This document shows, in pieces, positions 1 through 64,000 of a stretch of DNA of 64,000 nucleotides; positions within the stretch are counted from its first letter, which is position 1, and each line of letters begins with the position of its first letter. The stretch covers positions 143,447 through 207,446 of the forward strand of contig CAVXTC010000029.1 in assembly GCA_963764525.1 (NCBI GenBank). The letters are read 5' to 3'. Source of the DNA: an uncultured Pseudomonadota bacterium (GTDB taxonomy: Bacteria; Pseudomonadota; Alphaproteobacteria; Acetobacterales; Acetobacteraceae). Below the pieces are notes generated by a model, which was not told the origin of the DNA, did not search any database, and saw nothing but the letters and a program-made list of their open reading frames with translations. Both the position numbers and the translations under genes were made by a program.

Positions 1-2
1 TT

Positions 3-1037
3 TCAATTGCCGCCTTCCTGCCGGTTTCGGAAATCGCCCAGGTGGGGCGCCAGCTTGCCGACACCATCGCCTCGACCCGCCGGCTGCACGTGGTCGAGTC
101 CGAGCCGGTGCTGATCACCGATGGCGCGCTGACGCCGCCGCTGCAGCCGGGCGGATCCAGTGTCGGCTTCGCCTCGGTACGGTTCACCTATCCCGGACGT
201 CAGCGGGCGGCGCTGGATCACGTGACGTTCGATGTTGCCGGAGGATCGACGGTTGCGCTGGTGGGACCTTCGGGGGCCGGCAAGACGACGATCGCCAACC
301 TGCTGCTGCGGTTCTGGGACCCGGAGTCCGGTTCCATCCGCATCGACCGGCATGATCTGCGCGACCTGACGCTGGACGGGCTGCGCGGCCGGATCGCTTT
401 GGTGGCGCAGGATACTTACCTGTTCAACGATACGCTGGAGGCAAACGTCCGGCTGGCCCGCCCGGATGCCTCGCCGGACGATGTCGGGCGGGCGTTGCGC
501 CGGGCGGCGCTGGCCGACTTCGTTGCCGGACTGCCGGAGGGGCTGGCGACGCGCGTAGGCGAACGGGGCGTGCAGCTTTCCGGCGGTCAGCGCCAGCGCA
601 TCGCGATCGCCCGGGCGTTCCTGAAGGACGCGCCGATCCTGGTGCTGGACGAGGCGACCTCGCATCTGGACACGATCAGCGAGCAGGCAGTGCGGGCGGC
701 GCTGGATACGTTGATGACAGACCGCACGACGATCGTGGTGGCGCACCGGCTTTCGACGATCCGGCACGCCGATCTGATCGTCGTGCTGGACGCCGGACGG
801 GTGATCGAGGCGGGCAGCCACGCCGAGCTGGTTGCCCGGCGTGGCGCTTATGCACGGCTGGTGGAACGGCAGATGGCCGGGCGTGGCGTTGCGGGCGTGA
901 GGCGGCGGGATCAGGCGGCCGGCCGGCGCCTGCGAATCAGCGCCAGACCGAGCAGCCCCGACCCGAGTACCAGCAGCGGCGCCGGCTCGGGCACCCTGGT
1001 CAGGAAGCCGATCGTGTTGCCGTTTGCGGCAGTATAG
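3..1037 (+). CDS. ABC exporter, C-terminal nucleotide-binding domain (5'-partial; CydC/MsbA-like fused permease-ATPase)
   Basis: Walker A GPSGAGKTT, ABC signature LSGGQRQRIAIARA, Walker B ILVLDEATSHLD and H-loop VVAHRLST in ORF 42..1037. The frame is open back to the window edge. Family-like sequence stops near nt ~900 (..GAYARLVERQ). The last ~45 codons overlap the convergent PEP-CTERM gene and may be read-through. Confidence 0.85.
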   Translation, partial: SIAAFLPVSEIAQVGRQLADTIASTRRLHVVESEPVLITDGALTPPLQPGGSSVGFASVRFTYPGRQRAALDHVTFDVAGGSTVALVGPSGAGKTTIANLLLRFWDPESGSIRIDRHDLRDLTLDGLRGRIALVAQDTYLFNDTLEANVRLARPDASPDDVGRALRRAALADFVAGLPEGLATRVGERGVQLSGGQRQRIAIARAFLKDAPILVLDEATSHLDTISEQAVRAALDTLMTDRTTIVVAHRLSTIRHADLIVVLDAGRVIEAGSHAELVARRGAYARLVERQMAGRGVAGVRRRDQAAGRRLRISARPSSPDPSTSSGAGSGTLVRKPIVLPFAAV

Positions 1038-1871
1038 AAGCCGACGACCTGGCCCTTGTCGTTGATGCCGTTGGCGGTCGTCGCGGTGGCGCCGGGCGGG
1101 TTGAGCGTCGTGAAGACGCCGTTCGTTGTCGAAGAAGCCGAACATCTCGCCATTCAGGATATAGTCACCGACGATCTCACCCAGATCGTTGATCCCGAGC
1201 GCCTGGGTGGACGCCGATCCGGGGAACTGGAAGGAAGAGATCATACCTCCCTTGTCCTCGAACGCCGAGAAATCGCCGGCCGCGTCGTATTGATAGAAAC
1301 CGACGACGGTCCCCGCGTTGTTCACACCGGTGGCCTGGCTGTTGAAGTTCGCCGGCAGCAGGGCGTTGATATTCGTGTAGGTGGCCGCCGGCCAATCGAG
1401 AATGCCTGCTGTCCCGGTCGCGCCGGTGACGTCAGTAAACGACGAATAGCCGGCGATTTCGGTGCCGCGTGGTTGATGCCGAGCAACTGGTTGAACACCG
1501 ATCCCGTTTGATCGACCGTTGTGGAAAGCTCCGCCGAACGGTTTGAAGAACCCGTGGTTGACGCCCGCGGAATCGACGTAGAAGCCAACCGTGTCGCCGG
1601 CGCTGTCGATGCCGATCACCTGGGTTCCGCCGGTCGCGCCAGGGAAGTTCTCGCGGGAGAAGTTCGCCGATCCGTATGGCGGAGGCAGCACGAAGCCATT
1701 GAAGATGCTGGCGTTGCCGTAACCCGCGATAACGCCGGAATCATTGATCCCCAGCGCCTGGGTGAAGGTCGGGTTCAGCGGGTCGATGATGTTGAGGTAG
1801 GCGGCGTGGGCGGACCCGGCGGCGGCGGACAGCAATGCAGCCGCACCAAGGGCAGATCGGATGTGGTTCAT
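911..1871 (-). pseudogene. HAF-repeat secreted protein with PEP-CTERM sorting signal (frame-disrupted)
   Basis: Signal peptide MNHIRSALGAAALLSAAAGSAHA. Repeated G(I/V)(N/D)xxGxxxG(F/Y)Y units (GINDSGVIAGY, GIDSAGDTVGFY, GVNNAGTVVGFY, GINDLGEIVGDY, GINDKGQVVGFY). C-terminal VPEPAPLLVLGSGLLGLALIRRRR is a PEP-CTERM motif. The frame must be switched about three times (near ~1510, ~1440, ~1150) to join ORFs 3..1871(-), 1322..1588(-) and 911..1153(-). Confidence 0.7.
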
Positions 1872-1984
1872 GTCGTTGCGTCTCCTTGCAGTGATCGGAA
1901 GCGGGTTCGGGGAACGTCGCTCCGGTCGCGAAACGCGGGTATGATTTGACTCACACCAAGCGCCCGGGCCTCTGACGCTTGGAT

Positions 1985-2112
1985 CGTCACTCCCCGCGAC
2001 CCTCAGTCGTCATTCCCGCGACCCTCACGGGTCATTCCCGCGAAAGCGGGAACCCAGGCGTACGGCTCCGATGTTGCCGGCGAGCCTGGGTTCCCGCTTT
2101 CGCGGGAATGCC
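1985..2112. repeat. REP-like intergenic repeat cluster, family A (cattcccgcgaaagcgggaacccagg / inverted copy)
   Basis: Tandem degenerate copies (gtcactccccgcgaccctca, gtcattcccgcgaccctcacgg, gtcattcccgcgaaagcgggaacccagg) plus an inverted copy cctgggttcccgctttcgcgggaatg. Each unit is itself a hairpin (tcccgc-gaaa-gcggga). The same family recurs at 16120-16212 and 30153-30180. Confidence 0.75.
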
Positions 2113-2405
2113 GATGGAAGGGTCATGTCGTTTCGTCGCCTGATATTACACCAGAACGGTTTCGGGAGTACTCTGGTCTGCTCGGGCCGTTACCTTCCCG
2201 TCTGCGCGGGGAACGACGATCGAGACGACTGGCATGGTTCCAAAGCTTCGGCAACGTGGCCGGGACGCACGATAAGTGCCTGCGATTGCGCCGGAGTCGA
2301 GTGAAGATTACCGGCAGGCAATCACTGTATCGTGACGATCGCTTGCCGAACGCCACGATTTCGTCTCAAATCATGCGACACGGCATCGGCGGCGAATATC
2401 ACCGA

Positions 2406-2912
2406 TCAGCCGCCCCGGCTAATGCGATGATAACCGCGCGCGTAGTAGATCAGCCCTTCATGCACGGAGCCCAATTGCACCGCCTCGACGATGCAGAAGA
2501 ATACGTCGTGGGTGCCGACCTCCACCGCCTTGTCGATCCGGCAATCGAACGCCACCGCCGCGTCCTGCAAAACGGGAGCGCCCGTCGCCAATGTGTACCA
2601 ATATCCGGAATCGAACCGGGCGTCCATCGAATGACTGGTCAGCCCGGCAAACACCGGCGACATGTCCTCCTGTCCACCGGTCAACGTATTGACGCAAACG
2701 ACACCGTTTGCCTTCAACGCGGCGTACGAATCGTTGCTGCGGTTGGCGCAGATCAGCAGGGTCGGCGGCGTGTCGGTCACGCTGCACACCGCCGAGGCGG
2801 TGAACCCGGCGCGCCCGCCCGGCCCGGCGGTCGTGATCACGTTCACCGCCGCGCCGAGCCGCGCCATGGCCTCCCGATAGTCGTCCCTGCTGACCGGCAC
2901 CGCGGTCTCCAT
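2406..2912 (-). CDS. flavin reductase family protein (HpaC/RutF-like NAD(P)H-flavin oxidoreductase component)
   Basis: METAVPVSRDDYREAMARLGAAVNVITTAGPGGRAGFTASAVCSVTDTPPTLLICANRSN.. matches the flavin_reduct domain pattern. ATG at 2910-2912. The upstream part of ORF 2406..3242 overlaps the neighbouring gene and is not counted. Confidence 0.85.
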   Translation of the reverse strand: METAVPVSRDDYREAMARLGAAVNVITTAGPGGRAGFTASAVCSVTDTPPTLLICANRSNDSYAALKANGVVCVNTLTGGQEDMSPVFAGLTSHSMDARFDSGYWYTLATGAPVLQDAAVAFDCRIDKAVEVGTHDVFFCIVEAVQLGSVHEGLIYYARGYHRISRGG

Positions 2913-2941
2913 CGGCCGGAGCAGGCCAGTATGGCCCGATC

Positions 2942-4051
2942 CTACCGTCCGTAAACCGCCCGCGCGTTGTCGCGGAAGAACTGGCACCGCTCGGTGTCGG
3001 AGACCGGCAGCGGCAGCGCCTGGTCGGGATTGTCGAAATCCCAGTGCGGGTAATCGGAGGCATACAGCAGCCGATCCCAGCCGACCCAGCGGATCAGGTC
3101 CAGCACGTGCTCGCGCGGCTGCGGTTCTTCCATCGGCTGCGTGGTCAGCCAGACCTGGGTTCGGATGTAGTCGGACGGCAGGCGTTTGGCCTCGGGCGTT
3201 TCGTCGCGCATCCGCCGCCACAGTTTGTCGAGCCGCCAGCACAGCGCCGGCAGCCAGCCGAAACCGCCTTCGATCATGACGAATTTCAGGCCGGGGAGGC
3301 GTTGGAACAGGCCGTCCAGCACCATGCTGGCAAGATGCGCCTGGAAGGCCTGGGCGTGCGCCAGCATGTCTTCCAGGTAGAAGCTCGGCCAGCCGCTACC
3401 GGTCGCCGGATGACCGGCGAAACCGAAGGCGTGCATGGCGACGGGGATGTTTGCCGCCGCGGCGGCCTCGAAGATCGGGCGGTAGCGGCGGGCGCCGAGT
3501 GGCTCGGCGGTGCGGCTCATGAGCAGGACGTGGCCGAAGCCATCGATCGCCGCACAGCGTTCAATCTCCGCGGCGGCGGCCGGCGGGTCCTCGTAGTTCA
3601 CCACGATCGACGCGCGCAGCCGCGGTTCCGGGCGCACCAGATGCTCGATCTGCCAGTCGTTCATCGCCCGGCTGACCGCGTTGCCGAGATCGGCGTTCAT
3701 GAAGTTCTGGCTCGGCTGCGGTGGGTTGATCAGGCCGAGTTCGACGTTGAACGCGTCCAGGTGCTGGGCGCGGGTGAAGTCGAGATTGCTGCCGGGCGGC
3801 GATCCGTCCGGCGGCCAGGCATCGCGGCGGGCGGCCATGGGGGCGGATTTCGGGAAGGCCGGCGCGCCGTCGGCATAGCCGGTGCGGTGCGCCATCCCGT
3901 AGGTCTCGATGTGCTGCCGCCAGCGCGCCGGCAGGTACGGATAAAGGTCGCGCATGGAACGCGGCCCGAGATGCAGGTCGCAATCGGCGATCGCCACCCG
4001 GCTGGCGGTTGCTGGGATTGCGGCCCGCAGGTCGCGCAGTTCGACATTCAT
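2942..4051 (-). CDS. amidohydrolase_2 (COG2159 TIM-barrel metal-dependent hydrolase/decarboxylase) paralogue 3
   Basis: N-terminal DCDLH metal motif and C-terminal YASDYPHWDFD. About 30-40% identical by eye to the two upstream paralogues. ATG at 4049-4051, 15 nt after the stop of the preceding gene, with GGAG in between. Confidence 0.85.
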   Translation of the reverse strand: MNVELRDLRAAIPATASRVAIADCDLHLGPRSMRDLYPYLPARWRQHIETYGMAHRTGYADGAPAFPKSAPMAARRDAWPPDGSPPGSNLDFTRAQHLDAFNVELGLINPPQPSQNFMNADLGNAVSRAMNDWQIEHLVRPEPRLRASIVVNYEDPPAAAAEIERCAAIDGFGHVLLMSRTAEPLGARRYRPIFEAAAAANIPVAMHAFGFAGHPATGSGWPSFYLEDMLAHAQAFQAHLASMVLDGLFQRLPGLKFVMIEGGFGWLPALCWRLDKLWRRMRDETPEAKRLPSDYIRTQVWLTTQPMEEPQPREHVLDLIRWVGWDRLLYASDYPHWDFDNPDQALPLPVSDTERCQFFRDNARAVYGR

Positions 4052-4066
4052 CGCGCGGGGCTCCGT

Positions 4067-5170
4067 TCAGCGGAAGTGGTACACGGCCATCGCGTTATCC
4101 CGCAGGATCATGCGTTCCTCCTGCTCGGAGAACCGGATGCGGAACGCCTGCCTGGGATCGTCGTAGTCCCAGTGCGGGTAGTCGCTGGAATAGACGATGC
4201 GGTCCCAGCCGATCCAGTCGAACACCTGGCGCAGGTCTTCGGGATTTTCGGGTTCTTCGACCGGCTGCGTGGCGAACCAGATGTTGCTGCGCAGGTATTC
4301 GGACGGCAGGCGCTTCAGCGGCGCTTCGTCGCGCATCTTCTTCCAGTGATTGTCGAGCCGCCACGCCAAATTCGGTCCCCAGGCGAAACCGCCCTCGATC
4401 AACACGACCTTCAGTCCGGGGAATGCCTCGAACACGCCTTCCAGGATCAGGCTGGCGGCCTGGTTCTGCATCGAGTGGACCAGCATGTGGTGGTCCTCGA
4501 TGTAGAATTGCGGCCAGCCGCCGGCCGACGGCGCGCTGCTTTGGGTGCCGCCGATATGCAGGCCGATCGACAGGTTGTTGGCCTGGGCGGCGGCGAAGAT
4601 CGGCCAATAGCGCTTGCGCCCGAGCGGCTCGGTGGTCTTGGAGCCAAGCTGGATCTGCGCGAAAGCGGGATCGCCGGCACGGAGCTCGATCTCCTTGATG
4701 GAGCCTTCCGGGTCGTCCTGCGGCACCAGGATGGAGGCGCGCAACCGCGGCTCCGGCACGTAGAAGGTCTGCTTCTGCCATTCGTTCATGGCGGTGCAGA
4801 AAGCCGCCGCGGCATCATGGTTGCGGGCGATATTGGCGTTCAGCAGCGGTTCCAGCACGCCGAACGCGATGTTGTTGGCATCCAGGTGCTGCTCGCGCAT
4901 GAACGCCACGTCGGAGCCCGGCAGCCCGCCGCCCGGCGGCCAGGCGTCGCGCCGACAGGTGTTCGGCGAGAAGCGCGGATAGGTACCGCGCGCCGCATAC
5001 GGGCCGCAGACGAACTTGTCGTATTCGGACAGGTATTTCCGCCAGCGCGCCGACAGATACGGATCGAGGTCGCGCGGCGTCTTCATGTAAGGATGGATGT
5101 CGGTGTCGATGATACCGATGCGCGCATCTGCGTCGGGCCGGCGGTCCAGGACGTCCGCGGTCATACTCAC
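4067..5170 (-). CDS. amidohydrolase_2 paralogue 2
   Basis: IIDTDIHPY.., ..EPRLRASILV.., ..YSSDYPHWDYDDP. GTG start at 5170 overlaps the upstream TGA (GTGA), with AAGGAGA 7 nt upstream. An alternative ATG lies at 5164. Confidence 0.85.
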   Translation of the reverse strand: MSMTADVLDRRPDADARIGIIDTDIHPYMKTPRDLDPYLSARWRKYLSEYDKFVCGPYAARGTYPRFSPNTCRRDAWPPGGGLPGSDVAFMREQHLDANNIAFGVLEPLLNANIARNHDAAAAFCTAMNEWQKQTFYVPEPRLRASILVPQDDPEGSIKEIELRAGDPAFAQIQLGSKTTEPLGRKRYWPIFAAAQANNLSIGLHIGGTQSSAPSAGGWPQFYIEDHHMLVHSMQNQAASLILEGVFEAFPGLKVVLIEGGFAWGPNLAWRLDNHWKKMRDEAPLKRLPSEYLRSNIWFATQPVEEPENPEDLRQVFDWIGWDRIVYSSDYPHWDYDDPRQAFRIRFSEQEERMILRDNAMAVYHFR

Positions 5171-6240
5171 TGCACGGTCTCCTTGAGACGGGGATAGGTA
5201 GCAAGCGGGTTGTCGTGCCGCATCTTGCGGATCAGTCCCGGGTTGAGCCCGGGCGGCAGCGGGTCGTCGCCCTCGAACTGCCAGTGCGGATAGTCGGTGG
5301 CGAACAGCAGCATCTCGTCCGAACCGATCTGATTGATGATGCGGTCAAGTGATTTGGGGTCCGGCGGCGCGTCGATCGGCTGCGCGGTCAGGCGTATCTG
5401 GCGGCGGATGGTGTCGGCCGGGGATTCCTTTACCCAGGGCACTTCGGCGCGCACGCCGCGCCAGGTCTTGATGGCGCGCCAGATGAAGCCGGGCATCCAG
5501 GTGACGCCGGATTCGATCAGCACCACGCGCAAGGACGGGAATTTCACGAAGATGCCGTTGGAGATCAGGCTGAGAAGCTGATCCTCAAACGTTTGCTGGT
5601 GGGCGACGTAGTCGTGCAGGAAGTGGCTCGGCCAGCCGGTGGAGGTCGGCGTGTAGCGATACATGCTGCCGGCGTGCAGGCCGATCGGCAGGTTATGGCG
5701 GACCGCCGCTTCGTAGATCGGCCAGTAATAGCTGCGTCCCAGCATCATCTCGCACGCCACCGGCATCAGCACCTGCACGAAACGCTTGTCGGGCGCCTTG
5801 CGTTCGATTTCTTCGGCGGCGAGCAACGGGGCCTGCGCCGGCACCACGATGGAGGCGCGCAGGCGGGGTTCCTTGTCCAGCCAGTGTTCGGCGATCCAGT
5901 CGTTCACCGCCGAGCAGATCGCCGCGCCCATGGATTCGCTGACGGCGATCTGGCCGCCATAGATCGTGTTGCAGATGGCGACGCCAAGATTGAACGGATC
6001 GAGCGCCTGCGTGCGCATCGCGTCCAGGCTGGTGCCGGGCTTTCCTTTCGCCGGCCGCCAGTCGGCGCGGCAGGTGATCGGCGCACCTGGCGGGTAGCTT
6101 TGCAGGTCCAGCCCGTCGATCCCGCGGGCGACAAAGGATTCCTGCCAGAATTCATCCATGTAGGGCAGCAGGGTCTTCACGTCGGGCACCGATGGATGGA
6201 TATCGCAATCGATCACGCTGCTGCCGGCGAGGTCGTTCAT
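5167..6240 (-). CDS. amidohydrolase_2 paralogue 1
   Basis: VIDCDIHPS.., ..EPRLRASIVVP.., ..ATDYPHWQFEGDDP. ATG at 6238-6240 preceded by GGAGA. Confidence 0.85.
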   Translation of the reverse strand: MNDLAGSSVIDCDIHPSVPDVKTLLPYMDEFWQESFVARGIDGLDLQSYPPGAPITCRADWRPAKGKPGTSLDAMRTQALDPFNLGVAICNTIYGGQIAVSESMGAAICSAVNDWIAEHWLDKEPRLRASIVVPAQAPLLAAEEIERKAPDKRFVQVLMPVACEMMLGRSYYWPIYEAAVRHNLPIGLHAGSMYRYTPTSTGWPSHFLHDYVAHQQTFEDQLLSLISNGIFVKFPSLRVVLIESGVTWMPGFIWRAIKTWRGVRAEVPWVKESPADTIRRQIRLTAQPIDAPPDPKSLDRIINQIGSDEMLLFATDYPHWQFEGDDPLPPGLNPGLIRKMRHDNPLATYPRLKETVQ

Positions 6241-6490
6241 CGTGGTGTCTCCATGCGAACGAAGGTAGAATTACGGCGGGGGAAGGTCAAACTTTACGGC
6301 TCGCGCAAAGCACGCAACTTCATCAGGCTCACGTCCCACACCCTCTTTTCGAGTGCGTATTACAAATCGGCCGTGCTCGCCGGTGACCGCAATCAGGGAA
6401 TTGAAATCCGTGTCGAGCGTAACGCGAATGCGCGCCTCGGCCCGTTGCACGCCTTCGGCACCGCATTCGCTGGCGGCCGCGCCATTCGGC

Positions 6491-7945
6491 TCAGGTGGCG
6501 ATGGCCTCCAAGGTCTGGCCCGGCTCAATCTTCGGTAACAGCAAGGCTGTCCATTGCCCGAACCCCAGGACCACGGCGATGATAAACCAGGTGATCGCCG
6601 GCGTGGTGACGCTGATCAGGATCGTCCACAGCGCCGTGCCGATGATCAGGCCCAGCGTGAACATCGCGCCGAGCCAGCCGACCGCCGTGCCGCGCACCCG
6701 CGTCGGAAAGCATTCCGCCCAATAGGCATAGCCTGCCCCGGACCACGTGCCGTTGGTCGCCTGGTAGATCAGGAAGTACACGATCGCGACGGATAGGTTG
6801 GTGTGCATGAACATGAACAGCAGATTCAGGGGGCCGGTGATGATGCCGGTCCAGACCAGCACCTCCCGCCGGCCCCAACGTTCGCCGAGCAGGCCGCCGA
6901 TGATATAGAAGAAGAAACCGATCCCGCCGCAGATCAGCAGCAGCCGCCCGGCCTGGTCGCCGGTCCAACCCCGATAGTGCGTCAGCCAGTAGGCGATATA
7001 GACGTTGGTCGCCACCCAGGAGGTTGAATAGAACAGCCACACCACGGTCAGCAGCCAGACCCGCCGCCGGACGACGCCGGCGCTGGCAAAGAGCTGCCTC
7101 AGGGTGACCTTGGTTGCCTCCGCGACATTGACCTTGTAGCGCGCGAGCAGATGATCGACGCCCGCCTGATCCCCGGCGGCGGCCGCCGCCCGGATCGCAC
7201 GGAGGTGCAGAAACCGGTCGGATTCCTTCACCCAATAGCGGCCGACGATCACGCAGATGATGGGGATCACGCCGAACACGAAAACCATGCGCCAGCCGAA
7301 GCTGTTGAACAGCAGATAGACGCCGGAGGCCAGGAACACACCGACCGGCCAGCCGCCCTGCACGATCGAGTAGAGCAGGCCGCGCCGCGCCGAGGGTACC
7401 TGCTCATTCACCAGCGTGATCGAGATCGCAAGTTCCGAATTGGCGAATCCGGAAGCCAGTGCACGCACCACGGCCAACTGCCAGTAGTTCTGTACGAAAT
7501 ATGTCAGCCCGGTGAACACCGCCGCCGCGGTCAGGCAGAACATCCACATCCATTTACGGCCGAGCTGGTCCATTCCGTAGCCGGCCAGGAAGGTGATGAT
7601 GAACATCGCCGCGTAAATGACGAAGCCGAGCAACCCGATGGCTCCCGGTGCGAGGTGCAGGCTTTTGGCAATGTCCGAAAACGTCAATACCAGCAGGTTG
7701 AAATCATAGGAGGCAAGCGACCAGCCGGCGAGTGCGACGCAGACAAGATAGGTTGTGTAGTGCCGTTCGACGAACGGCGGGACCGGCCGGCCGACAATTG
7801 CGCGTTGGTTGCCCTCCTGCTCCCTCGCAGACACGAACCTGCCTCCGGTTGCTTCGGTTCGGATGCTGCCCGACCGGCGGCCGAGGCGCGAGAACAGGAG
7901 GCTTGTCGGATCGATCACATTGTCCGGAGCCGGCACCGCCGGCAC
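6491..7945 (-). CDS. MFS transporter (sugar/aromatic-acid:H+ symporter-like)
   Basis: Twelve hydrophobic segments. MFS loop motifs (GYGMDQLGRKW, PSARRGLLYS). GTG start at the ORF edge, so the true start is uncertain (N-terminal ~60 residues are hydrophilic). Confidence 0.8.
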   Translation of the reverse strand: MPAVPAPDNVIDPTSLLFSRLGRRSGSIRTEATGGRFVSAREQEGNQRAIVGRPVPPFVERHYTTYLVCVALAGWSLASYDFNLLVLTFSDIAKSLHLAPGAIGLLGFVIYAAMFIITFLAGYGMDQLGRKWMWMFCLTAAAVFTGLTYFVQNYWQLAVVRALASGFANSELAISITLVNEQVPSARRGLLYSIVQGGWPVGVFLASGVYLLFNSFGWRMVFVFGVIPIICVIVGRYWVKESDRFLHLRAIRAAAAAGDQAGVDHLLARYKVNVAEATKVTLRQLFASAGVVRRRVWLLTVVWLFYSTSWVATNVYIAYWLTHYRGWTGDQAGRLLLICGGIGFFFYIIGGLLGERWGRREVLVWTGIITGPLNLLFMFMHTNLSVAIVYFLIYQATNGTWSGAGYAYWAECFPTRVRGTAVGWLGAMFTLGLIIGTALWTILISVTTPAITWFIIAVVLGFGQWTALLLPKIEPGQTLEAIAT

Positions 7946-8019
7946 CGGCGCGGCAAAACGCTGATTGCAATTGTCTGAAGTGCTTCGCAGAGAGATCGGA
8001 AGCGACAGCCAATCAGGGC

Positions 8020-8463
8020 CTAACGATCGGCAGCCGTCGAACGCGAATCGATCGGTCCGTGACCGTTACCATCGCACCGCCATCGAGCGCGTCCTCGATC
8101 CCTGGCCAAATGCTCTGCAGCAACGATGGTGACGCAGATGCGCGCGTCCGCCCGCCCTCGTCGCAGGATGTCGACATCGTCAGCGCCGCTCATGCCGATT
8201 TCGGACACATGGATCACATCCCCGCCAGCCTGTGCAAGCAAAGCGGTAGTCGAGCGCGGCAAACCCTGATCCAGCAACAGGCGTTTCACGCAGCTTCGAA
8301 CGGTTGCACGCTTTCGCCCAAATTCCGCGCAGCGAATTCGAGCGCCTGGCGGATATCCTACCCCGGGCCAGCGGCGGAAACAACGCTGGATGTCAAGCCG
8401 CCCATCCCGATCACCGTCGGCAGGAAGTCGTTCGGTCGCAACCATGGTGTCACATGACGGCAA
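8020..8463 (-). pseudogene. decayed DUF433 antitoxin / DUF5615 (PIN-like) toxin pair
   Basis: DUF5615-like KRLLLDQGLPRSTTALLAQAGGDVIHVSEIGMSGADDVDILRRGRADARICVTI, then a frame switch to ..IEDALDGGAMVTVTDRSIRVRRLP. Upstream, a DUF433-like C-terminus (..DIRQALEFAARNLGE) is readable only in another frame behind a stop. The assignment rests on remembered family consensus only. Confidence 0.35.
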
Positions 8464-8517
8464 TAGGGTCGTTACGCCAAGTACCCACGGACGTCGAGCA
8501 TCGGATTGCCGAGCTTT

Positions 8518-9846
8518 CTACCCCTTCAGCCCGGCCAGCCGGAAACTGCGTTGCCACTGGGTGGCGCAATCGTCCAGCGCCTTCTTGGCCGTTGTCTGCC
8601 CCAGCAGCACCTGAGAGATGGCGGTCCGCAGCGGCAGTTGCACCGTGCTCCAGGCCGGATCGCGATGATCCAGCACCGCCGTCTTCAGGGCCTCGCCCGC
8701 CACCGGCGCCCACGGATGCTTCTGCAGCACCGTCGGATCCTCCAACACTGAAACCCGCGGTGGTGCGTTGCCCAGGTCGATCGATCGTTTCATCCACTGT
8801 TTGGATGTCGCCGTCTGCACGAATTCAAACGCCCAATCGGTGTTCTTGGTCGCTTCCGGCACCCCGAGCATCCAGCCGGCCAGATAGCTGCGGGTCTGGC
8901 TGAGCGAGTCCTTGCCAGGCATCAGCGACCACGCCCAGTCCCCGCCCGTCTTGGACTGCTTCGGATCGTTCATCGCTTCGCCGTACGGCGCCAGCGTCAC
9001 GGTCATTGCGAACTGGTCGTTCTGGCCGCCGGCAATGATGCCGTCGAACTCCCAGGTCAGCGAATCCGGGTTCATGACCTTGTACTTCGTCATCAGGTCG
9101 CCATAGAACTGGAGCGCTTCGACCCCGGCCGGCTGGTTGACGAAAATCTCGCCCGTCTTGGCGTCGTAGTAGCGCCCCCCGGCGGAGCGCAGGAACGGGG
9201 TGAAGCTGCCCAGCATGGCCGGCCCTTGCCGTCCCATGACCCCGAACCCGTAGCGATGCGGCAGCCCCTGTTTGGTGGTTGCCTCGGCCGCGGCCAGAAA
9301 TTCGGCGAAGTTGCTCGGCGCCTTGGTGATGCCGGCCTGTTCCAGCAGCTTCGGCTGACGAAACAGAACGCCCGTCGTGATCCGGTACGGAATGCCGGAC
9401 AGCTTGCCCTCGTAGGTGGCCATCCCCTGCACGGCCGGCAGGAAATCGGCCCAATCGAAATCCGGATGGCGCGACGCCGACGCCGCCAACAGCTTGGCAT
9501 GATCCTTCATGTGCCGCGACACCCAGCCGGCCATGCTGGCATCCCATTGCACGACGTCGATGCCGCCCGAACCCGAGCTGAGCTCGGCCTTCAGGCGCGC
9601 GACGAGTGCGTCGATCGGCAGCAGCGTGAAATCGATCTTGATGCCGGTTTCTTTCTCGAACGCCGGCGCGACTTCCTGCACCAGGCAGCGGTGCCAGGGG
9701 CCGTTGTCCCCGACATAGACAAGCTTCGCCGGCTTGGCCTGGGCGCGCGTCGGCTGTGCGCGGGCGGTGGCGGCCAGCACCACACCGGAGGCCAGTGACC
9801 CCTTCACAATGTCCCGGCGGCCGAGTCCGCCTGCATGTCTGCGCAT
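8518..9846 (-). CDS. ABC transporter substrate-binding protein (family 1, carbohydrate-type), Tat signal
   Basis: MRRHAGGLGRRDIVKGSLASGVVLAATARAQ twin-arginine signal. SBP_bac_1-like body. ATG at 9844-9846 with GGAGGGA about 10 nt upstream. Confidence 0.85.
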   Translation of the reverse strand: MRRHAGGLGRRDIVKGSLASGVVLAATARAQPTRAQAKPAKLVYVGDNGPWHRCLVQEVAPAFEKETGIKIDFTLLPIDALVARLKAELSSGSGGIDVVQWDASMAGWVSRHMKDHAKLLAASASRHPDFDWADFLPAVQGMATYEGKLSGIPYRITTGVLFRQPKLLEQAGITKAPSNFAEFLAAAEATTKQGLPHRYGFGVMGRQGPAMLGSFTPFLRSAGGRYYDAKTGEIFVNQPAGVEALQFYGDLMTKYKVMNPDSLTWEFDGIIAGGQNDQFAMTVTLAPYGEAMNDPKQSKTGGDWAWSLMPGKDSLSQTRSYLAGWMLGVPEATKNTDWAFEFVQTATSKQWMKRSIDLGNAPPRVSVLEDPTVLQKHPWAPVAGEALKTAVLDHRDPAWSTVQLPLRTAISQVLLGQTTAKKALDDCATQWQRSFRLAGLKG

Positions 9847-9868
9847 CGTCACCATTCCCTCCATCTGT

Positions 9869-10720
9869 TCATCCCTTGACCGCCCCCGACGACAGCCCGG
9901 CCACAAGATGCCGTTGCGCGACGAACGAGAACAGGATCACCGGTAACACAACGAGCACGCCCGAGGCGGTCATCGCGCCCCAGTCCACCCCGACATCGCC
10001 GGAATAGCTGGCCATCAGCACCGGCAGCGTCCGGGTTGCATCGGTCGTCAGCACCGCAGCGAAGATGAAATCGTTCCACGCCAGCAGCAGGCACAGAATG
10101 GTGGCTGCCACCAATCCTGGGCGAACCAGCGGAAGCACCACGGAGCGGAAGGCGACGAACCGACTTGCCCCATCGACCCAGGCACTTTCCTCGAGCTCGC
10201 GCGGCAGGTCCTCAAAGAAGCCGCGCATGATCCAGACCACCAGCGGCAGGCTGAACGTGGTGTCGGCAAGCACCACGCTCAGTCGTGTCTGGATGATGCC
10301 GAGTTTGCTGAACAGCACGTACATCGGCACCAGCACCGCGATCGGCGGCAGCATGCGCATGACCAGAAGCGAGAAGAACAGCCAGTTCCGGCCGGCGAAG
10401 CGGAATCGGGCGAATGCGTAAGCGGCCGGCACCCCCACGCACAGCGACAACAGCACTGCCCAACCGGAAATCAGCAGACTGTTCACGAAAGCCGTCTGGA
10501 AGTCGCCGGTACCAAGGACAGCGACATAGTTCTCCAGCGTCGGCTTCCAGAAGAACAGCGGCGGATCGGCGAAGGTCTGGATGCGGGTCTTGAACGACAG
10601 GCCGACGATCCACAGCAACGGGAACAGGAAGAACACCAGCAGCGCACACAGCGCCACATACACCGCTGCGGCGAATCGCCACCGTGCGCGCCGGCCGGCG
10701 GACCGATACCGGGCCATCAA
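9869..10720 (-). CDS. carbohydrate ABC transporter permease (MalG-like)
   Basis: Six TM segments. EAA-type loop ..ESAWVDGASRFVAFRSVVLPLVRPG... Start overlaps the stop of the upstream permease (10717-10720). Confidence 0.85.
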   Translation of the reverse strand: MMARYRSAGRRARWRFAAAVYVALCALLVFFLFPLLWIVGLSFKTRIQTFADPPLFFWKPTLENYVAVLGTGDFQTAFVNSLLISGWAVLLSLCVGVPAAYAFARFRFAGRNWLFFSLLVMRMLPPIAVLVPMYVLFSKLGIIQTRLSVVLADTTFSLPLVVWIMRGFFEDLPRELEESAWVDGASRFVAFRSVVLPLVRPGLVAATILCLLLAWNDFIFAAVLTTDATRTLPVLMASYSGDVGVDWGAMTASGVLVVLPVILFSFVAQRHLVAGLSSGAVKG

Positions 10721-11718
10721 TAGGCGTCCCGCTGCCGGATCATCGCGATGAACGCACCGCAGACCACCAGCGCGATCGCCAGCATCACCCAGGACGCCGC
10801 GGCACCCAGGCTGAGGTCGAACTGCACGAACGAGGCCTGATAGGTGTACACCGACAGCAGCATGGTCGCATTCGCCGGGCCACCGCCGGTCATCACATAG
10901 ACGTTGTCGAAGGCGCGAAACTCAAAGATCGTGCGCAGCAGCAGTGCAACCAGAAGATACGGCCGCAGCAGCGGAAGCGTGACATGCCAGAAGCTTTGCA
11001 GCCGGCTGGCGCCGTCGATCGCCGCCGCTTCCAGCGGCTCGGACGGCAGCGACCGTAATCCCGCCAGCACCAGGATGCAGACGAACGGCGCATTCTGCCA
11101 CACGCTGGCAAGTCCGACCGCGATCAGCGCCAGCCCTGGCCGGCCGAGCCAGATGATGTGCTGGCCGAGGAAAAAGTCGATCACGCCGTGATCCGGATCC
11201 AGCAGCAACTTCCAGCATAGCGCCGCCACGATGGGCGTCATCATCATCGGCACGATCAGCGTGGTGCGGAAAAATCCGATCCAGGGCAGATCGACGTTCA
11301 GCAGCAGCGCTACGCCGAGCCCGAGCCCGAGCTCGGCGGCAACCGTGACTGCGGTGTAATTGAGCGTCAGCCACAGGCTGCTGATAAACACCGGGTCGGT
11401 GACCAAATTCTGATAATTCGCCAGCCCGGCGAGATGTCCGCCGAACAACGTCTCATCCGCGCTCCAACCCTCGAAGCTCAGATAGAGCGAGAAGACCAGC
11501 GGAAGCCCGAACACCAGGGCCATGGTCAGCGCGGTCGGCGACACGGCGAACCAGGCGAACCCGCGATCGAACCAGCGGCTCAGCCGTTCGCCCGAGGCGC
11601 GGGTCGGGATGTCACGCGACGGCTGCAACGGAAGTTCGGCAGCGCGCAGACCGATGCGGGAGGCCATGACGCGCTCAGCCCCGGGCGACGACGCGCGATG
11701 TCGGTCCGGTGGCATCAA
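10717..11718 (-). CDS. carbohydrate ABC transporter permease (MalF-like)
   Basis: EAA loop LEAAAIDGASRLQSFWHVTLPLLRP and multiple TM segments. The true start is possibly the internal MASRIG (about 11667). Confidence 0.8.
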   Translation of the reverse strand: MMPPDRHRASSPGAERVMASRIGLRAAELPLQPSRDIPTRASGERLSRWFDRGFAWFAVSPTALTMALVFGLPLVFSLYLSFEGWSADETLFGGHLAGLANYQNLVTDPVFISSLWLTLNYTAVTVAAELGLGLGVALLLNVDLPWIGFFRTTLIVPMMMTPIVAALCWKLLLDPDHGVIDFFLGQHIIWLGRPGLALIAVGLASVWQNAPFVCILVLAGLRSLPSEPLEAAAIDGASRLQSFWHVTLPLLRPYLLVALLLRTIFEFRAFDNVYVMTGGGPANATMLLSVYTYQASFVQFDLSLGAAASWVMLAIALVVCGAFIAMIRQRDAY

Positions 11719-11831
11719 CGGAAGCAGATGCGCAGATTGGTTGCACGCGGTTTCCTCCTTGCACGGGAAAGGCTAACCTCCGGCCCGATCGTCCGCAACT
11801 CTTGGCCGCCGGCCAGTTTCCCGGAATGGTT

Positions 11832-12848
11832 TCATGGGTCGAATGCCGGCATCACCTCATTAGCAAACAGCTGTACGGAGCGTTGCGCGTCGTCCGGCGA
11901 AATGTCCCCGAACGCAAAGCGGCACAGCACGTAATTGATGCCGCTGTCTTCCACGATCCGCCTGATGAAGTCGCGCACCTTTGTCGGAGTGCCCGCCACC
12001 GCCCGGCCGGACGCCTCGGCTTCATCGAATTCGGCCGGAAAGATCGCCTGCGGATTGGGCAGCTTGCCGTGCTTCAGCCAGAGCTTCAGGAAGCTGTCGC
12101 GCCACATCCGGTACGCCGGGCGCGCCACCTGCGCGGCCTCCCGGTCGGTTTCGGCCATCACCACGTGGCGGCTCACGCCGATCAACGGCAGTTCCTCCGC
12201 CTGGTGACCCAGCGCGGCCCATTCGGCGCGGTAGCGGTCGGTGATGCCGCGCATCAGCGCCGGCGGCAGGTTGGCCACGACATTCACCCGATGCCGCGCC
12301 GCCCAGGGCACCCCGTCGGCGCGGCCGATCCCGTACCACAGAGGCGGATGCGGCATCTGCACCGGCGCCAGCTCGATCGGCACGGCGTCGTAGTCGTAGT
12401 ACTTCCCGTGGAAGGTCAGTTCCCGCGTGGCCAGTCCGGCCAGCACGACCTGAAGAGCTTCCTGGTACATCGCCGGCGCGGCGTCGGCATCCAGCCCCCA
12501 ATATCCCAGTTCGATCGGCGAGATGCCGCGCCCGACCCCAAGCAGCAGCCGCCCGCCGCTGAGGTGGTCGAGCATGCAGATTTCATCGACCAGGCGCAGC
12601 GGATGATAGAGCGGCAGGGTATAGACCAGCGGACCGAAGCGCAGCCGCCTTGTGCGCTGCGCGACGGCGGCCAGCCAGACGCTCGGGGATGGGGCAAGGC
12701 CGAGCGGCGTCGCATGGTGCTCGGCCACGTGGTAGCCATAGAAGCCGGCGCGATCGTAGGCTTTCACCAGCCGCAGCCGGTCCTCGAAGAAGCCGGCCAG
12801 CTTGCCGCTGCGGTCCATGTGGTCGAACACGCCGAACTGCACCTGCAA
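11832..12848 (-). CDS. LLM-class (luciferase-like) flavin-dependent oxidoreductase
   Basis: (M)QFGVFDHMD..YHVAEHHATPLGLAPSP..LSGGRLLLGVGRGISPIE is typical of the bacterial luciferase family. TTG (12848) or GTG (12842) start after GGGAGGG. Confidence 0.85.
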   Translation of the reverse strand: MQVQFGVFDHMDRSGKLAGFFEDRLRLVKAYDRAGFYGYHVAEHHATPLGLAPSPSVWLAAVAQRTRRLRFGPLVYTLPLYHPLRLVDEICMLDHLSGGRLLLGVGRGISPIELGYWGLDADAAPAMYQEALQVVLAGLATRELTFHGKYYDYDAVPIELAPVQMPHPPLWYGIGRADGVPWAARHRVNVVANLPPALMRGITDRYRAEWAALGHQAEELPLIGVSRHVVMAETDREAAQVARPAYRMWRDSFLKLWLKHGKLPNPQAIFPAEFDEAEASGRAVAGTPTKVRDFIRRIVEDSGINYVLCRFAFGDISPDDAQRSVQLFANEVMPAFDP

Positions 12849-13042
12849 TGCGCCCTCCCGGATTGCCGGTTCATGGTGGCCGCAAACGCCGCGTGCTGGC
12901 TACCCCGCACCATCCGTGACACCGGTTTGCCGGCGCCCTATCACCGCGCCTGATTTCCGGGAGCCACGCGCCAGGGGCGCTGGACCAGTGACCGGCGACG
13001 GGGGTAACCTGCGTTCCACCGGATGCACCGGCCGGCTGGGGG

Positions 13043-13303
13043 ATGGGCGTCGGAAGTATCATCGGATATGTCATAGCTGTGGCGCTGATCGCATGGGCGC
13101 TGTGGCGGCGCGCGTATTCGGTGCGGGCGCAACGGATCGCCGGTAACCTGCAACTGGGCGATAATTCCGGAACCATCAATCAGACTTACTCGGGGGCAGC
13201 CAGGGAGCAGGCGCAGCCTGATCGGGTCGGCTGGGCGATCCTGATCATCGGCGTGCTGGTCGCCGTGGCACAACTGGCGCACGACATATTCTGGGCCAAG
13301 TGA
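13043..13303 (+). CDS. small two-TM membrane protein (86 aa) with a G/N/Q-rich loop motif shared with the downstream STAND NTPase
   Basis: ATG at 13043. TM1 GSIIGYVIAVALIAWALW, loop ..RIAGNLQLGDNSGTINQTYSG.., TM2 VGWAILIIGVLVAVAQLAHDIFW. Stop TGA 13301-13303 overlaps the NTPase start (GTGATG). I recognise no family. Support comes from coupling and the shared motif. Confidence 0.55.
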   Translation: MGVGSIIGYVIAVALIAWALWRRAYSVRAQRIAGNLQLGDNSGTINQTYSGAAREQAQPDRVGWAILIIGVLVAVAQLAHDIFWAK

Positions 13304-15859
13304 TGCTGGGCTGGCTGTTCGGACGATCGAATCGCCTGCGCGCTCGTGATCTCGTTGGTAACGTCGTGGTGGGCGGCAACACCGGAATCATTTATCAGAT
13401 TTCCGGCGACGGCCCGCCACCGGCGCCGCCAACCCTGCACTGGGCCGAGGCGCTGCCGCCGCCGGGCTCGCCGTTCGAGCTGTTCAACCTGCTGTCCTGG
13501 AAGTTCCGGCTGGCGCGCGACCTGCTCGGGCGCGATGCGGAGAAACGTGAGCTGCTCGATTGGGCGCGGAACGGCCCGAGGGTCCGCATCCGGTTTCTTA
13601 TAGGCCCGGGCGGGTCGGGCAAGACGCGGCTGGCCGCGGAGTTCGCCGAAGCGCTGACCGGATGGCACGCGGGTTTCGTTCCGCTCGATACCGGGGCGAC
13701 GCTGCCGCTGTCGCGGCGGGGCCTGCTTGTCATTCTCGATTATCCGGAGGCCTGGCGCGAACCGGTCCGCTCACTGCTGCGAGAGGCCGCGCGCGCGGGC
13801 CAGCCGGCCGCGCCGATCCGGATTCTTCTGCTCAGCCGTCGGCCGCTGGCCGAGTGGCGGGAGGAAATCCTGAACTGCGGCGCTTCGACCCTGTGCGATG
13901 CACAGGAGCTCGGGATCGGCCCGCTGGATCGCGACGCAGCCGCGGATGTGTTCCACCGGGCGGTGGCTCGGCTGGCGGCGCATCGTCGGCTGGCAGCGCC
14001 GCGGATCGACAACAGCGCGATCGAAGCCTGGATCAACCAGAATCCCGCCCTGCATGGCCTGCCGCTGCTGACCATCGCCGCGGCAATTCATTTCGTGGAC
14101 CGGCCGGGACGCGCGTTGGGACTTGACGCCGCGGGGATTGTCGATGCGTTGGTCGAACGGGAGCGCCCGCAGCTTGACCGCACCGGTCGGTCGGTCGGGT
14201 TGGGTGAGCTTGGCGCGTCGCGGCTGGTTGGACTGTCGGCGCTGCGGGACGGCCTCGATGCGCCGGCGATCCGACGGCTGGTCGCGCCGGAGCTTGAACT
14301 CGGACTGCCGGATGCGGGCCGGGTTGTCAACGCCTTGCGGGATTCCGGCTGGTGGCACGCGGAGCGTCTGTCCGCGCCGGCCCCGGACATCGTTGCGGCC
14401 GAGTTGCTGCGCCAGGTGCTGGTCGCTGCGGAGGATCGCGGGCACGAATGGGTGTGGGCCTGCTTGTCCGATCCCGGCGCCGTGCAGATTGAGTTGCTCG
14501 ATCGCCGGATGCACGACATGGTGACGCTGCGTGGTCCGGACGAGCGGACTTTGCAGCGCCTCATGATTGCTGCGGTAACCGGCCAGGCTGCGCGCGCGTG
14601 GGCGTGGGCTGGCTTCTCTGATTCCGAAGTGGGTGGATTTCGGCTGAGCCCGGTTTCCGTAGCTATCGGCCACGAGCTGCTGGCGGCAACAGACGCTGCT
14701 GGGGAGGAGCGAGCGGGCATTCTCAACAACCTGTCGAATCATCTGAGCGAAGCCGGCGACGGCGCGGGCGCGCTGGCGGCGATCCGCGAGGCGGTGGAGA
14801 TCCGTCGCCGGCTGGCGCAGGAGACCCCGGCGCGCTTCGCCCCCGATCTCGCGACGAGCCTCAACAACCTGTCGCTCCGTCTGAGCGATGCCGGCGACGG
14901 CGCGGGCGCGCTGGCGGCGATCCGCGAGGCGGCGGACATCTATCGCCGGCTGGCGCAGGAGACCCCGGCGCGCTTCGCCCCCGATCTCGCGATGAGCCTC
15001 AACAACCTGTCGCTCCGTCTGAGCGATGCCGGCGACGGCGCGGGCGCGCTGGCGGCGATCCGCGAGGCGGTGGAGATCTGTCGCCGGCTGGCGCAGGACG
15101 ACCCCGGCGCGCTTCGCCCCCAATCTCGCGAGGAGCCTCAACAACCTGTCGCTCCGGTCTGAGCGATGCCGGCGACGGCGCGGGCGCGCTGGCGGCGATC
15201 CGCGAGGCGACGGACATCTATCGCCGGCTGGCGCAGGAGACCCCGGCGCGCTTCGCCCCCGATCTCGCGAGGAGCCTCAACAACCTATCGCTCAGTCTGA
15301 GCGATGCCGGCGACGGCGCGGGCGCGCTGGCGGCGATCCGCGAGGCGGTGGACACCTATCGCCGGCTGGCGCAGGAGACCCCGGCACGCTTCGCCCCCGA
15401 TCTCGCGACCAGCCTTAACACCCTGTCGGTCCATCTGAGCGATGCCAGCGACGGCGCGGGCGCGCTGGCGGCGATCCGCGAGGCGGTGGAGATCCGTCGC
15501 CGGCTGGCGCAGGAGACCCCGGCGCGCTTCGCCCCCGATCTCGCGACCAGCCTCAACAACCTGTCGCTCCGTCTGAGCGATGCCGGCGACGGCGCGGGCG
15601 CGCTGGCGGCGATCCGCGAGGCGGTGGAATCCGTCGCCGGCTGGCGCAGGAGACCCCGGCGCGCTTCGCCCCCGATCTCGCGACCAGCCTCAACAACCTG
15701 TCGCTCCGTCTGAGCGATGCCGGCGACGGCGCGGGCGCGCTGGCGGCGATCCGCGAGGCGGTGGAGATCCGTCGCCGGCTGGCGCAGGAGACCCCGGCGC
15801 GCTTCGCAGCGGCACTCGAGCGCAGCCTGGTTATCCTGTCTCGCCTGGACACGCCCTGA
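13300..15859 (+). CDS. STAND (NB-ARC-like) P-loop NTPase with C-terminal 46-aa TPR-type repeat array; no recognisable N-terminal effector domain; three frame shifts inside the repeats
   Basis: Walker A GPGGSGKTRLAAEF, Walker B LLVILDYPE, ILLLSRR, GxP-like LHGLPLLTIAAAI. Then eight LNNLSxxLSDAGDGAGALAAIREAxxxxRRLAQETPARFAPDLAxS units. Single-nt indels at ~15099 (+1), ~15157 (+1) and ~15628 (-1) link ORFs 13300..15162 and 15348..15713 and the final frame ending ..LVILSRLDTP-TGA (15857-15859). Confidence 0.8.
14722..15830 (+). repeat. eight near-identical 138-bp tandem coding repeats (TPR-type units of the STAND NTPase)
   Basis: Unit starts (ctcaacaacctg..) at 14722, 14860, 14998, 15137, 15276, 15414, 15552 and 15689. 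The period is 138 bp except where single-nt indels occur. Confidence 0.9.
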
Positions 15860-16119
15860 CGCGCCGTTCAACAGAATTGTATTTGCGAGAGAAACTGTTT
15901 CGGCGCGGATCGCCCATTCGTCATGCCCTGAACGCGCATGGGTCCTACAGAAAGAAATATGAACCGCAGAGGCGCGGAGGACGCGGAGAAGGGTCTCTGT
16001 GCCTCTGCGGCTCTGTGGTTGATCTTCTGCTTGCTTTATTGCTGCGTACGGGTCCCGAACCGAGGAGTTTTTGAGAACTTGTTTCGTATCTTAGCGACTT
16101 CATGCGGAGTCGCCGGGAC

Positions 16120-16212
16120 GCGCTGGGTTCCCGCTTCCGCGGGAATGACGGCGCTTCCGCGGGAATGACGGCACTTCCGCGGAATGATGGGCTCCCGCGG
16201 GAATGACGTTAC
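16120..16212. repeat. REP-like repeat cluster, family A
   Basis: ctgggttcccgcttccgcgggaatgacg followed by three degenerate tandem copies (gcgcttccgcgggaatgacg, gcacttccgcggaatgatg, ggctcccgcgggaatgacg). Confidence 0.7.
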
Positions 16213-16312
16213 GTCCGACTGGTCGGAACTTCGCGGGACGTGACCCGTCCTGACCCCCAATCACCGCGCCCGTCGCTTTACAACCCACCCCCCACCCCCA
16301 ATCCTCGCCGCC

Positions 16313-17573
16313 ATGGAGCACCAGCGCACCAGCCGGGCGCAGCACATGCACGACAGCGTGCCGCCCGACTGGCAGCGGACCATGTGGGCCATGGTCGGCG
16401 TGCAGTTCATCATGACGATGTCGTTCACCATCCTCAGCCCGATCATGCCGCTGTTCCTGCCGCAACTCGGCGTGACCGGTGCCAGACAGATTTACCTTTG
16501 GGCCGGCATCCTGAACGGCACCACCTCGTTCGTCGCTGCGTTCGCTTCGCCGCTGTGGGGGCGGGTCGCCGACCAGCGCGGGCGCAAGCTGATGCTGCTG
16601 CGGTCCAGCTTCGCCATCGCGTTCTTCACCGTGTTGATGGGACTGTCGCCGAACGTCTGGGAGTTCTTCGGCGCGCGCGCGCTGATGGGCGCTTTCGCCG
16701 GATTCTCGGCGTCGGCGATCGCGCTGGTGGCCAGCCAGGTGCCGGAGCAGCGGCTGGGTTATGCGCTCGGGTGGCTCAGCACCGGGCAGTTGGTGGGCGG
16801 GCTGGTCGGGCCGGTGACTGGGCGGCGCGCTGGCGGATGCGACCGGCAGCTACCGCGTGCCGTTCTACTGCACCGCGGCGATCTGCTTCGGCGCCATGGG
16901 GCTGGCCTGGGCGTTCGTGCATGAGCAGTTCACCCCGCCCCCGCCGGGCCGGCGAAGCCGATCCATGGTGGCCAGCCTCGGGCTGCTGACCCGCTCGGCC
17001 GGGCTGCTGCCGCTGTTCTTCGTGCTGCTGCTGGCGCAGTTCGGCGTGCGCACGGTGCAGCCGGTGGTCACGCTGTTCGTCCAGCAACTGGTCGGCAACG
17101 GAGCCAGCCTCGCCACGCTGGCAGGGTTCGCGTTTTCGGTGACCGGGGTGGCCGACCTGGTCGCCTCGCCGTTCCTCGGCAAACGCAGCGACGTGATTGG
17201 CTATCGGCGTGTGTTGCTGATCTGCCTGTTCGGCGCGGCGATGATGAGCCTGCCGCAGGCGTTCGCACACAATTACTGGGAATTCGTCGCCGAGCGGTTC
17301 GGCGTCGGCTGCTTCATCGGCGGCATCCTGCCGACCGCCAACGCGCTGGTGGGGCGGCTGGTGCCGCGGGCGCAGCGCGGCACCGTGTATGGCATGACGG
17401 CCTCGGCGACGTTCCTCGGCAACTCGCTGGGGCCGCTGACCGGCGGGGGCGTGGCGGCGGCGCTGGGGCTGCGCTGGGTGTTCGTGGTCACCGCATTCCT
17501 GCTGCTGGCCAATCTGTGCTGGGTCTGGTTCAGCGTGGCGGAACTGCCCGCCGCGACTCCGCCGGCGAACTGA
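16313..17573 (+). CDS. MFS multidrug-efflux-type transporter (DHA1, MdtG-like), one frame shift
   Basis: ..SPLWGRVADQRGRKLMLLRS.. in ORF 16313..16924. The C-terminal half is in ORF 16857..17573. The frames join as ..LVGPVTG-GALADATGSYRVPFYCTAAI.. with a 1-nt shift near ~16820. Confidence 0.8.
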
Positions 17574-17723
17574 TCACGCTCGCGTGAGGGCGGCTTTTCC
17601 GGCGGCATTCCACGCAAGCTTGCATTGCAAGGCCCGACGAAATGCATCAGGTGCGAAACCTTGGCGTGCGCCCCGGCCTGCGGCGGCGCGCGCCGCGCAT
17701 CGCTGGACGTCCACAGGAGAGAC

Positions 17724-18313
17724 ATGATGATGAAAGTCCGTACCATCGCCCAAATCGCCGCGATCGGCGGCCTCGCCGGCCTGGCCGGCTGCTCGGCCAT
17801 GGGCATGGGAGGCTCGCACGAGCAGGCGGCGGCTCCGCCACCAGCCGCGGCGCCGATGGCGACAGCGACCGCGCCGGCGCCCGCCCCGACCACGGAGCTG
17901 TCGCCGCAGATGCTGCGTCGCGTGCAGACGGCACTGAAGAAGGACGGCGATTACAAGGGGCACGTCGATGGCGTGTGGGGGCCGCAGACCCAGAGCGCGG
18001 TGTCCCAGTATCAGCAGAAGAATAACCTGCAGACCACCGGCAACCTCGATGAGCCGACCTTGGAGGCAATGCACATGGGGGGCGCGCCGGGCTCGATGGG
18101 GGCGTCCAATGATAACGGGACGATGGGCGGCAGCGCCGGTGCAATGAACGGCTCGTCGATGCCCGCCAATGGAACCGACAACGGAACCGGCACCACGACC
18201 GGCACGACCGGCAACGGTGCCACTGGCGCCGGCGCGATGGGCCCCGGAACGGGCACTGGCGCGACGGTACCGGCACGACGGGTACTGGCACGACGGGCAC
18301 CAAGTCCCCGTAA
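17724..18313 (+). CDS. lipoprotein with peptidoglycan-binding (PG_binding_1) domain and Gly/Thr-rich tail, one frame shift
   Basis: AGGAGA then ATG 17724. Lipobox LAGLAGC. PG-binding pattern LRRVQTALKKDGDYKGHVDGVWGPQTQSAVSQYQQKNNLQTTGNLDEPT. The tail continues as ..GTGATGTGTTGTGTTGTKSP-TAA (18311-18313) after a 1-nt deletion near ~18262. Confidence 0.7.
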
Positions 18314-18319
18314 GCAATG

Positions 18320-18343
18320 CGGGCGGGGTGGTGGCCCCGCCCG
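18320..18343 (+). terminator. possible weak intrinsic terminator after the lipoprotein gene
   Basis: cgggcgggg-tggtgg-ccccgcccg (9-bp GC stem, 6-nt loop) followed only by gTTTccc. The U-tract is poor. Confidence 0.35.
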
Positions 18344-18477
18344 GTTTCCCGCCTTGCACAGGGCGGCTCTGGCCGTTATAGAGCCGCCCCTCGGATCGCG
18401 CGCCCGGGCCTGGAAGGGCATGCCCGGCCGCGACGCTCGTTCATACGCAACGGGCCGCAAGGACAAGGAGACGGAAA

Positions 18478-18681
18478 ATGCCCAAGATGAAGACCAAGTC
18501 ATCGGTCAAGAAGCGATTCAAGATGACCGCGACCGGCAAGGTGCTGGCCAGTCCCGGCATGAAGCGCCACGGCCTGATCAACCGGACGCAGAAGGCCAAG
18601 CGCGCCAACCGCCGCCAGCAGGTGCTGACTCCGATGGATGCGCGCACCGTGAAGCAATGGGCGCCGTACGGGCTCGGGTAA
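18478..18681 (+). CDS. rpmI: 50S ribosomal protein L35
   Basis: [25 protein letters not shown].. is the canonical L35 sequence. GGAGA lies upstream. Confidence 0.95.
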
Positions 18682-18696
18682 GAGGGAAACAGCGCC

Positions 18697-19053
18697 ATGG
18701 CACGCGTCAAGCGGGGCACCACGACCCATGCCCGTCACAAGAAGGTCCTGAAGCAGTCGAAGGGATTCGTCGGCCGCAGTTCCACGACGTATCGCGCGGC
18801 GCTGGAGCGGCTGGAGAAGTCGCTGCAATACGCCTATCGCGACCGGCGCAACAAGAAGCGGGATTTCCGCGGCCTGTGGATCCAGCGCATCAACGCGGCG
18901 GTGCGCGAGCACGGGCTGACCTACAGCCGCTTCATCGATGGGCTGAACAAGGCCGGCATCGAGATCGACCGCAAGGTGCTGGCGGCGATCGCCTATGATG
19001 ACGCCGCCAGCTTCGCGGAGATCGTGCGGAAGGCGCAGGCCGCCCTGGGGTAA
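18697..19053 (+). CDS. rplT: 50S ribosomal protein L20
   Basis: [58 protein letters not shown] is the canonical L20 sequence. Confidence 0.95.
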
Positions 19054-19056
19054 GCG

Positions 19057-20151
19057 CTAGCCGGCCCGGAACCGCTCGACCGCCTGCTGATCGAAGCGCA
19101 ATCCCCAGCCCGGGGCGCTCGGCAGCACCAGTTCGCCGTTGTCGATCGCCGGCGTCTCCTGGAACAGCTTCAGCATCCAGGGCATGTATTCCACGGTCAG
19201 CCCGTTCGGCACCGCGGCGATCAGGTGCAAATGAAACTCCGGGATCACGTGGCTGACCACCGGCAGGTTGAACGCCTCCGCCATGCCGGCGATTTTCAGC
19301 CACTGCGTCACGCCGCCGGCGCGCACCAGATCGATCATGACGATATCGATCGAGCGCGCCTCGATCATGTGGCGGAACGGCGTGATTCCCCAGACATACT
19401 CACCGCCGGCGATCGGGGTCGATAGCGCCGCGTTGATCCGCGCCAGGCCGGGATAGTCGTCGGCCGCCGTGACGTCTTCCAGCCAGAACAGGCCGACATC
19501 CTGGATGCACGCGCCAATGTCGATCGCTTGCTCCGGCCGCCAGCGCTGGTTGATGTCGCACATCAGCCGGATGTCCGGGCCGATCGCCTCGCGCACCACG
19601 CGCGCGCGGGTGATTTCATCGGTGACGGTCGGGGCGCCCGGCAGCGCGAGCTGCATCTTCATTTCCTTGAAGCCCGCCTGCTTCAGGCGCGCCGCCGCCG
19701 CGGCTGCCTTGTCGTGCGTCAGGCCGCGCCGCAACGCACCCGAGGCGTAGGTCGGCACGCGGTCGCGCGCGCCGCCGAGCAGCTTCCACAGCGGCTGGCC
19801 GAGCGCCTTGCCCTTGATGTCCCACAGCGCCATGTCGATGGCTGCCGCGGCCAGCGTGAAAATGCCGCCGCTCTCACAGCCCGCGGCGGCGGCGCGCAGC
19901 TTCCTGGCGGCGGCTTCCGGGCGCAGCGGATCGTCGCCGACGATCAGTGCGCCCAGCGCATCGACCGCTTCGCGCAACGCACGCGTCAGGGCGCCGCCGT
20001 AGAAGGTGAGGCCGATGCCCTCGATGCCGTCGTCGGTGTGCATGCGCAAGATGACGATCGGGCGCATGGCGCCGTCGCGCTCCGGCGCGTTGGCGAGGGG
20101 CTCGTCTTCCGGGATGCTCAGGATGTCGGTTTGCAGGCGGGCGATCTTCAT
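19057..20151 (-). CDS. mandelate racemase/muconate lactonizing enzyme family protein (enolase superfamily)
   Basis: MKIARLQTDILSIPEDEPL.., MR_MLE core ..KMQLALPG..CDINQRW..FWLEDV... ATG 20149-20151 after AAGGGA. The stop lies 3 nt from the rplT stop (convergent). Confidence 0.85.
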   Translation of the reverse strand: MKIARLQTDILSIPEDEPLANAPERDGAMRPIVILRMHTDDGIEGIGLTFYGGALTRALREAVDALGALIVGDDPLRPEAAARKLRAAAAGCESGGIFTLAAAAIDMALWDIKGKALGQPLWKLLGGARDRVPTYASGALRRGLTHDKAAAAAARLKQAGFKEMKMQLALPGAPTVTDEITRARVVREAIGPDIRLMCDINQRWRPEQAIDIGACIQDVGLFWLEDVTAADDYPGLARINAALSTPIAGGEYVWGITPFRHMIEARSIDIVMIDLVRAGGVTQWLKIAGMAEAFNLPVVSHVIPEFHLHLIAAVPNGLTVEYMPWMLKLFQETPAIDNGELVLPSAPGWGLRFDQQAVERFRAG

Positions 20152-20332
20152 GGCTGGGTCCCTTCTGGCGGGCCAGTGTGGCATGCCGGGGGCGGCTGCA
20201 CCACGCGGCAGCCAGGTTGGGGCCTACCCGGCGGTGATGCAAAGCTGTCCCGCTAACAGCATGATGTGGCGCTCGTTCACGAAATCCCTGGTGACCACAA
20301 GTTTGGGCGAACCAAGAAGAGCCGTTGGCAAT

Positions 20333-20614
20333 CTAAGACACCTTAACCGCAAAAATATCATGAAACTGAGCGACACATTCCGAGCAAATAGTCACGTTCG
20401 GCTCGGCGCCTTAACGGAGTCCGGGGCTGCCTCGGCCGCAGAACGAACATGAGACCGAAGATGACGGAGTTTGTGCACCCTCCAGAAGCGAATTGATCGC
20501 CACGGAAATTAACCCAAGCGCTCCGTTCGCGTAGCTTTCATTCCCCTTAGAGTCAAAGAGGCGATATGCCGATATACCCTGCTCGATGGCGGCATGGAAG
20601 TCTCGACTGGACAT
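20333..20614 (-). pseudogene. small protein with C-terminal ClpX-type C4 zinc-finger, interrupted by an in-frame TAA
   Basis: ..SCSFCGRGSPGLR-TAA(20411-20413)-GAEPNVTICSECVAQFHDIF..TAG(20333-20335) reads through in one frame and gives the CxxC..CxxC ClpX zinc-ribbon pattern. It lies in a low-GC islet. The start (ATG 20612-20614, or further upstream) is uncertain. Confidence 0.4.
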
Positions 20615-20882
20615 AGCGTCCTTCCAAGCCTTGCGAATCCTTTCAATATTTCCGAATCTGCATCGCTCACTATCACGAACCGCCAATGTTATACTGCAAC
20701 AATCAGGCTCAATTCTGATCTCTTCCGACAATACCTGGCGCGAAGATCGTCGGCAAGCCCTGGTCACAGTGCAAGAACGCGTTCGCGCAGGTATAATCCC
20801 TACGTCACGGCTACCATTTGGCACCGCGGCCCGGAAGCTGGCGGCCCTAATGTTACTGCCGGCGCCAGGTACTATCGACCGA

Positions 20883-20920
20883 CCCCTCCCCCAACCCCCT
20901 CCCACAAGGGGAGGGGGAGT
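20883..20920. repeat. C-run/G-run hairpin repeat, family B
   Basis: ccccctccc-acaa-ggggaggggg, immediately downstream of the RamB-like gene stop. Same family as the three hairpins at 43238-43332. Confidence 0.6.
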
Positions 20921-20930
20921 CGGGCATTGG

Positions 20931-22319
20931 TTACTTCTTCTCAAACCGGTACGGGCTCGCGCTGGTGGTCAGCGGGTCCAGCGCCAGTCGGTGCTCCAGC
21001 GGCGGGAAGGCGCGGCTGCGGCAATCGGGGCGGTCGCATAGCCGGCACGACAGGCCGATCCCGACCCGCGCCCGCTCCAGGTCCACTCCGTCGGCATACA
21101 CCACATCGGCCGCATGGGTCAGCGCGCATCCCATCGCCACCACGTGCGTCGGCCGCGGCTCGCCCCACTCCAGCGGGCGTGTGACGGTGCGGGCGAAGCA
21201 CAGGAACGCGGCGCCATCGGGCAACTCGGCAATCTGCACCTGCATGTCGCCGGGACGCGCGAAGGCGGTATGCACGACCCAGCGCGGGCACGATCCGCCA
21301 TAGCGGGCGAACGGAAATCCGGCGGCGGAAAAGCGCTTGGAAACGTTACCGGCCGGATCGACGCGCAGAAAGAAGAACGGGACGCCGCGCGCGCCCGGCC
21401 GCTGCAGTGACGACAAGCGCTGGCACGCCTGCTCGAACGACACGCCGAAGTGCGCCGCCAACGCCTCCGCATCGTGCCGCATCGTGCTGGCCGCGGCCAG
21501 GAACGGCGCATACGGCATCAGCAAAGCGCCGGCCATATAGTTCAGCAGCCCGATGCGGATCAGCATCGCGGCCTCGGGCGACGACGGCGCCGCCACATGC
21601 AGCACCGCATCGACCGCGTCCCGCGCCTCCAGCAACGCCAACTGGAACGCCATCTGGAAGCCGCGGCTTTCGCGCGGCAGCGCCTCCGACAGCACCAGGC
21701 TGCGTGCCGCCGGGTCATAGCGGCGCAGCGCACCGGCCAGCTTTTGCACCGTCACAGTCAGCCCATGCGCGCGGCGCAGCCGCTCGGCGATCGCGTGGTT
21801 CATCTCGTGCGGCGACGCCGCCAGCTCCGCGGCCATCGCCTCGGCCGCCGCTTCCAGTTCGGGAAAATGGTTGGCACGCTCGTGGAAGAAATCACGCGCC
21901 TCTTCGTTCGGCAGCAGGATGCGGCGGCCGGAGGGCAGCGCGATGCCGCCCGCATCCTCCCGCGCGACGCGCCAGGCACGATACAGCGCCAGCACCGCCC
22001 GCGCCGCATTCGGCGCCCCGCCGGCGAGGTGCCCGACCTCGGCATCCGGCACCGCCTCGGCGCCCAGCAGCGGATCGGCGAACACTTCGCGCAGGCTGAT
22101 TTCGAGCTGCCGCTCCTCAGTGCCCGAAAGCGCGACCAGTTCGACCCGCAGCGTCTCGGTCAGCTTGATCAGCAGCGACGCCGTGACCGCGCGCTGGTCG
22201 TGCTCGATCAGGTTGAGATAGCTGGCGGAAATGCCCAGCCGGGTGGCGAGCGCCTGCTGCGTCAACCCCCGCTCGGCCCGCAGGCGCCGCACCGTGCGGC
22301 CGATCAGTGCGCGAGTCAT
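20931..22319 (-). CDS. XRE-family HTH regulator with ImmA/IrrE-type peptidase and DUF2083 domains (RamB/short-chain fatty acyl-CoA regulator-like)
   Basis: N-terminal HTH LRAERGLTQQALATRLGISASYLNLIEHDQR. About 460 aa. Divergently placed next to isocitrate lyase, as for RamB-type regulators. Confidence 0.8.
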   Translation of the reverse strand: MTRALIGRTVRRLRAERGLTQQALATRLGISASYLNLIEHDQRAVTASLLIKLTETLRVELVALSGTEERQLEISLREVFADPLLGAEAVPDAEVGHLAGGAPNAARAVLALYRAWRVAREDAGGIALPSGRRILLPNEEARDFFHERANHFPELEAAAEAMAAELAASPHEMNHAIAERLRRAHGLTVTVQKLAGALRRYDPAARSLVLSEALPRESRGFQMAFQLALLEARDAVDAVLHVAAPSSPEAAMLIRIGLLNYMAGALLMPYAPFLAAASTMRHDAEALAAHFGVSFEQACQRLSSLQRPGARGVPFFFLRVDPAGNVSKRFSAAGFPFARYGGSCPRWVVHTAFARPGDMQVQIAELPDGAAFLCFARTVTRPLEWGEPRPTHVVAMGCALTHAADVVYADGVDLERARVGIGLSCRLCDRPDCRSRAFPPLEHRLALDPLTTSASPYRFEKK

Positions 22320-22458
22320 GTTTGACCGCCTTTACAAAAACCCGGCGCCGGCAGTGAAGCCGGCGACGCCATTGCATCCGTCGATGCTGAATGCCTGCTG
22401 AACTTCGCACCTGCAATGTCAATTATTGACGCATCCGATGTCGATCAGGAGACCCAAG

Positions 22459-23751
22459 ATGCGCCCCGCCCCTGCCCTCACCCGCGCGCCCGACGGCATG
22501 GCTTTGCACGGCGATGCCGACCGCTTCGCCGGGATCCGCCGCGATTACACGCCGGATGATGTCGATCGGCTGTCCGGAAGCTTCCGCATCCGCCACACGC
22601 TGGCCGAGATGGGCGCGGCACGGCTCTGGCACCTGCTGCGCACCGAACCCTATGTGCCGACGCTGGGTGCGCTGACCGGCAATCAGGCGCTGCAGCAGGT
22701 CAAGGCCGGGCTGCGGGCGATCTACCTGTCCGGCTGGCAGGTGGCGGCCGACGCCAACTCGGCCGGGCAGATGTATCCGGACCAGTCGCTGTATCCCGTC
22801 GATTCGGTTCCGTTGGTAGTAAAACGTATCAACGCGGCGCTGCGCCGCGCCGACCAGATCGCCCGCAGCGAAGGGACGCAGGACGACACGTACTGGATGG
22901 CGCCGATCATCGCCGATGCGGAAGCCGGGTTCGGCGGGCCGCTGAACGCCTACGAGCTGATGCGGGCGATGATCGAGGCCGGCGCCGCCGGCGTGCATTT
23001 CGAGGACCAGTTGGCCAGCGAGAAGAAGTGCGGCCACCTGGGAGGCAAGGTGCTGGTGCCGGTCGGCCAGCACATCCGCACACTGAACGCGGCACGGCTG
23101 GCGGCGGACGTGGAGGGCGTGGCGACGGTGCTGCTGTGCCGGACCGACGCGCACTCGGCCCAGTTGCTGACCGCCGACATCGATGAGCGGGACCGGCCGT
23201 TCATTTCAGGCGCGCGCACCGCCGAAGGTTTCTTCCGCATCCGTCCCGGGCTGGGGGTGGAGTACGCGATTGCCCGCAGCCTGGCCTATGCGCCCTATGC
23301 CGATCTGCTCTGGTGGGAGACCAGCGAGCCGGACCTGCATGAGGCGGAGCGCTTCGCGGACGCGATCCACCGGAAGTTTCCGGGGAAGCTGCTGGCGTAT
23401 AACTGCTCGCCCAGTTTCAATTGGCAGAAGAAACTTTCTCCGGACCGGATCGCCGGGTTCCAGCGGGACATCGCCGGGATGGGGTACCGGTTCCAGTTCG
23501 TTACGTTGGCCGGGTTCCATAGCCTGAACCATTCGATGTTCACGCTGGCGCGGGATTACGCGGCGCGCGGCATGGCGGCCTATTCCGAACTGCAGCAGGC
23601 GGAGTTCGCGTCCGAGCCGGACGGCTACACGGCAACGCGGCACCAGCGGGAGGTAGGTGTGGGATATTTCGACGCGGTCGCGGTGGCGGTTTCCGGCGGG
23701 ACTTCTTCGACCACGGCGCTATCTGGCAGCACCGAGGCGGCGCAGTTCCAC
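22459..23751 (+). CDS. aceA: isocitrate lyase (3' end anomalous: no stop codon after the conserved C-terminus)
   Basis: ICL signature [13 protein letters not shown], ..[12 protein letters not shown].., ..[12 protein letters not shown].., and C-terminus ..[15 protein letters not shown] ending at 23751. ATG 22459 follows AGGAGA. The ORF then runs on with no stop until 24582, antisense to the next gene. Confidence 0.9.
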
Positions 23752-23910
23752 GATGGGAACGGCGCGGCGGCCGGGCCGGAAGCGTACAGACGAAGGGCTG
23801 GTGCACGCGCACGGCTGGGCAGCGAGCGGGGATTGAGCAGGCAAGCGCAGCGGGGCGGAGGAGCACCGCCTGCGTCCCTTTGCGACGAAACTTGCTTACG
23901 ACTTGCAACC

Positions 23911-25191
23911 TCACGCCGGCTGGTAAATCTGCCGGAGCCGCCCCACCGCGTCAGCGATCACCTCCCTGGTCGATCCGCCGGCGCAGGCCTTGGTGAACAT
24001 ATCGGGCACCACGTGTTTCGCCACGCTTTCCGCCTGCGGTCGGCTGATCGGCGCCGGCCAGCCCGGCAAATGGGACGTCGCAAGCGAATCGCGGTACGGC
24101 AGGTTGCGCGGTTCCACGTGCCACAGCGGTGCGTCGTCATAGGCGCGCAGCAACGGCGCGTAGTAGCCGGACGCGGCGGTGTACCAACCGCCAGCCTGGT
24201 CCGGCTGCATCAGCCAGCGCAGGAAATCCTTCGCCGGCCTCGGGTCCTCGGTGCGGCTGAAGATCGAGTGGCTGCACGGCGCCAGGACGTGGAACCGGCC
24301 CTTCGGCCCAAGCGGGTTGAGCGACTGCCCGGTCACCTTGCCGATTTCGGGAAATTCCTTCTTCGCCACATACAGGATGCTCGCCGCGTTGTTGGTGCAG
24401 GAGATCTGCCCGGCCAGGAACGCGCGGCTGTTGGCCCGGCCGGTCCACCCCGGCACGTCCGCGGACATCGTCTGCCCGACGAAGCCGCGGCAGAAATCGA
24501 CCGCACGGGCCGTTTCATCCGAATCCAGCACGATGGTCTTGCCGTCCGGTTCCACCTCATGCGCGCCAAACGACCACAGTAATGGATACAGCCAGCCATG
24601 GTTGTCGTCGAAACCATCGCCCAGCGCGAAGCCGAACGGATGGCCGGCTGCCTTGAGCCTGATCCCAGCCTCCTGCAGCTCGTCCCAGGTATCGGGAAAC
24701 GTCTGGTAGCCGGCTGCACCGAACCAATCCGTGCGCCAGTTCATGAGCTGGCCGACATTGCCGAACGGGACCGCCCTCCATTTGCCGTTGACGACAGCCG
24801 CGTCCTTCGCTGCGTCGTACCAACCGCCCGGCTGCCCGCCGATTTCACCGGCGATGTCGCTGACATCGACATATCTGCCGTCGTACAAAACCGGCCAGTC
24901 AGAGCAGGTCTGTGCCAGCCCGGGACCGGAGCCGGTCTCCGCCGCCGAGGCCACCTGCGCTTGCAGGGTACCGGCACTGACCAGCTCATACTCCACCTTG
25001 ATGCCGGTCGCTTTTTCGTACGCCGGGCCGAGGATCGTCCGGAAATACGCGTCGAAGGCGGGGATCAGGGAGGTTTCATGGATCAGCGTGAGGCTGGTGA
25101 GGGCTGCCCGCCCCCGCCTCGGCGCCAGCACCGCCCCGACCCCGGCGAGGCCGATGCCCAGAAAATCCCGGCGTGAGCGGCTCCACAGCAT
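23911..25191 (-). CDS. ABC transporter substrate-binding protein (family 1), Tat signal; no adjacent permease/ATPase
   Basis: [29 protein letters not shown] twin-arginine leader and an SBP_bac_1-like body. Confidence 0.8.
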
Positions 25192-25273
25192 GATTTGCCC
25201 CGGCGATCCTGCTTTGGTTCGCTGACCCTAACAGGTTGCCGGCGTTTGTTAAGACACGCCAACGTCCACGCTG

Positions 25274-25756
25274 TCATGCTTTGGCCGGCGGTTCCCCCGG
25301 CTTGAAGTCCCCAGGCTTGGAGTCCCCAGGGGTGAAGTCCATCGCCGCGCCGTTCATGCAATAGCGCAGCCCCGTCGGCCGCGGGCCATCCTCGAACACA
25401 TGACCCAGATGGCCGCCGCAGCGGCTGCAATGCACCTCGGTGCGCGTGGTGAAGAAGCTGCGGTCCTCGGTGGTGGCGACCGCGCCCTCGATCGGTTCCC
25501 AGAAGCTCGGCCATCCGGTGCCGCTCTCGAACTTGGTCGCGGCGGTGAACACCGGCTGGCCGCACCCGGCGCAGACGAACACGCCGTCGCGCTTTTCGAC
25601 GTTCAGTGGAGAGCTGCCGGGGCGCTCCGTGCCGTGTTCCCGCAGCACCTTGAACTGCGCCGGTGTCAGTTCGGCGCGCCATTCCTGCTCGGTGTGCGCA
25701 ACCGGGAAATCCTGGGCGGGCGCTTCGTGGGTGGCGCCGCCGAACAGCCGCTTCAT
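25274..25756 (-). CDS. msrB: peptide-methionine (R)-S-oxide reductase
   Basis: ..FVCAGCGQPVF..KFESGTGWPSFW..EVHCSRCGGHLGHVFEDGP..RYCMN is the SelR pattern. ATG at 25754-25756. There is a short PGDxKPGDxKPGE tail. Confidence 0.9.
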   Translation of the reverse strand: MKRLFGGATHEAPAQDFPVAHTEQEWRAELTPAQFKVLREHGTERPGSSPLNVEKRDGVFVCAGCGQPVFTAATKFESGTGWPSFWEPIEGAVATTEDRSFFTTRTEVHCSRCGGHLGHVFEDGPRPTGLRYCMNGAAMDFTPGDSKPGDFKPGEPPAKA

Positions 25757-25828
25757 GGCGATGGTCCTTCGCTCGGTTTGGGTCAGCCGGTAGTATATGG
25801 GGCGGTTTGTGCGCCAGGAGGAATGGGG

Positions 25829-27011
25829 ATGGCTGACCTGAGGGACTCGCTGCATCCGGTGCTGCCGGACGATGCCGCCGGTGCCGCGCTGGCCGGACGC
25901 GTCTGGCGGCCGGATGCCGCCGGCCCGTCCGTGGCGGCGGTGCGCGGCGGAGAGCTTGTCGATATCACCGCCGCCTTCCCCACCATGCGCGACCTGTGCG
26001 AGGCCGCCGATCCCGCCGCCGCCCTGCGTGCCGCCGCGGGTGAGACGATCGGGCGGCTGGACGATGTGCTGGCCAATACCCCGACGGACACGCGCGATCC
26101 CGCCCGCCCCTGGCTGCTCGCCCCGATCGATTTGCAGGCCATCAAGGCCGCCGGCGTGACGTTCGCCGTCTCCATGATCGAGCGGGTGATCGAGGAACGG
26201 GCCCGCGGCAATCCCGCCGCCGCCGCGGCCATCCGCACGGAGGTCAACCGCCTGGTCGGCGACGACCTGGCGCGGCTGAAGCCGGGGTCCGAGGATGCGG
26301 CGCGGCTCAAGCAGGTGCTGATCGAGCAGGGCGCCTGGAGCCAGTACCTGGAAGTCGGCATCGGCCCGGATGCCGAGATCTTCACCAAGGCGCAGCCGAT
26401 GGCGGCGGTCGGCACCGGCATGGATGCCGGCATTCACCCGGCGTCCTCATGGAACAACCCGGAGCCCGAGGTGGTGCTGGCGGCGTCGTCGGCCGGTCGG
26501 ATTGTCGGCGCCACGCTGGGCAACGACGTGAATTTGCGCGACGTGGAGGGGCGGTCGGCGCTGCTGCTCGGCAAGGCGAAGGACAACAACGCGTCCTGCG
26601 CGGTGGGGCCGCTGCTGCGGTTCTTCGATGCGGGGTTCGGGCTGGATGATGTGCGTGAACATGACGGTGTCGCTGACCGTGCAGGGACCGGACGGATTCC
26701 ACATGCAAGGCGGGTCGTCGATTGCGAAGATCAGCCGCGACCCGGCCGATCTGGTGGCGCAAATGGTCAACGCGCATCACCGGTTTCCGGACGGTGCGGT
26801 GCTGTTCCTGGGAACCATGTTCGCGCCGGTCGAAGACCGCGACGCGCCGGGCAAGGGGTTCACGCACAAGTCTGGCGATATCGTGACGGTTTCTGCGCCT
26901 GGGCTGGGGCGGCTGGTCAACCGGATGGCGTCAACCGATGCCTGCGAGCCCTGGATTTTCGGCGCCGGCGCGCTGATGCGCAATCTGGCCCGGCGGGGGT
27001 TGTTGCGATAA
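25829..27011 (+). CDS. fumarylacetoacetate hydrolase (FAH) family protein, one frame shift
   Basis: AGGAGG then ATG 25829. ..LAPIDLQAIKAAGVTFAVSM..GNDVNLRDVEGRSALLLGKAKDNNASCAVGP.. then a 1-nt insertion near ~26655 (cgtGaacatg). It continues in ORF 26628..27011 (..MTVSLTVQGPDGF..FLGTMFAP..). Confidence 0.75.
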
Positions 27012-27065
27012 CCGCGAAGTAGGCCCACTCCCACAACAGGACGGGGCGGGGTGCGCGTCAGGTGG

Positions 27066-27837
27066 TCAAACCGTCGCCCCGAGAAAAACCTCATACCCCA
27101 CATCGAACAGATCCAGGAAATCCGCCGGCATGGTGAACCCGGTCGGATCGTCGGTAATGATCATCCCATGCTGCGACGCATGCGCGGCGATCGCGTCGCG
27201 CTTGGCGGACAAATGCCCGGTGATATCAAGCCGCACCCCTGACGGGAGCGGATCGGGCAGCTCCATCGCATCGCTCAGAGTCCACCCCCAGACCGGATAC
27301 GACAGCAGCCGTCCCCTGGTCGCCCCTGCCGCCGCCGCGCCCATACGATGGGCGGCCACGTGGTCACCGTGCGGATCATGTTGCCAGGGGGCCAGTATCG
27401 TTGGCGTTTTCGTGACGATAGGCGAGCCGGACGATCTCCGATACGGCGGCATCGAACGCCGGCCCTTCATGCGGGGCGGCGCCGTCCGGCAGGCGCAGGA
27501 ACACGAGGCGATCCTCCGCCAGCCCCAATGCCGCCGCCGCCCGTCGTGCCTCCTGCTCGCGGATGTCGCGCCGGGCGGTCGCACCGAAGCGCCGCGATCC
27601 GGGGTGGGAGGCGGCGCCGTCGGTCACAAACACCACAACCGGCGGCGTGCCGGCCTCGCAGGCCGCCGCGATCATTCCGCCGCAGCCCAGGCTTTCGTCA
27701 TCCGGGTGCGGCGCCAGCACCATCGGCGATGCACCGCCGGTGATTGCCCGAAGCGGGACAAACGGCAGGGCCCGGAAATGCCGATGCACATCGCTCGGCT
27801 TCATGGCGGCGAAACGCCGGCGTGCTATCCCGCCCAA
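27066..27837 (-). CDS. PIG-L/LmbE family deacetylase, one frame shift
   Basis: VLAPHPDDESLGCGGMIA..VVFVTDG in ORF 27376..27837. The C-terminal part ..APWQHDPHGDHVAAH.. is in ORF 27066..27584. The frame switches near ~27400. Confidence 0.7.
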
Positions 27838-28325
27838 AGCCGCGGCAGCGCACCATCCACCCCGGTCACCGGATCGGAGTGCGGCACCGGCACCGCGGCG
27901 GTATTGCGCACGGCCTCATCATGCTCGGCCGGCTTGCCGCGCCGCGTATCGGTCCTGGCGGCCATACCCTCGGGATACGCGCCGACGATCAGCAGGTCGG
28001 GCGACTGCCCCTGGTTGCAGTGCCCGACCCCGGCCGGCAGCACCACCACATCGCCGGCCTGCACCTCGAGCACGCGCCCGCCCGGTCCGCCGAACAGCAC
28101 CTGCGCCTGCCCGCGCGCGACCCCGAGCACCTCATGCGCCGTGCTGTGGAAGTGGTGGAACGGGTGAACCCCGTCACGCCAGGCCGGCGGCCAGCGGTGG
28201 GCGGCGAACAGCCGCTCGATCGCCGCCGGGTCCGCCGGCACCGCTTGGCGATATACCAGCAGCGGCAGGCGCGAGTTGGGGATCGCGCCATCATCTTCGA
28301 ATGTGAAGGTCTCGGGTTCGATCAT
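27825..28325 (-). CDS. cupin domain protein (YjlB-like)
   Basis: MIEPETFTFEDDGAIPNSRLPLLVY..HHFHSTAHEVLGVARG..GDVVVLPAGVGH. ATG at 28323-28325. Confidence 0.7.
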   Translation of the reverse strand: MIEPETFTFEDDGAIPNSRLPLLVYRQAVPADPAAIERLFAAHRWPPAWRDGVHPFHHFHSTAHEVLGVARGQAQVLFGGPGGRVLEVQAGDVVVLPAGVGHCNQGQSPDLLIVGAYPEGMAARTDTRRGKPAEHDEAVRNTAAVPVPHSDPVTGVDGALPRLWAG

Positions 28326-28383
28326 GCTTGGTTGTCTCCTGGCTGGCCGCGAGGGTAACGCAACGGCGGGCCGGAAGCTGCAT

Positions 28384-28782
28384 TCATCCTGGGCTGGGGG
28401 CCGCCTGGGCAAGCTTGCGGTCGAGCGTCACCAGTTCGGCCCCGAGCGCCCGGGCGAGCCAGAGATAGCTCGTGTCATAAACCGTCAGGCCGGTGCGCGC
28501 GGCCAGGGCCAGCACTTCGGGATGATCGACCTCGGCGGTTTCGATCCGCAGCCGGTCGCAGCGCCTGAACGCAGTCCAGACGAAATCGCGAAGTTCGGGG
28601 TGGCGCCGCGACTTCGAAAGACAGGCATTGGCGACCTCGAACAGCAGAAGCGCCGGGGCGACCAGGGTTGCCTCGTTCAGGCGTTCGGCGACAGACCTCG
28701 CCTCGGGTTCCTGCAACAGAAGGGCGACGATCGCCGAGGCATCAACGACCTTAACCGGATCCACTGCCGTCCCGGTGGCCAC
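28384..28782 (-). CDS. vapC: type II toxin, PIN-domain ribonuclease VapC
   Basis: ..VVDASAIVALLLQEPEA.. (first acidic PIN residue) and ..VYDTSYLWLARALGAELVTLD... Overlaps the upstream antitoxin gene. The start is ATG 28782 or GTG 28764. Confidence 0.8.
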   Translation of the reverse strand: MATGTAVDPVKVVDASAIVALLLQEPEARSVAERLNEATLVAPALLLFEVANACLSKSRRHPELRDFVWTAFRRCDRLRIETAEVDHPEVLALAARTGLTVYDTSYLWLARALGAELVTLDRKLAQAAPSPG

Positions 28783-29011
28783 GATCGCGGTCCTGGCGGA
28801 TCAGCTCGGCCGCTTCGCTGCGGGTTCCGTAGCCGAACTTCTGGCTTTCTTCCCAGAATTCGAAGGGGGTGAGCTTCCGGTCGGGGCGCACCGCATCTTC
28901 AATGATGGCCATCAGTTCCCCTTGCAACGAGCGGTGGTTGCGCCGCGCCCGCTGCCGCAGGCGCTCCACCACATCATCGGGGGCATTCTTCACCGACAGG
29001 TTGACGGGCAT
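28751..29011 (-). CDS. vapB: type II antitoxin, ribbon-helix-helix (Arc/FitA-like VapB)
   Basis: MPVNLSVKNAPDDVVERLRQRARRNHRSLQGELMAIIEDAV is the typical FitA/Arc-type RHH antitoxin N-terminus. ATG at 29009-29011. Confidence 0.7.
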   Translation of the reverse strand: MPVNLSVKNAPDDVVERLRQRARRNHRSLQGELMAIIEDAVRPDRKLTPFEFWEESQKFGYGTRSEAAELIRQDRDRGHRDGSGSG

Positions 29012-29046
29012 GGCACGATCCAGTTCGGCTCCATTGTGGAGCACTT

Positions 29047-30108
29047 TTAGCACATCTCGGCCTCCACTTCAACAGCGTTCTCCCCCTCCTCGTCATATCC
29101 CAGCAGGCGCAACGCCCGTCCGGTGATGCCGCGCTGCGTGACCGCGTGGATCAGCGCTTCCTCCCGCCCATGCGTCACCCAGATTTCGGGGGCGCCCACC
29201 TCATCGACCGTGGCATTCAGATCGTTCCAGTCGGCATGGTCGGAGATCACCAGTGGCAGCTCCACGCCCTGCGATTTCGCCCGCTGGCGTACCCGCATCC
29301 AGCCGGAAGCCAGTGCCACGACCGGGTCCGCCAGCCGCCGCGCCCAGCGATCGGCGATCGCCCCAGGCGGCGCCAGCACGATGGCGCCGGTCAGCTCCGC
29401 CTTGGCTGCCCCGGTCGCCGCCCGCAACTCGCCGAGCACAATCCCGCGTGCCTCATAGACCTGGCAGAGCGCCGCCAGTGCTCCATGCAGCCAGATCGGC
29501 CGGTCCCAGCCGGCCTGGCGCAGCAGCGCGATCAGCCGCTGGCACTTGCCCAGTGCGTAACAGCCGACCAGGTGCGTCCGCTCCGGAAACAGTGCGACGC
29601 TGGCGAGCAGCCGGCCGATCTCCTGCTCCGCCGGCGGGTGATGAAAGACCGGCAGCGCGAACGTGGCCTCGGTGACGAACACGTCGCAGGAGACCGGAAT
29701 GAAGCCGGCGCAGGTCGGGTCCGCCTGCCGCTTGTAGTCGCCGCTGACCACCGCGCGGCTGCGGGTTGCCCCCGAGGCGAACTCCATCACCACCTGTGCA
29801 CTGCCGAGCACGTGCCCGGCCGGCTGCAGCCAGACCCGGACGCCGCCGACGTTCAGCGCCTCGCCCCAGGCCGCCGCCTGCTGCACGTCGCCGGCCGCTT
29901 CGCCGAGCCGGGCACGCATCAACGCGAGTGTGTCGGGGCTGGCCAGCACGTGCCGATGGCCGGGGCGGGCGTGATCCGAATGGGCGTGCGTGATCACCGC
30001 ACGATCCACCGCCCGGGTCGGGTCGATGAAAAACCCGCCCGGCTCGCAGAACAGGCCTGCCGGCAGTACCTTCAGCCAGCTTGCGGGATGTGCCACGGAT
30101 ATGCCCAT
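29047..30108 (-). CDS. MBL-fold/beta-CASP exonuclease of the 'ligase-associated DNA damage response' type
   Basis: ..GGFFIDPTRAVDRAVITHAHSDHARPGH.. (HxHxDH metallo-beta-lactamase motif). About 350 aa. Overall pattern matches the family as remembered from its descriptions. Confidence 0.7.
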   Translation of the reverse strand: MGISVAHPASWLKVLPAGLFCEPGGFFIDPTRAVDRAVITHAHSDHARPGHRHVLASPDTLALMRARLGEAAGDVQQAAAWGEALNVGGVRVWLQPAGHVLGSAQVVMEFASGATRSRAVVSGDYKRQADPTCAGFIPVSCDVFVTEATFALPVFHHPPAEQEIGRLLASVALFPERTHLVGCYALGKCQRLIALLRQAGWDRPIWLHGALAALCQVYEARGIVLGELRAATGAAKAELTGAIVLAPPGAIADRWARRLADPVVALASGWMRVRQRAKSQGVELPLVISDHADWNDLNATVDEVGAPEIWVTHGREEALIHAVTQRGITGRALRLLGYDEEGENAVEVEAEMC

Positions 30109-30152
30109 TCCAGACGCATCTACCGGATGCTTGTAACCCCTGACCCTCGCTC

Positions 30153-30180
30153 GCCATTCCCGCGAAAGCGGGAACCAGGC
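30153..30180. repeat. REP-like repeat, family A (single copy)
   Basis: gccattcccgcgaaagcgggaaccaggc. Confidence 0.65.
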
Positions 30181-30302
30181 TTGCCTGCACGACCGAACCA
30201 GCCTGTGGATACCCGCTACTGACCTTCGCCGTCGATCCTTCCCGCGCCAGGTGTGACGTCCGGCTGGATTGCCTCAGACCAGGAAAGCTGGTCAGACGTT
30301 TT

Positions 30303-30373
30303 GACCGCAGATGCACACAGATGCATCGCGCGGCTCGGTTTTATCTGTGCTGCATCTGTGTGCATCTGCGGTC
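30303..30373 (+). other. 23-bp perfect inverted repeat with 25-nt spacer followed by a T-tract (terminator-like or sRNA 3' end) in a 470-bp intergenic region
   Basis: gaccgcagatgcacacagatgca (30303-30325) .. tgcatctgtgtgcatctgcggtc (30351-30373), then aaTTTTTTcg. No + strand CDS lies upstream of it. Confidence 0.5.
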
Positions 30374-30575
30374 AATTTTTTCGTGGCGCTTCGCGCGTGC
30401 TCGGTTCTGCGGGCGGAAAACCAATCCCGCCAGCCCGCACCTCGTACCAGGCGCCGACAGGACACACCTCCCGACGTCATGCCCGCGAAGCTTGGTATTG
30501 TGATTCGATCCGTCCACCGGTGCTATCCTCTGCTGCCAACAGAACGATAGATCGCCGGTCTCGGCTCCCCCCGGC

Positions 30576-32177
30576 TCAAACCGCCGCCACGTAGCCGTCG
30601 CGTCGCGGGTCCGCCGCGCCGATCATTACCCCGGTTTCCGCATCGACCGCGATCGCCTGCATCCCGCCGACCGCCATGGTCCACGCCATCGGCGCCTCGA
30701 TGTCGTGGCCGCGCGCGCGAAGCGCCGCTATCGTTGCATCCGATACCCGCGCTTCCATCTGCACCTTGCGGCCGTCGGTCAACCTCGCGCGCGGCGCCTC
30801 GATCGCCTGTTGCAGCGGCAGACCGAAATCCACGTGCTGCACCATGGCCTGCGGTTGCGTCTGACAGATGCCGTAGCTGCCGGGCGTCCCCAACGCCAGC
30901 GCCAGCCGGCCGGCACGCGTGCTGATGGTCGGCGCTATCGGCAGCGCGAGCGGCCCGCCGCCTTTCATGTGGTTCGTGCCGCGCGGATCGATCTCCCCCC
31001 AATACAGGAAGTTGTTCAGGCAAACGCCGGTGCCGGGAACCACCACGCCGCAGCCGAACTTGGCGCCCAGGCTCTGGGTGATGCACACCGCGTTGCCCTC
31101 GGCATCGGCTACCGACAGCGATGTGGTGTGCTGCATCAGCGTGCTGCCGTTTTGCGATTCCATCCACTGTTCGGTCGGCCCGTCGATCGGCACGCCATCC
31201 CGCACACGCCGGCGAAGCCGCGCGACCGTTTCGTCTGACATGACGTGCAGCAGCCGCTCGGGCGACGGATTGTCGTTGGCGATCCGCACGCCGGCAGCAA
31301 GCCGGATCGCTCGCAGCACGGTGTCGAGGTGCTCGACGCCGTCGCGTTCCATCGCCACAAGCTCGAAGCCTTCCAGGATGCGCAGCGTCAGCAGGTGCTG
31401 GAAGCCCTGACACGGCGGTGGCAGCGTATGGACCAGCAGGCCGCGATACCAAGCGGCGACCGGCTCCAGCCAGCGGGGCCGCACCGCTGTCAGGTCCGCC
31501 GGCGTCAGGCAGCCGCCGAGCCGTCGCACATGCTCGACCAGCGCCGCACCCAGCGCGCCTTCATACAAATGGGCCGGGCCGTCGCGGACGATCGCTTCCA
31601 GCGTGCGCGCCAGATCAGGTTGCCGCAGGACCGCCCCGCCCGTCACCCGCCCGGCGCCGCCGGTGTAGGTACCCGACCACGCCGCGTACAGTGCGTCGTG
31701 CGGCTTGATCTCCAGGCCGGCATCATTGATGGCAGCAGCATTGAACCCGGTCAGCGGGAAGCCATCGCGCGCCAGGCGGATCGCCGGCGCGAACACCGCG
31801 GACAGGTTTTTGCGTCCGTGCGCGCGCACCAGCTCGCACCAGCCGGCCAGATTGCCCGGCGCGCCGGTGGCAAGCGGACCGTGCGCCAGATCCTCGCGCC
31901 GACGGAATCGGTCGGTGGTGAATTCCGCCGGAACGCGGGTGATGAAGTCGAGCGTGCGGACCGCGGATTCGGACGCCACATAGCAGCTCGCCATTCCCAT
32001 TCCGGCGAGGCCCGACATGTACGGCTCCACCACGTTCAGCGCGGCCGCCGTCGCCGCCGCCGCATCGAACGCATTGCCGCCGTCGGCCAGCACGAACGCC
32101 CCCGCCTGTGCGGCCAACGGGTGCGCTGCGGCAACCATTCCGTGCAACGAGGCGATCGTCGGGCGCTTGCCGTCCAT
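30576..32177 (-). CDS. ggt: gamma-glutamyltransferase
   Basis: ..GMVAAAHPLAAQAGAFVLADGGNAFDAAAATAAALNVVEP.. and the autoprocessing region ..MQHTTSLSVADAEGNAVCITQSLG... ATG 32175-32177 after GGAGGA. Confidence 0.9.
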   Translation of the reverse strand: MDGKRPTIASLHGMVAAAHPLAAQAGAFVLADGGNAFDAAAATAAALNVVEPYMSGLAGMGMASCYVASESAVRTLDFITRVPAEFTTDRFRRREDLAHGPLATGAPGNLAGWCELVRAHGRKNLSAVFAPAIRLARDGFPLTGFNAAAINDAGLEIKPHDALYAAWSGTYTGGAGRVTGGAVLRQPDLARTLEAIVRDGPAHLYEGALGAALVEHVRRLGGCLTPADLTAVRPRWLEPVAAWYRGLLVHTLPPPCQGFQHLLTLRILEGFELVAMERDGVEHLDTVLRAIRLAAGVRIANDNPSPERLLHVMSDETVARLRRRVRDGVPIDGPTEQWMESQNGSTLMQHTTSLSVADAEGNAVCITQSLGAKFGCGVVVPGTGVCLNNFLYWGEIDPRGTNHMKGGGPLALPIAPTISTRAGRLALALGTPGSYGICQTQPQAMVQHVDFGLPLQQAIEAPRARLTDGRKVQMEARVSDATIAALRARGHDIEAPMAWTMAVGGMQAIAVDAETGVMIGAADPRRDGYVAAV

Positions 32178-32344
32178 TCCTGGGTCCTCCGCTCCGTGGC
32201 GCAGCACATTTCCGCCGCACCCCCACCACAGTTAATCCCATGCCGGTGCCAGCGCAAAAAAGCACGCCGCAGAGCTCAACCGGAAACTTGACGCCCTGAA
32301 GGACCCGCCGGAAAGTCCGCTCAACAGCAATAGGGACGCGGACG

Positions 32345-33990
32345 ATGGTGCTTTTTTGTCATGACCGCGAAAGCAGGCATCCAGGACGGTCAGACTTGGC
32401 GTTATGGAAGGCCGACCATCCACGTCTCACTGCGGCAACGACGGTCGGAGTTGCCGTCGCCCTCGCGCTCAGCGCCGCTCCGGCACAGGCGCGGTTCGTC
32501 TGCCCGCGTGTCGGCGGCAATTTCACCTTCGCCCAAAGCGCCAATGTGAACGGGCTGGACATGATGACCTCCAGCGCGGTGTCCACGCGCAACATCGTCA
32601 TGAACGTGTTCGAGACCCTGATCACCCGCGACGACAACAACCATCCGATCCCGGAGCTCGCGGATTCCGTAACAGAATCACCCGATCACCTGACCTTCAC
32701 GTTCAGGCTCCGGCAAGGCGTGAAGTTTCACAATGGCAAGGTGATGACCTCGGCCGATGTCGTGGCCTCGGTACGACCGCTACAAACGGGTCGGATTGCA
32801 GCGCAGTACGTTCGACAACGTCGATCACTGGGACGCGCCGGATGCGGAAACATTCGTGATCCATCTGAAACAGGTTCAGCCGACCTTCATCGAGCAACTG
32901 AGTTCGTTCGCCGTCCCCATCGTCATCATCCCCGCCGAGGACAAGGATGACCCGCCCCAGCAACTGAAGACGATCGGCACCGGCCCATGGCAGATGGTGG
33001 AGTACGTGCCGGGCGGCTACGTGAAGCTCAAACGCTTCGCGGACTACACTCCGAACACCAACTACGACGACCGGACCGGCTTCGGCGGCTACAAGCAGGC
33101 CTGCTTCGATACGGTGGCGTTCCGTATCGTCACCGAGCCCGGTGCCCGCGTCTCCGGTCTGCAGACCGGCGAATTGCAAGGCGCGGAAGACGTTCCCGCC
33201 AAGGCGCTGAATACGCTGAAGCACGACAAGAACATCACCCTGATCCCGATCCAGAACTGGTCGATCCTGATCGCCTATGCCAACCTGTCGCAGCCGCCGA
33301 CCGACAACCTGATGTTTCGCAAGGCGGTGCAGGCGGCGCTCAATATGGACGAGGTCATGGACGCCGCCACCGACGGCAATTACCGGCTGAACGTCGGCTT
33401 CCAGTACCCCAACCAGTCCACTTACACCGACGCCGGAAAGGCGACGTACAACATCCACGACCCGGCGCGTGCGAAGCAGTACCTTCAGCAGGCCGGCTAC
33501 AAGGGCGAGCCGATCACTCTGCTGACCAACAAGGATTACACCTACATGTATAACGCCTCGGTCGTGATGGCAGAGCAGTTGAAGGATGCCGGTATCAATG
33601 CGCAGCTCAAGGTGGTGGATTGGCCGACCGCGGTCGCCATGCGCCAGAAGGCGGATTTCGGGCTGGAATTATTTCTACACCGGCTGGGGCACCGAACCTT
33701 CGCTGGGGCCGATCCCGACCATGCAGGTGCTGGTGCCGCCGAATCCGGTCTATTCGCCGAAGCCCGGGCAGTACGACCGCGACCTGGTCGCCGACTTCAA
33801 GGACATGAACATGCTGCCGACGGCGGAAGGCCGGCAGGACGCGTTCGCGCGCATGCAGAAACGAACGCTCGATCAGGCTTATGTGGTGCCATTCGGCTCG
33901 ATCACCATGGTGGAAGCGGTGCGATCCAACGTGAAAGGTTTCAAACCGTTCCGCATCCCGCGGGTGTCCAACGTGTGGTTTGGCGACTGA
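32345..33990 (+). pseudogene. ABC transporter substrate-binding protein, family 5 (peptide/nickel type), two frame shifts
   Basis: ..MTSSAVSTRNIVMNVFETLITRDDNNHPIPELADS..FHNGKVMTSADVVAS.. (ORF 32345..32950). Continues in 32757..34034 (..GTGPWQMVEYVPGGYVKLKRF..) and 33586..33990 (..WNYFYTGWGTEP..). Shifts occur near ~32770 and ~33665. Confidence 0.75.
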
Positions 33991-34014
33991 TCCATTGCCC
34001 GCCACGTGGCGATT

Positions 34015-35469
34015 TCACCCCGCCCGGCGCGTGACCAGCCGCCCGCCGCGCGCCGCCGTCGCACCTTGCCCGTGCACGAACGCCGACTGACCGTTCACCC
34101 ACGTCTCCAATATCCCGTCGGCTGGTTTCGTCGGCTCCTGAAACGTCGCGGCGTCGCGCACCGTGCCGGGATCGAACAGCACCAGGTCGGCGAACGCGCC
34201 GGCGCGGATCACGCCACGATCGGTCAGCCCGAACACCTCCGCGGTGTGGCCGGTCATTTTGCGCACCGCCTGTTCCATGCTGAACAACCCCAGCTCGCGC
34301 GCGTAATGGCCGAGCACGCGGGGGAACGTGCCCCACAGCCGAGGATGCGGGAACGCATCGTGCGGCAGGCCGTCGCTACCGATCATTGCCAGCCGGTGCG
34401 CCATGATCCGCTGCACGTCGGCCTCATCCATCTGGAAGAAGATCGCCCCGGCCGGCAACAGCCGCTCGGCTGCCTCGCGCGCCGTACATTTCCAAGCGCG
34501 GGCGATGTCGTCCAGCATCCGGCCGGCCAGTTCCGGATGCGGCACCGACCAGGTGATCTGCACCGGCACCTCCGGGCGCAGCCGCTCGGGCATCAGCACG
34601 GTGGAACCGGCGGCGTACGGATAGACATCGAAATTGACAGACTGCTCCGCGGCACCCGCATCGATGCGCGGCAGCGACTTCACCGAGCGGCCGTAATTCT
34701 CCGGCATCGCGCATTTATGGTGGCTGATCACCACAGGCGCATTCACCGAGCGGCCGATCTTCAGCGTCTCCTCGATCGAGGCCAGCACGTCATCCGCCTC
34801 ATCGCGCATGTGCGTGACATACAGGCCGCCGGAGTAGCGCAGTGCTTCGGCGACCGCGATCACCTCGTCGGTCGGCGCCATCATACTGGGCGGATAATAC
34901 AGCCCGGTGGAAAAGCCGGACGCCCCCTGCGCCAGCGCCTCCGTCAGTCGCCGGCGCATCTGTTCGGCTTCGCGATCGGTTGCGGGGCGGTTGGTGTCGC
35001 CGTTCATCGCTTCCACCCGCAACGACATGTGCCCGATCAGGGCCACCGTGTTCACCGGTGACGGATCGCGCGCCAGCCGTTCCGCGTACTCGCCGAAGCT
35101 GCCGAATACCCACCACGATTCGTCGCCCAGCAGATCGAGCGGCGGGATCGGCCGCGTCTGCATCCGTACCGGCGACAGGCTGATCCCGCAATTGCCGACC
35201 ACCACGGTGGTGACGCCCTGCGACATCTTGCACAGCATGCAGGCCGGGCCGCACAGCACCGCGCGATCATCGTGCGTGTGGGCGTCGATGAAGCCAGGCG
35301 CGACGGCGCGGCCGGTGGCGACGACCTCGCGGTCGGCGCTGGCCGCCCCGAGGTCGCCGACCGCGGCGATGCGATCGCCGGTGACGCCGATATCGGCCGT
35401 GAAGCGAGCGGCGCCGCTGCCGTCGAACACGGTGGCATCACGAATGATCAGGTCGCAGCGCAGCGCCAT
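34015..35469 (-). CDS. N-acyl-D-amino-acid deacylase (D-aminoacylase) family amidohydrolase
   Basis: MALRCDLIIRDATVFDGSGAARFTADIGVTGDRIAAVGDLG..APGFIDAHTHDD... ATG 35467-35469 after AGGAGA. Confidence 0.85.
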   Translation of the reverse strand: MALRCDLIIRDATVFDGSGAARFTADIGVTGDRIAAVGDLGAASADREVVATGRAVAPGFIDAHTHDDRAVLCGPACMLCKMSQGVTTVVVGNCGISLSPVRMQTRPIPPLDLLGDESWWVFGSFGEYAERLARDPSPVNTVALIGHMSLRVEAMNGDTNRPATDREAEQMRRRLTEALAQGASGFSTGLYYPPSMMAPTDEVIAVAEALRYSGGLYVTHMRDEADDVLASIEETLKIGRSVNAPVVISHHKCAMPENYGRSVKSLPRIDAGAAEQSVNFDVYPYAAGSTVLMPERLRPEVPVQITWSVPHPELAGRMLDDIARAWKCTAREAAERLLPAGAIFFQMDEADVQRIMAHRLAMIGSDGLPHDAFPHPRLWGTFPRVLGHYARELGLFSMEQAVRKMTGHTAEVFGLTDRGVIRAGAFADLVLFDPGTVRDAATFQEPTKPADGILETWVNGQSAFVHGQGATAARGGRLVTRRAG

Positions 35470-36151
35470 GGTGGTCTCCTTCCCGGGGTGGGGTCCCCAG
35501 GTATGAGGCACGCCGGCGCCGATCTCAACACTGGCTGATGAATGGTTGGGGCGAGATGTATATCTGAGGCCGCCCGTTAACGGGGTGCATGATACCGACC
35601 CCCCTCCAAAATTCCCCACTTACCGAACTCGGAACGAAGTTCTCTGTCACGTCCACCGGTTGCAACCAGTGAATCCCCCGGGACTGGCATCGGATCTTTT
35701 ATCGGCGCTCTCGCCGGACTCCGCTCCTTAAGGGGACGAGTGTCGGGTTCGGCCCAGATCTCGTGCGACCGGTTGTCCCGCGGAATTGCTGATTGCTCTC
35801 ACGCGGGCCGGAGCAAGCGCCGGCTGCCGACGGGGCATGCCGGTCCGGAATCGGCTCGGGTCTGGGCTGCGGATGGGGACCGTTTCAGGCATCGACTCCC
35901 CGAATTGCTCGGACTTCCCGGGCTGCGACTGATGTCAACTGCGGCACCGCCCCGACTCCGCCGCCATGGTCTGATCTGGTTCCTTTGGTGACGATCGGTC
36001 GCGCCGGCTCTGGTGACGGCGTCTGTGGTGGACGATCGGCCGTGACCAGTAACGCGCTTTATGGAAAGTCGTCGTGCCGAGCTGGCCACGGTGTCGGTCC
36101 CGGATTAGTCTGGAGTCTTCGATCTCGTCGACCTTGCCAGGGAGTGAGACA

Positions 36152-37354
36152 ATGATCGCGAGAATACTGGGCGTCGTCGTTGTCCTGGCTTGCTCAGCCG
36201 GCAGCGCCATGGCCGCGTCCGCGCCAGCTCTCAAGCCGATCGATCCGGTCGCGCTTCAGGCCACCGTGGAACGGCTGGCCAAGGAGCTCCTGCTGCCGGG
36301 TGCCATGGTTCTCCTGAAAACTCCGCCGGGTGATTTCGTTTTTGGGTACGGCACAACCAAGCTCGGCATCACGAATCGACCACGTGCCAATACGCACTTC
36401 CGGGCCGCCTCGAATACCAAGACGATGACGGCCGCCGTGATCGTGCAACTGGCCCAGGAAGGAAAGTTACGCTTCGACGATCCGATCTCGAAGTATGTTC
36501 AAGACGTTCCAAACGGAGACAACATCACCATTGGCGAGCTGCTTAGAATGCGGAGCGGCCTTTATGATTACACAAACGCACCGGAACTTGCGGAAAGCCT
36601 TGATCATGACCCAGGAAAGGTTTGGACCTCGGAGGAGCTGCGCGGCATCGCGTTCAAACGCCCGCCGCTATTCGCTCCGGGCGCGGAATTCGACTATTGC
36701 AACGCTAACTATCTCCTGCTTGGTCTCGTTGCCGAAAAGGTTGAAGGCCAGCCTTTGGCAAGCATCTTTCAGAACCGTTTGTTCGGGCCTCTTGGCATGA
36801 AGAACACGTTGCTGCCGGCCAGCACGTCGAACGCCATCCCCGAGCCTTACTCACATGGTTACCTTTACGGCAGTTCCTCATACGCCTTGGTGGATGCGCC
36901 TTATCCAACCGATCTTCAGGCTGCGGCCAAGGCGGGAACGCTCAAGCCCAATGACGATACATCGCAGAATCCCTCCTACGCCTTTGCGGCGGGTGGGGTC
37001 ATCTCTACCGCGGATGACCTGGCGACCTGGATGCGCGCGCTGGTCGGGGGCAAGGTTTTCAATGCCGACTATCAGCGCCAATGGATGGAAAGCCCCAAAG
37101 CCCAGGATCCAAGTAATCCTAAAGGTCAACGGTATGGCTATGGTATCTCTCTGATCACCTTCGGGCCGAACAAAGTGTATTTTCACGGTGGCGAGATGCC
37201 TGGCTACAACTCCTTCATGGGCTACGATCCAGATAATGATGTCACGCTGATCGTGTGGACCAGCCTGACCCTGTCGCTTGATGGCCTGCCAACCGCCAAC
37301 ACCTTGATGCTAAAGATACTGGACCAAATTTATACGGTATCACCGCGTCAGTAG
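36152..37354 (+). CDS. serine hydrolase (beta-lactamase/DD-peptidase family), secreted
   Basis: Signal peptide MIARILGVVVVLACSAGSAMA. SxxK active-site motif in RAASNTKTMTAAVIVQL. This is where GC begins to drop. Confidence 0.8.
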   Translation: MIARILGVVVVLACSAGSAMAASAPALKPIDPVALQATVERLAKELLLPGAMVLLKTPPGDFVFGYGTTKLGITNRPRANTHFRAASNTKTMTAAVIVQLAQEGKLRFDDPISKYVQDVPNGDNITIGELLRMRSGLYDYTNAPELAESLDHDPGKVWTSEELRGIAFKRPPLFAPGAEFDYCNANYLLLGLVAEKVEGQPLASIFQNRLFGPLGMKNTLLPASTSNAIPEPYSHGYLYGSSSYALVDAPYPTDLQAAAKAGTLKPNDDTSQNPSYAFAAGGVISTADDLATWMRALVGGKVFNADYQRQWMESPKAQDPSNPKGQRYGYGISLITFGPNKVYFHGGEMPGYNSFMGYDPDNDVTLIVWTSLTLSLDGLPTANTLMLKILDQIYTVSPRQ

Positions 37355-37361
37355 AGGCGCC

Positions 37362-37440
37362 ATGCGGCGTGAACTCAGCGACCACGAATGGAGTGTCATC
37401 AGGCCGATGCTCCCGGCCACGCCCCCGGGACTCGGACGAG
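37362..37440 (+). mobile_element. IS5-family (IS427-group-like) transposase N-terminal remnant
   Basis: MRRELSDHEWSVIRPMLPA.P.G.. matches the characteristic N-terminus M(R)RxELSDxEWxxIxPLLPxKPRG of these transposases. It breaks off after about 25 codons. Confidence 0.45.
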
Positions 37441-37453
37441 GGCGTGCACAAGC

Positions 37454-37609
37454 CTTGCAGACCGTGTGAAAACACGACCGTCGCCTGGCGCGACGAAACA
37501 TTGATTTGCCGCGCCGGGGGCGCACGAACGGAAGATTTAAAACTGGACCCCACGAAGCAGCGCAAATGCTCGTTGCCGTTACGGTCCGGAGTTTCCACAC
37601 GGTCTGCTT
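37454..37609. repeat. 156-bp MITE-like element, copy A (terminal inverted repeats gcagaccgtgtgaaaac / gtttccacacggtctgc)
   Basis: The ends cttgcagaccgtgtgaaaacacg .. ttgccgttacggtccggagtttccacacggtctgctt are nearly identical to copy B at 39479-39634. The interiors have diverged. Confidence 0.6.
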
Positions 37610-37658
37610 AATTTATGCGCAGACCCATCTGCGAAGACGAGTGCCGTCATTGCGGCGA

Positions 37659-38578
37659 TCAAAACACAACGTTCCAATCCTGCTTCATGCTCACGACGGT
37701 GATGCCGTAGTCCTGAGCCTTGTCGAGCGCCTCGGACAACGGGCTCAACCGGAACTCTCGGTCGTAGGCCGCCTCCCGGGCTGCGTCGTCATGGTGGAGA
37801 AGCAACGCGAGCCGAGGCCCTGAGCCGGACTTCGTGTAACGCATCATGGCGAGATCACCGTCGGAATTGCCGAACGCCAATAGTGGTCTACGGCCGATAT
37901 GCAGGCCGATGTTCAGTGCCTTCACGTTCCCGATCGCCAAAGCTGTTGAGCTCCGGCAGCTTCACGAGCGAAACCCGGTTGTCTCTCAAATCGTAGCGCA
38001 GTTTCACACTGGAACCGATCACCTGCTCGCGTGGGATGCCGTAAACTTCCTCCGCGAACGCGCGCATGAAGTCCACGCCGCCTGCCGACACGATATAGGT
38101 CTTGAAGCCGTTCTCCCGTAAGTATGCGAGCAGCTCGACCTGCGGCCGATTAGGTGCATTCCTTGAACAGCCGGCCGAACTTGGGATGCCTCGCCGTCGC
38201 TAACCATCCGCTCGCAGCTTGCTCAAAGTCCTCATCGGTTATGCCCGCATGGGTGGCGAAAGCCAGCTCGAACAGCGCCTGTTTGCCGAGTCCAAAAAGC
38301 GTATTGTAATCGTGTTCGAGCACGGCCTTGAATGGTTGACGCTCGCTCATTGTCGGGTCCTTGCCCGACAACTGCTTCACGCGATCAAAGGCGAAAAAGA
38401 ACTGTATCTGAAGCGGCTGCTTGCACCAGAGTGTCCCGTCGTTGTCAAACGTGGCAATGCGCCCGGCTGGCGGCACATATTCGGTGCCTCCTTGCTTTGT
38501 CACACGCGCGACAAAGTCGAGGATCGCGGATTTCGCCGCGCTGTCATTCCACGAGAGGAGTGACTGACCATCCTGCAT
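37659..38578 (-). pseudogene. HAD-superfamily hydrolase (PF12710-like phosphatase), two frame shifts
   Basis: Motif I ..ATFDNDGTLW.. (ORF 38150..39028, from MQDGQS at 38578). Then ..IVSAGGVDFMRAFAEEVYGIP.. (37888..38091) and ..LLAFGNSDGDLAMM.. (37659..37940). Shifts occur near ~38150 and ~37920. Confidence 0.7.
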
Positions 38579-38696
38579 TGATGCCTCCAGTCCAGAGGTG
38601 GCTCGAAGCCTCCACAGAAAGGAGTGGTTTGACACCAAGTCAAGAAGGCCGCTAGTGCCAACCACCCCTACGTCGACACCCAAGGGAGGACGGAAC

Positions 38697-39296
38697 ATGC
38701 ATGACCACTTGCAGGTCTTTATGGCCATCGGGCTCGGGCTAGGGTTGGCGGTCGCGGTCGTCCAAGGCGCGGTTGCACAACAGAATCCGGTGACTGCGAT
38801 CGACATCGCGCTCGAAGCCGACGCAACGATGGTCCAGCACGCGATGGCCGCCAACGCTCGCCTCCGAAAGTCCTTCCCGAAGGGCTTTGCTCTGGATGAG
38901 ACGCACCACCCGCACATCTCCATGTTGCAGCAGTTCGTTCGCACGGACGACCTGGACAAGGTATATGCGGCGGCGAACGCAGTTCTGGCCAAAGAGAAGC
39001 CCACGGCATGGACGCTGAAGGCGATCAAGTATTACTACATCCCGGCTTCGCCGATCGGCGTCGCAGGGATAGTCATCGAACCGACTGAAGAGCTGCATCG
39101 GCTGCAAGATGAACTCATTGCCGCCGTCAAACCCTACGTTGTGAGGACCGGAACCCCGGCGGCGTTCTTCAGCAACGAGGGCGGACGCGACATTCAAGGA
39201 GCCTTGATCAGCTACGTCGCCAATTTCGTCACAGACGCGGCAGGCAAGCGTTTCAATCCACACGTGACGATCGGTGTCGAAACGGAAGCGTATTGA
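38697..39296 (+). CDS. 2H phosphoesterase superfamily protein (LigT/2'-5' RNA ligase-like) with signal peptide
   Basis: GGGAGGA then ATG 38697. Signal-like MHDHLQVFMAIGLGLGLAVAVVQGAVA. Two Hx(T/S) motifs, HPHISM and NPHVTIG. Confidence 0.7.
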   Translation: MHDHLQVFMAIGLGLGLAVAVVQGAVAQQNPVTAIDIALEADATMVQHAMAANARLRKSFPKGFALDETHHPHISMLQQFVRTDDLDKVYAAANAVLAKEKPTAWTLKAIKYYYIPASPIGVAGIVIEPTEELHRLQDELIAAVKPYVVRTGTPAAFFSNEGGRDIQGALISYVANFVTDAAGKRFNPHVTIGVETEAY

Positions 39297-39478
39297 ACAA
39301 GGTGTTGGCGGAGCCGTTCGCGTCGTTCACGTTCTCGCCGGCTGGCGCATCAGTCTATCAGCTTGGCAGCTTTGGCACGGCTCGAAAGGAACTCAGGGCG
39401 TTGACTCTGACGCCCTGAGGACGGCGGCAGACTCGCTGCGTCTCCATTACGGGCATATCTTCCGGAACATCCGAAAGT

Positions 39479-39634
39479 CTTGCAGACTGTGTGAAAACAC
39501 GGAAGCGCACGGAGAGCGCGCAAGATAGATTCACCGAAGATTGTTCCGTGGCATGTGTATGTCCTGCGCGAATGCCGGCGGATTTTAAAATTACTCATTG
39601 CCGTTACGGTCCGGAGTTTTCACACAGTCTGCTT
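39479..39634. repeat. 156-bp MITE-like element, copy B
   Basis: cttgcagactgtgtgaaaacacgg .. ttgccgttacggtccggagttttcacacagtctgctt. Same length and orientation as copy A. Confidence 0.6.
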
Positions 39635-39672
39635 GATTTGTGCCATCGCGGTGGCTGGGGGTAGGATACGGC

Positions 39673-40209
39673 GTGGAAATCGAAACGCCGCGCACTCGGC
39701 TTCGCTGCTGGGAGCAAACTGACCGGGACGCATTCGCTGCCATGCACGCGGACCCGGAGGTGATGCATGATTACGGTGGCCCGATCAGTCGGAGAGAAAG
39801 CGACGCAAAGTTTGATCGCTATGTGGCGACATATCATCAACATGGCTTTTGTCGTTGGGCCGTCAGCGGTCGAGACGGTGCTTTTCTCGGCTACGTTGGC
39901 ATTATGCCCTCGCGACCGGGCCATCCACTCGGTTCGCACTTCGGAATTGGTTGGCGTTTGGTTCGGCGGGCTTGGGGTTACGGGTATGCCACCGAAGCTG
40001 CAAGGGCGGCATTGGATGACGCCTTCTGCCGCGTCAGACTGGCCGAAGTGCTCGCCTACACGTCCCCCGAGAACCTAAGGTCGCGAGCGGTAATGGGCCG
40101 ATTGCAATTGCGCCGCGATCCGTCGCGCGATTTCACGGCAGACTACGACCCCATCAAGGGCTGGCAGGGGATGGTCTGGGTCGCACTCCCGACCGCCCAA
40201 AAGTCTTGA
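39673..40209 (+). CDS. GNAT family N-acetyltransferase (RimJ/RimL-like)
   Basis: (V)EIETPRTRLRCWEQTDRDAFAAMHADPEVM..IGWRLVRRAWGYGYATEAARAALDDAF... GTG start at 39673 is preferred over 39640, which lies inside the repeat. Confidence 0.75.
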   Translation: MEIETPRTRLRCWEQTDRDAFAAMHADPEVMHDYGGPISRRESDAKFDRYVATYHQHGFCRWAVSGRDGAFLGYVGIMPSRPGHPLGSHFGIGWRLVRRAWGYGYATEAARAALDDAFCRVRLAEVLAYTSPENLRSRAVMGRLQLRRDPSRDFTADYDPIKGWQGMVWVALPTAQKS

Positions 40210-40867
40210 TGGCCGGATGGATGATTACCTGGCACGTCCGAACTGCGGTGCCCTCAGCGTCAGCGGAACGGATCGACTGAGCATTGCGGACGGCCAAAGC
40301 GCCAAGCCCGTCAAAGGGGTGGACCGGGTGTGGCTGAAGCCGGTCGCAAGACATTCGGTCTGAGGCCGACGCATCATGCGATTTCTGCTGCCTGCGGCTC
40401 CGGCCGTCGCCCTGATGACGACGGCCGCCGGAGCGGAAGAAGTCCGAATCCTCGGCCTGGGATCCTCCCATTGCGGACCCTGGACGGCCGCACAGGTCGC
40501 GCTGGCAATCGACACGAAATTCGTATAACACCAAGCGGCGAAAACACTGGCGTTCAATTCGTCATTCCAGCGCAAAGCGAATCCAGGCCCCGCTCGCAAA
40601 ACCGGAGCAGCCCGTGGATGCCCGACCTCGCCGGCTTGACGTCGGGAGAGTTGGTCTCTTCGGGGTCTGGTAATAACTTCGCCGGCAGATGGCAGCGGGG
40701 CGTGCGCACCACCGACTACCACCCCACTGCGGTCAGGTATCTTCACATCAATTCCCAATCACCCGCACAGGCCGGCGAAAGAGAACAGTCATGATCGTCG
40801 ATTATAGCCCCCCCACACGACCCTGCCTTCGCCGATACTGCCCAATCCACTGAAATTGCGTCCCGGC

Positions 40868-41984
40868 ATGCGAATCCTATCCGTCATCGGCACCCGCCCC
40901 GAGGCCATCAAGATGGCGCCGATCATCCGCCGCCTCGCCGAAACCCCCAGCGTCACGTCGCTCGTCTGCGTCACCGCGCAGCACCGGCAGATGCTGGATC
41001 AGGTGCTGAACCTGTTCGCCATCCGCCCGGACCGCGACCTTGACGTGATGCGGGACGGCCAGGGGCTGACCTACATCACGACCGCGGTGCTCGAACGGCT
41101 GGGCCAGGTGTATGCCGACCTCCGGCCCGACCGCGTGCTGGTGCAGGGCGACACGACCACGACCTTCGCCGCCGCGCTGGCCGCGTTCTACGCCAAAATC
41201 CCCGTCGGCCACGTCGAAGCCGGATTGCGCACCGGCAACATCCACTCCCCCTGGCCGGAGGAAATGAACCGCCGGCTCACCACCGTGCTCGCCGACCTGC
41301 ACTTCCCGCCGACCGCCCAGGCGCGCGACAACCTGCTGCGCGAAGGCGTCGACCCCGCGCGCATCGTGGTCACCGGCAACACGGTGATCGACGCGCTGCT
41401 GGATGCGGTCGGCATCCTGGACGCCGACCCGGCCCGCGCCGCGGCGATCGACCGGGACCTGCCGCGCACGGATCCGGCGAAGCGGCTGATCCTGGTCACC
41501 GGCCACCGGCGGGAGAATTTCGACGGCGGCCTGGAACGGGTCGCGCGCGGCTTGCTGCGCCTCGCCGCGCGGGGCGACGTGGAGATCGTCTATCCGGTCC
41601 ACCTCAACCCGAACGTCCGCCGGGTCGCCGAGTCCCTGCTCGGCGCCCATCCGGCGATCCACCTGATCCCGCCGCTCGACTACCTGCCGTTCGTCCACCT
41701 GATGCGCCGCGCCGAGCTGATCATCACCGATTCCGGCGGCGTGCAGGAAGAAGCGCCGTCGCTCGGCAAGCCCGTGCTGGTCACCCGCGACACCACCGAA
41801 CGGCCGGAGGCGGTGGAGGCCGGCACCGTCGAGCTGGTCGGCACCGACACCGAAACCCTGGTGGCCCGCGCCACCCGCCTGCTCGACGACCGCGCCGCCT
41901 ACGAGGCAATGAGCTTCGCCCACAATCCCTATGGCGACGGCCGCGCCGCCGCCCGCATCACTGGAGGCCCTGCTGAATGGATAG
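40868..41984 (+). CDS. wecB: UDP-N-acetylglucosamine 2-epimerase (non-hydrolysing), frame shift near the 3' end
   Basis: MRILSVIGTRPEAIKMAPI..VTAQHRQMLDQVL..DLDVM..VQGDTTTTFAAALAAFY..PVGHVEAGLRT... The natural C-terminus ..LEALLNG-TAG (41982-41984) is reached only after a 1-nt shift near ~41958. Confidence 0.85.
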
Positions 41985-43226
41985 CTTCGCCCGCATCGCC
42001 GTCGTCGGGCTCGGCTATATCGGCCTGCCGACCGCCGCCGTCTTCGCCGAGAACGGCGTGGAGGTGGTCGGCGTCGACGTCAACCCGCGCGTGGTCGAAA
42101 CCATCAACGCCGGCCGGCCGCATTTCGGCGAGCCGAACCTGGATGCGCTGGTCCGCCGCGTGGTCGAGGCCGGCAAGCTGCGGGCCGCCTTGCAGATCGA
42201 GCCGGCGGACGCGTTCATCATCGCCGTCCCGACGCCGCTGCGCGGCCACGGGGAACGCGCGGCGCCGGACATCTCGTATGTCGAGGACGCGGCGCGAGCG
42301 GTGGCCCCGGTGCTGGACCACGGCAATCTGGTGATCCTGGAATCCACCTCGCCGGTCGGCACCACCGAGCGGATGGCGGCGATCATGGCCGAGCTGCGCC
42401 CCGACCTCACCTTCCCGCAGCAGAAGGGCGAGATGGCGGACATCCAGGTGGCGCACTGCCCCGAGCGCGTGCTGCCCGGCCGCATCCTGGAGGAGGTCGT
42501 GAACAACCCGCGCGTCATCGGCGGCATGACCCGCAAATGCGCCCAGCGCGCGCTCAGCCTCTATCGGATCATGGTGCGCGGCGAATGCCGGGTGACCACC
42601 GCGCGCACCGCCGAACTGGCGAAGCTGACCGAGAACGCCTATCGCGACGTCAACATCGCCTTCGCCAACGAGCTGTCGTTCATCTGCGACCGGCTGCGGA
42701 TCAACGTCTGGGACCTGATCGCGATGGCCAATCTGCATCCGCGGGTCAACATCCTGAGCCCCGGCCCCGGCGTCGGCGGCCACTGCATCGCGGTCGATCC
42801 GTGGTTCATCGTCGCCACCAACCCGCAGGAGGCGAAGCTGATCCGCGCGGCGCGGCTGATCAACGACAGCAAGCCGGATTTCGTCGTCGCCAAGGTGCGC
42901 GAGCGGGCCGCGGCGCTGAAACAGCCGGTGATCGCCTGCCTCGGGCTGGCATACAAGAAGGACGTGGACGATCTGCGCGAAAGCCCGGCGGTCGAGATCG
43001 TGCGCAAGCTGGCCGAGGCAAATCTGGCGAGCTGCTGGTGGTGGAGCCGCACGTCGGCCGGCTGCCGCCGGAACTGGCCGATCTCGGCCTGGAGCTGCAC
43101 GATTTCGACGCCGCGCTGGAGCGCGCCAATCTGGTGCTGCTGCTGGTCGATCACATGAGCTTCCTGCAGGTCGACCGCGACGTGCTCAAGGACAAGTTCG
43201 TCATCGACACCCGCGGCGCCTGGTGA
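41977..43226 (+). CDS. wecC: UDP-N-acetyl-D-mannosamine dehydrogenase (UDP-glucose/GDP-mannose dehydrogenase family), one frame shift
   Basis: IAVVGLGYIGLPTAAVFAENG.. Rossmann N-terminus and ..LGLAYKKDVDDLRESPA... The C-terminus continues in the frame of ORF 42537..43226 (..LLVVEPHV..VIDTRGAW). Shift near ~43025. Confidence 0.85.
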
Positions 43227-43237
43227 CCGCGCCGCGT

Positions 43238-43332
43238 CGCCCCTCCCGCAAGAGGAGGGGGCTGCGTTTCCCCTCCCCTTGTGGGCGGGGGCAACCCCTC
43301 CCCCGCCTCCTCCCGCAAGGGGAGGTGGGGTA
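43238..43332. repeat. three tandem C-run/G-run hairpins, family B
   Basis: gcccctcccgcaagaggagggggc, tcccctccccttgtgggcggggg and cctcctcccgcaaggggaggtgggg, between wecC and the glycosyltransferase gene. Confidence 0.7.
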
Positions 43333-43336
43333 GGCG

Positions 43337-44550
43337 ATGCGCATCCTGCACGTCTTCGACCACTCGCTGCCGTTGCAAAGCGGCTACGTGTATCGCTCGC
43401 TCGGCATCCTGGCGCGCAGCGCGGTTTCGGCTGGGACACGATCCAGCTCACCGGTCCGCGGCACAACGAATGGCGCGCGCCGGCCGAGACCGTCGACGGC
43501 TGGACTTTCCATCGCACCCCGAGGCCGCACGGCCGCTCGCTGCGCGCGCCGCATCGCCCGGGAAGCGCTGGAAATGCGGGCGCTGGCCGCGCGGCTGACG
43601 GAGGTGATCCGCGCCAACGCCCGGACATCGTCCATGCCCACTCGCCGGTTCTGGTCGGCTGGCCGGCGCTGCGCGCCGCTCGCCGGGCCGGCCTGCCGTT
43701 CGTCTACGAGGTGCGCGGCCTGTGGGAGGACGCGGCGGTTGATCTCGGCCATTCCCGCGAGGGTGATCTGCGCTACCGCGCGACCCGCGCGCTCGAGACG
43801 CGGCTGTTGCGCCGGGCCGATGCGGTGGTGACGCTGTGCGAGGGCATGCGGCGGGAACTGGCCGGCCGCGGCATGCCGGAAGCGGGATCTCGGTCGTGCC
43901 CAATGCGGTCGACCGGCGCTGTTCCGCGCGCCGCAGCCGAAGGATCCGGCTGCTGGAGGACGGACGGGGCTGGCCGGGCGGACCGTGCTCGGGTTCATCG
44001 GCTCGTTCTACCATTACGAGGGGCTCGACCTGCTGCTGGAAGCGCTGCCGGCGATCCGCGAGCGCGTGCCCCGAGGTGGCGGTGCTGCTGGTCGGCGGCG
44101 GCCCGATGGCGGAAGCCTTGCGCGCAGCGTGCCGCCGGGCGTGGACTTGGGGGAGCCGTCCACTTCACCGGCCGGGTGCCGCATGCCGAGGTGCGGCGCT
44201 AGTACGATCTGATCGACTTCCTGGTGTTTCCGCGCCGGCGCATGCGGCTGACCGAGCTGGTGACGCCGCTCAAGCCGGTCGAGGCCATGGCCGAGGGGCG
44301 GCTGGTGATCGCCTCCGACGTCGGCGGCCATCGCGAGCTGATCGAGGACGGCACGACCGGTTTCTTGTTCGCCGCCGACGATCTCGCCGCGCTGGCCCGC
44401 CGCGTGCAACAGGCGATCGCGGCCGTCGATCGGCACGACGCAATGCGCCAAGCCGCCCGCGATTTCGTCGCCGCCGAACGAATTTGGCCGGTGAGCGCCG
44501 CGAATTACCGACCGGTCTATGAACGGCTGGCGGGGAAGCAAGCAAGATAG
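43337..44550 (+). pseudogene. family-4 glycosyltransferase of the PEP-CTERM/exosortase-associated type, heavily disrupted
   Basis: MRILHVFDHSLPLQSGYVYRS.. N-terminus. Segments ..AQRGFGWDTIQLTGPRH.., ..DIVHAHSPVL..VYEVRGLWEDAAV.., ..VLGFIGSFYHYEGLDLLLEA.. and ..VTPLKPVEAMAEGRLVIASDVGGHRELIEDGTTG.. lie in all three frames (at least 6 shifts). There is also an in-frame TAG at 44200-44202 (..HAEVRR*YDLIDF..). Confidence 0.75.
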
Positions 44551-44676
44551 TCCGACTGTGGTTGGACTGGCATGTTGCCTTGCCGGCTCGCGAGCGTGCG
44601 GCATACGCGGTCGTTCATCGGTAAGATGAACGGCCGGCCGCCAGTCCGGCCCGCCCGACGATATCACCAGGGACCA

Positions 44677-45668
44677 TTACCCGTGCGCCAGCCGATACGC
44701 CGACCCCAGCAGGTCGAACAAATCGAGCAGCCGCGCCACGTAGTGGTCATGCACCGCGAAGGCCGGCGCGGCGGGGTCCAGCATCTGCCGTTCCAGCGCG
44801 TCCAGCATCCGGTTCAGCCGCCGCGCATGCAGCCCCAGCCGCCGCTGAACCGGATCGGATACGAGCCCGGCAAACGCCGCGACGCAGGCGGCGCCGACCA
44901 TCAGCCCGCCGGTCAGCCCGGCCACCAGCACCAGCGACGGAGCCGCCGGGAACATCGCATACCACACGCCCCCCAGCCCGGCGCCCAACGGAAATGCCGC
45001 GATCGCCGATTGCTGCGCCATCAGCGCCGCCAGCGCCGGGCCCAGCGTCACCGCGCCCGGCGTGAGCTGCTTCAGCGCCAGCGCGCCCGACCCGAGCGTC
45101 AGCAACGACGTGGTGATCTCGGCCGCGGCGGCGCGGGTCGCGGCATAGCTGGTCATCGCCTCAGCAAGGCGGGCGCGGAAAGCCGGATCGTCGCCCCGGC
45201 GCCCGATCGCCGCCAGCGTCTGCTCGGCCAGTTCGGCGACCCGCGGGTCGTCCAGGATCGTCTCGGCCAGCGCGTCGCGGCCGCCGCCCCGCCTGCCGCC
45301 ACCGGAAGTTCCAGCAGTTCGGTACAGACCAGCCGCTCGATCCGGCGCGACACGTCGGTGCGCAGGAGCAGGCTTCGTGCCTGCAGGCGGCGTCCCACGC
45401 GCCTTGCTCCCAGCGTTGCCGCAACGGCTCCGGCCGCCTGCATCCCGGCATGCGGGGCGGCCAGCAGCAGGTTGGCCGGCGCCCGCAGCACATCGGCACC
45501 GAGGGCGGCGCGATGGATTACGGCGCTGCCGCGGAACGAAAAGTGCCGATCCACGAACGGCTGCACGCGCGCCCGCCGCGCCGCGAAATAGCGGCGGATG
45601 CCATCCTCCACGATCGTGGCGATCAGCTCATGGGGCGGTGAAGGCATAGACCCGGCCATCCCCGGCAA
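44677..45668 (-). CDS. conserved hypothetical membrane protein, one frame shift
   Basis: ORF 45153..45668 (..IVEDGIRRYFAARRARVQPFVDRHFSF..) joins ORF 44677..45156 through ..GGRDALAETILDDPRVAELAEQTLAAIGRRGDDPAFRARLAEAMTSYA.., which is open in the downstream frame. Shift near ~45290 in a GC-run. The C-terminal half is hydrophobic. Confidence 0.5.
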
Positions 45669-47111
45669 TATAGAGCCGCCCGTCGGCCGCCAGGATGGTC
45701 ACGAAATGGCGCAATCCAGTGAGCGCCTCGGGGCTGCTGTAGATCGCCTGGCCGGTATCGCCGCGGAAGCCGTGCAGCCGGTCGTCGCCCTCGGCGCCGG
45801 CCGCCCAGACGATCGGCTCCGAGGTGCCGTCCGTGGTGGTGACGATCGGCGCGCCGCGCCCATCCAGCGGCGCACACCAAGCCGGCGTCAGACCGCCCTG
45901 CCCTGCCGCGGTAACGGCGATGGCCGCCAGCCCACCGACCTCCCGGCCGTTCGGGCAGACGGCGCGGCGCGCCTGATAGACCACCAGCACGCGGTCGTTG
46001 CCACGAATACGACGCCGGCCCGGTGATGATCAGGCTGCCGGCGGCGCGCCGCATCGCCAACTGCCCGCCGATGCCGCCCAGATCGTCACGGTTCAGCAGG
46101 TACGCATTGCCGTCCTTGCCCAGCGCCAGCAGCAGCCGGGCCCCGCCCGGCAGCGTGATCGGCATCGGATTGACCCCGGCGAGGTCCAGGTCGTCGTCAT
46201 CCAGCGCCTTCCAGTTGGCCGGCGCGAACACGTCCCGCGGGCTGGCTGAATGAGCCAGATCGGGGCCAAGGCGGAACACGCCCTCGCCGTCCGCCCATTC
46301 CTTCGCACCATCGGTATTGCCGGTGGAGACGAACAGCGCCTGCCCGTCGGAACTGATACCGCCGGGCGCCCAGATACCGCCTTTCAGCCCACGCGTCTCC
46401 CAGGCGGTGACAGGCTGGGACGGAGCAGTGGCCAGCCCCAGGACGATGCCGCGATACGTCCCGCAATCGCCGAACTGGCCGCTGAACGCCACGAACACGC
46501 GCCCGTCGAACAGCGCCAGTGCGGCCCGCTGGTTCTGCTGGCGCGGCGTGAAGGCGATGCCCTTCGACTGCAACGCCTGTTGCACATCGACCGGCCAGCC
46601 CGGCAGCACGCTCCCGTCGGACAGCCGCAGTCCGAACACGAGGTGCTCGGGCGCACCGCCGCGCGACACCACCGCGTCCAGGTAGATCGCCCCGGTGGCG
46701 GGATCGATGACCGGCGTGCCGGTGATGCCGAGCGGGTTGACGTCGCCGCACGGCAGCGCTGCCCGCGAGACCGGCGATCCGAGCGTGACCTGCCAGACGC
46801 TTCGCCCGGTCTCGGCATCGAGCGCGGCCACCACGTCATTCTCGGTCGCCACGATGATCAGGCCGTGCGCCGCACCGGCTGGCTTCCAGTACAGCGGCTG
46901 GGCATAGACATGGCCATCGACCCGGCCGTCGAAGCTGGTATCGCGGCGCAGGGCGTGCGCCGTTTCCCAGGTCAGGCCCGGCATCACGTAGTCGCCGCTG
47001 CGGGCGGGATCGCCGTGATAGGCGGGGATGGTCGCGTCGGTGGGGATCGCGGCGGCTCGCAGGTACGAGCCCGCCGGACAGGCAAATCAGGATGGCAAGA
47101 ACGTAACGCAT
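45628..47111 (-). CDS. secreted PQQ-like/BamB-like beta-propeller repeat protein, two frame shifts
   Basis: Signal MRYVLAILICLSGGLV (ATG 47111). ..HVYAQPLYW..IIVATENDVVAALDAETGRSVWQ.. (ORF 45623..46987). C-terminal ..RLYIAGDGRVYAFTAP (ORF 45628..45990). Shifts near ~47060 and ~46010. Confidence 0.65.
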
Positions 47112-47205
47112 GAGCCGACCTCCGCCCGCAACCGGATGGCCGTTCAGGCTGCGACTGGTTGGGGTGTTCGGCAAGGGCAGTTGTCATGCCTCGCCGATTT
47201 CACCG

Positions 47206-47233
47206 TCATGCCCGGCCCTTGAGCCGGGCATCC
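47206..47233. repeat. REP-like hairpin, family C
   Basis: gtcatgcccggc-ccttga-gccgggcatcc. Confidence 0.4.
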
Positions 47234-47390
47234 AACGCAAATTCCACGATGCTCGGTGCTGCGTTGGAGGTTCCCGGGCCAAGCCGGACAGGCGGGACGA
47301 TGAAACTACCGGCCAGCAACGGTACGTTGGCGCTTATGCGCCTTCCCGGGATGACGGGATCGCGCCGGCCGGGTAGTTCGTGGCGGACTC

Positions 47391-47957
47391 TCAGACGTTC
47401 GGCTGTTCGGTGTCGGGCTCGAACAACGCGGCGACGTCGAGCTCCGGCTGCTCCTCGTCCTCGGCGCTGACGCGTTCGCCGCGCGCCTGCTTCTCGGCCT
47501 CATCGGGGCTGCGGGCAACGTTGACGGTGACCGGGATAAGTACCTCGGGGTGCAGCACCACGCGTACCGGCGACAGGCCGAGCGTCTTGATCGGATGGAC
47601 CAGCACCACCTGGCTGCGATCGATCGTCAGCCCGGCCGCGGCGGCGGCCTCGGCGATGTCGCGCGCCGACACCGAGCCGTACAGGCTGCCGGATTCGCCG
47701 GCCTGGCGGATGATGACGACGGTCAGGCCGCCGACGCGCTCGGCGACCCGCTCGGCTTCCTCGCGGCGGCGCAGGTTCTGCGCTTCAAGCTGCGCGCGCT
47801 GCTGTTCGAACCGCTCGCGGTTCTCCTTGTTGGCGCGGAGCGCCTTCTTCTGCGGCAGCAGGAAGTTGCGCGCGTAGCCCGGCTTGACCTTCACCACCTC
47901 GCCCATCTGGCCGAGATGCTCGACGCGTTGCAGCAGGATCAGTTCCACGGCGGGCAT
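47391..47957 (-). CDS. rplI: 50S ribosomal protein L9
   Basis: [39 protein letters not shown]. Confidence 0.95.
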
Positions 47958-47967
47958 GATGGCTCCG

Positions 47968-48243
47968 TCAGCTCACGATGTAGGGCAGCAGCGCCAGGAA
48001 GCGGGCGCGCTTGATCGCCAGCGCCAGCTCCCGCTGCTTCTTGGCCGAGACCGCGGTGATGCGGGACGGCACGATCTTGCCGCGTTCCGACAGGAAGCGC
48101 GACAGCAGGCGGACGTCCTTGTAGTCGATCTTCGGCGCGTTCGGCCCGGAGAACGGGCAGGACTTTCGCCGCCGATAGAACGGCCGGCGAGCACCGACCG
48201 CGGCGCGGCGGGTGGCGGGATTTACATCGGTGGTGTCGGACAT
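47968..48243 (-). CDS. rpsR: 30S ribosomal protein S18
   Basis: ..[62 protein letters not shown]. Confidence 0.95.
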
Positions 48244-48249
48244 GGCGGC

Positions 48250-48714
48250 TTACTCCTCCGGGCCGGGGCGGAATTCCTCGGACGCCCCTTCGCGGGCGCG
48301 GAATTCCTCGCGATCGTCGTAGCCGCGGCGGCGGCCGCTATCGAAGCGCCCGGGCGGCCGCGGGCCGCGGAAGCTGCGCTCCCGCTCGTCGGCCTTGCGC
48401 GACAGGATGGCGGACTGGGCTTCCTCGATCTCCTCCACGCGGATGGTCATGAAGCGGAGGATGTCTTCGTTCAGGCCGAGCAGACGTTCCATTTCCGTCA
48501 CGAAGGCCGGTTTGGCGTCCAGGCCGAGCAGCATGTAGTGGCCCTTGCGGTTCTTCTTGATCCGGTAGGCCAGGCTGCGCAGGCCCCAGTATTCGCGCTT
48601 CTTGACCGCGCCGCCGTCGGTTTCGAGGTCGGTGGCGATCTGGTCGGCGATGGCATCGACCTGCTGCTGCGTGACGTCGTTGCGTGCGATCAGCACGCAT
48701 TCATAGAGGGGCAT
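48250..48714 (-). CDS. rpsF: 30S ribosomal protein S6
   Basis: MPLYECVLIARNDVTQQQVDAI..REYWGLRSLAYRIKKNRKGHYML.. with an acidic/basic C-terminal tail. Confidence 0.95.
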   Translation of the reverse strand: MPLYECVLIARNDVTQQQVDAIADQIATDLETDGGAVKKREYWGLRSLAYRIKKNRKGHYMLLGLDAKPAFVTEMERLLGLNEDILRFMTIRVEEIEEAQSAILSRKADERERSFRGPRPPGRFDSGRRRGYDDREEFRAREGASEEFRPGPEE

Positions 48715-49083
48715 GACCTCTCCCTTTGGATGGCTTCAGCCCCGGCCCGCATGGGCCACACCCCGAAGGGGATGTTGGGCATAGCCGGGGCGGTGCCCCG
48801 GCAGGGAAGCGGCGGCGTTAAGCACGGATCGGGGTGGGGTGCAACTGGGGGGTCGAGCGGTGGCGCGGGTTAACGTCGGGAGGGTGGAAAGCGGCCCGCC
48901 GATACGAGAGGACCATCGTAGGAACGGGACGTTGGCCGCATGGGCGGGCTTCAGCGGTGACAGCTGCAGCGGGCCGGATCGACCGTTGCCGACGCTTTCA
49001 AGAAAATCGAAAACTTCCTGTCGGACTGACAAGCTCTCGCCCGTCCTCGGGGTATGGATCGACAATTCATGGGAGCAAGGGTC

Positions 49084-49304
<221 letters not shown>

Positions 49305-49321
49305 AGAGGGAAGGAAACCGC

Positions 49322-49687
49322 ATGACCACGAACGATACCTATCTTGCCGTATTTCTCGGCAGCAAGACAAGTTCGCGCATGAAGGCGTGGATGGCGCTTC
49401 CCGAAGCTGAAAGGCGCGCCAAGGAACAGGAGGGCATGGCCGCCTGGAAAGCCTGGGTCGAAAAGCACCAAGCGGCGGTATCCGCCATGGGCGGGCCGCT
49501 CGGCAAGACGAAGAAAATCACCGAACGCGGCATCGAGGACGTGAGCAACGAGATGGGCGCCTTCATGGTCGTGCGAGCGAACTCGCACGAGGCGGCCGCC
49601 AAGCTGTTCGAGAAGCATCCGCATTTCACGATCTTTCCGGGCGAGTCCGTGGAGGTCATGCCCGTTCTGCCGATACCAGGCGCCTGA
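49322..49687 (+). CDS. conserved hypothetical protein (small alpha/beta, YCII/Dabb-like by appearance)
   Basis: AAGGAA then ATG 49322. MTTNDTYLAVFLGSK..MGGPLGKTKKI..FMVVRANSHEAAAKLFEKHPHF... I do not recognise a definite family. Confidence 0.55.
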   Translation: MTTNDTYLAVFLGSKTSSRMKAWMALPEAERRAKEQEGMAAWKAWVEKHQAAVSAMGGPLGKTKKITERGIEDVSNEMGAFMVVRANSHEAAAKLFEKHPHFTIFPGESVEVMPVLPIPGA

Positions 49688-49731
49688 TCGGCGGCAAGGT
49701 CCGTTCCGTCAATTCATAAGGATAAACGAAC

Positions 49732-50173
49732 ATGCCCAACACCGTACGCTTGCACCGCGTTCTGGCAACCAGCCCAGAGAAAGTCTATCGCGCGTTCCTC
49801 GAGGCGGACGCGCTGGCGAAATGGCTTCCGCCCAACGGCTTTGCCTGCACTGTGCATCATCTGGAACCGAAAGTCGGCGGCCGTTCAAAATGTCCTTCCG
49901 GAACTTCACAACGGGCAAAAGCCACGTGTTTGGAGGCGAATATGTTGAGCTCGTTCCGGGCGAACGCCTGCGCTACACGGACAAATTCGACGATCCCAAC
50001 CTGCCCGGCGAGATTCAGGTGACGGTGGCGATGAAGAAATATCGGTCGGCACCGAGCTGGACATCGTGCAGGCAGGCCTGCCGGACGTCATTCCACCCGA
50101 AGCCTGTTATCTCGGTTGGCAGGAGTCGCTGCGAAACCTGGCAAGGCTCGTCGAGCCCGAGATCAATCAATAA
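49732..50173 (+). pseudogene. SRPBCC/AHSA1 (Aha1-like START fold) protein, two frame shifts
   Basis: MPNTVRLHRVLATSPEKVYRAFLEADALAKWLPPNGF.CTVHHLEPKVGG | FKMSFRNFTTGKSHVFGGEYVELVPGERLRYTDKFDDPNLPGEIQVTVAMKK | SVGTELDIVQAGLPDVIPPEACYLGWQESLRNLARLVEPEINQ. Shifts near ~49885 and ~50040. Confidence 0.7.
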
Positions 50174-50517
50174 CACATTCATAGCGAGCAAAAGGCCGCC
50201 GGGATCGAATTGCTTGATCGACTTCCTAGTCTCCGAGCGAGGTTTCGCGTCTCATGCCCCCGGGGACCCTGTTGAGAAGATCGACATGCCGCGACGCCCC
50301 TATGACCGGGGCGGCTGTGGGCTGCACCAGCACGCGGGCGATTCTACCTCGGCGCCTTCGACTTGTATGTCCGATTTGGCGCAGCCATGACAGCACGCTG
50401 AATGGCAGGAGTGGGTCGGGAGACGACCCGTTCCGGCCATTCCCGTCAGAAGCCAGTTTGGCTTACCCATTGAGTTCGGCCCTCATTTCCTGTGTCTGGA
50501 GCGAAATCATGATATGC

Positions 50518-51003
50518 ATGGGCGATGCTATCCGCGTCTCTTACGCTCCGCCGGCTCGACCGCGAAGACATCCTTCTCCTGCGCAAGCTGAACATCGTGT
50601 TCGGCGACGCGTTCGACGACCCGAAGATCTTAATGTCGGCGAGCCACCCTCCGACGCCTATTTGAAGGGCTTGCTGGCGAAGGAGCATGTCGTTGTCATC
50701 GTCGCTCTCGCAGAAGGAGAAGTCGTCGGCGGCCTCGTTGCCTATGAGTCTCGATAAATTCGAAAGGGCACGACGTGAAGGACCGACATCTATGATCTTG
50801 CCGTCAGCGCAGAGCATCGACGACATCGCGTCGCGACTGCCCTGATCGAATATGTACGCGAGCTTGCTGCGCGGCGCGACGGCTGGATCATCTACGTCCA
50901 GGCCGACCATGGCGACGATGCGGCCATCGCGCTATATGAAAAGCATGGAGTTCGCCACGAGGTACTGCATTTCGATATTGGCGTGGTACCGCCTTTATGG
51001 TGA
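50518..51003 (+). pseudogene. AAC(3)-I-like aminoglycoside N-acetyltransferase (GNAT), about four frame shifts
   Basis: Reassembled ..[134 protein letters not shown]. It parallels my recollection of AacC1 (..[67 protein letters not shown]). Confidence 0.7.
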
Positions 51004-51261
51004 CAGACTTCATGATAAGGCCGGTGGCAGTTGGCACGGGGGCTAAACGTGTCATGCCTCGTCCGGCCACGCCGGCACAGCAGGGAGAAGCGGCTCCGAT
51101 TCAGGGCGCGGGCGCGCCGCGATGCGTCGCGATTTGCCCGATGTTGCCCGAGGGCCTCTCGCACGGTCGCGCGTCGGTTACTGTAAGGTATATCTGGTAT
51201 GCTCCTCATTACAGCGGCGCCTGCCTCAAGCGCCCGCCGCAGATCCGTTCAGGAGCGTTCA

Positions 51262-51956
51262 ATGACGACCTCAGCGCGACCTAACCACCGTGCCCTTGCC
51301 GCAGAACTCCGGCCAGGATCCTTGAAGGGCCGGGCCACTCTTCTCCCGAGGCGCGCCAGGCAGCGGCGCAAAGAGCCGCCGGCGGGACATCGACGCAGTC
51401 TCCCTACGATAACCTCGCGCGGCAAATCGGCGACTCCGCCCATGGTGTCACAGATGCACAGGTGGCAGGCGTCCTTGCAGTGACAGGCAGCGAGAAAGCC
51501 ACTTTCGAAATCATCATAGCCGCGGCGATGGGAGCAGGTCTCCTCCGCTGGCAGGAAGCGATGAGGGTGCTGGAATAGGCGACCGATGCGCCTGCATGAG
51601 ATCGACCGCCTTTTGTAAAAAAGTACCCACGGCGCCGTTGCCGCGAAGGAGATGCAGAGGCCAACGGTTGATGCGACGCTCGCAGATTTCCGTGCCGCGC
51701 CTATCGCGGAGAGTTCGAAGGCAACATTGGCTTTCTTGGACATTATGACGCTTCGGCCCACGAAACTACGTAGGGCATGCGAGGGAAGTGCTTGGCAAAG
51801 GTGTAAGCGCAGATGCGCTGACGGATGCAATCGCTGTCGGCGCGATCTTCAACATAGTCACGCGTGACGCCGACGCATCTTGATTTCACGCTGCCGACCA
51901 CGGATGAGTTTGAGCGTGCGGCAAGCATGCTTCTCAAGCGGGGCTATGCATCATGA
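51262..51956 (+). pseudogene. carboxymuconolactone decarboxylase (CMD/AhpD-like) family protein, several frame shifts
   Basis: AGGAG then ATG 51262. The fragments ..VTDAQVAGVLAVTGSEKATFEIIIAAAMGAGLLRWQEAMRVLE and ..GVSADALTDAIAVGAIFNIVTR..ADALDFTLPTTDEFERAASMLLKRGYAS-TGA (51954-51956) are readable only by switching frames. Confidence 0.45.
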
Positions 51957-52368
51957 CGTCGTGATGCAGTGTTTCCATACCAGCGACAGATTGACGGACT
52001 TCGACTGTCTTCCGCCCATACGTCTGCTTCTCCGGCGGCCTGAACCTCGAGAAGGCCGGGCTCCTCTTGCGTGGCATCGTCGTAATCCTGCTGCTGTTCG
52101 GCGGTTCAATGGATTAGTTCTCTCGAAACACCGGCAAAGAATGCGACGGATTGAATATCGCTGTCATTGGGTTTGACGTTCCGAAGTCCGACCGGCGGAC
52201 CGAGTTGGAGGTGCCGCTTGGGCAGGTCCGCTTCAGCCCGATCCGGCACGAATTCATCGGCGATGTGAATTGCCAGCATGCAGCCAAGCCCCAAAGGGTG
52301 GCCACTCGGTCAGATTTGACAGGCGCAAGGATTTTCCTTACCAAGCGATTAATGCCTGAGATGTCCGC

Positions 52369-52602
52369 ATGATCACCAGCAAACTCACCAGCGAAGCACA
52401 GACGACGATCCCACAGGCTGTCCGCACCGCGCTCGGCGTCAGCCCGGGCGACGAAATCGCATATGCCATCGCGGACGGGCACGTTCTGCTGACCAAGGCG
52501 GTCCCGCCCAAGCTCCGCCGCGGCACGCCGTTCGAGGATCCATTCGCCACCTTCTGGGAATGGGACACGCCGGAAGACGAGGAAGCCTTCGCCGACCTGT
52601 AA
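52369..52602 (+). CDS. type II antitoxin, AbrB/MazE/SpoVT (looped-hinge helix) family
   Basis: MITSKLTSEAQTTIPQAVRTALGVSPGDEIAYAIADGHVLLTK is a SpoVT-AbrB fold pattern, with an acidic C-terminal tail. 3 nt upstream of the toxin gene. Confidence 0.75.
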   Translation: MITSKLTSEAQTTIPQAVRTALGVSPGDEIAYAIADGHVLLTKAVPPKLRRGTPFEDPFATFWEWDTPEDEEAFADL

Positions 52603-52605
52603 TCC

Positions 52606-52974
52606 ATGAACACCGTCGTCCCGCTTTCGGGCGCCGCTCCGTGGGACATCGTCCGCGTCGATTTTCCCTTCGCGGATCAGGCCACGACGCGGCGCCGACC
52701 CGCGCTGGTCATCGCGGCACCACCGGCAATCGAAGCGTTTTCCGTTTTGTGGGTGTTGATAATCACCAGTGCCGCGCGAGGGCGATGGCCGTTGGATGTC
52801 CCCATTTCCGATCTCCACACCGGCGGCCTATCGCACGCCTGCGTTGTGCGGACCGCCAAGGTGACGACACTGGACTCGCGGTTGGCAGCGCGAATCGGCG
52901 AACTCTCGGCGGCGGACCGAGCCAAGGTCGGGGCTTGTCTCGGCAAACTGTTGGGCACCGTGCTGGCCGGCTGA
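52606..52974 (+). CDS. type II toxin, PemK/MazF-like
   Basis: ..PWDIVRVDFPFADQATTRRRPALVI.. is the typical MazF/PemK N-terminal beta-strand motif. About 120 aa. Confidence 0.7.
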   Translation: MNTVVPLSGAAPWDIVRVDFPFADQATTRRRPALVIAAPPAIEAFSVLWVLIITSAARGRWPLDVPISDLHTGGLSHACVVRTAKVTTLDSRLAARIGELSAADRAKVGACLGKLLGTVLAG

Positions 52975-53047
52975 CGCGTGGCCAGCCGGTGACTGCTCTG
53001 CTTATCCATTCGCTCGCCGCCGATTTCGGCAGCTTCCGACGCAGGCC

Positions 53048-53467
53048 CTATACAAATATCGTGGTGACCGGAATAATCACGCCCGGGATCGCCTCGATGG
53101 TCAGGGCGTCCGAACGGCCGGCTCGCGCAACGGACGTGTAGCTGTCGGCGACAGGCGATCGGTTAGATTTCCAACCTCCGCCGCCGCCAGGTGACGAACC
53201 ATACCTCAGGGATACCGCTGCGGGCGTAGAGCGCCAGCTTGACCTTGCGGCGTAGTCCACGCTGGCATTGGCAACCTCGACGGCCAGCATTGTGTCTTCC
53301 GCCCGCGGCAACGTCGTCCTGTAATCGTCGCGCAGTCTGATGATGGAGAAACCCGGCTGCGGCTCACTGTGCCGGCTCAGCCGGACCGGTTCCGGACGGA
53401 AACGATGCCGCGTTCGCCGACTGCCAGCATCCAAAAAGAGGTTGAGCCCATTGAGCAGCACTAGCAA
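53048..53467 (-). pseudogene. Uma2 (DUF820) family restriction-endonuclease-like protein, decayed
   Basis: ..LAVEVANASVDY | RKVKLALYARSGIPEVWFV | ..SDALTIEAIPGVIIPVTTIFV is readable only with two frame switches (~53200-53260). The N-terminal part upstream of 53467 is also broken. Confidence 0.4.
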
Positions 53468-53813
53468 ATGAAAATAAGTTGAATGATCTGTCGGGGCGCG
53501 TCACGCCCCTCCGGGAGCGTGACCCCGTTCAGCGGCATTTTCGGATCGTCAGGTCCCGGCATGACATAGAGTGAACCAGCGCAACGGATCACGCGTCCCG
53601 CAACAGCACAGTAACCCGAAAGCGCCCGCCGAATACGTGAAGCCCCCCGTTCCACCGCCGATTGACAGGATGCGACGCGCGTGGCTGACTGACCAACAGG
53701 CATTGCCTCTTCCGAGGCCCTGAACTCCCATCTGGATCATTGGACCGCACCGGCGCAAACGTCGCGCACCGGAAGACTGCCGTGATGCGCTGCCCGCGAA
53801 GGAGGAAACAACG

Positions 53814-55121
53814 ATGGACCACCCTCAGGCGCCGGCGCGCGTCCGGCGGGCGCAACGATCGGCGCTGACCATCCTGGTCATCGCCGGTACCCTGAATTAC
53901 CTCGATCGCTCGACGCTGTCGATCGCCAATCCGCTGATCCGCCACGACCTCGGCCTGTCGATCGCGGACATGGGGCTGCTGCTCTCGGCCTTCCTGTGGG
54001 CCTACGCATTCTCTCAGCTTCCGGGCGGCGCACTGGTGGACCGGGTCGGGCCGCACCGGCTGCTCGCCGCGGGGCTCGGTCTCTGGTCGCTGGCGCAGAC
54101 GGCCGCCGGATTCGTCACCGGTTTCTGGCAGTTCTCCATTGCCCGCGTGTTCCTCGGCATGGGGGAGGCGCCGATGTTCTCCTCCGCGGTGCGCGTGGTG
54201 CGGGACTGGTACAACGTGCGCGATCGCGGCCTGCCGACCGGGATCTGGAACTGCACGTCCTCGCTCGGTCCGGCGATCGCGCCGCCAATCCTGACCGCCC
54301 TGATGCTGACGCTCGGCTGGCGCTGGATGTTCATCGTCATGGGCGTCGTCGGGCTGGCGGTTGCCGCGCTGTGGTATGTCAAATACCGTGACGCCGCCGA
54401 GTTCCCGTTCGATGCCAATGAGCGGCACTATCTGCGCCAAGGCGAAGAAGCCCCGTCGGCGAACCGCGTCACGCTCGCCGAGTGGGGCCGGCTGTTCCGC
54501 TTCCGCACCACCTGGGGGTTGATCCTGGGGTTCTTCGGTGTGGTGTACATGGGCTGGCTATACTTGGCCTGGCTGCCCGGCTACTTCGAGATCCAGCGCC
54601 ATATGTCGATCCCGAAAACCGGGTGGGTCTCCGCGATCCCGTTCGCATTCGGCGTGGTGGGCAGCATAGGCGGGGGCGCGATCGCCGACCGTCTGATGGC
54701 CGCCGGTCTGTCGCCGGTCAACAGCCGCAAACTGCCGGTGATCGTCGGGTTGCTGGGCATGGCCGGGTTCACCATCGTGGCGGCGGAGACGCCGAGCAAC
54801 ACAATCGCGGTGGCCTGCATTTCGGCGGCGCTGATGCTCGGTGCCTGTGCCAGCGGGATGTCGTGGGCACTGGCAAGCGTGGCCGCGCCATCCAACTGCA
54901 CGGCTTCCCTGGGTGCGATCCAGAATTTCGGCGGCTACCTGGGCGGCGCGCTGGCACCCACGATCACCGGGTTCATCGTGCAGAGCACCGGCAGCTTCGT
55001 TCCGGCGTTGCTGTTGAGCGCCGGGATCGGGGTTGCCTCGGCGCTTATGTATCTGGTGGTGATCCGTGCCGAGCCGATCAGTTCGGCGGAACTGGGAGTG
55101 TTGGCGGAGCCGGCTGTGTGA
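53814..55121 (+). CDS. MFS transporter, ACS (anion:cation symporter) family, acid-sugar type
   Basis: AAGGAGGA then ATG 53814. ..LNYLDRSTLSIANPLIRHDLGLS..LLSAFLWAYAFSQLPGGALVDRVGP.. is typical of the glucarate/galactonate transporter family. Confidence 0.85.
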   Translation: MDHPQAPARVRRAQRSALTILVIAGTLNYLDRSTLSIANPLIRHDLGLSIADMGLLLSAFLWAYAFSQLPGGALVDRVGPHRLLAAGLGLWSLAQTAAGFVTGFWQFSIARVFLGMGEAPMFSSAVRVVRDWYNVRDRGLPTGIWNCTSSLGPAIAPPILTALMLTLGWRWMFIVMGVVGLAVAALWYVKYRDAAEFPFDANERHYLRQGEEAPSANRVTLAEWGRLFRFRTTWGLILGFFGVVYMGWLYLAWLPGYFEIQRHMSIPKTGWVSAIPFAFGVVGSIGGGAIADRLMAAGLSPVNSRKLPVIVGLLGMAGFTIVAAETPSNTIAVACISAALMLGACASGMSWALASVAAPSNCTASLGAIQNFGGYLGGALAPTITGFIVQSTGSFVPALLLSAGIGVASALMYLVVIRAEPISSAELGVLAEPAV

Positions 55122-55229
55122 TCACCGGACGGGGCGCGGCGTGCGTCGGCACGTGCTTACTCCAGCCTCATTTCAGGCCTACAAGGACGCCGAAATCGGC
55201 TGCGACGAACCATCCGGGGAGACGCCGGA

Positions 55230-55949
55230 ATGATCACCCTTTATTCCTACCCTGAGCTCTTGGGCGCGGCCGATAACAATGGCTACGGCCTCAAGGTGTT
55301 CACGTTCCTCAAGTTGGCCGGCGTGCCGTTCACCCATTGCCACATCTTCGACGCCTCGGCCGCACCGCGCGGGCAGCTTCCCTACATCGACGACGATGGC
55401 CACGCGATCGGTGACAGCGATGCGATCATCGCGCATCTCATCCGCAAGTTTGATTTGACCATCGATGATGGGTTGACCGTCGCGCAGCGCGACACCAGCC
55501 ATCTGATCATCCGCATGCTCGACGATCTCTATTGGGTCATGTCCTATTCACGCTGGAAGGACGAGCAGTTCTGGCCGTCCTTCCGCGATGCCCTGCGCCG
55601 GCAGCATCCGGTTCTGACGGAGGAAAGCCTGCTGAAAGCGCGGGAATTCAATTCCCAACGCTACTATTATCATGGCATTGGCCGATTTGCTCCCGCTGAC
55701 GCCTACGCGCGCGGACTCGCGGATTTGCAGGTACTGGCAAACCTCGTTCCGGCAAGCGGCTGCGTGCACGGACCGAACCCGACCAGCGTCGATGCGGCGA
55801 TCTACGGTTTTATCGCGAATATTTTCTTCTTGCCGATCGATACGCCGCTCAGGCAGTTCGTCACCTCGCATGCCAATCTCGTCCGCCATTGCACGGCGAT
55901 CCACACCGCCATCGGTTCAACAGTCGAACGCGTTCGCGAGCCGTCGTGA
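55230..55949 (+). CDS. glutathione S-transferase-like (metaxin/Tom37-type N-terminal domain) protein
   Basis: MITLYSYP..GLKVFTFLKLAGVPF..PRGQLPYIDDDGHAIGDSDAIIAHL.. is a thioredoxin-like GST_N pattern. Confidence 0.7.
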   Translation: MITLYSYPELLGAADNNGYGLKVFTFLKLAGVPFTHCHIFDASAAPRGQLPYIDDDGHAIGDSDAIIAHLIRKFDLTIDDGLTVAQRDTSHLIIRMLDDLYWVMSYSRWKDEQFWPSFRDALRRQHPVLTEESLLKAREFNSQRYYYHGIGRFAPADAYARGLADLQVLANLVPASGCVHGPNPTSVDAAIYGFIANIFFLPIDTPLRQFVTSHANLVRHCTAIHTAIGSTVERVREPS

Positions 55950-55969
55950 ATTTGGACCACCACCCCGCC

Positions 55970-56605
55970 TCACTGCCCCCGCAAAGGCCAGTCCTGCACA
56001 TCGATCCGCGGCATGTCGAACCGGTCGGTCGTCCGCGCGTACCACCCCCGCCCGTGCATCCGCCCGATCAGCTCCAGCTTCGGCGTATCCACATAGCACC
56101 GAGCCGGATCCAGCACGAATTCGTCACCGATATGAATCGCCAGCACGCGTCCCAGCACCACCGCGCGATCGACGCCTACCTCCACGATCACCAGCCGCTC
56201 GCATTCCAGCGAAACCGGGCTCTCCGCAATCCGCGGCGGCTTCACGCGCGCGGATGGCGCGGTGGTCAGCCCAGCCTCGATCAGTTCGTTCACATGCGCC
56301 GGGAAATCGATGGCGGTAACGTTCATCTTCTCGGCCAGCGCATTGCTGACCAGGTTCACCACGAACTCCCCGGTGCGGCGGATATTGCCGCCGGTGTCCT
56401 TCACGTCGCCGGGTGCGCGCCCGCCGATGCCGATCGCCACGACAGGCGGATTGCCGGACACCGCGTTGAAGAAAGAAAACGGCGCCGCATTCAGCGTGCC
56501 GTCCACGTCCTGGGTGGTGACCCAGGCGATCGGCCGCGGCACGACGGTCGAAACCAGCAGCTTGTACGCGTTCTCCGCACCGATGTCGGCGAAGTCGAAC
56601 AGCAT
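55970..56605 (-). CDS. flavin reductase family protein
   Basis: ..AYKLLVSTVVPRPIAWVTTQDVDGTLNAAPFSFFNAVSGNPPVVAIGI... ATG at 56603-56605. Confidence 0.85.
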   Translation of the reverse strand: MLFDFADIGAENAYKLLVSTVVPRPIAWVTTQDVDGTLNAAPFSFFNAVSGNPPVVAIGIGGRAPGDVKDTGGNIRRTGEFVVNLVSNALAEKMNVTAIDFPAHVNELIEAGLTTAPSARVKPPRIAESPVSLECERLVIVEVGVDRAVVLGRVLAIHIGDEFVLDPARCYVDTPKLELIGRMHGRGWYARTTDRFDMPRIDVQDWPLRGQ

Positions 56606-56735
56606 CACGATCCCCTCAGGCCCTGAATGAGCACCCGAAGCTGGCCGCCACTGGCGCCGCTGTCCAGCCGCGTTCACGGCGGATTAAGCCATCGCCCCGG
56701 CAGGGTAGGCCCGGCAGCCCTCCGGAGCCCCCGCC

Positions 56736-59106
56736 ATGCGCTTCCTGCGCGATCGCTCGATCAGCCTGAAACTCGCCATGTCGGCGGCCTGCGCGCTGCT
56801 GCTGCTGGCCGCGCTCGCGTGGTGCGCACAGCACAGCATGGCGGTGCTCGGCGGCGTGCAGGAACGGGTCAGCAGCGCCGCCGGTGCGGAACGGCAGGTC
56901 AAGCAGGCGCAACTCGCCGCCGAGCAGATGCGCGCGCTCAGCCGGGAGCTGCAATCCCGCCAGACCGTCGCCGACGTGACCAAGGTTCTCGCCCGCGCCG
57001 AGCAGGCGGGCGCCGCGGCACGCGGCATCCTGCAGCAGGTCCGCACGGTGGAAACCGACCGGGCTGAACGGGAGACCTCGGCGGCGCTGACCGCGCTGGC
57101 CGGCTTCGCCGACGCGCTGCGCCAGGAGGGTGAGCAGCGCAAGACGCTGATACTGACCCGCCAGAAGCGGTTGATCGAAATGCGCTCGACCTTCGAGCAG
57201 AGCCTCAGCTCGTTCGCCGACGAGCTGGCCAAGGGCGGCGTCAGCGCAAGCGGCGTCGATGCCGTTACCGGGGGCGGCAAGGTCGCCGTCGCCGCGCACG
57301 GTCCTGAGCGCGGCCGGCAGCGCGCTGACCGAGTATCAGCTCGCCATGGCGCGCATGCAGAACGCCGCCCTGCTGTTCCTCGCGACCGGCAATCGCGGGG
57401 CAGCGAACGAGGTGCGGGATGCCGCGACCGATGCCGAAGGCCGGATGGCTGCCTTGCTGGCCAGCGGCCTGCCGGACGCGACGGTCGGCGATGCACGGGT
57501 GGTCGATACGCTCGGCAAGGGCATCCAGGACGCCGCGCAACAAGTGCTGGATCAGTCCACGCGGCTGGATGAGTTCGTCGATGGCACGGTGGAAGCAGCC
57601 AACCAGGCGATGTCGCAGCGGTTGACCGCGGCGGCACAGGCGCTGGCGGACCGGGCCGATGCGGCACACGCCGAGGCCATTCAGGCGCAGCTTTCGGCCC
57701 GCAAACAGATCCTGTTCATCTCGGGCGGCATCGTGTTCGTGCTGCTGCTGTCCAGCGCGATCACCGGGCGCGCGATCTCCCGGCCGATCCGGGCCATGAC
57801 CGCGCAGGTGCAGGCCATGGCGGATGGCGACACGTCGGTCTCGTTCGGCCATGCCGGCCGGCGCGACGAGGTGGGCCGCATGGCGGCGGCGTTGGAAATC
57901 CTGCGCGGCGTGGTCGAGGACGCCTTCATCAAGCGCGAGATGATCCGGCAGTTCCCCCTCGGCATGATGCTGGCCGAGGGAACCGGCGAGTTCCGCATCA
58001 CCTTCGCCAATCCGGAAGCCACGCAGATGCTGAAGCTGGTGCAGGACCAGTTCGCTGCGGACCCGGACGACCTTGCCGGGGCAAGCCTGATCCGGTTCTA
58101 CCCGGACCCGGAGCGGCAGCGCGCGCTGCTGGCCGATCCGGCCTGCCTGCCGGACCGCGCGCGCATCACGCTGGGCGCTGAAACGTTCGAGCTCACCGCC
58201 TCGGCCATTACCGACCGGACCGGCGCCTATGTCGGGCCGATGGTGACCTGGCACCGCATCACCGGACAGGTGGCGCTGGTGCAGCAGTTCGAACGCAGCA
58301 TCGGGCAGGTGGCCCAGGTGGTCGGCAGCCAGGCCGGCAAGATGCAAACCACCGCGCGGGCGATGAGCGAGTCGGCGGACGACACCGGTCAGCGGACCGC
58401 GGCGGTGGCCAGCGCCTCCACCCAGGCTGCGGCGAACGTCGATTCGGTCGCGGCGAGTGCGGAGGAACTGGCTTCCTCGGTGGCCGAGATCGCCCGGCAG
58501 GTGTCGGAATCGGCGCGCATCGCCGGACAGGCGGTGCGCGAGGCGGCGGCGGCGGATCAGCGCATGAGCGGGCTGAGCCAGGCGGCGGGGCGCATCGGCG
58601 ACGTGGTGCGGCTGATCGGCGATATTGCCGGACGCACCAACCTCCTGGCGCTGAACGCCACTATCGAGGCGGCGCGTGCCGGCGAAGCCGGCAAGGGGTT
58701 CGCCGTGGTGGCCGGCGAGGTCAAGACGCTGGCCACCCAGACCGCGCGCGCCACCGAGGAAATCGCCGCGCAGATCGCCGCGATGCAGGGCGCCACCGGC
58801 CAAGCGGCCGAGGCGTTGCGGTCGATCGGCGAGACCATCCAGCGCATGAGCGAGATCGCTACCGCAATCGCCGGGGCGACCGAGGAGCAGGGGGCGGCCA
58901 CGCGGGAGATCGCCCGCGCCGTGCAGCAGGCGGCGGCGGGAACCGCGGAGGTGACCAGCAACATCGCGCTGGTCGCAGAGGCGGTGAACGGCACCAGCGG
59001 CCAGGCTGGGCAGGCGCTGGCGGCGGCGACCGAGCTGGCCGGCCAGTCCGAGACGCTGCGCATCGAGGCCGAGCGCTTCCTGAGCGCGATTCAGGCGGCT
59101 GCGTAG
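56736..59106 (+). CDS. methyl-accepting chemotaxis protein (periplasmic helical sensor, HAMP, PAS-like, MCP signalling domain), one frame shift
   Basis: TM1 [21 protein letters not shown]2 [22 protein letters not shown] ..[17 protein letters not shown]... Highly conserved ..[38 protein letters not shown]... ORFs 56736..57572 and 57259..59106 join with a shift near ~57290. Confidence 0.85.
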
Positions 59107-59282
59107 GGTCATCCCGGCTACCAATTGATATCAACCGGCCCGCACTGCAGGCGCGTGGAGCGATCGCCGGATCCCGGGATGATGGTGGGTTGCGCTCCGC
59201 TCCACCCACCCTACGGCGACTTGTATGCCATCACGGGCGCCGCAGGCCGCGTCTGCCGTACCCTCGTGCAGTCGTTCCCGTA

Positions 59283-60110
59283 TCAGCGCATCACGTTCTC
59301 GCCGCGGCGGCGCGGATATGCCGACGGTGCCGCCGAGGCGCCCGCATCGACCGGCAGCACGATACCGGTCACCCAGCGCGCCTCGTCGCTGACCAGATAA
59401 AGCACGCCGTTGCCGACATCCCAGCCGGCGCCCTCCACCTTCAACAGCGAGCGATTCTTGCGCGCCTCGCGGACCTCCTCGGTCATGCCATCGGCATAGA
59501 CCATCGGCGTATAGACCATGCCCGGCGCGACGGCGTTGACGCGGATACCCTCGGCGGCGTGGTGCGCGGCCATGGCGCGGGTCATGTTCACCACCGCGCC
59601 TTTCGACGTGGGGTACAGCAGCGCCGGGTGGCCGCCGAACAGCCCGGCGTACGACGCGATGTTGACGATCGCCCCGCCGCCGGCCTTCACCATCTCGGGG
59701 ATGGCAAATTTCGCCATCAGCATCATCGAGGTGACATTGACCCGAAGCGCCCGGTCCCAGGCCTCGACATCCACCTCCACGGCGCTGCCGGGCGGGCCTG
59801 AGATACCGACATTGTTGACCAGGATATCGAGGCGGCCCCACCGCGCCACGGTGTCGTTGACGATGCGCGCGCAATCGGCGGCCACTGTGACGTCGGCCAG
59901 CACTGTCGCGCTGCTGCCGCCTTCCTCGGCGATCATCGCGGCGGTGCGTTCGACCCAGTCCGGCACCTGATCGACCAGCGTCACTTTGGCACCGTGGCGG
60001 GCGAGCAGGATCGAGGTGGCTCGCCCATTGCCGATCCCGTCCGCCCGCGAGCCGGCGCCGGTGACGATCGCCACCTTGCCCGCCAGCCGTCCATCACCTT
60101 GTGTCGCCAT
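59283..60110 (-). CDS. SDR family oxidoreductase (FabG-like)
   Basis: AGGAGG then ATG 60108-60110. Cofactor motif VTGAGSRADGIG, NNVG, and catalytic YPTSK (YxxxK). Confidence 0.85.
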   Translation of the reverse strand: MATQGDGRLAGKVAIVTGAGSRADGIGNGRATSILLARHGAKVTLVDQVPDWVERTAAMIAEEGGSSATVLADVTVAADCARIVNDTVARWGRLDILVNNVGISGPPGSAVEVDVEAWDRALRVNVTSMMLMAKFAIPEMVKAGGGAIVNIASYAGLFGGHPALLYPTSKGAVVNMTRAMAAHHAAEGIRVNAVAPGMVYTPMVYADGMTEEVREARKNRSLLKVEGAGWDVGNGVLYLVSDEARWVTGIVLPVDAGASAAPSAYPRRRGENVMR

Positions 60111-60222
60111 GCCCACCTCCTGTTCTGGTTGCGCGGATATCCTGCCGCCGGGATCGCCCGGCGTGAATGCCGCGACAGCCACGTAAGCCGCCGGTAAGCT
60201 TGGCGCGCAAGGTTGCAAACCG

Positions 60223-60897
60223 ATGCGGCTTCTCGCGGTTGAAGATGAGCCCGAACTGGGCGCCCTGCTTTGCGCTGCACTCTCGCGAAGCGGGTTCGCG
60301 GTGGACCTCGCCCCCGGCATCACCGCTGCCGGCGATCACCTCGCGGTGGTGGGCTATGACGCCCTGATCCTTGATCTCGGCCTGCCCGACGGCGAAGGCC
60401 TCAGCCTGTTGCGCGTCCTGCGCCAGCGGGGAGATACCACCCCGGTGCTGATCCTGACAGCACGAGACGCGCCGGAGGATCGTGTGACCGGGCTGGACAC
60501 CGGAGCGGACGACTACCTGGTCAAGCCGTTCCATATGGCGGAAATGATCTCGCGTGTCCGCGCGCTGCTACGGCGGCCGAATGCCGCTTTGGGCGTCCGG
60601 CTGGAACTCGGCAACCTCGAGCTGGACACCACCAGCCGCCAGACCTTTGTCGGCGGACAGGCATTATTGCTGTCCGCGCGCGAGGTGGCCTTGCTGGAAC
60701 TGCTGCTGCGGCGCCAGGGACGCGTGGTGACGCGCGGGGCCGTCGAGCAAAGCATCTATGATTTCAACACGACGCTCGGCTCGAATGCCGTGGAGGTCCT
60801 GGTGCATCGGCTGCGCCGCAAGCTCACCGATGCCGGAGCGACGCCGGCAATCTACACCCTGCGCGGGGTCGGCTACATGCTTACCGTCGCGTCATGA
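60223..60897 (+). CDS. OmpR-family response regulator
   Basis: MRLLAVEDEP..DALILDLGLPDGEG..VLILTARD..DDYLVKPF.. receiver domain plus a winged-helix C-terminus ..IYTLRGVGYML. Confidence 0.9.
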   Translation: MRLLAVEDEPELGALLCAALSRSGFAVDLAPGITAAGDHLAVVGYDALILDLGLPDGEGLSLLRVLRQRGDTTPVLILTARDAPEDRVTGLDTGADDYLVKPFHMAEMISRVRALLRRPNAALGVRLELGNLELDTTSRQTFVGGQALLLSAREVALLELLLRRQGRVVTRGAVEQSIYDFNTTLGSNAVEVLVHRLRRKLTDAGATPAIYTLRGVGYMLTVAS

Positions 60898-62420
60898 CCC
60901 CGCCGCCACCATCGTTGGCGTTCCGGCTTGCCTGGCGGCTGGCGCTGGTCGTCGTTGCTGCCGTCGCGTTGGCCGCGCTTGCGGTCGGCTGGCGGTCCGT
61001 GGTGGTGGTGCGGAGCCTCGATGACACGGCCTTGCAGGACCAGGCGCGCACCATTGCCGCCCATCTGGCCGCGGGCCCGAACGGACTTCCGGTGCTCGCG
61101 CTTCCGCGCCCGTTCGCGGCGGCATTCGGTGCTTCGGGGGGCAGCAATCTGTTCCTGATCATCGGCGCCAATGGAACCGTGCTGGACGCATCTTCTACCG
61201 GCGCGCGATCCGCGCTCGGGGACGTGATGCCGGCGCAGCCAGGCCTGTTCCGCGTCAGCCCGTCGCCACGTCACCCGGACGGCATGCTGGGATTCGCCCA
61301 GAGCGCCGGTGAGTGGCGCATTATCGTGGCGCAAGGGCGAGAGCAGAGCGAGGCACTGGTGCGCGGTGTGCTCCGCGACTTGCTGTCCACCGGGCTTGGC
61401 CTGCTGGCGGCGATTGGGACAGCGGCGGTGCTGATCGCGGTCGGGACCCTCCGACAGGGGCTGCGTCCGGTGCGAGAGGTGTCCGCGGCGGCAGCACGGG
61501 TCGGCCCGAGCCGGCCGGGCGCGCGACTCCCTGAAACCCACATGCCCGGCGAGATCGCGCCCCTGGTCAGCGCAGTCAATCAGGCGCTCGCGCGGCTGGA
61601 ATCAGCGCTCGCCGCACAGCGCCGGTTCGTCGGAGAGGCCGCGCATACATTGCGCACCCCGCTGGCGGTGCTGATGGCACGACTGGACTCGCTCCCCGAG
61701 GGTGCGGACGTGCAAGCATTGCGGCAGGACGCCGATCGCATGGCGCGTCTGGTGGCGCAGATGCTGCAAATGGGCCGCATCGATGGTGCGCCGGTCGATC
61801 TGTCCGAGCACGTGGACCTTCGGGCGGTGGCCCTGGAAGCGATCAGCACGCTGGCGCCGCTCGCGCTTCGCCGCGATCTCGACCTGGCCCTGACCGGCAC
61901 GCCGTGCGAGCCGATCCGCGGCAATCACGCGGCGCTGGTGGTCGCATTGCAGAATCTGATCGAGAACGCGCTCGGCCACGCCCCGCCCGGCAGCACCGTG
62001 CAGGTGGAGCTTGCGGCACCCGCCATACTGCGCGTGCTGGACCGCGGCCGCGGCGTGTCGGAGCAGGAGCGCGCCGTCATTTTCGAGCGGTTCCGTCGCG
62101 GTCGCTCGCCGTCAGATACCGGCGGGGCCGGGCTTGGGCTGTCGATCGTGGCGGGGATCGTCGCCGCACATGGCGGTTCAGCGCGAGCCGCGACGCGCGA
62201 AGGCGGCGGAGCCGTCTTTGTGCTGGACCTGCGGAACGCCGCCCGGGTCGCGCCGCTTGCGGCCGGTGATCATTGCCCAGACCAGGTTCTCGCGATGCAG
62301 CCCGCTCGACACCACAACCCCGGCCAGGTGCAACCCGATCAGGACCAGCAACAGGTGACCCGAAATGTGGTGCAGGTGATCCACCCAGGGCACGCCGAAC
62401 CAGGCGTCGGTCTGCGATAG
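60894..62420 (+). CDS. sensor histidine kinase (two TM, HisKA + HATPase_c)
   Basis: ATGA overlap with the regulator gene. H-box RRFVGEAAHTLRTPLA, N-box IENALGH, G-boxes DRGRGV and GGAGLGLSIV. Family-like sequence ends near ~62234 (..GAVFVLDLR). The remaining 61 codons overlap the convergent gene. Confidence 0.8.
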   Translation: MTPPPPSLAFRLAWRLALVVVAAVALAALAVGWRSVVVVRSLDDTALQDQARTIAAHLAAGPNGLPVLALPRPFAAAFGASGGSNLFLIIGANGTVLDASSTGARSALGDVMPAQPGLFRVSPSPRHPDGMLGFAQSAGEWRIIVAQGREQSEALVRGVLRDLLSTGLGLLAAIGTAAVLIAVGTLRQGLRPVREVSAAAARVGPSRPGARLPETHMPGEIAPLVSAVNQALARLESALAAQRRFVGEAAHTLRTPLAVLMARLDSLPEGADVQALRQDADRMARLVAQMLQMGRIDGAPVDLSEHVDLRAVALEAISTLAPLALRRDLDLALTGTPCEPIRGNHAALVVALQNLIENALGHAPPGSTVQVELAAPAILRVLDRGRGVSEQERAVIFERFRRGRSPSDTGGAGLGLSIVAGIVAAHGGSARAATREGGGAVFVLDLRNAARVAPLAAGDHCPDQVLAMQPARHHNPGQVQPDQDQQQVTRNVVQVIHPGHAEPGVGLR

Positions 62421-62792
62421 CCAGCCGCTCCCCGACACGATGACCAGCATCGCGAGCATGACAACAATCATGGCGCCGCCGGCCGGGTTGTGCCCCAGAT
62501 AGCGCGGCGCCCGGCCGCCACGCAGCAGCAGCAGATAGCGTAGCATGGTGCGCGGGCCGCGCACGAAATTGGCGAATCGCGCGTGCGGGCTGCCAGCCAT
62601 GCCCCAAATCAGGCGTGCCGCCACAAGCGCCAACACCGCATAACCGGCATCCTCGTGCAGCCAGCGCGGTCCGTCGGTGGTCAGGAAGGCCACCAGGACA
62701 AGCGTCGCCGTGCCCCAGTGGAACAGACGCACGAAGCGGTCCCAGACCGGAAAGGTCGGGATCGCTTCGTCGGACCAAATCTTACTCGGCAT
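62178..62792 (-). CDS. cytochrome b561 (CybB/Ni-Fe hydrogenase b-type cytochrome-like) membrane protein
   Basis: ..WDRFVRLFHWGTATLVLVAFLT.., ..GHNPAGGAMIVVML.., ..HHISGHLLLVLIGLHLAGVV..ENLVWAMITGRK. ATG at 62790-62792 overlaps the PepSY gene end by 11 nt. Confidence 0.8.
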   Translation of the reverse strand: MPSKIWSDEAIPTFPVWDRFVRLFHWGTATLVLVAFLTTDGPRWLHEDAGYAVLALVAARLIWGMAGSPHARFANFVRGPRTMLRYLLLLRGGRAPRYLGHNPAGGAMIVVMLAMLVIVSGSGWLSQTDAWFGVPWVDHLHHISGHLLLVLIGLHLAGVVVSSGLHRENLVWAMITGRKRRDPGGVPQVQHKDGSAAFARRGSR

Positions 62793-63042
62793 TGTGAATG
62801 GCGCCGGTCGCCGCATCGAGCTCCAGCTCGAAGCGCTTTCCCTTGGCGTCGAAGCCTTTGGCTTCGTAGCAGCCGTTGTGCAGCGACAGGCTGCGGATCT
62901 GGGTGTAGCCACGGTCGGCCAGGCTCTTTTCCATCGCCGACCGGGTCATCTGCTGACCGGTGCTGTGGCACGATTCCTCGGCGAGAGCGGCCGGCGCGGC
63001 CATCACGAGGGCAAAGCAGGCAAGCAGGATCGAAACGCGCAT
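62782..63042 (-). CDS. PepSY domain-containing small periplasmic protein
   Basis: Signal MRVSILLACFALVMAAPAALA. ..GYTQIRSLSLHNGCYEAKGFDAKGKRFELELDAATGAI.. is a typical PepSY fold sequence. Confidence 0.7.
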   Translation of the reverse strand: MRVSILLACFALVMAAPAALAEESCHSTGQQMTRSAMEKSLADRGYTQIRSLSLHNGCYEAKGFDAKGKRFELELDAATGAIHNAE

Positions 63043-63123
63043 ATGGGACTGTCTCCAGGTTCATGGAACGCGAGCCATGCTGCCGAGGGCCGCTTACGCC
63101 ATGCTTACGGCCATGCTTGCTGA

Positions 63124-63303
<180 letters not shown>

Positions 63304-64000
63304 TCAGCGGCGCCGATGCAGGGCGGCGGCAACCGTATTCTCCAGCAGGCAGGCAATCGTCATCGGCCCGACCCCGCCGGGCACCGGGGTAATTGCGCCC
63401 GCCCGCGCCAGCGCCTCTGTATAAGCCACGTCGCCCACCAGCCGACCGTCGGGCAGCCGGTTGATCCCGACATCGATCACCGTGGCGCCCGGAGCGATCC
63501 AGTCGCCGCGAACCATCTCCGCCCGGCCGGTCGCCGCGACCAGGATCTCCGCCCGGCGGCACTCGGCCGGCAGGTCGCGGGTGCGGGAGTGCGCGACGGT
63601 GACCGTGGCGTTGGCCGCGGTCAGCAGGGCCGCCATCGGCCGGCCGACGATCCCCGACCGTCCCAGCACCAGCGCACGTGCGCCGCTGACGGCTATGCCC
63701 TCCGCTTCCAGCAGCTTCATCACCCCGAGTGGCGTACAGGGCACCAGCCCGGGGCGGCCGGCCGCCAGCCGTCCGACATTCAGCGGATGAAATCCGTCCA
63801 CGTCCTTGTCCGGGTCCACCGCTGCGATCACCGCGTCGGTGTCGATCCCGTCCGGGAGTGGAAGCTGGACAAGAATCCCATCGATCGCCGGATCCGCGTT
63901 CAGCCGGCCGATTTCCGCCAGCAAGGCAGACTGTGTGGTGGTCGCCGGGAGCCGGATGGTGGTGGCGGCGATGCCGGCGAGGCTGGCGGCGCGATCCTTG
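63304..64000 (-). CDS. folD: bifunctional methylenetetrahydrofolate dehydrogenase/methenyl-THF cyclohydrolase (5' end outside window)
   Basis: ..[89 protein letters not shown]. Confidence 0.9.

Follow-up and report, generated by a model that had tools for sequence, protein, structure and literature searches.

A two-helix membrane protein and a TPR-bearing NTPase sharing a short G/N/V/I/Q-rich motif in Acetobacteraceae, a possible amyloid-gated effector pair

The two-gene locus

Two adjacent genes on the forward strand of the window (the whole stretch of DNA analysed, 64,000 nucleotides from an uncultured member of the Acetobacteraceae) encode a small protein with two predicted transmembrane (TM) helices and a TPR-bearing NTPase. 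The features of the locus are as follows.

13043-13303, forward strand: small open reading frame (ORF) of 86 aa, candidate membrane effector (ORF and translation)
13049-13120, forward strand: TM helix 1, residues 3-26 (AlphaFold2 helix 3-26; hydropathy)
13124-13195, forward strand: effector-side motif RAQRIAGNLQLGDNSGTINQTYSG (residues 28-51) in the interhelical loop; matches the NTPase N-terminus
13223-13294, forward strand: TM helix 2, residues 61-84 (AlphaFold2 helix 61-84, pLDDT 80-89; hydropathy; alignments)
13300-13305, forward strand: gene junction GTGATG, in which the TGA stop (13301-13303) overlaps the ATG (13303-13305) by one base (sequence)
13303-15162, forward strand: NTPase ORF in its present form, 619 aa when read from the ATG; it spans the motif at the N-terminus, the Pro-rich linker, the P-loop NOD and the first three TPR units, which are intact
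13339-13410, forward strand: receptor-side motif RARDLVGNVVVGGNTGIIYQISGD, NTPase residues 14-37; matches the small-protein loop and is kept in homologues
13411-13473, forward strand: Gly/Pro-rich linker GPPPAPPTLHWAEALPPPGSP from motif to NOD (sequence; GxGPPPxPP kept in homologues)
13603-13626, forward strand: Walker A, GPGGSGKT (sequence)
14722-15860, forward strand: TPR sensor array of eight 138-nt (46-aa) units (Tandem Repeats Finder; unit-by-unit comparison; three-frame translation)

The locus is chromosomal and surrounded by housekeeping genes with conserved synteny. No recognisable defence island was found around it, no third gene was conserved across the related loci, Rfam gave no match in the window, and a promoter/terminator scan returned nothing useful. 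The stop and start codons share one base (TGATG, 13301-13305), which suggests translational coupling. The original prediction had read this coupling from GTGATG at 13300-13305; the sequence is present, but the NTPase probably starts at ATG 13303 rather than GTG 13300, since homologues begin MPGWLF or MMRGL and the database protein has 619 aa. The pair at the window locus is arranged as BASS-type pairs are, collinear and at very short distance or overlapping. Among the 17 related loci with gene coordinates, 15 have genes that overlap or abut (1-4 nt in 13, 13 nt in L084, and 19 nt in L014); an 80-nt gap separates the small ORF from the NTPase gene at L011, and P0008 carries both as a single fused gene call.

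The small protein runs from TM helix 1 through a basic loop with the motif and a variable linker to a highly conserved TM helix 2. AlphaFold2 modelled it as two helices only, of 24 residues each, and Kyte-Doolittle hydropathy exceeds 1.9 across residues 1-22 (17-residue windows). The loop carries six Lys/Arg residues and is therefore probably cytoplasmic under the positive-inside rule; the motif within it was modelled as coil (pLDDT 52-59), disordered in the monomer. Columns G34, G39, G43, and Q47 of this motif are almost invariant in the family alignments, and TM helix 2 is the best-conserved part of the family (PDRVAWAIxIVGVLIAAAQLAHD). The family falls into 111 clusters at the 90% identity level and 110 at the 50% level, all of them standalone proteins of 80-125 aa, and in all members seen the motif lies internally (residues 28-51 of the 86 here), never at the C-terminus. 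Purifying selection acts on the small ORF (dN/dS, 0.18-0.36). A spurious or non-coding ORF is ruled out by this ratio and the family size, and the predicted 86-aa ORF at 13043-13303 thus stands both in the sequence and as a gene that evolves as a protein. Fusion of the 2-TM module to an NTPase in one protein occurred in 0 of 110 representatives: the P0008 gene call is frameshifted, and the repeat proteins P0210 and P0220 are unrelated and match motif columns through composition. The small protein had no Pfam, NCBIfam, or PADLOC domain match; these searches and the AlphaFold2 model gave no Bell domain and no known death or enzymatic domain (TIR, CHAT, hydrolase), and no match was found in PLSDB plasmids or IMG/VR contigs.

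For the two proteins together, Pfam, NCBIfam, and PADLOC gave AAA_16 and TPR only as known domains or defence models. The NTPase matches Pfam AAA_16 (2.2e-8), TPR_10 (9.8e-19), and TPR_12 (6.5e-8), and PADLOC returned nothing significant for it (best, mad8; E = 0.0058). The receptor-side motif was modelled, with moderate confidence, as a beta hairpin (strands 18-25 and 29-33; pLDDT about 70; AlphaFold2) and is kept in NTPase homologues down to 36-39% identity. Walker A residues G102, G104, G105, G107, and K108 are invariant in the homologue alignment. The AlphaFold2 model of residues 1-467 (pLDDT 87.4; pTM 0.88) was compared with the PDB using Foldseek, where NRC3, NRC1, and NRC2 NB-ARC, MalT, and EfAvs5 were best, with low TM-scores (0.3-0.5) and ORC/RFC AAA+ close behind. 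A sequence-profile search of the PDB returned TPR matches (best, KLC1 and KLC2) and weak P-loop matches only for the NOD. As modelled, the NTPase fold appears STAND-like. The original description of the NOD as NB-ARC-like is reflected only in the modelled fold and not in the sequence, where Pfam assigns AAA_16 only and neither the NB-ARC nor the NACHT models match. N-terminal to the NOD lie just the 35-residue motif and linker, and Pfam and the model gave no effector domain in the NTPase, so an effector acting in trans would be needed.

The TPR units are 94% identical at the DNA level, and their number varies among NTPase homologues. In the window, the array is broken by three 1-nt indels (an extra base at ~15099, an extra G at ~15157, and a missing base after 15628), and the ancestral stop lies at 15858-15860; with the three corrected, the ORF encodes 851 aa ending ...ALERSLVILSRLDTP, as in homologues. 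About 6-7 of 16 lineages, the window included, have a disrupted NTPase next to an intact small ORF, so that the small protein could have a function of its own.

Motif similarity and co-variation

The segments first aligned were residues 31-51 of the small protein (RIAGNLQLGDNSGTINQTYSG; nt 13133-13195) and residues 17-37 of the NTPase, numbered from GTG 13300 (DLVGNVVVGGNTGIIYQISGD; nt 13348-13410). Both lie where they were predicted, and a recount of the ungapped alignment gave the same seven identities (G, N, G, N, G, I, Q). Their similarity was expected to exceed that of shuffled controls, and it does: when the small protein is aligned to NTPase residues 1-60, the local BLOSUM62 score is 61, compared with a mean of 23.8 (sd, 4.3) for shuffles, none of which (0/2000) reached 61; for the loop against the first 40 NTPase residues, the score was reached by 0/5000. 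Chance similarity of the two motifs is therefore ruled out. The similarity reaches upstream to ...W.L..R....RAR, giving a shared block of ~24-30 residues.

Relative to background (effector side/NTPase side), the motif is enriched in N (3.2/2.2), V (2.2/3.1), G (2.3/2.7), I (1.5/2.4), and Q (1.3/1.2) and depleted in K (0.4/0.2), P (0.1/0.06), and L (0.09/0.25). This composition agrees with the bias published for BASS motifs, in which Q, N, G, V, and I are raised and K, P, and L lowered (Dyrka et al. 2020, bioRxiv 10.1101/2020.01.06.895854). The motif segments are AT-richer than their surroundings, as had been noted (GC, 0.556 and 0.540 versus 0.662 for the window), but by about 1.5 sd and simply from their Asn, Ile, and Tyr codons.

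An ORF of 85-97 aa lies directly upstream of the NTPase gene in 18 of the 18 related loci examined, and the 2-TM layout and the motif on both partners were found in all 16 with sequence; the small ORF and its motif are thus kept at related loci, as the original prediction required. Co-variation of the two motifs, also predicted, was tested over 16 cognate pairs and 24 motif columns with 100,000 permutations. Cognate partners share 10.94 of 24 identities and non-cognate partners 8.98 (equalled in 3/100,000 permutations), with BLOSUM62 scores of 51.7 and 36.6 (0/100,000); the result holds also with 13 non-redundant pairs. Lineage-specific states are common to both partners in L010 (GNF), L012 (G.M.QN), L014 (RDISG.VV.GGN.G.IIQN; partners identical at 15/24), L084, and L087 (S-VV-INGD and S-II-INGD; first Gly lost in both). 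Cognate co-variation keeps the same residue on both sides, which is the requirement of in-register stacking. Of the 16 pairs, the one in the window has one of the lowest similarities (9/24; its cognate ranks 9-10 of 15), and a one-residue insertion lies inside the motif in three small proteins and one NTPase. Recent gene conversion behind the cognate similarity is ruled out because synonymous codons have diverged (66 of 137 identical motif residues use the same codon; nucleotide identity, 40-65%).

More distant NTPase relatives (about 33% identity; Rhizobium plasmids and Novispirillum) carry a different N-terminal motif, which matches the C-terminus of an adjacent ~140-aa protein (shuffle p = 0.013, 0.005, and 0.023). 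These partners start MEPATF or MEIAIW (compared with the MEPIS motif) and had no Pfam, PADLOC, or PDB match, so their Bell identity is read from the MEPxx-type N-terminus only. Judged by sequence, the distant relatives appear to use the canonical Bell/BASS-like layout, in which the effector has a C-terminal motif.

Proposed mechanism and alternatives

By analogy with known NLR-effector pairs, we lean, if only slightly, towards a cell-death or defence module in which an NLR-like sensor would act through a homotypic, probably cross-beta, motif to switch on a minimal 2-TM effector. Cross-beta assembly is suggested by that analogy and by the type of co-variation. What we infer is the topology of the loop, oligomerisation, templating by a cross-beta fold, damage to the membrane, and a role in immunity, and these would combine as follows. 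The first gene would supply a 2-TM hairpin pre-inserted in the membrane, whose disordered, probably cytoplasmic loop bears the matching motif; the NTPase would supply a TPR sensor and N-terminal ~35 residues with the G/N/V/I/Q-rich motif, which the Pro-rich linker separates from the NOD. Ligand binding by the TPR array would lead to nucleotide-dependent oligomerisation of the NTPase, and the N-terminal motifs so gathered would fold cooperatively into a cross-beta (amyloid-like, in-register) nucleus. This nucleus would template the identical-type motif in the small-protein loops, the resulting polymer would pack the TM hairpins side by side, and the conserved TM helix 2 (W, Q, H, and D positions) would form or provoke a membrane lesion by which the cell is killed or arrested.

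The effector-side motif is internal and tethered at both ends, an arrangement that is not known for such motifs and speaks against this reading, and beside TM helices a 4.8-angstrom stack may be sterically awkward. We also counted against it the low similarity of the window pair, the motif insertions, the housekeeping setting, the lack of plasmid or viral matches for the small protein, the lack of a significant PADLOC match, and the NTPase disruptions.

The two motifs could instead form a finite beta sheet by strand augmentation, without amyloid, with the small protein as a constitutive membrane tether that simply holds the NTPase at the inner membrane or directs it there, or keeps it inactive, and the true NTPase output elsewhere. 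The receptor-side motif was indeed modelled as an ordinary beta hairpin, a small protein already in the membrane needs no conformational "arming", and the first 12 NTPase residues (MLGWLFGRSNRL) are similar to the TM helix 1 end together with the basic stretch, which fits a membrane-proximal position. We nonetheless consider a tether unlikely, because the NTPase has no effector domain and the loci no conserved third gene, because the composition is of the amyloid signalling motif type, and because relatives pair with a Bell-like effector bearing a matching motif; moreover, hetero-pairing in a finite sheet needs no same-residue match, yet the co-variation preserves identity.

Still less probable, in our judgement, is that both motifs are peptide ligands of the kinesin-light-chain-type TPR groove of the NTPase, the N-terminal copy being an auto-inhibitory pseudo-ligand, the loop copy a competing or recruited ligand, and the co-variation a co-evolution with one groove. 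TPR_10/TPR_12 arrays of this type bind peptides, the best PDB sequence matches are KLC1 and KLC2, and two motifs following one groove would co-vary too. Near-identical units in variable number are, however, typical of a fast-evolving NLR sensor and not of a fixed groove, and lineages with truncated TPR arrays retain both motifs. The usual ligands of KLC-like TPRs are of acidic or aromatic type, which the G/N/V/I-rich, beta-prone motif does not resemble. That the NTPase N-terminus is a relic of partial duplication or fission of the upstream gene, or a chance likeness, its motif having no present function, is scarcely credible: the shared order of TM helix 1 end, basic stretch, and motif suggests common descent of the two segments, but chance is excluded by the shuffles, a functionless segment would not stay conserved to 36-39% NTPase identity, and it would have no reason for cognate co-variation while synonymous sites diverge.

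Relation to known systems and meaning

The homotypic activation that we favour has its closest counterparts in bacterial Bell/NLR pairs with BASS1-10 motifs, which have a motif of ~20-25 aa at the extreme N-terminus of the NLR and overlapping collinear genes (Dyrka et al. 2020, bioRxiv 10.1101/2020.01.06.895854). Receptors of this type join an NB-ARC or NACHT NOD to TPR or WD repeats. Common to those pairs and the present one are adjacent, collinear, often overlapping genes, a TPR-bearing NTPase with an N-terminal motif of ~20-25 aa, and a matching motif on a small separate protein, G/N/Q/V/I-rich and K/P/L-poor, with cognates more alike than the family average. The effector here, in contrast, is a bare 2-TM hairpin and not the Bell five-helix bundle, its motif lies between the helices rather than at the effector C-terminus, and the hosts are Alphaproteobacteria (labels Acetobacteraceae, Rhodopila, and Stellaceae) rather than Actinobacteria or Cyanobacteria. 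The NOD also differs, being unmatched by the Pfam NB-ARC and NACHT models, and the likeness to BASS1-10 is one of composition and layout.

Amyloid signalling in a unicellular bacterium is described for the Bab/Agp antiphage system of Escherichia coli, with BASS11 (bioRxiv 10.1101/2024.11.07.622273), which is a precedent for a ~20-residue motif that works in such a cell. Both systems are two-gene modules of unicellular Gram-negative hosts, with a small membrane-targeting executioner, a TPR sensor with a ~20-residue N-terminal motif, and proposed activation by templating. Bab, however, is soluble and Bell-like, a helical domain that has a hydrophobic helix at its N-terminus and the motif at its C-terminus, and Bab/Agp lies in prophage defence hotspots, whereas the present locus is chromosomal and among housekeeping genes.

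The proposed logic is also that of the fungal HET-S/NWD2 and the HRAM, sigma, and PP pairs, in which an NLR N-terminal motif templates the membrane-targeting effector of a neighbouring gene and the NLR repeats likewise have very high internal conservation. The fungal HET-S motif has a central GN in a hydrophobic strand, as does the motif here, and we take RDLVGNVVV to resemble HET-s RVQLGNVVT. The likeness would be one of analogy. HET-S has two pseudo-repeats C-terminal to a HeLo domain that inserts into the membrane only after activation, whereas the protein here has a single motif and would already be membrane-embedded. Avs and bNACHT proteins combine a STAND NOD with a C-terminal repeat sensor, as the NTPase here appears to do (EfAvs5 ranks with the best fold matches), but they bear their effector domain in cis. 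Like SLATT and the CBASS/Pycsar TM effectors, the small TM protein is a presumed membrane-disrupting output; in those of CBASS/Pycsar type the trigger is a diffusible ligand rather than a shared peptide motif.

The original prediction had taken both the arrangement and the occurrence of such a pair in a unicellular high-GC alphaproteobacterium to be undescribed. With Bab/Agp in E. coli, a unicellular host is no longer new, and the novelty is the 2-TM effector with an internal motif, not host lifestyle. Our literature searches found no description of a loop-embedded motif in a 2-TM effector and no 2-TM or internal-motif variant, an absence of evidence within the literature searched. We propose, tentatively and with somewhat less than even confidence, a new class of amyloid-gated effector by analogy with these systems: an inner-membrane two-helix hairpin that would be turned lethal by an NLR-like NTPase templating one cross-beta motif in its cytoplasmic loop. 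No smaller executioner of an NLR pathway would then be known, and its motif would be the first internal signalling amyloid motif membrane-tethered at both ends; the NTPase clade would switch between this effector and Bell-like ones by exchanging motif and effector as a cassette.

If this is true, amyloid (prion-like) signal transduction would extend to a new effector topology and to Alphaproteobacteria, and the ~20-residue motif would be a portable adaptor, fit for insertion into the loop of a membrane protein. The system would be tiny and tractable (an 86-aa effector, one motif, and natural co-varying pairs as ready specificity mutants) and could address how a cross-beta polymer becomes membrane damage. 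About 110 clusters annotated only as "hypothetical protein" are flagged as probable cell-death effectors. The finding also suggests that searches anchored on Bell-domain C-termini missed effectors with internal motifs.

The gene pair and its shared motif

The 86-aa protein with two transmembrane (TM) helices and the STAND-like NTPase encoded directly after it share a G/N/V/I/Q-rich motif of about 24 residues. Peptide strings, coordinates and the seven motif identities of the original prediction all proved correct when the sequence was re-read. The stop codon TGA of the small ORF (13301-13303) has one base in common with the ATG at 13303, which is more likely to be the NTPase start than the GTG at 13300, because MPGWLF... 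is the start seen in homologues and the database entry has 619 aa.

Features of the pair in the window
13043-13303, + strand: small ORF, 86 aa, MGVGSIIGYVIAVALIAWALWRRAYSVRAQRIAGNLQLGDNSGTINQTYSGAAREQAQPDRVGWAILIIGVLVAVAQLAHDIFWAK
GTG 13300 or ATG 13303, to 15162, + strand: NTPase ORF, overlapping the small ORF
14722-15860: TPR array of the NTPase, eight 138-nt units, 94% identical at the DNA level

Local alignment of the small protein to NTPase residues 1-60 gave a BLOSUM62 score of 61, which is above chance (shuffled controls: mean, 23.8; sd, 4.3; score reached in 0/2000); with the whole NTPase, 0 to 2 per 2000 shuffles reached the observed score. The alignment runs upstream beyond the 21 residues first noticed (LIAWALWRRAYSVRAQRIAGN... 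versus MLGW-LFGRSNRLRARDLVGN...), so that, in the common block, the last part of a hydrophobic stretch and a basic RxR segment precede the motif. The motif segments are AT-richer, as had been claimed (GC, 0.556 and 0.540 versus 0.662), but only by about 1.5 sd from the mean, and their low GC is due to Asn/Ile/Tyr codons.

The NTPase matched AAA_16 (2.2e-8), TPR_10 (9.8e-19), and TPR_12 in Pfam, and no effector domain was found in it; Walker A (GPGGSGKT) and LDYPE are both undamaged, with no variation in the alignment. Residues 1-467 were modelled with AlphaFold2 (15 sequences; pLDDT, 87.4; pTM, 0.88) as a disordered start (residues 1-12), a hairpin formed by the motif (strands 18-25 and 29-33; pLDDT, about 70), a P-loop alpha/beta domain, and then helical domains. 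Top Foldseek PDB matches were tomato NRC3, MalT, NRC1 NB-ARC, the NRC2 resistosome, and EfAvs5, followed by ORC/Cdc6 and RFC, with modest TM-scores (0.3-0.5). The domain earlier called NB-ARC-like appears to have a STAND-like fold in this comparison, but sequence profiles show only TPRs plus a weak P-loop match; given that match and the modest TM-scores, we use the term STAND-like and not NB-ARC.

Repeats in fungal and bacterial NLRs are highly conserved internally, and the TPR array, with near-identical repeats also in NTPase homologues, is reminiscent of these. Three 1-nt indels break its frame in the window (near 15099, near 15157, and after 15628), owing to which the ORF ends early at 15162; once these are corrected, the ORF encodes 851 aa, ends at 15860, and has the family C-terminus. 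Either this gene copy is decaying, or the frame breaks are artefacts of assembly or polishing within the repeats. A 20-bp unit, CGCTTCCGCGGGAATGACGG, occurs four times in tandem (16132-16208) between what is left of the NTPase gene and an MFS-transporter-like ORF, where it could form a REP-like element or a set of binding sites.

The small-protein family and its pairing with the NTPase

The 86-aa ORF is a genuine conserved gene (pairwise dN/dS, 0.18-0.36), with zero Pfam, NCBIfam, or PADLOC matches. Homologues formed 4 clusters by single-sequence search, 111 clusters at 90% identity by profile search, and 110 clusters at 50% identity (E <= 1e-3; 57 with E <= 1e-10) by exhaustive HMM search of 1.84 billion representatives; relatives carry the source labels Acetobacteraceae, Rhodopila, and Stellaceae, and going by these labels, the window probably comes from an acetobacterial alphaproteobacterium. 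Members are standalone proteins of about 70-125 aa, except for P0008 (small ORF and NTPase in one fused gene call), P0210, P0220, and a few truncated ORFs; P0210 and P0220 were rejected as members, being unrelated repeat proteins. The common plan is TM1, a basic stretch, the motif, a variable P/A/S/G-rich linker, and a strongly conserved TM2 (PDRVAWAIxIVGVLIAAAQLAHD). An AlphaFold2 model (32 sequences) places helices at 3-26 and 61-84, in agreement with the two TM helices from hydropathy, and the loop as coil (pLDDT, 52-59). The loop probably faces the cytoplasm, because it holds 6 K/R (positive-inside rule). One entry, P0138 (81 aa; 9 member sequences; contig, 587 bp), has the motif near its N-terminus and a single C-terminal TM helix, lacks TM1, and is either a tail-anchored effector version or the result of a gene call cut short.

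The NTPase keeps its N-terminal motif in homologues down to 36-39% identity, with the pattern h-x-G-[NIVC]-h-h-h-G-[GD]-[NV]-x-G-h-h-x-Q followed by GxGPPPxPP. A motif-bearing 2-TM ORF of 85-97 aa lies immediately upstream of the NTPase gene in every locus with DNA read (window, L001-3, L004-6, L007, L008/9, L010, L011, L012, L013, L014, L015 [Rhodopila MAG], L083, L084, L085, L086-88, and P0008); the gene tables of two more loci give a matching layout, for a total of 18/18. Among the 17 related loci that have gene coordinates, 15 show overlapping or abutting genes (1-4 nt in 13 loci, 13 nt in L084, and 19 nt in L014); the two genes are 80 nt apart in L011 and form one fused call in P0008.

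Disrupted NTPases occur in about 6-7 of 16 lineages (window, L001, L004, L012, L085, L086, and P0008), among which the small ORF is damaged in P0008 only. Both genes are intact in, for example, L007/P0006 and L008/P0021. Locus L004 (1301-1400) carries an in-frame TAA at the invariant Gln codon of the NTPase motif (GNVVVGGNSGIIN*LYGDG), as do L005 and L006 (together one Acetobacteraceae MAG and two ENA assemblies), and all three retain an intact small ORF upstream.

The pair lies among housekeeping genes in the window, with a luciferase-like monooxygenase and ABC permeases on its upstream side; downstream of it are an MFS transporter, rpmI/rplT, and an MR_MLE enzyme. Flanks elsewhere are differing or housekeeping genes with partial synteny to the window (monooxygenase and permeases in L008; MR_MLE in L007), and no third gene is conserved beside the pair across the examined loci. 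No Rfam family reached gathering score in the 64-kb window (no tRNA, rRNA, or riboswitch matches), and zero plasmid or viral copies of the small gene were found (PLSDB and IMG/VR). In the L008/L009 lineage, a MoxR-type AAA ATPase and a VWA_CoxE protein directly follow the pair (L008, 8261-10284), and a gene encoding an AAA_16 protein of 1215 aa has its 3' end about 5 kb upstream (1-410). This setting, which the window lacks, may be a conflict-system neighbourhood.

Co-variation of the motifs and its possible meaning

The two motifs co-vary. Over 24 aligned columns in 16 cognate pairs (small protein and NTPase of one locus), identities were 10.94 for cognate versus 8.98 for non-cognate combinations (observed value reached in 3/100,000 pairing permutations), and BLOSUM62 scores were 51.7 versus 36.6 (0/100,000); 13 non-redundant pairs gave 0/100,000 for both measures. 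With 9/24 identities, the pair in the window ranks among the least similar, and a one-residue insertion occurs in three small proteins and one NTPase. Recent gene conversion was rejected (motif-segment nucleotide identity, 40-65%; same codon at only 66/137 identical residues).

Motif states shared by both partners of a locus
L087: KARDISSSVVINGD... and RSRDVVRSIIINGD..., both without the nearly invariant first Gly and both with INGD
L010: GNF
L012: G.M.QN
L011: NAG
L084: QNY
L014: RDISG[IV]VV.GGN.G.IIQN, 15/24 identical

From the observed architecture, pairing, and co-variation of the module, we infer a four-step chain, the best reading and one towards which we lean. Ligand binding would lead the STAND-like NTPase to oligomerise; its clustered N-terminal motifs would nucleate a cross-beta fold; this fold would template the loop motif of the membrane hairpin; and the TM hairpins, with their conserved TM2, would crowd or align and thereby damage the membrane. 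Motif changes are identity-preserving, with the same residue on both partners, which is a prediction of in-register stacking and is not required by ordinary hetero-pairing; that the motifs form a constitutive, non-amyloid tether is rather unlikely. The NTPase does carry a TPR array, and a role of the motifs as a shared peptide ligand of its groove seems quite improbable. Two old paralogous segments diverging independently should show equal cognate and non-cognate similarity, and a duplication relic without function is hardly credible. Counted against an immune role or an obligatory partnership were the housekeeping context, the lack of plasmid or viral copies of the small gene, and the NTPase disruptions despite an intact small ORF. 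The motif-sharing pair is confirmed and generalised beyond the window, and its interpretation as an amyloid signalling pair is supported as far as computation allows.

Known amyloid signalling systems and distant relatives

According to Dyrka et al. (bioRxiv 10.1101/2020.01.06.895854), bacterial amyloid signalling motifs (BASS) are about 25 residues long, with Q, N, G, V, and I over-represented and K, P, and L under-represented; they are encoded by collinear, often overlapping genes and are almost confined to multicellular Actinobacteria and Cyanobacteria. The present motifs resemble them in composition bias, length, N-terminal position, and gene arrangement. A unicellular host is no longer surprising, because Ibarlosa et al. 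(bioRxiv 10.1101/2024.11.07.622273) showed for E. coli that the 20-residue BASS11 serves both in the activation of Bab by Agp and in abortive infection. Unlike BASS and Bab-Agp effectors, the present effector is a bare 2-TM hairpin with an internal motif. In line with the original prediction, no such arrangement was found described in the BASS, PCFG, and ASMscan papers, the Aravind-group conflict-system papers, or a 2026 survey of bacterial STAND sensors; published screens would miss internal-motif effectors because they are anchored on Bell C-termini.

NTPase relatives of about 33% identity (970-1090 aa) are encoded on two conjugative Rhizobium plasmids and in Novispirillum itersonii.

Distant NTPase relatives
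L089, 2935-6705: Rhizobium ruizarguesonis plasmid CP140817.1
L090, 2941-6268: Rhizobium sp. SL42 plasmid NZ_CP063399.1
L017, 2971-6601: Novispirillum itersonii

These three loci lack an upstream 2-TM ORF, and their NTPases have a different N-terminal G/N/V/I motif (e.g., MDDEMRSITVKNILAFGNVSISG). Immediately downstream, each encodes a protein of 137-150 aa, the three being homologous; two of them begin MEPATF... or MEIAIW..., reminiscent of the "MEPIS" with which Bab, Bell, and HeLo domains begin. The NTPase N-terminus is matched in each case by the final 40 residues of this downstream protein (p from shuffles = 0.013, 0.005, and 0.023; Fisher-combined p, about 1e-4 by our own arithmetic). A caspase-family gene lies near the pair in L090. 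A Rhodoferax MAG contig (L018, 545-1552) encodes a 29%-identity relative with another N-terminal G/N/I/Q-rich segment, ADGNDNIIIQIVGDGNTVVSG; this 1.5-kb contig shows no partner ORF.

The Rhizobium and Novispirillum pairs apparently have the canonical Bell/BASS-like layout, with partners of putative Bell identity; Pfam, PADLOC, and PDB searches with these partners gave zero matches. This layout in distant relatives suggests that the NTPase clade exchanges motif-plus-effector cassettes, and beta-prone peptides at the N-terminus may be common to the clade as a whole.

Follow-up and report, generated by a model that had tools for sequence, protein, structure and literature searches.

A short motif shared by a STAND NTPase and an upstream two-helix membrane mini-protein suggests a two-gene NLR-type module in an uncultured Acetobacteraceae bacterium

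In a 64,000-nucleotide stretch of DNA (the window), we describe a locus that is probably, on a modest balance of the evidence, a two-gene NLR-type module in which the receptor would activate a membrane hairpin by amyloid-like templating, as judged by analogy with described systems. The first gene (13043-13303, + strand), an open reading frame whose translation is identical to an 86-aa NCBI protein call (P0029), lies directly upstream of a STAND NTPase gene, overlaps its start (TGATG / GTGA) and is translationally coupled to it. The second gene starts on the + strand at GTG 13300 or ATG 13303 and, as it stands in the window, runs to 15162 (13300-15162, + strand), where a frameshift creates an in-frame stop. 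We propose that the mini-protein is an effector acting in trans. A luciferase-like monooxygenase gene (11832-12848, - strand) and an MFS transporter gene (16313-17573, + strand) flank the pair, and the MFS gene is likewise split by a frameshift. The original prediction, made from the letters alone, had placed a large gene at 13300, tightly coupled to a membrane mini-protein and standing between LLM oxidoreductase and MFS genes as a self-contained module of two genes. All of this agrees with what we found, including the two TM helices of the overlapping 86-aa product, the unit duplicated in one genome, which consists of exactly two genes, and the persistence of the pair in differing contexts.

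The mini-protein is built, in order, of a transmembrane (TM) helix, the shared motif, a low-complexity linker and a second TM helix. The first helix (residues ~3-22, 13049-13108, + strand) and the second (residues ~62-84, 13226-13294, + strand) were both predicted from hydropathy, with Kyte-Doolittle 19-residue windows of 1.7-2.2, and the AlphaFold model has a helix at residues 3-36. An Arg-rich stretch (RR..R..R) follows the first helix, and the loop at residues 22-61 has six K/R and three D/E; because of this K/R excess and the positive-inside rule, the loop is probably cytoplasmic. AlphaFold confidence is low in the loop and no strands are predicted there. The copy of the motif, VRAQRIAGNLQLGDNSGTINQTYSG (residues 27-51 of 86, 13121-13195, + strand), recognized by alignment to the N-terminus of the NTPase, thus lies between the two TM helices, and the protein has no Bell-like helical bundle and no match in Pfam, PADLOC or NCBIfam. 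The family comprises 59 representative clusters among 1.84 billion proteins, nearly all of 80-100 aa, and its most conserved part is TM helix 2 (PDRVAW.IGI.GVL.AAAQLAHD). Over 56 representatives, conservation reaches 95-98% for D60, W64 and I66 and 73-84% for G70, A74, Q77 and D81.

In the receptor, the motif RLRARDLVGNVVVGGNTGIIYQISG (residues 12-36, 13333-13407, + strand) is conserved across the N-termini of the family, with G19, G24 and G28 invariant, and is separated from the nucleotide-binding domain (NOD) by a Pro-rich linker, GPPPAPP (residues 38-44, 13411-13431, + strand; G.GPPP.PP in the homologue consensus). The Pfam AAA_16 match begins at residue 75 and therefore about 70 residues precede the NOD, made up, as had been predicted, of the motif and a proline-rich linker. 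The AlphaFold model contains no globular N-terminal domain and gives the motif as a beta-hairpin (17-24 / 28-32, overall 17-32) at a pLDDT of ~65-69. Pfam, PADLOC and NCBIfam gave no match to a nuclease, protease, TIR, SIR2, TM or HTH domain in the receptor, and neither the profile searches nor AlphaFold revealed a known effector or DNA-binding domain in residues 1-110, in keeping with the earlier claim that there is no effector in cis. The two motifs of the window have an ungapped BLOSUM62 score of 50, compared with 19 +/- 3.7 in 5000 shuffles (maximum 46), and the consensus in the mini-protein family is [RK]AR[DN]I.GN[VI][IV]VGD.SG..xQTY. Motif composition is high in G (17.8%), V (14%), N (9.4%), I (9.4%) and Q (5.1%) and low in K (0.3%), P (0.3%) and L (2.7%), which is the same bias as that of BASS motifs, rich in G, N, Q, V and I and poor in K, P and L (10.1101/2020.01.06.895854).

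The pairing of the two proteins extends well beyond this genome, recurring in about 15 independent loci, mainly in Alphaproteobacteria and in some Acidobacteria, with genomic contexts that vary from locus to locus. A TM-motif-TM gene lies directly upstream of the NTPase gene in L001/L003/L004, L002, L005, L006, L007, L009, L012, L028, L083-L090 and the contigs of P0030 and P0032, with an overlap of 1-4 nt or a gap of up to ~35 nt; in L008 the small gene is downstream and convergent, and the matching motif is still present. The motifs of cognate partners co-vary, with GI for GN in L009, TMN[FY] for xQxx in L008 and GTLNQGN.xAGGD[VI]SI in L012. Their summed similarity is 873, compared with 621 +/- 43 for permuted partners, a value reached in 0 of 100,000 permutations; with the two divergent motif types left out it is 700 compared with 592 +/- 31 (63 of 100,000). 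One genome has two copies of the pair that are 97.7% identical from ~90 nt upstream of the small gene to the end of the NTPase gene and differ by one 46-aa TPR unit. Elsewhere in the NOD clade of the receptor, a DUF676/alpha-beta-hydrolase (L014, L023), TIR_2 (L015) or DUF4062 (L025) domain is found in place of the motif, and its exchange for hydrolase and TIR effectors is an argument that the motif takes the role of an effector connection. The mini-protein homologue P0089 (L089) has a loop with VQVGDHNVQTNT, scoring 20.4 bits against the BASS3 model (shuffle maximum 8), and its partner STAND protein begins with AQVGNENVQINN. No other conserved candidate effector and no conserved regulator gene were found in the neighbourhoods of the pair loci. 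The shared motif, its recurrence and co-variation, the joint duplication and the effector swaps among NOD relatives give good support to the earlier suggestion that the output is delivered in trans.

At its C-terminal side the receptor has eight TPR_10 units of 138 nt (46 aa), ~94% identical (14722-15825, + strand), as seen in the alignment of the units, in TRF (period 138, 7.9 copies, 94% matches) and in Pfam (eight stretches, E 1.5e-44 on the repaired protein), which bears out the prediction of C-terminal TPRs. Differences between units cluster at ~7 codons (6, 7, 25-28, 45), with a pN/pS of 1.34. Rapidly diversifying NLR repeats have the same pattern of few variable positions (Dyrka et al. 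2020, bioRxiv 10.1101/2020.01.06.895854), and we propose that the array is the ligand sensor.

The prediction of an intact reading frame at 13300-15859 did not hold. This interval is 2560 nt long, which is not divisible by 3, and the open frame closes at the stop at 15160-15162, giving 620 aa if GTG 13300 is the start and 619 aa if it is ATG 13303. Relative to the 138-nt repeat consensus, the array contains three single-base indels: an extra C at 15099 (+ strand; GGA[C]GACCCC for GGAGACCCC), which shifts the frame and causes the stop, and, from the alignment of repeat units, an extra G at 15156 (+ strand; CTCC[G]GTCTG for CTCCGTCTG) and one missing G at 15628-15629 (+ strand; GTGGA-ATCC for GTGGAGATCC). 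When all three are mended, the frame reaches the stop at 15857-15859 and encodes 852 aa. The rest of the coding sequence (15163-15859, + strand), readable in the three-frame translation only after these repairs, holds TPR units 4-8 and a C-terminal cap, ...SLVILSRLDTP, that matches homologues (ALERSLAVLARLERP in P0002).

The receptor copy in this assembly is therefore either mis-assembled or inactivated. If the indels are real, the receptor is cut after three TPR units and is a non-functional pseudogene in this genome, even if the function of the family may stand; we hold such decay to be a serious possibility and, all the same, rather unlikely. It would fit three independent single-base indels that fall outside long homopolymers, and the public gene call (P0001), which starts at ATG 13303 and has the identical truncated product of 619 aa. 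The homologue in L002 is interrupted by an IS3 element, so loss of these genes does happen. However, the units past the first frameshift are as conserved as those before it, with the protein-level pattern kept, and frameshifts in the array recur in other metagenome assemblies (L083, L085/L086, P0004 vs P0005). The frameshift in the neighbouring MFS gene can be read as further decay, but its occurrence in an unrelated neighbour points to a general indel error in the contig. P0004 and P0005 themselves appear to be one gene, differing by an array frameshift.

By its modelled fold, with NBD, helical and winged-helix parts as in STAND and ORC/Cdc6-type AAA+ proteins, the NOD (13522-14709, + strand), delimited by Pfam AAA_16, AlphaFold and Foldseek, is of the STAND type, and its motifs suggest a divergent NB-ARC-like form. 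Its only P-loop match in Pfam is AAA_16 at residues 75-227 (E 4e-8, 34.3 bits, cut-off 32.6), and beyond this and the TPR_10 units Pfam recognizes nothing in the receptor. All on the + strand are Walker A, GPGGSGKT (residues 102-109, 13603-13626), which the original prediction had put at about residue 103; Walker B, LLVILDYPE (residues 142-150, 13723-13749); ILLLSRR (residues 173-181, 13816-13842); HGLPLL (residues 252-257, 14053-14070); and RRMHDM (residues 402-407, 14503-14520). The 14 homologues compared all retain residues G101-K107, D146 and E149, and L253, P254, L255, R401 and D405 do not vary within the family. ILLLSRR (in the place of RNBS-B, hhhTTR/SR) and the GLPL and MHD-type motifs, the last ~300 aa past the P-loop, are suggestive matches recognized by eye. 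The AlphaFold model of residues 1-473 has a pLDDT of 86.7 and a pTM of 0.88, and the top Foldseek matches to the NOD were NRC3, NRC2, MalT, ORC2 (ORC/Cdc6), Apaf-1 and Avs5 (EfAvs5), with E values of 2e-6 to 1e-4 and TM scores of merely 0.3-0.37 because domain orientations differ. Pfam NB-ARC (PF00931) had no match at E<=1 in the repaired protein and none in seven relatives, the Pfam NACHT model likewise failed to recognize the NOD, and a PDB profile search gave matches at the level of the P-loop only, with ZAR1 at E 0.66. Of the predicted NB-ARC/TPR STAND NTPase, the STAND fold and the TPR repeats are present; the NB-ARC label has stretches resembling GLPL and MHD in its favour but no support from Pfam. 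A PADLOC search of the locus matched no known defence family significantly, the best being mad8 (E 0.005, 14 bits) and IetA (E 0.02), both at the P-loop only.

In the mechanism that we propose, a ligand, most likely a phage protein or that of another invader, would bind the TPR array and cause NTP-dependent oligomerization of the receptor. Oligomerization would gather the N-terminal motifs into a cross-beta (beta-arch) nucleus, which could then template the homologous loop motif of the mini-protein, and the two-TM hairpins would polymerize or cluster and compromise the inner membrane, leading to abortive-infection-type death or arrest. We infer the amyloid templating, the membrane damage, the ligand and the role in defence from parallels with known systems; for defence it is by analogy only, because PADLOC finds no known family and the neighbours are housekeeping genes. 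Two TM helices for every 4.8-angstrom cross-beta layer would be sterically awkward, so the actual geometry may be other than a simple in-register fibril.

A different role for the motif, which we judge unlikely and yet worth weighing, is that of a stoichiometric strand-strand (beta-augmentation) contact that tethers the NTPase to the mini-protein as an anchor, adaptor or inhibitor, the output coming from membrane NTPase oligomers or an unidentified partner. The plain hairpin that AlphaFold gives for the receptor motif would suit such docking, as would the position of the motif outside BASS1-9 and in an internal loop, which is unprecedented for amyloid signaling motifs. So would the conservation of TM helix 2, suggesting that the protein has some specific task in the membrane besides passive clustering. 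On the other hand, genuine effectors of death or immunity (hydrolase, TIR) take the place of the motif within the NOD clade, the same two-TM scaffold bears a BASS3/RHIM-like core in L089, and the BASS3 family is experimentally amyloid-forming; the composition bias is like that of amyloid signaling motifs, and the neighbourhoods offer no other conserved candidate effector. TPR-containing STAND proteins also include transcription regulators (the MalT and AfsR families), and MalT is among the top structural matches, but a LuxR/AfsR/MalT-like regulator with its DNA-binding domain missing or elsewhere and an unrelated mini-protein is highly improbable, as Pfam and NCBIfam show no HTH, LuxR, BTAD or other DNA-binding domain in the repaired 852-aa protein or its homologues (a grouping with LuxR/AfsR-type regulators having been raised with the original prediction), no regulator gene is conserved nearby, the conserved, co-varying link runs to the membrane mini-protein, and relatives bear hydrolase or TIR effectors.

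Amyloid templating of the hairpin has its closest parallel in the Bell/NLR pairs of BASS1-10 (Dyrka et al. 2020, 10.1101/2020.01.06.895854), where a small upstream effector gene is collinear with and overlaps a NOD+TPR gene, a motif of ~25 aa occurs both at the N-terminal end of the receptor and in the effector, hydrolase or TIR domains are found in 'all-in-one' relatives, and the TPR repeats are strongly conserved internally. An NLR that signals to a separate effector by way of a short motif common to both is thus already known, and the missing effector domain is therefore less anomalous than the original prediction implied. BASS3 motifs assemble into prion amyloids and cross-seed (Dyrka et al. 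2020). In the Bell pairs the effector is a Bell helical bundle and its motif is C-terminal, whereas here a two-TM hairpin carries the motif in its loop; their hosts are filamentous Actinobacteria and Cyanobacteria, whereas ours are mostly Alphaproteobacteria with some Acidobacteria; and the present NOD is unmatched by Pfam NB-ARC or NACHT, with a motif outside BASS1-9. In Bab/Agp (BASS11) of E. coli, amyloid signaling drives antiphage abortive infection (Ibarlosa et al. 2024, 10.1101/2024.11.07.622273). This system also has two genes in a unicellular proteobacterium, and in it the N-terminal motif of the sensor converts its counterpart in a small death effector that targets the membrane. However, Bab is a soluble helical 'Babybell' with a C-terminal motif that moves to the membrane, whereas the effector here is predicted to be constitutively membrane-embedded; our locus was set apart from BASS11 by description.

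Among more distant systems, fungal NWD2/HET-S (HELLP, HELLF) shares the logic by which an oligomerized receptor templates a separate pore-forming protein as amyloid, but it is eukaryotic, uses a HeLo domain and has no sequence relationship to our pair. In HET-S, a TM segment is exposed only once the amyloid transition has occurred. Antiviral Avs/bNACHT STANDs likewise combine an effector, a STAND NTPase and a repeat sensor, and EfAvs5 is among the Foldseek matches and NOD relatives have fused TIR or hydrolase domains; in Avs/bNACHT, however, the effector is fused, here there is none, and the PADLOC models gave no significant match. Small two-TM effectors of abortive-infection systems, such as those of CBASS and Pycsar, are the death output of a cytoplasmic sensor. 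They and the SLATT small membrane effectors mentioned in Kaur et al. 2020 (PMC7159879) resemble the mini-protein as small membrane-spanning proteins serving as a death output, but they are switched on by nucleotide signals or direct fusion rather than through a motif that sensor and effector have in common.

In fungi, amyloid signaling from NLR to effector is an established mechanism. Among bacteria, filamentous Actinobacteria and Cyanobacteria are predicted to use it (10.1101/2020.01.06.895854), with Bab/Agp as the single experimentally validated case (10.1101/2024.11.07.622273). The described amyloid signaling motifs are all C-terminal tails of effectors (10.1101/2020.01.06.895854), and the effectors described so far are in all cases soluble domains carrying such a tail; the two-TM hairpin is a kind of membrane partner not described before. 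More tentatively, with confidence falling a little short of an even chance, we suggest that the 86-aa protein represents a new class of amyloid-gated effector, a constitutive two-TM hairpin with a cytoplasmic amyloid-motif loop, in which NLR templating would polymerize the hairpins within the membrane. The hairpin would be a modular scaffold with at least three motif types (the new GN.V.VGD.SG..xQ type, GTLNQGN..AGGD.SI and BASS3/RHIM-like) and at least two NOD clades, in unicellular soil Alphaproteobacteria and Acidobacteria. If this is true, it differs from Bell, HeLo and Bab, in which release of a soluble helical domain leads to attack on the membrane, broadens the known repertoire of effectors and motifs, and adds common soil Proteobacteria and Acidobacteria to the range of the mechanism. 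It would also provide a tiny, tractable system, of 86 aa and a receptor N-terminal peptide, to follow how a cross-beta transition leads to membrane damage, and a concrete explanation for 'effector-less' STAND/TPR proteins that are annotated merely as 'tetratricopeptide repeat protein'.

For the comparison with known motif families, the published BASS sets (PMC8086366, supplementary file 2) served to build HMMs, and BASS1-9 were scored. The motifs of the window gave 1.4-4.7 bits and family members 0-13 bits, the reference ranges being 5-11 for shuffle maxima, 6-11.5 for cross-family maxima and 14-80 (in-sample) for own-family scores. The shared motif was rejected as a member of BASS1-9, as its scores are within the shuffle and cross-family range, and the motif of L012 leans to BASS4 (8 bits).

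The mini-protein gene (13043-13303, + strand, 86 aa) lies directly 5′ of the receptor ORF on the same strand, and the two genes are translationally coupled, the GTG (13300) or ATG (13303) start of the receptor overlapping the mini-protein ORF as GTGA or TGATG. The original prediction placed the receptor at 13300-15859; the protein is real, but that interval is frameshifted as an ORF (2560 nt, not a multiple of three), as the frame ends at 15160-15162 after 620 aa and meets further in-frame stops every 138 nt. The frame is lost because of three single-base indels inside a tandem array of eight 138-nt units that are 94% identical (14722-15825, + strand), where alignment of the units to their consensus revealed an extra C at 15099, an extra G at 15156, and a missing G after 15628. 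Undoing the three indels yields a receptor of 852 aa with its stop at 15857-15859, whose C-terminal cap (…ALERSLVILSRLDTP) agrees with intact homologues; the public gene call for the contig is the truncated receptor (P0001, 619 aa).

These indels are probably an assembly artefact. Conservation of the array units is as high past the first frameshift as ahead of it, and the downstream MFS transporter gene is likewise split into two overlapping + strand ORFs in different frames (16313-16924 and 16857-17573, both MFS_1 in Pfam and together ~420 aa), a frameshift that falls outside any repeat and is relevant to indel errors of this contig. Frame changes were also found in near-identical TPR arrays from several other, independent metagenome assemblies (homologue loci L083 at ~6892, L085 at ~7507 and ~8039, and L086; homologous protein P0004 vs P0005), with tblastn detecting the L083 receptor as present but frameshifted, suggesting a systematic consensus problem, a real indel propensity of the arrays being less likely. 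Against this evidence, a true inactivation of the receptor is somewhat unlikely, even though the indels are not within long homopolymers and true disruption of homologues does occur, as in locus L002, where an IS3-family element (HTH_Tnp_1 + rve, 10297-11603) sits inside the receptor TPR array, which resumes past it at 11606-12184. At the high GC of this DNA, a GC3 frame plot was too noisy to reveal further frameshifts across the window, and only the Pfam-confirmed MFS split was kept.

In the repaired receptor, Pfam recognized eight TPR_10 units (E 1.5e-44), TPR_12, and AAA_16 at residues 75-227 (E 4e-8, only slightly above the curated cut-off). No other Pfam domain was found, and NCBIfam and PADLOC, the latter a check proposed with the original prediction, returned nothing significant, in agreement with the claim that no effector domain is present in cis. 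Reading the receptor as a transcription regulator of the LuxR/AfsR type was rejected, as it has no DNA-binding domain. The label NB-ARC did not hold in Pfam, where PF00931 gave no match at E ≤ 1, and a sequence-profile search of the PDB with the alignment of the nucleotide-binding oligomerization domain (NOD) returned generic P-loop matches only. An AlphaFold model of residues 1-473, built from 14 homologues, was confident (pLDDT 86.7, pTM 0.88) and showed a disordered segment (1-12), a hairpin (17-32), an extended Pro-rich stretch, an alpha/beta NTPase domain, and then helical domains. The best Foldseek matches in the PDB were the plant helper NLRs NRC3/NRC2, MalT, ORC/Cdc6, Apaf-1, and Avs5 (E 2e-6 to 1e-4 for the top matches, with modest TM scores of ~0.3). 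Walker A (residues 102-109), Walker B LLVILDYPE (142-150), ILLLSRR (173-181), HGLPLL (252-257), and RRMHDM (402-407) were located by eye, and their key residues are invariant across the family. Because of these motifs, the fold matches, and the absence of PF00931, the domain appears to be a divergent, NB-ARC-like STAND NOD, the Pfam-family label itself being unconfirmed. The eight TPR units vary chiefly at codons 6, 7, 25-28, and 45 (pN/pS among units 1.34), the same pattern of high internal conservation with hypervariable sites as in fungal and bacterial NLR sensors.

The mini-protein consists of two hydrophobic helices (residues ~3-22 and 62-84), with an Arg-rich stretch after the first, the shared motif VRAQRIAGNLQLGDNSGTINQTYSG at 27-51, and a short low-complexity linker after the motif; by the positive-inside rule, its loop should be cytoplasmic. 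The AlphaFold model, based on four aligned sequences only, was of low confidence (pLDDT 62.7), with two helices seen and an uninformative loop. When 1.84 billion representative proteins were searched exhaustively with a profile, only 59 clusters of this family were recovered, nearly all of 80-100 aa. Their consensus reads TM1 - RRS.S[VL][RK]AR[DN]I.GN[VI][IV]VGD.SG..xQTY - linker, followed by [PG]DRVAW.IGI.GVL.AAAQLAHD, helix 2 being the best-conserved region. The family matched no entry in Pfam, PADLOC, or NCBIfam, and two candidate relatives (P0077 and P0085) were rejected on inspection as long repetitive proteins.

The mini-protein loop matches the receptor N-terminus (RLRARDLVGNVVVGGNTGIIYQISG) with an ungapped BLOSUM62 score of 50, vs 19 ± 3.7 (maximum 46, n = 5000) for shuffled sequences. 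Receptor homologues are found mostly in Alphaproteobacteria MAGs and isolates (Stellaceae, Rhodopila, Acetobacteraceae, Rhodospirillaceae), with a few in Bryobacterales and Vicinamibacterales, and the nearest relatives belong to Acetobacteraceae and unclassified proteobacterial MAGs. A TM-motif-TM gene lies directly upstream of the receptor in 13 further loci or contigs, and at locus L008 it lies downstream on the opposite strand with a motif that still matches that of the receptor; the genes flanking the pair vary between loci. Over 15 pairs, the summed similarity of cognate partners was 873 vs 621 ± 43 when permuted, a value reached by 0 of 100,000 permutations, and with two divergent motif types left out it was 700 vs 592 ± 31 (63 of 100,000 permutations). 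A chance likeness of the motif pair was rejected on these shuffle and permutation tests. Changes are also matched between partners, with GI replacing GN in both proteins at L009, TMN[FY] present in both at L008, and a different motif, GTLNQGN.xAGGD[VI]SI, borne by both at L012. If the two genes had simply diverged independently from one ancestral pair, such matching would not be predicted; it indicates that matching was selected for or that conversion occurred repeatedly.

In one genome, a duplication encompasses the whole module. MAG MFD09603 holds two copies (L003 and L004, at ~0.53 and 2.9 Mb of contig CAVTQY010000001.1) that are 97.7% identical from ~90 nt 5′ of the mini-gene to the end of the receptor gene, and their receptors (719 vs 765 aa) differ by exactly one 46-aa TPR unit. 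Within the same NOD clade, the motif is exchanged modularly for enzymatic effectors: a DUF676/alpha-beta-hydrolase replaces it at L014 (136-1014) and L023 (5053-6000), and TIR_2 and DUF4062 are present at L015 (1170-1682) and L025 (5221-6000), respectively. Other members differ again: at L011 a TM helix is fused, at L010 (5504-5890) the partner has one TM and a matching C-terminal motif, and at L024 (5489-5938) the partner is a helical protein of 149 aa. This alternation of "all-in-one" and "two-gene + shared motif" architectures is the same hallmark of NLR amyloid signaling that was described by Dyrka et al. Taken together, linkage, co-variation, unit duplication, and effector exchange support the prediction of a self-contained two-gene module whose output is delivered in trans through the membrane mini-protein.

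Bacterial amyloid signaling sequences (BASS1-10) are ~25-aa motifs common to the C-terminus of Bell, a helical effector domain, and the N-terminus of an adjacent NB-ARC/NACHT-TPR/WD protein; in most pairs the two genes are collinear and either overlap or lie a very short distance apart, Q, N, G, V, and I are over-represented in the motifs and K, P, and L under-represented, and the tested motifs were prion amyloids with cross-seeding (Dyrka et al. 2020). With BASS11 and Bab/Agp, amyloid signaling was found to carry out antiphage abortive infection in E. coli (Ibarlosa et al. 2024). The window pair has the same composition bias and genomic arrangement. We built BASS1-9 HMMs from the published sequence sets (PMC8086366 supplement), against which the window motifs scored 1.4-4.7 bits and other family members ≤13 bits. 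Shuffles and cross-family comparisons scored in this same range and own families at 14-80 bits (in-sample), so the window motif does not belong to BASS1-9. By analogy, the window pair probably works like a BASS-type NLR amyloid signaling pair, but it lacks two features of the described families, a Bell-type effector whose motif is C-terminal and a place in the BASS1-9 sequence families. In one mini-protein homologue, P0089 (L089, 5001-5264), the two-TM scaffold is kept and the loop bears VQVGDHNVQTNT, which agrees with the BASS3/RHIM-like core at 11 of 12 positions (20.4 bits). Its partner gene (5264-7453) encodes a STAND protein of a different NOD type (GMGGVGKT; DUF7779 + TPR_12) with the N-terminus AQVGNENVQINN. 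P0089 thereby links the two-TM scaffold to a family of motifs for which amyloid formation is backed by experiment, and because it pairs that core with a different NOD type, the scaffold is modular for both motif and receptor. No effector of the TM-loop-TM kind was described in the papers covered, which dealt with NTP-dependent conflict systems, BASS, Bab/Agp, and amyloid-motif detection and included a 2026 survey of bacterial STAND receptors.

The module thus comprises a receptor without an effector of its own and a membrane hairpin partner whose predicted-cytoplasmic loop carries a matching, co-evolving, strand-prone motif. We propose that a ligand bound to the hypervariable TPR array would trigger NTP-dependent oligomerization of the receptor, and that the N-terminal motifs, once clustered, could take a cross-beta or beta-arch fold that templates the motif in the mini-protein loop, so that the polymerized TM hairpins would damage the inner membrane. 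The chief difficulty with this model is one of geometry, as in-register stacking cannot accommodate two TM helices per 4.8-Å layer, and therefore the linker and conserved helix 2 must allow a different arrangement. Non-amyloid docking through the shared motif is a possible alternative to polymerization.

Promoter and terminator consensus scans around the module gave nothing above chance, and neither an Rfam match nor a tRNA turned up in the window, which means that no island boundary of the tRNA type was seen. An imperfect 19-nt inverted repeat (15961-15979/15995-16013) lies ~100 nt past the NTPase stop, and four tandem ~20-nt units with a palindromic core, TTCCGCGGGAA, lie between the NTPase and MFS genes (16132-16208). 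The G+C content falls to 0.53-0.59 at 36000-40000 and 49000-53000, vs ~0.68 elsewhere, and these stretches may be horizontally acquired segments. A gene at 20931-22319 (− strand) encodes HTH_3, Peptidase_M78 (ImmA/IrrE-like), and ScfRs domains, of the short-chain fatty acyl-CoA regulator type, and appears unrelated to the module. Outside the window, the 149-aa partner at L024 is Bell-like in look at its N-terminus (MVDPVTIGALAA...), with no Pfam match. Distant actinobacterial STAND/TPR relatives show weak, sub-threshold Pfam nSTAND_NTPase5 matches and start with another short motif (NVTAVNGFAYGAINADIHVFG/VRAVAGFAYGAVGADI), as at L065 (5680-8766) and L038 (5383-9531) from Actinoplanes and Streptomyces, and other distant relatives (L030 and L066) carry N-terminal trypsin-like domains.
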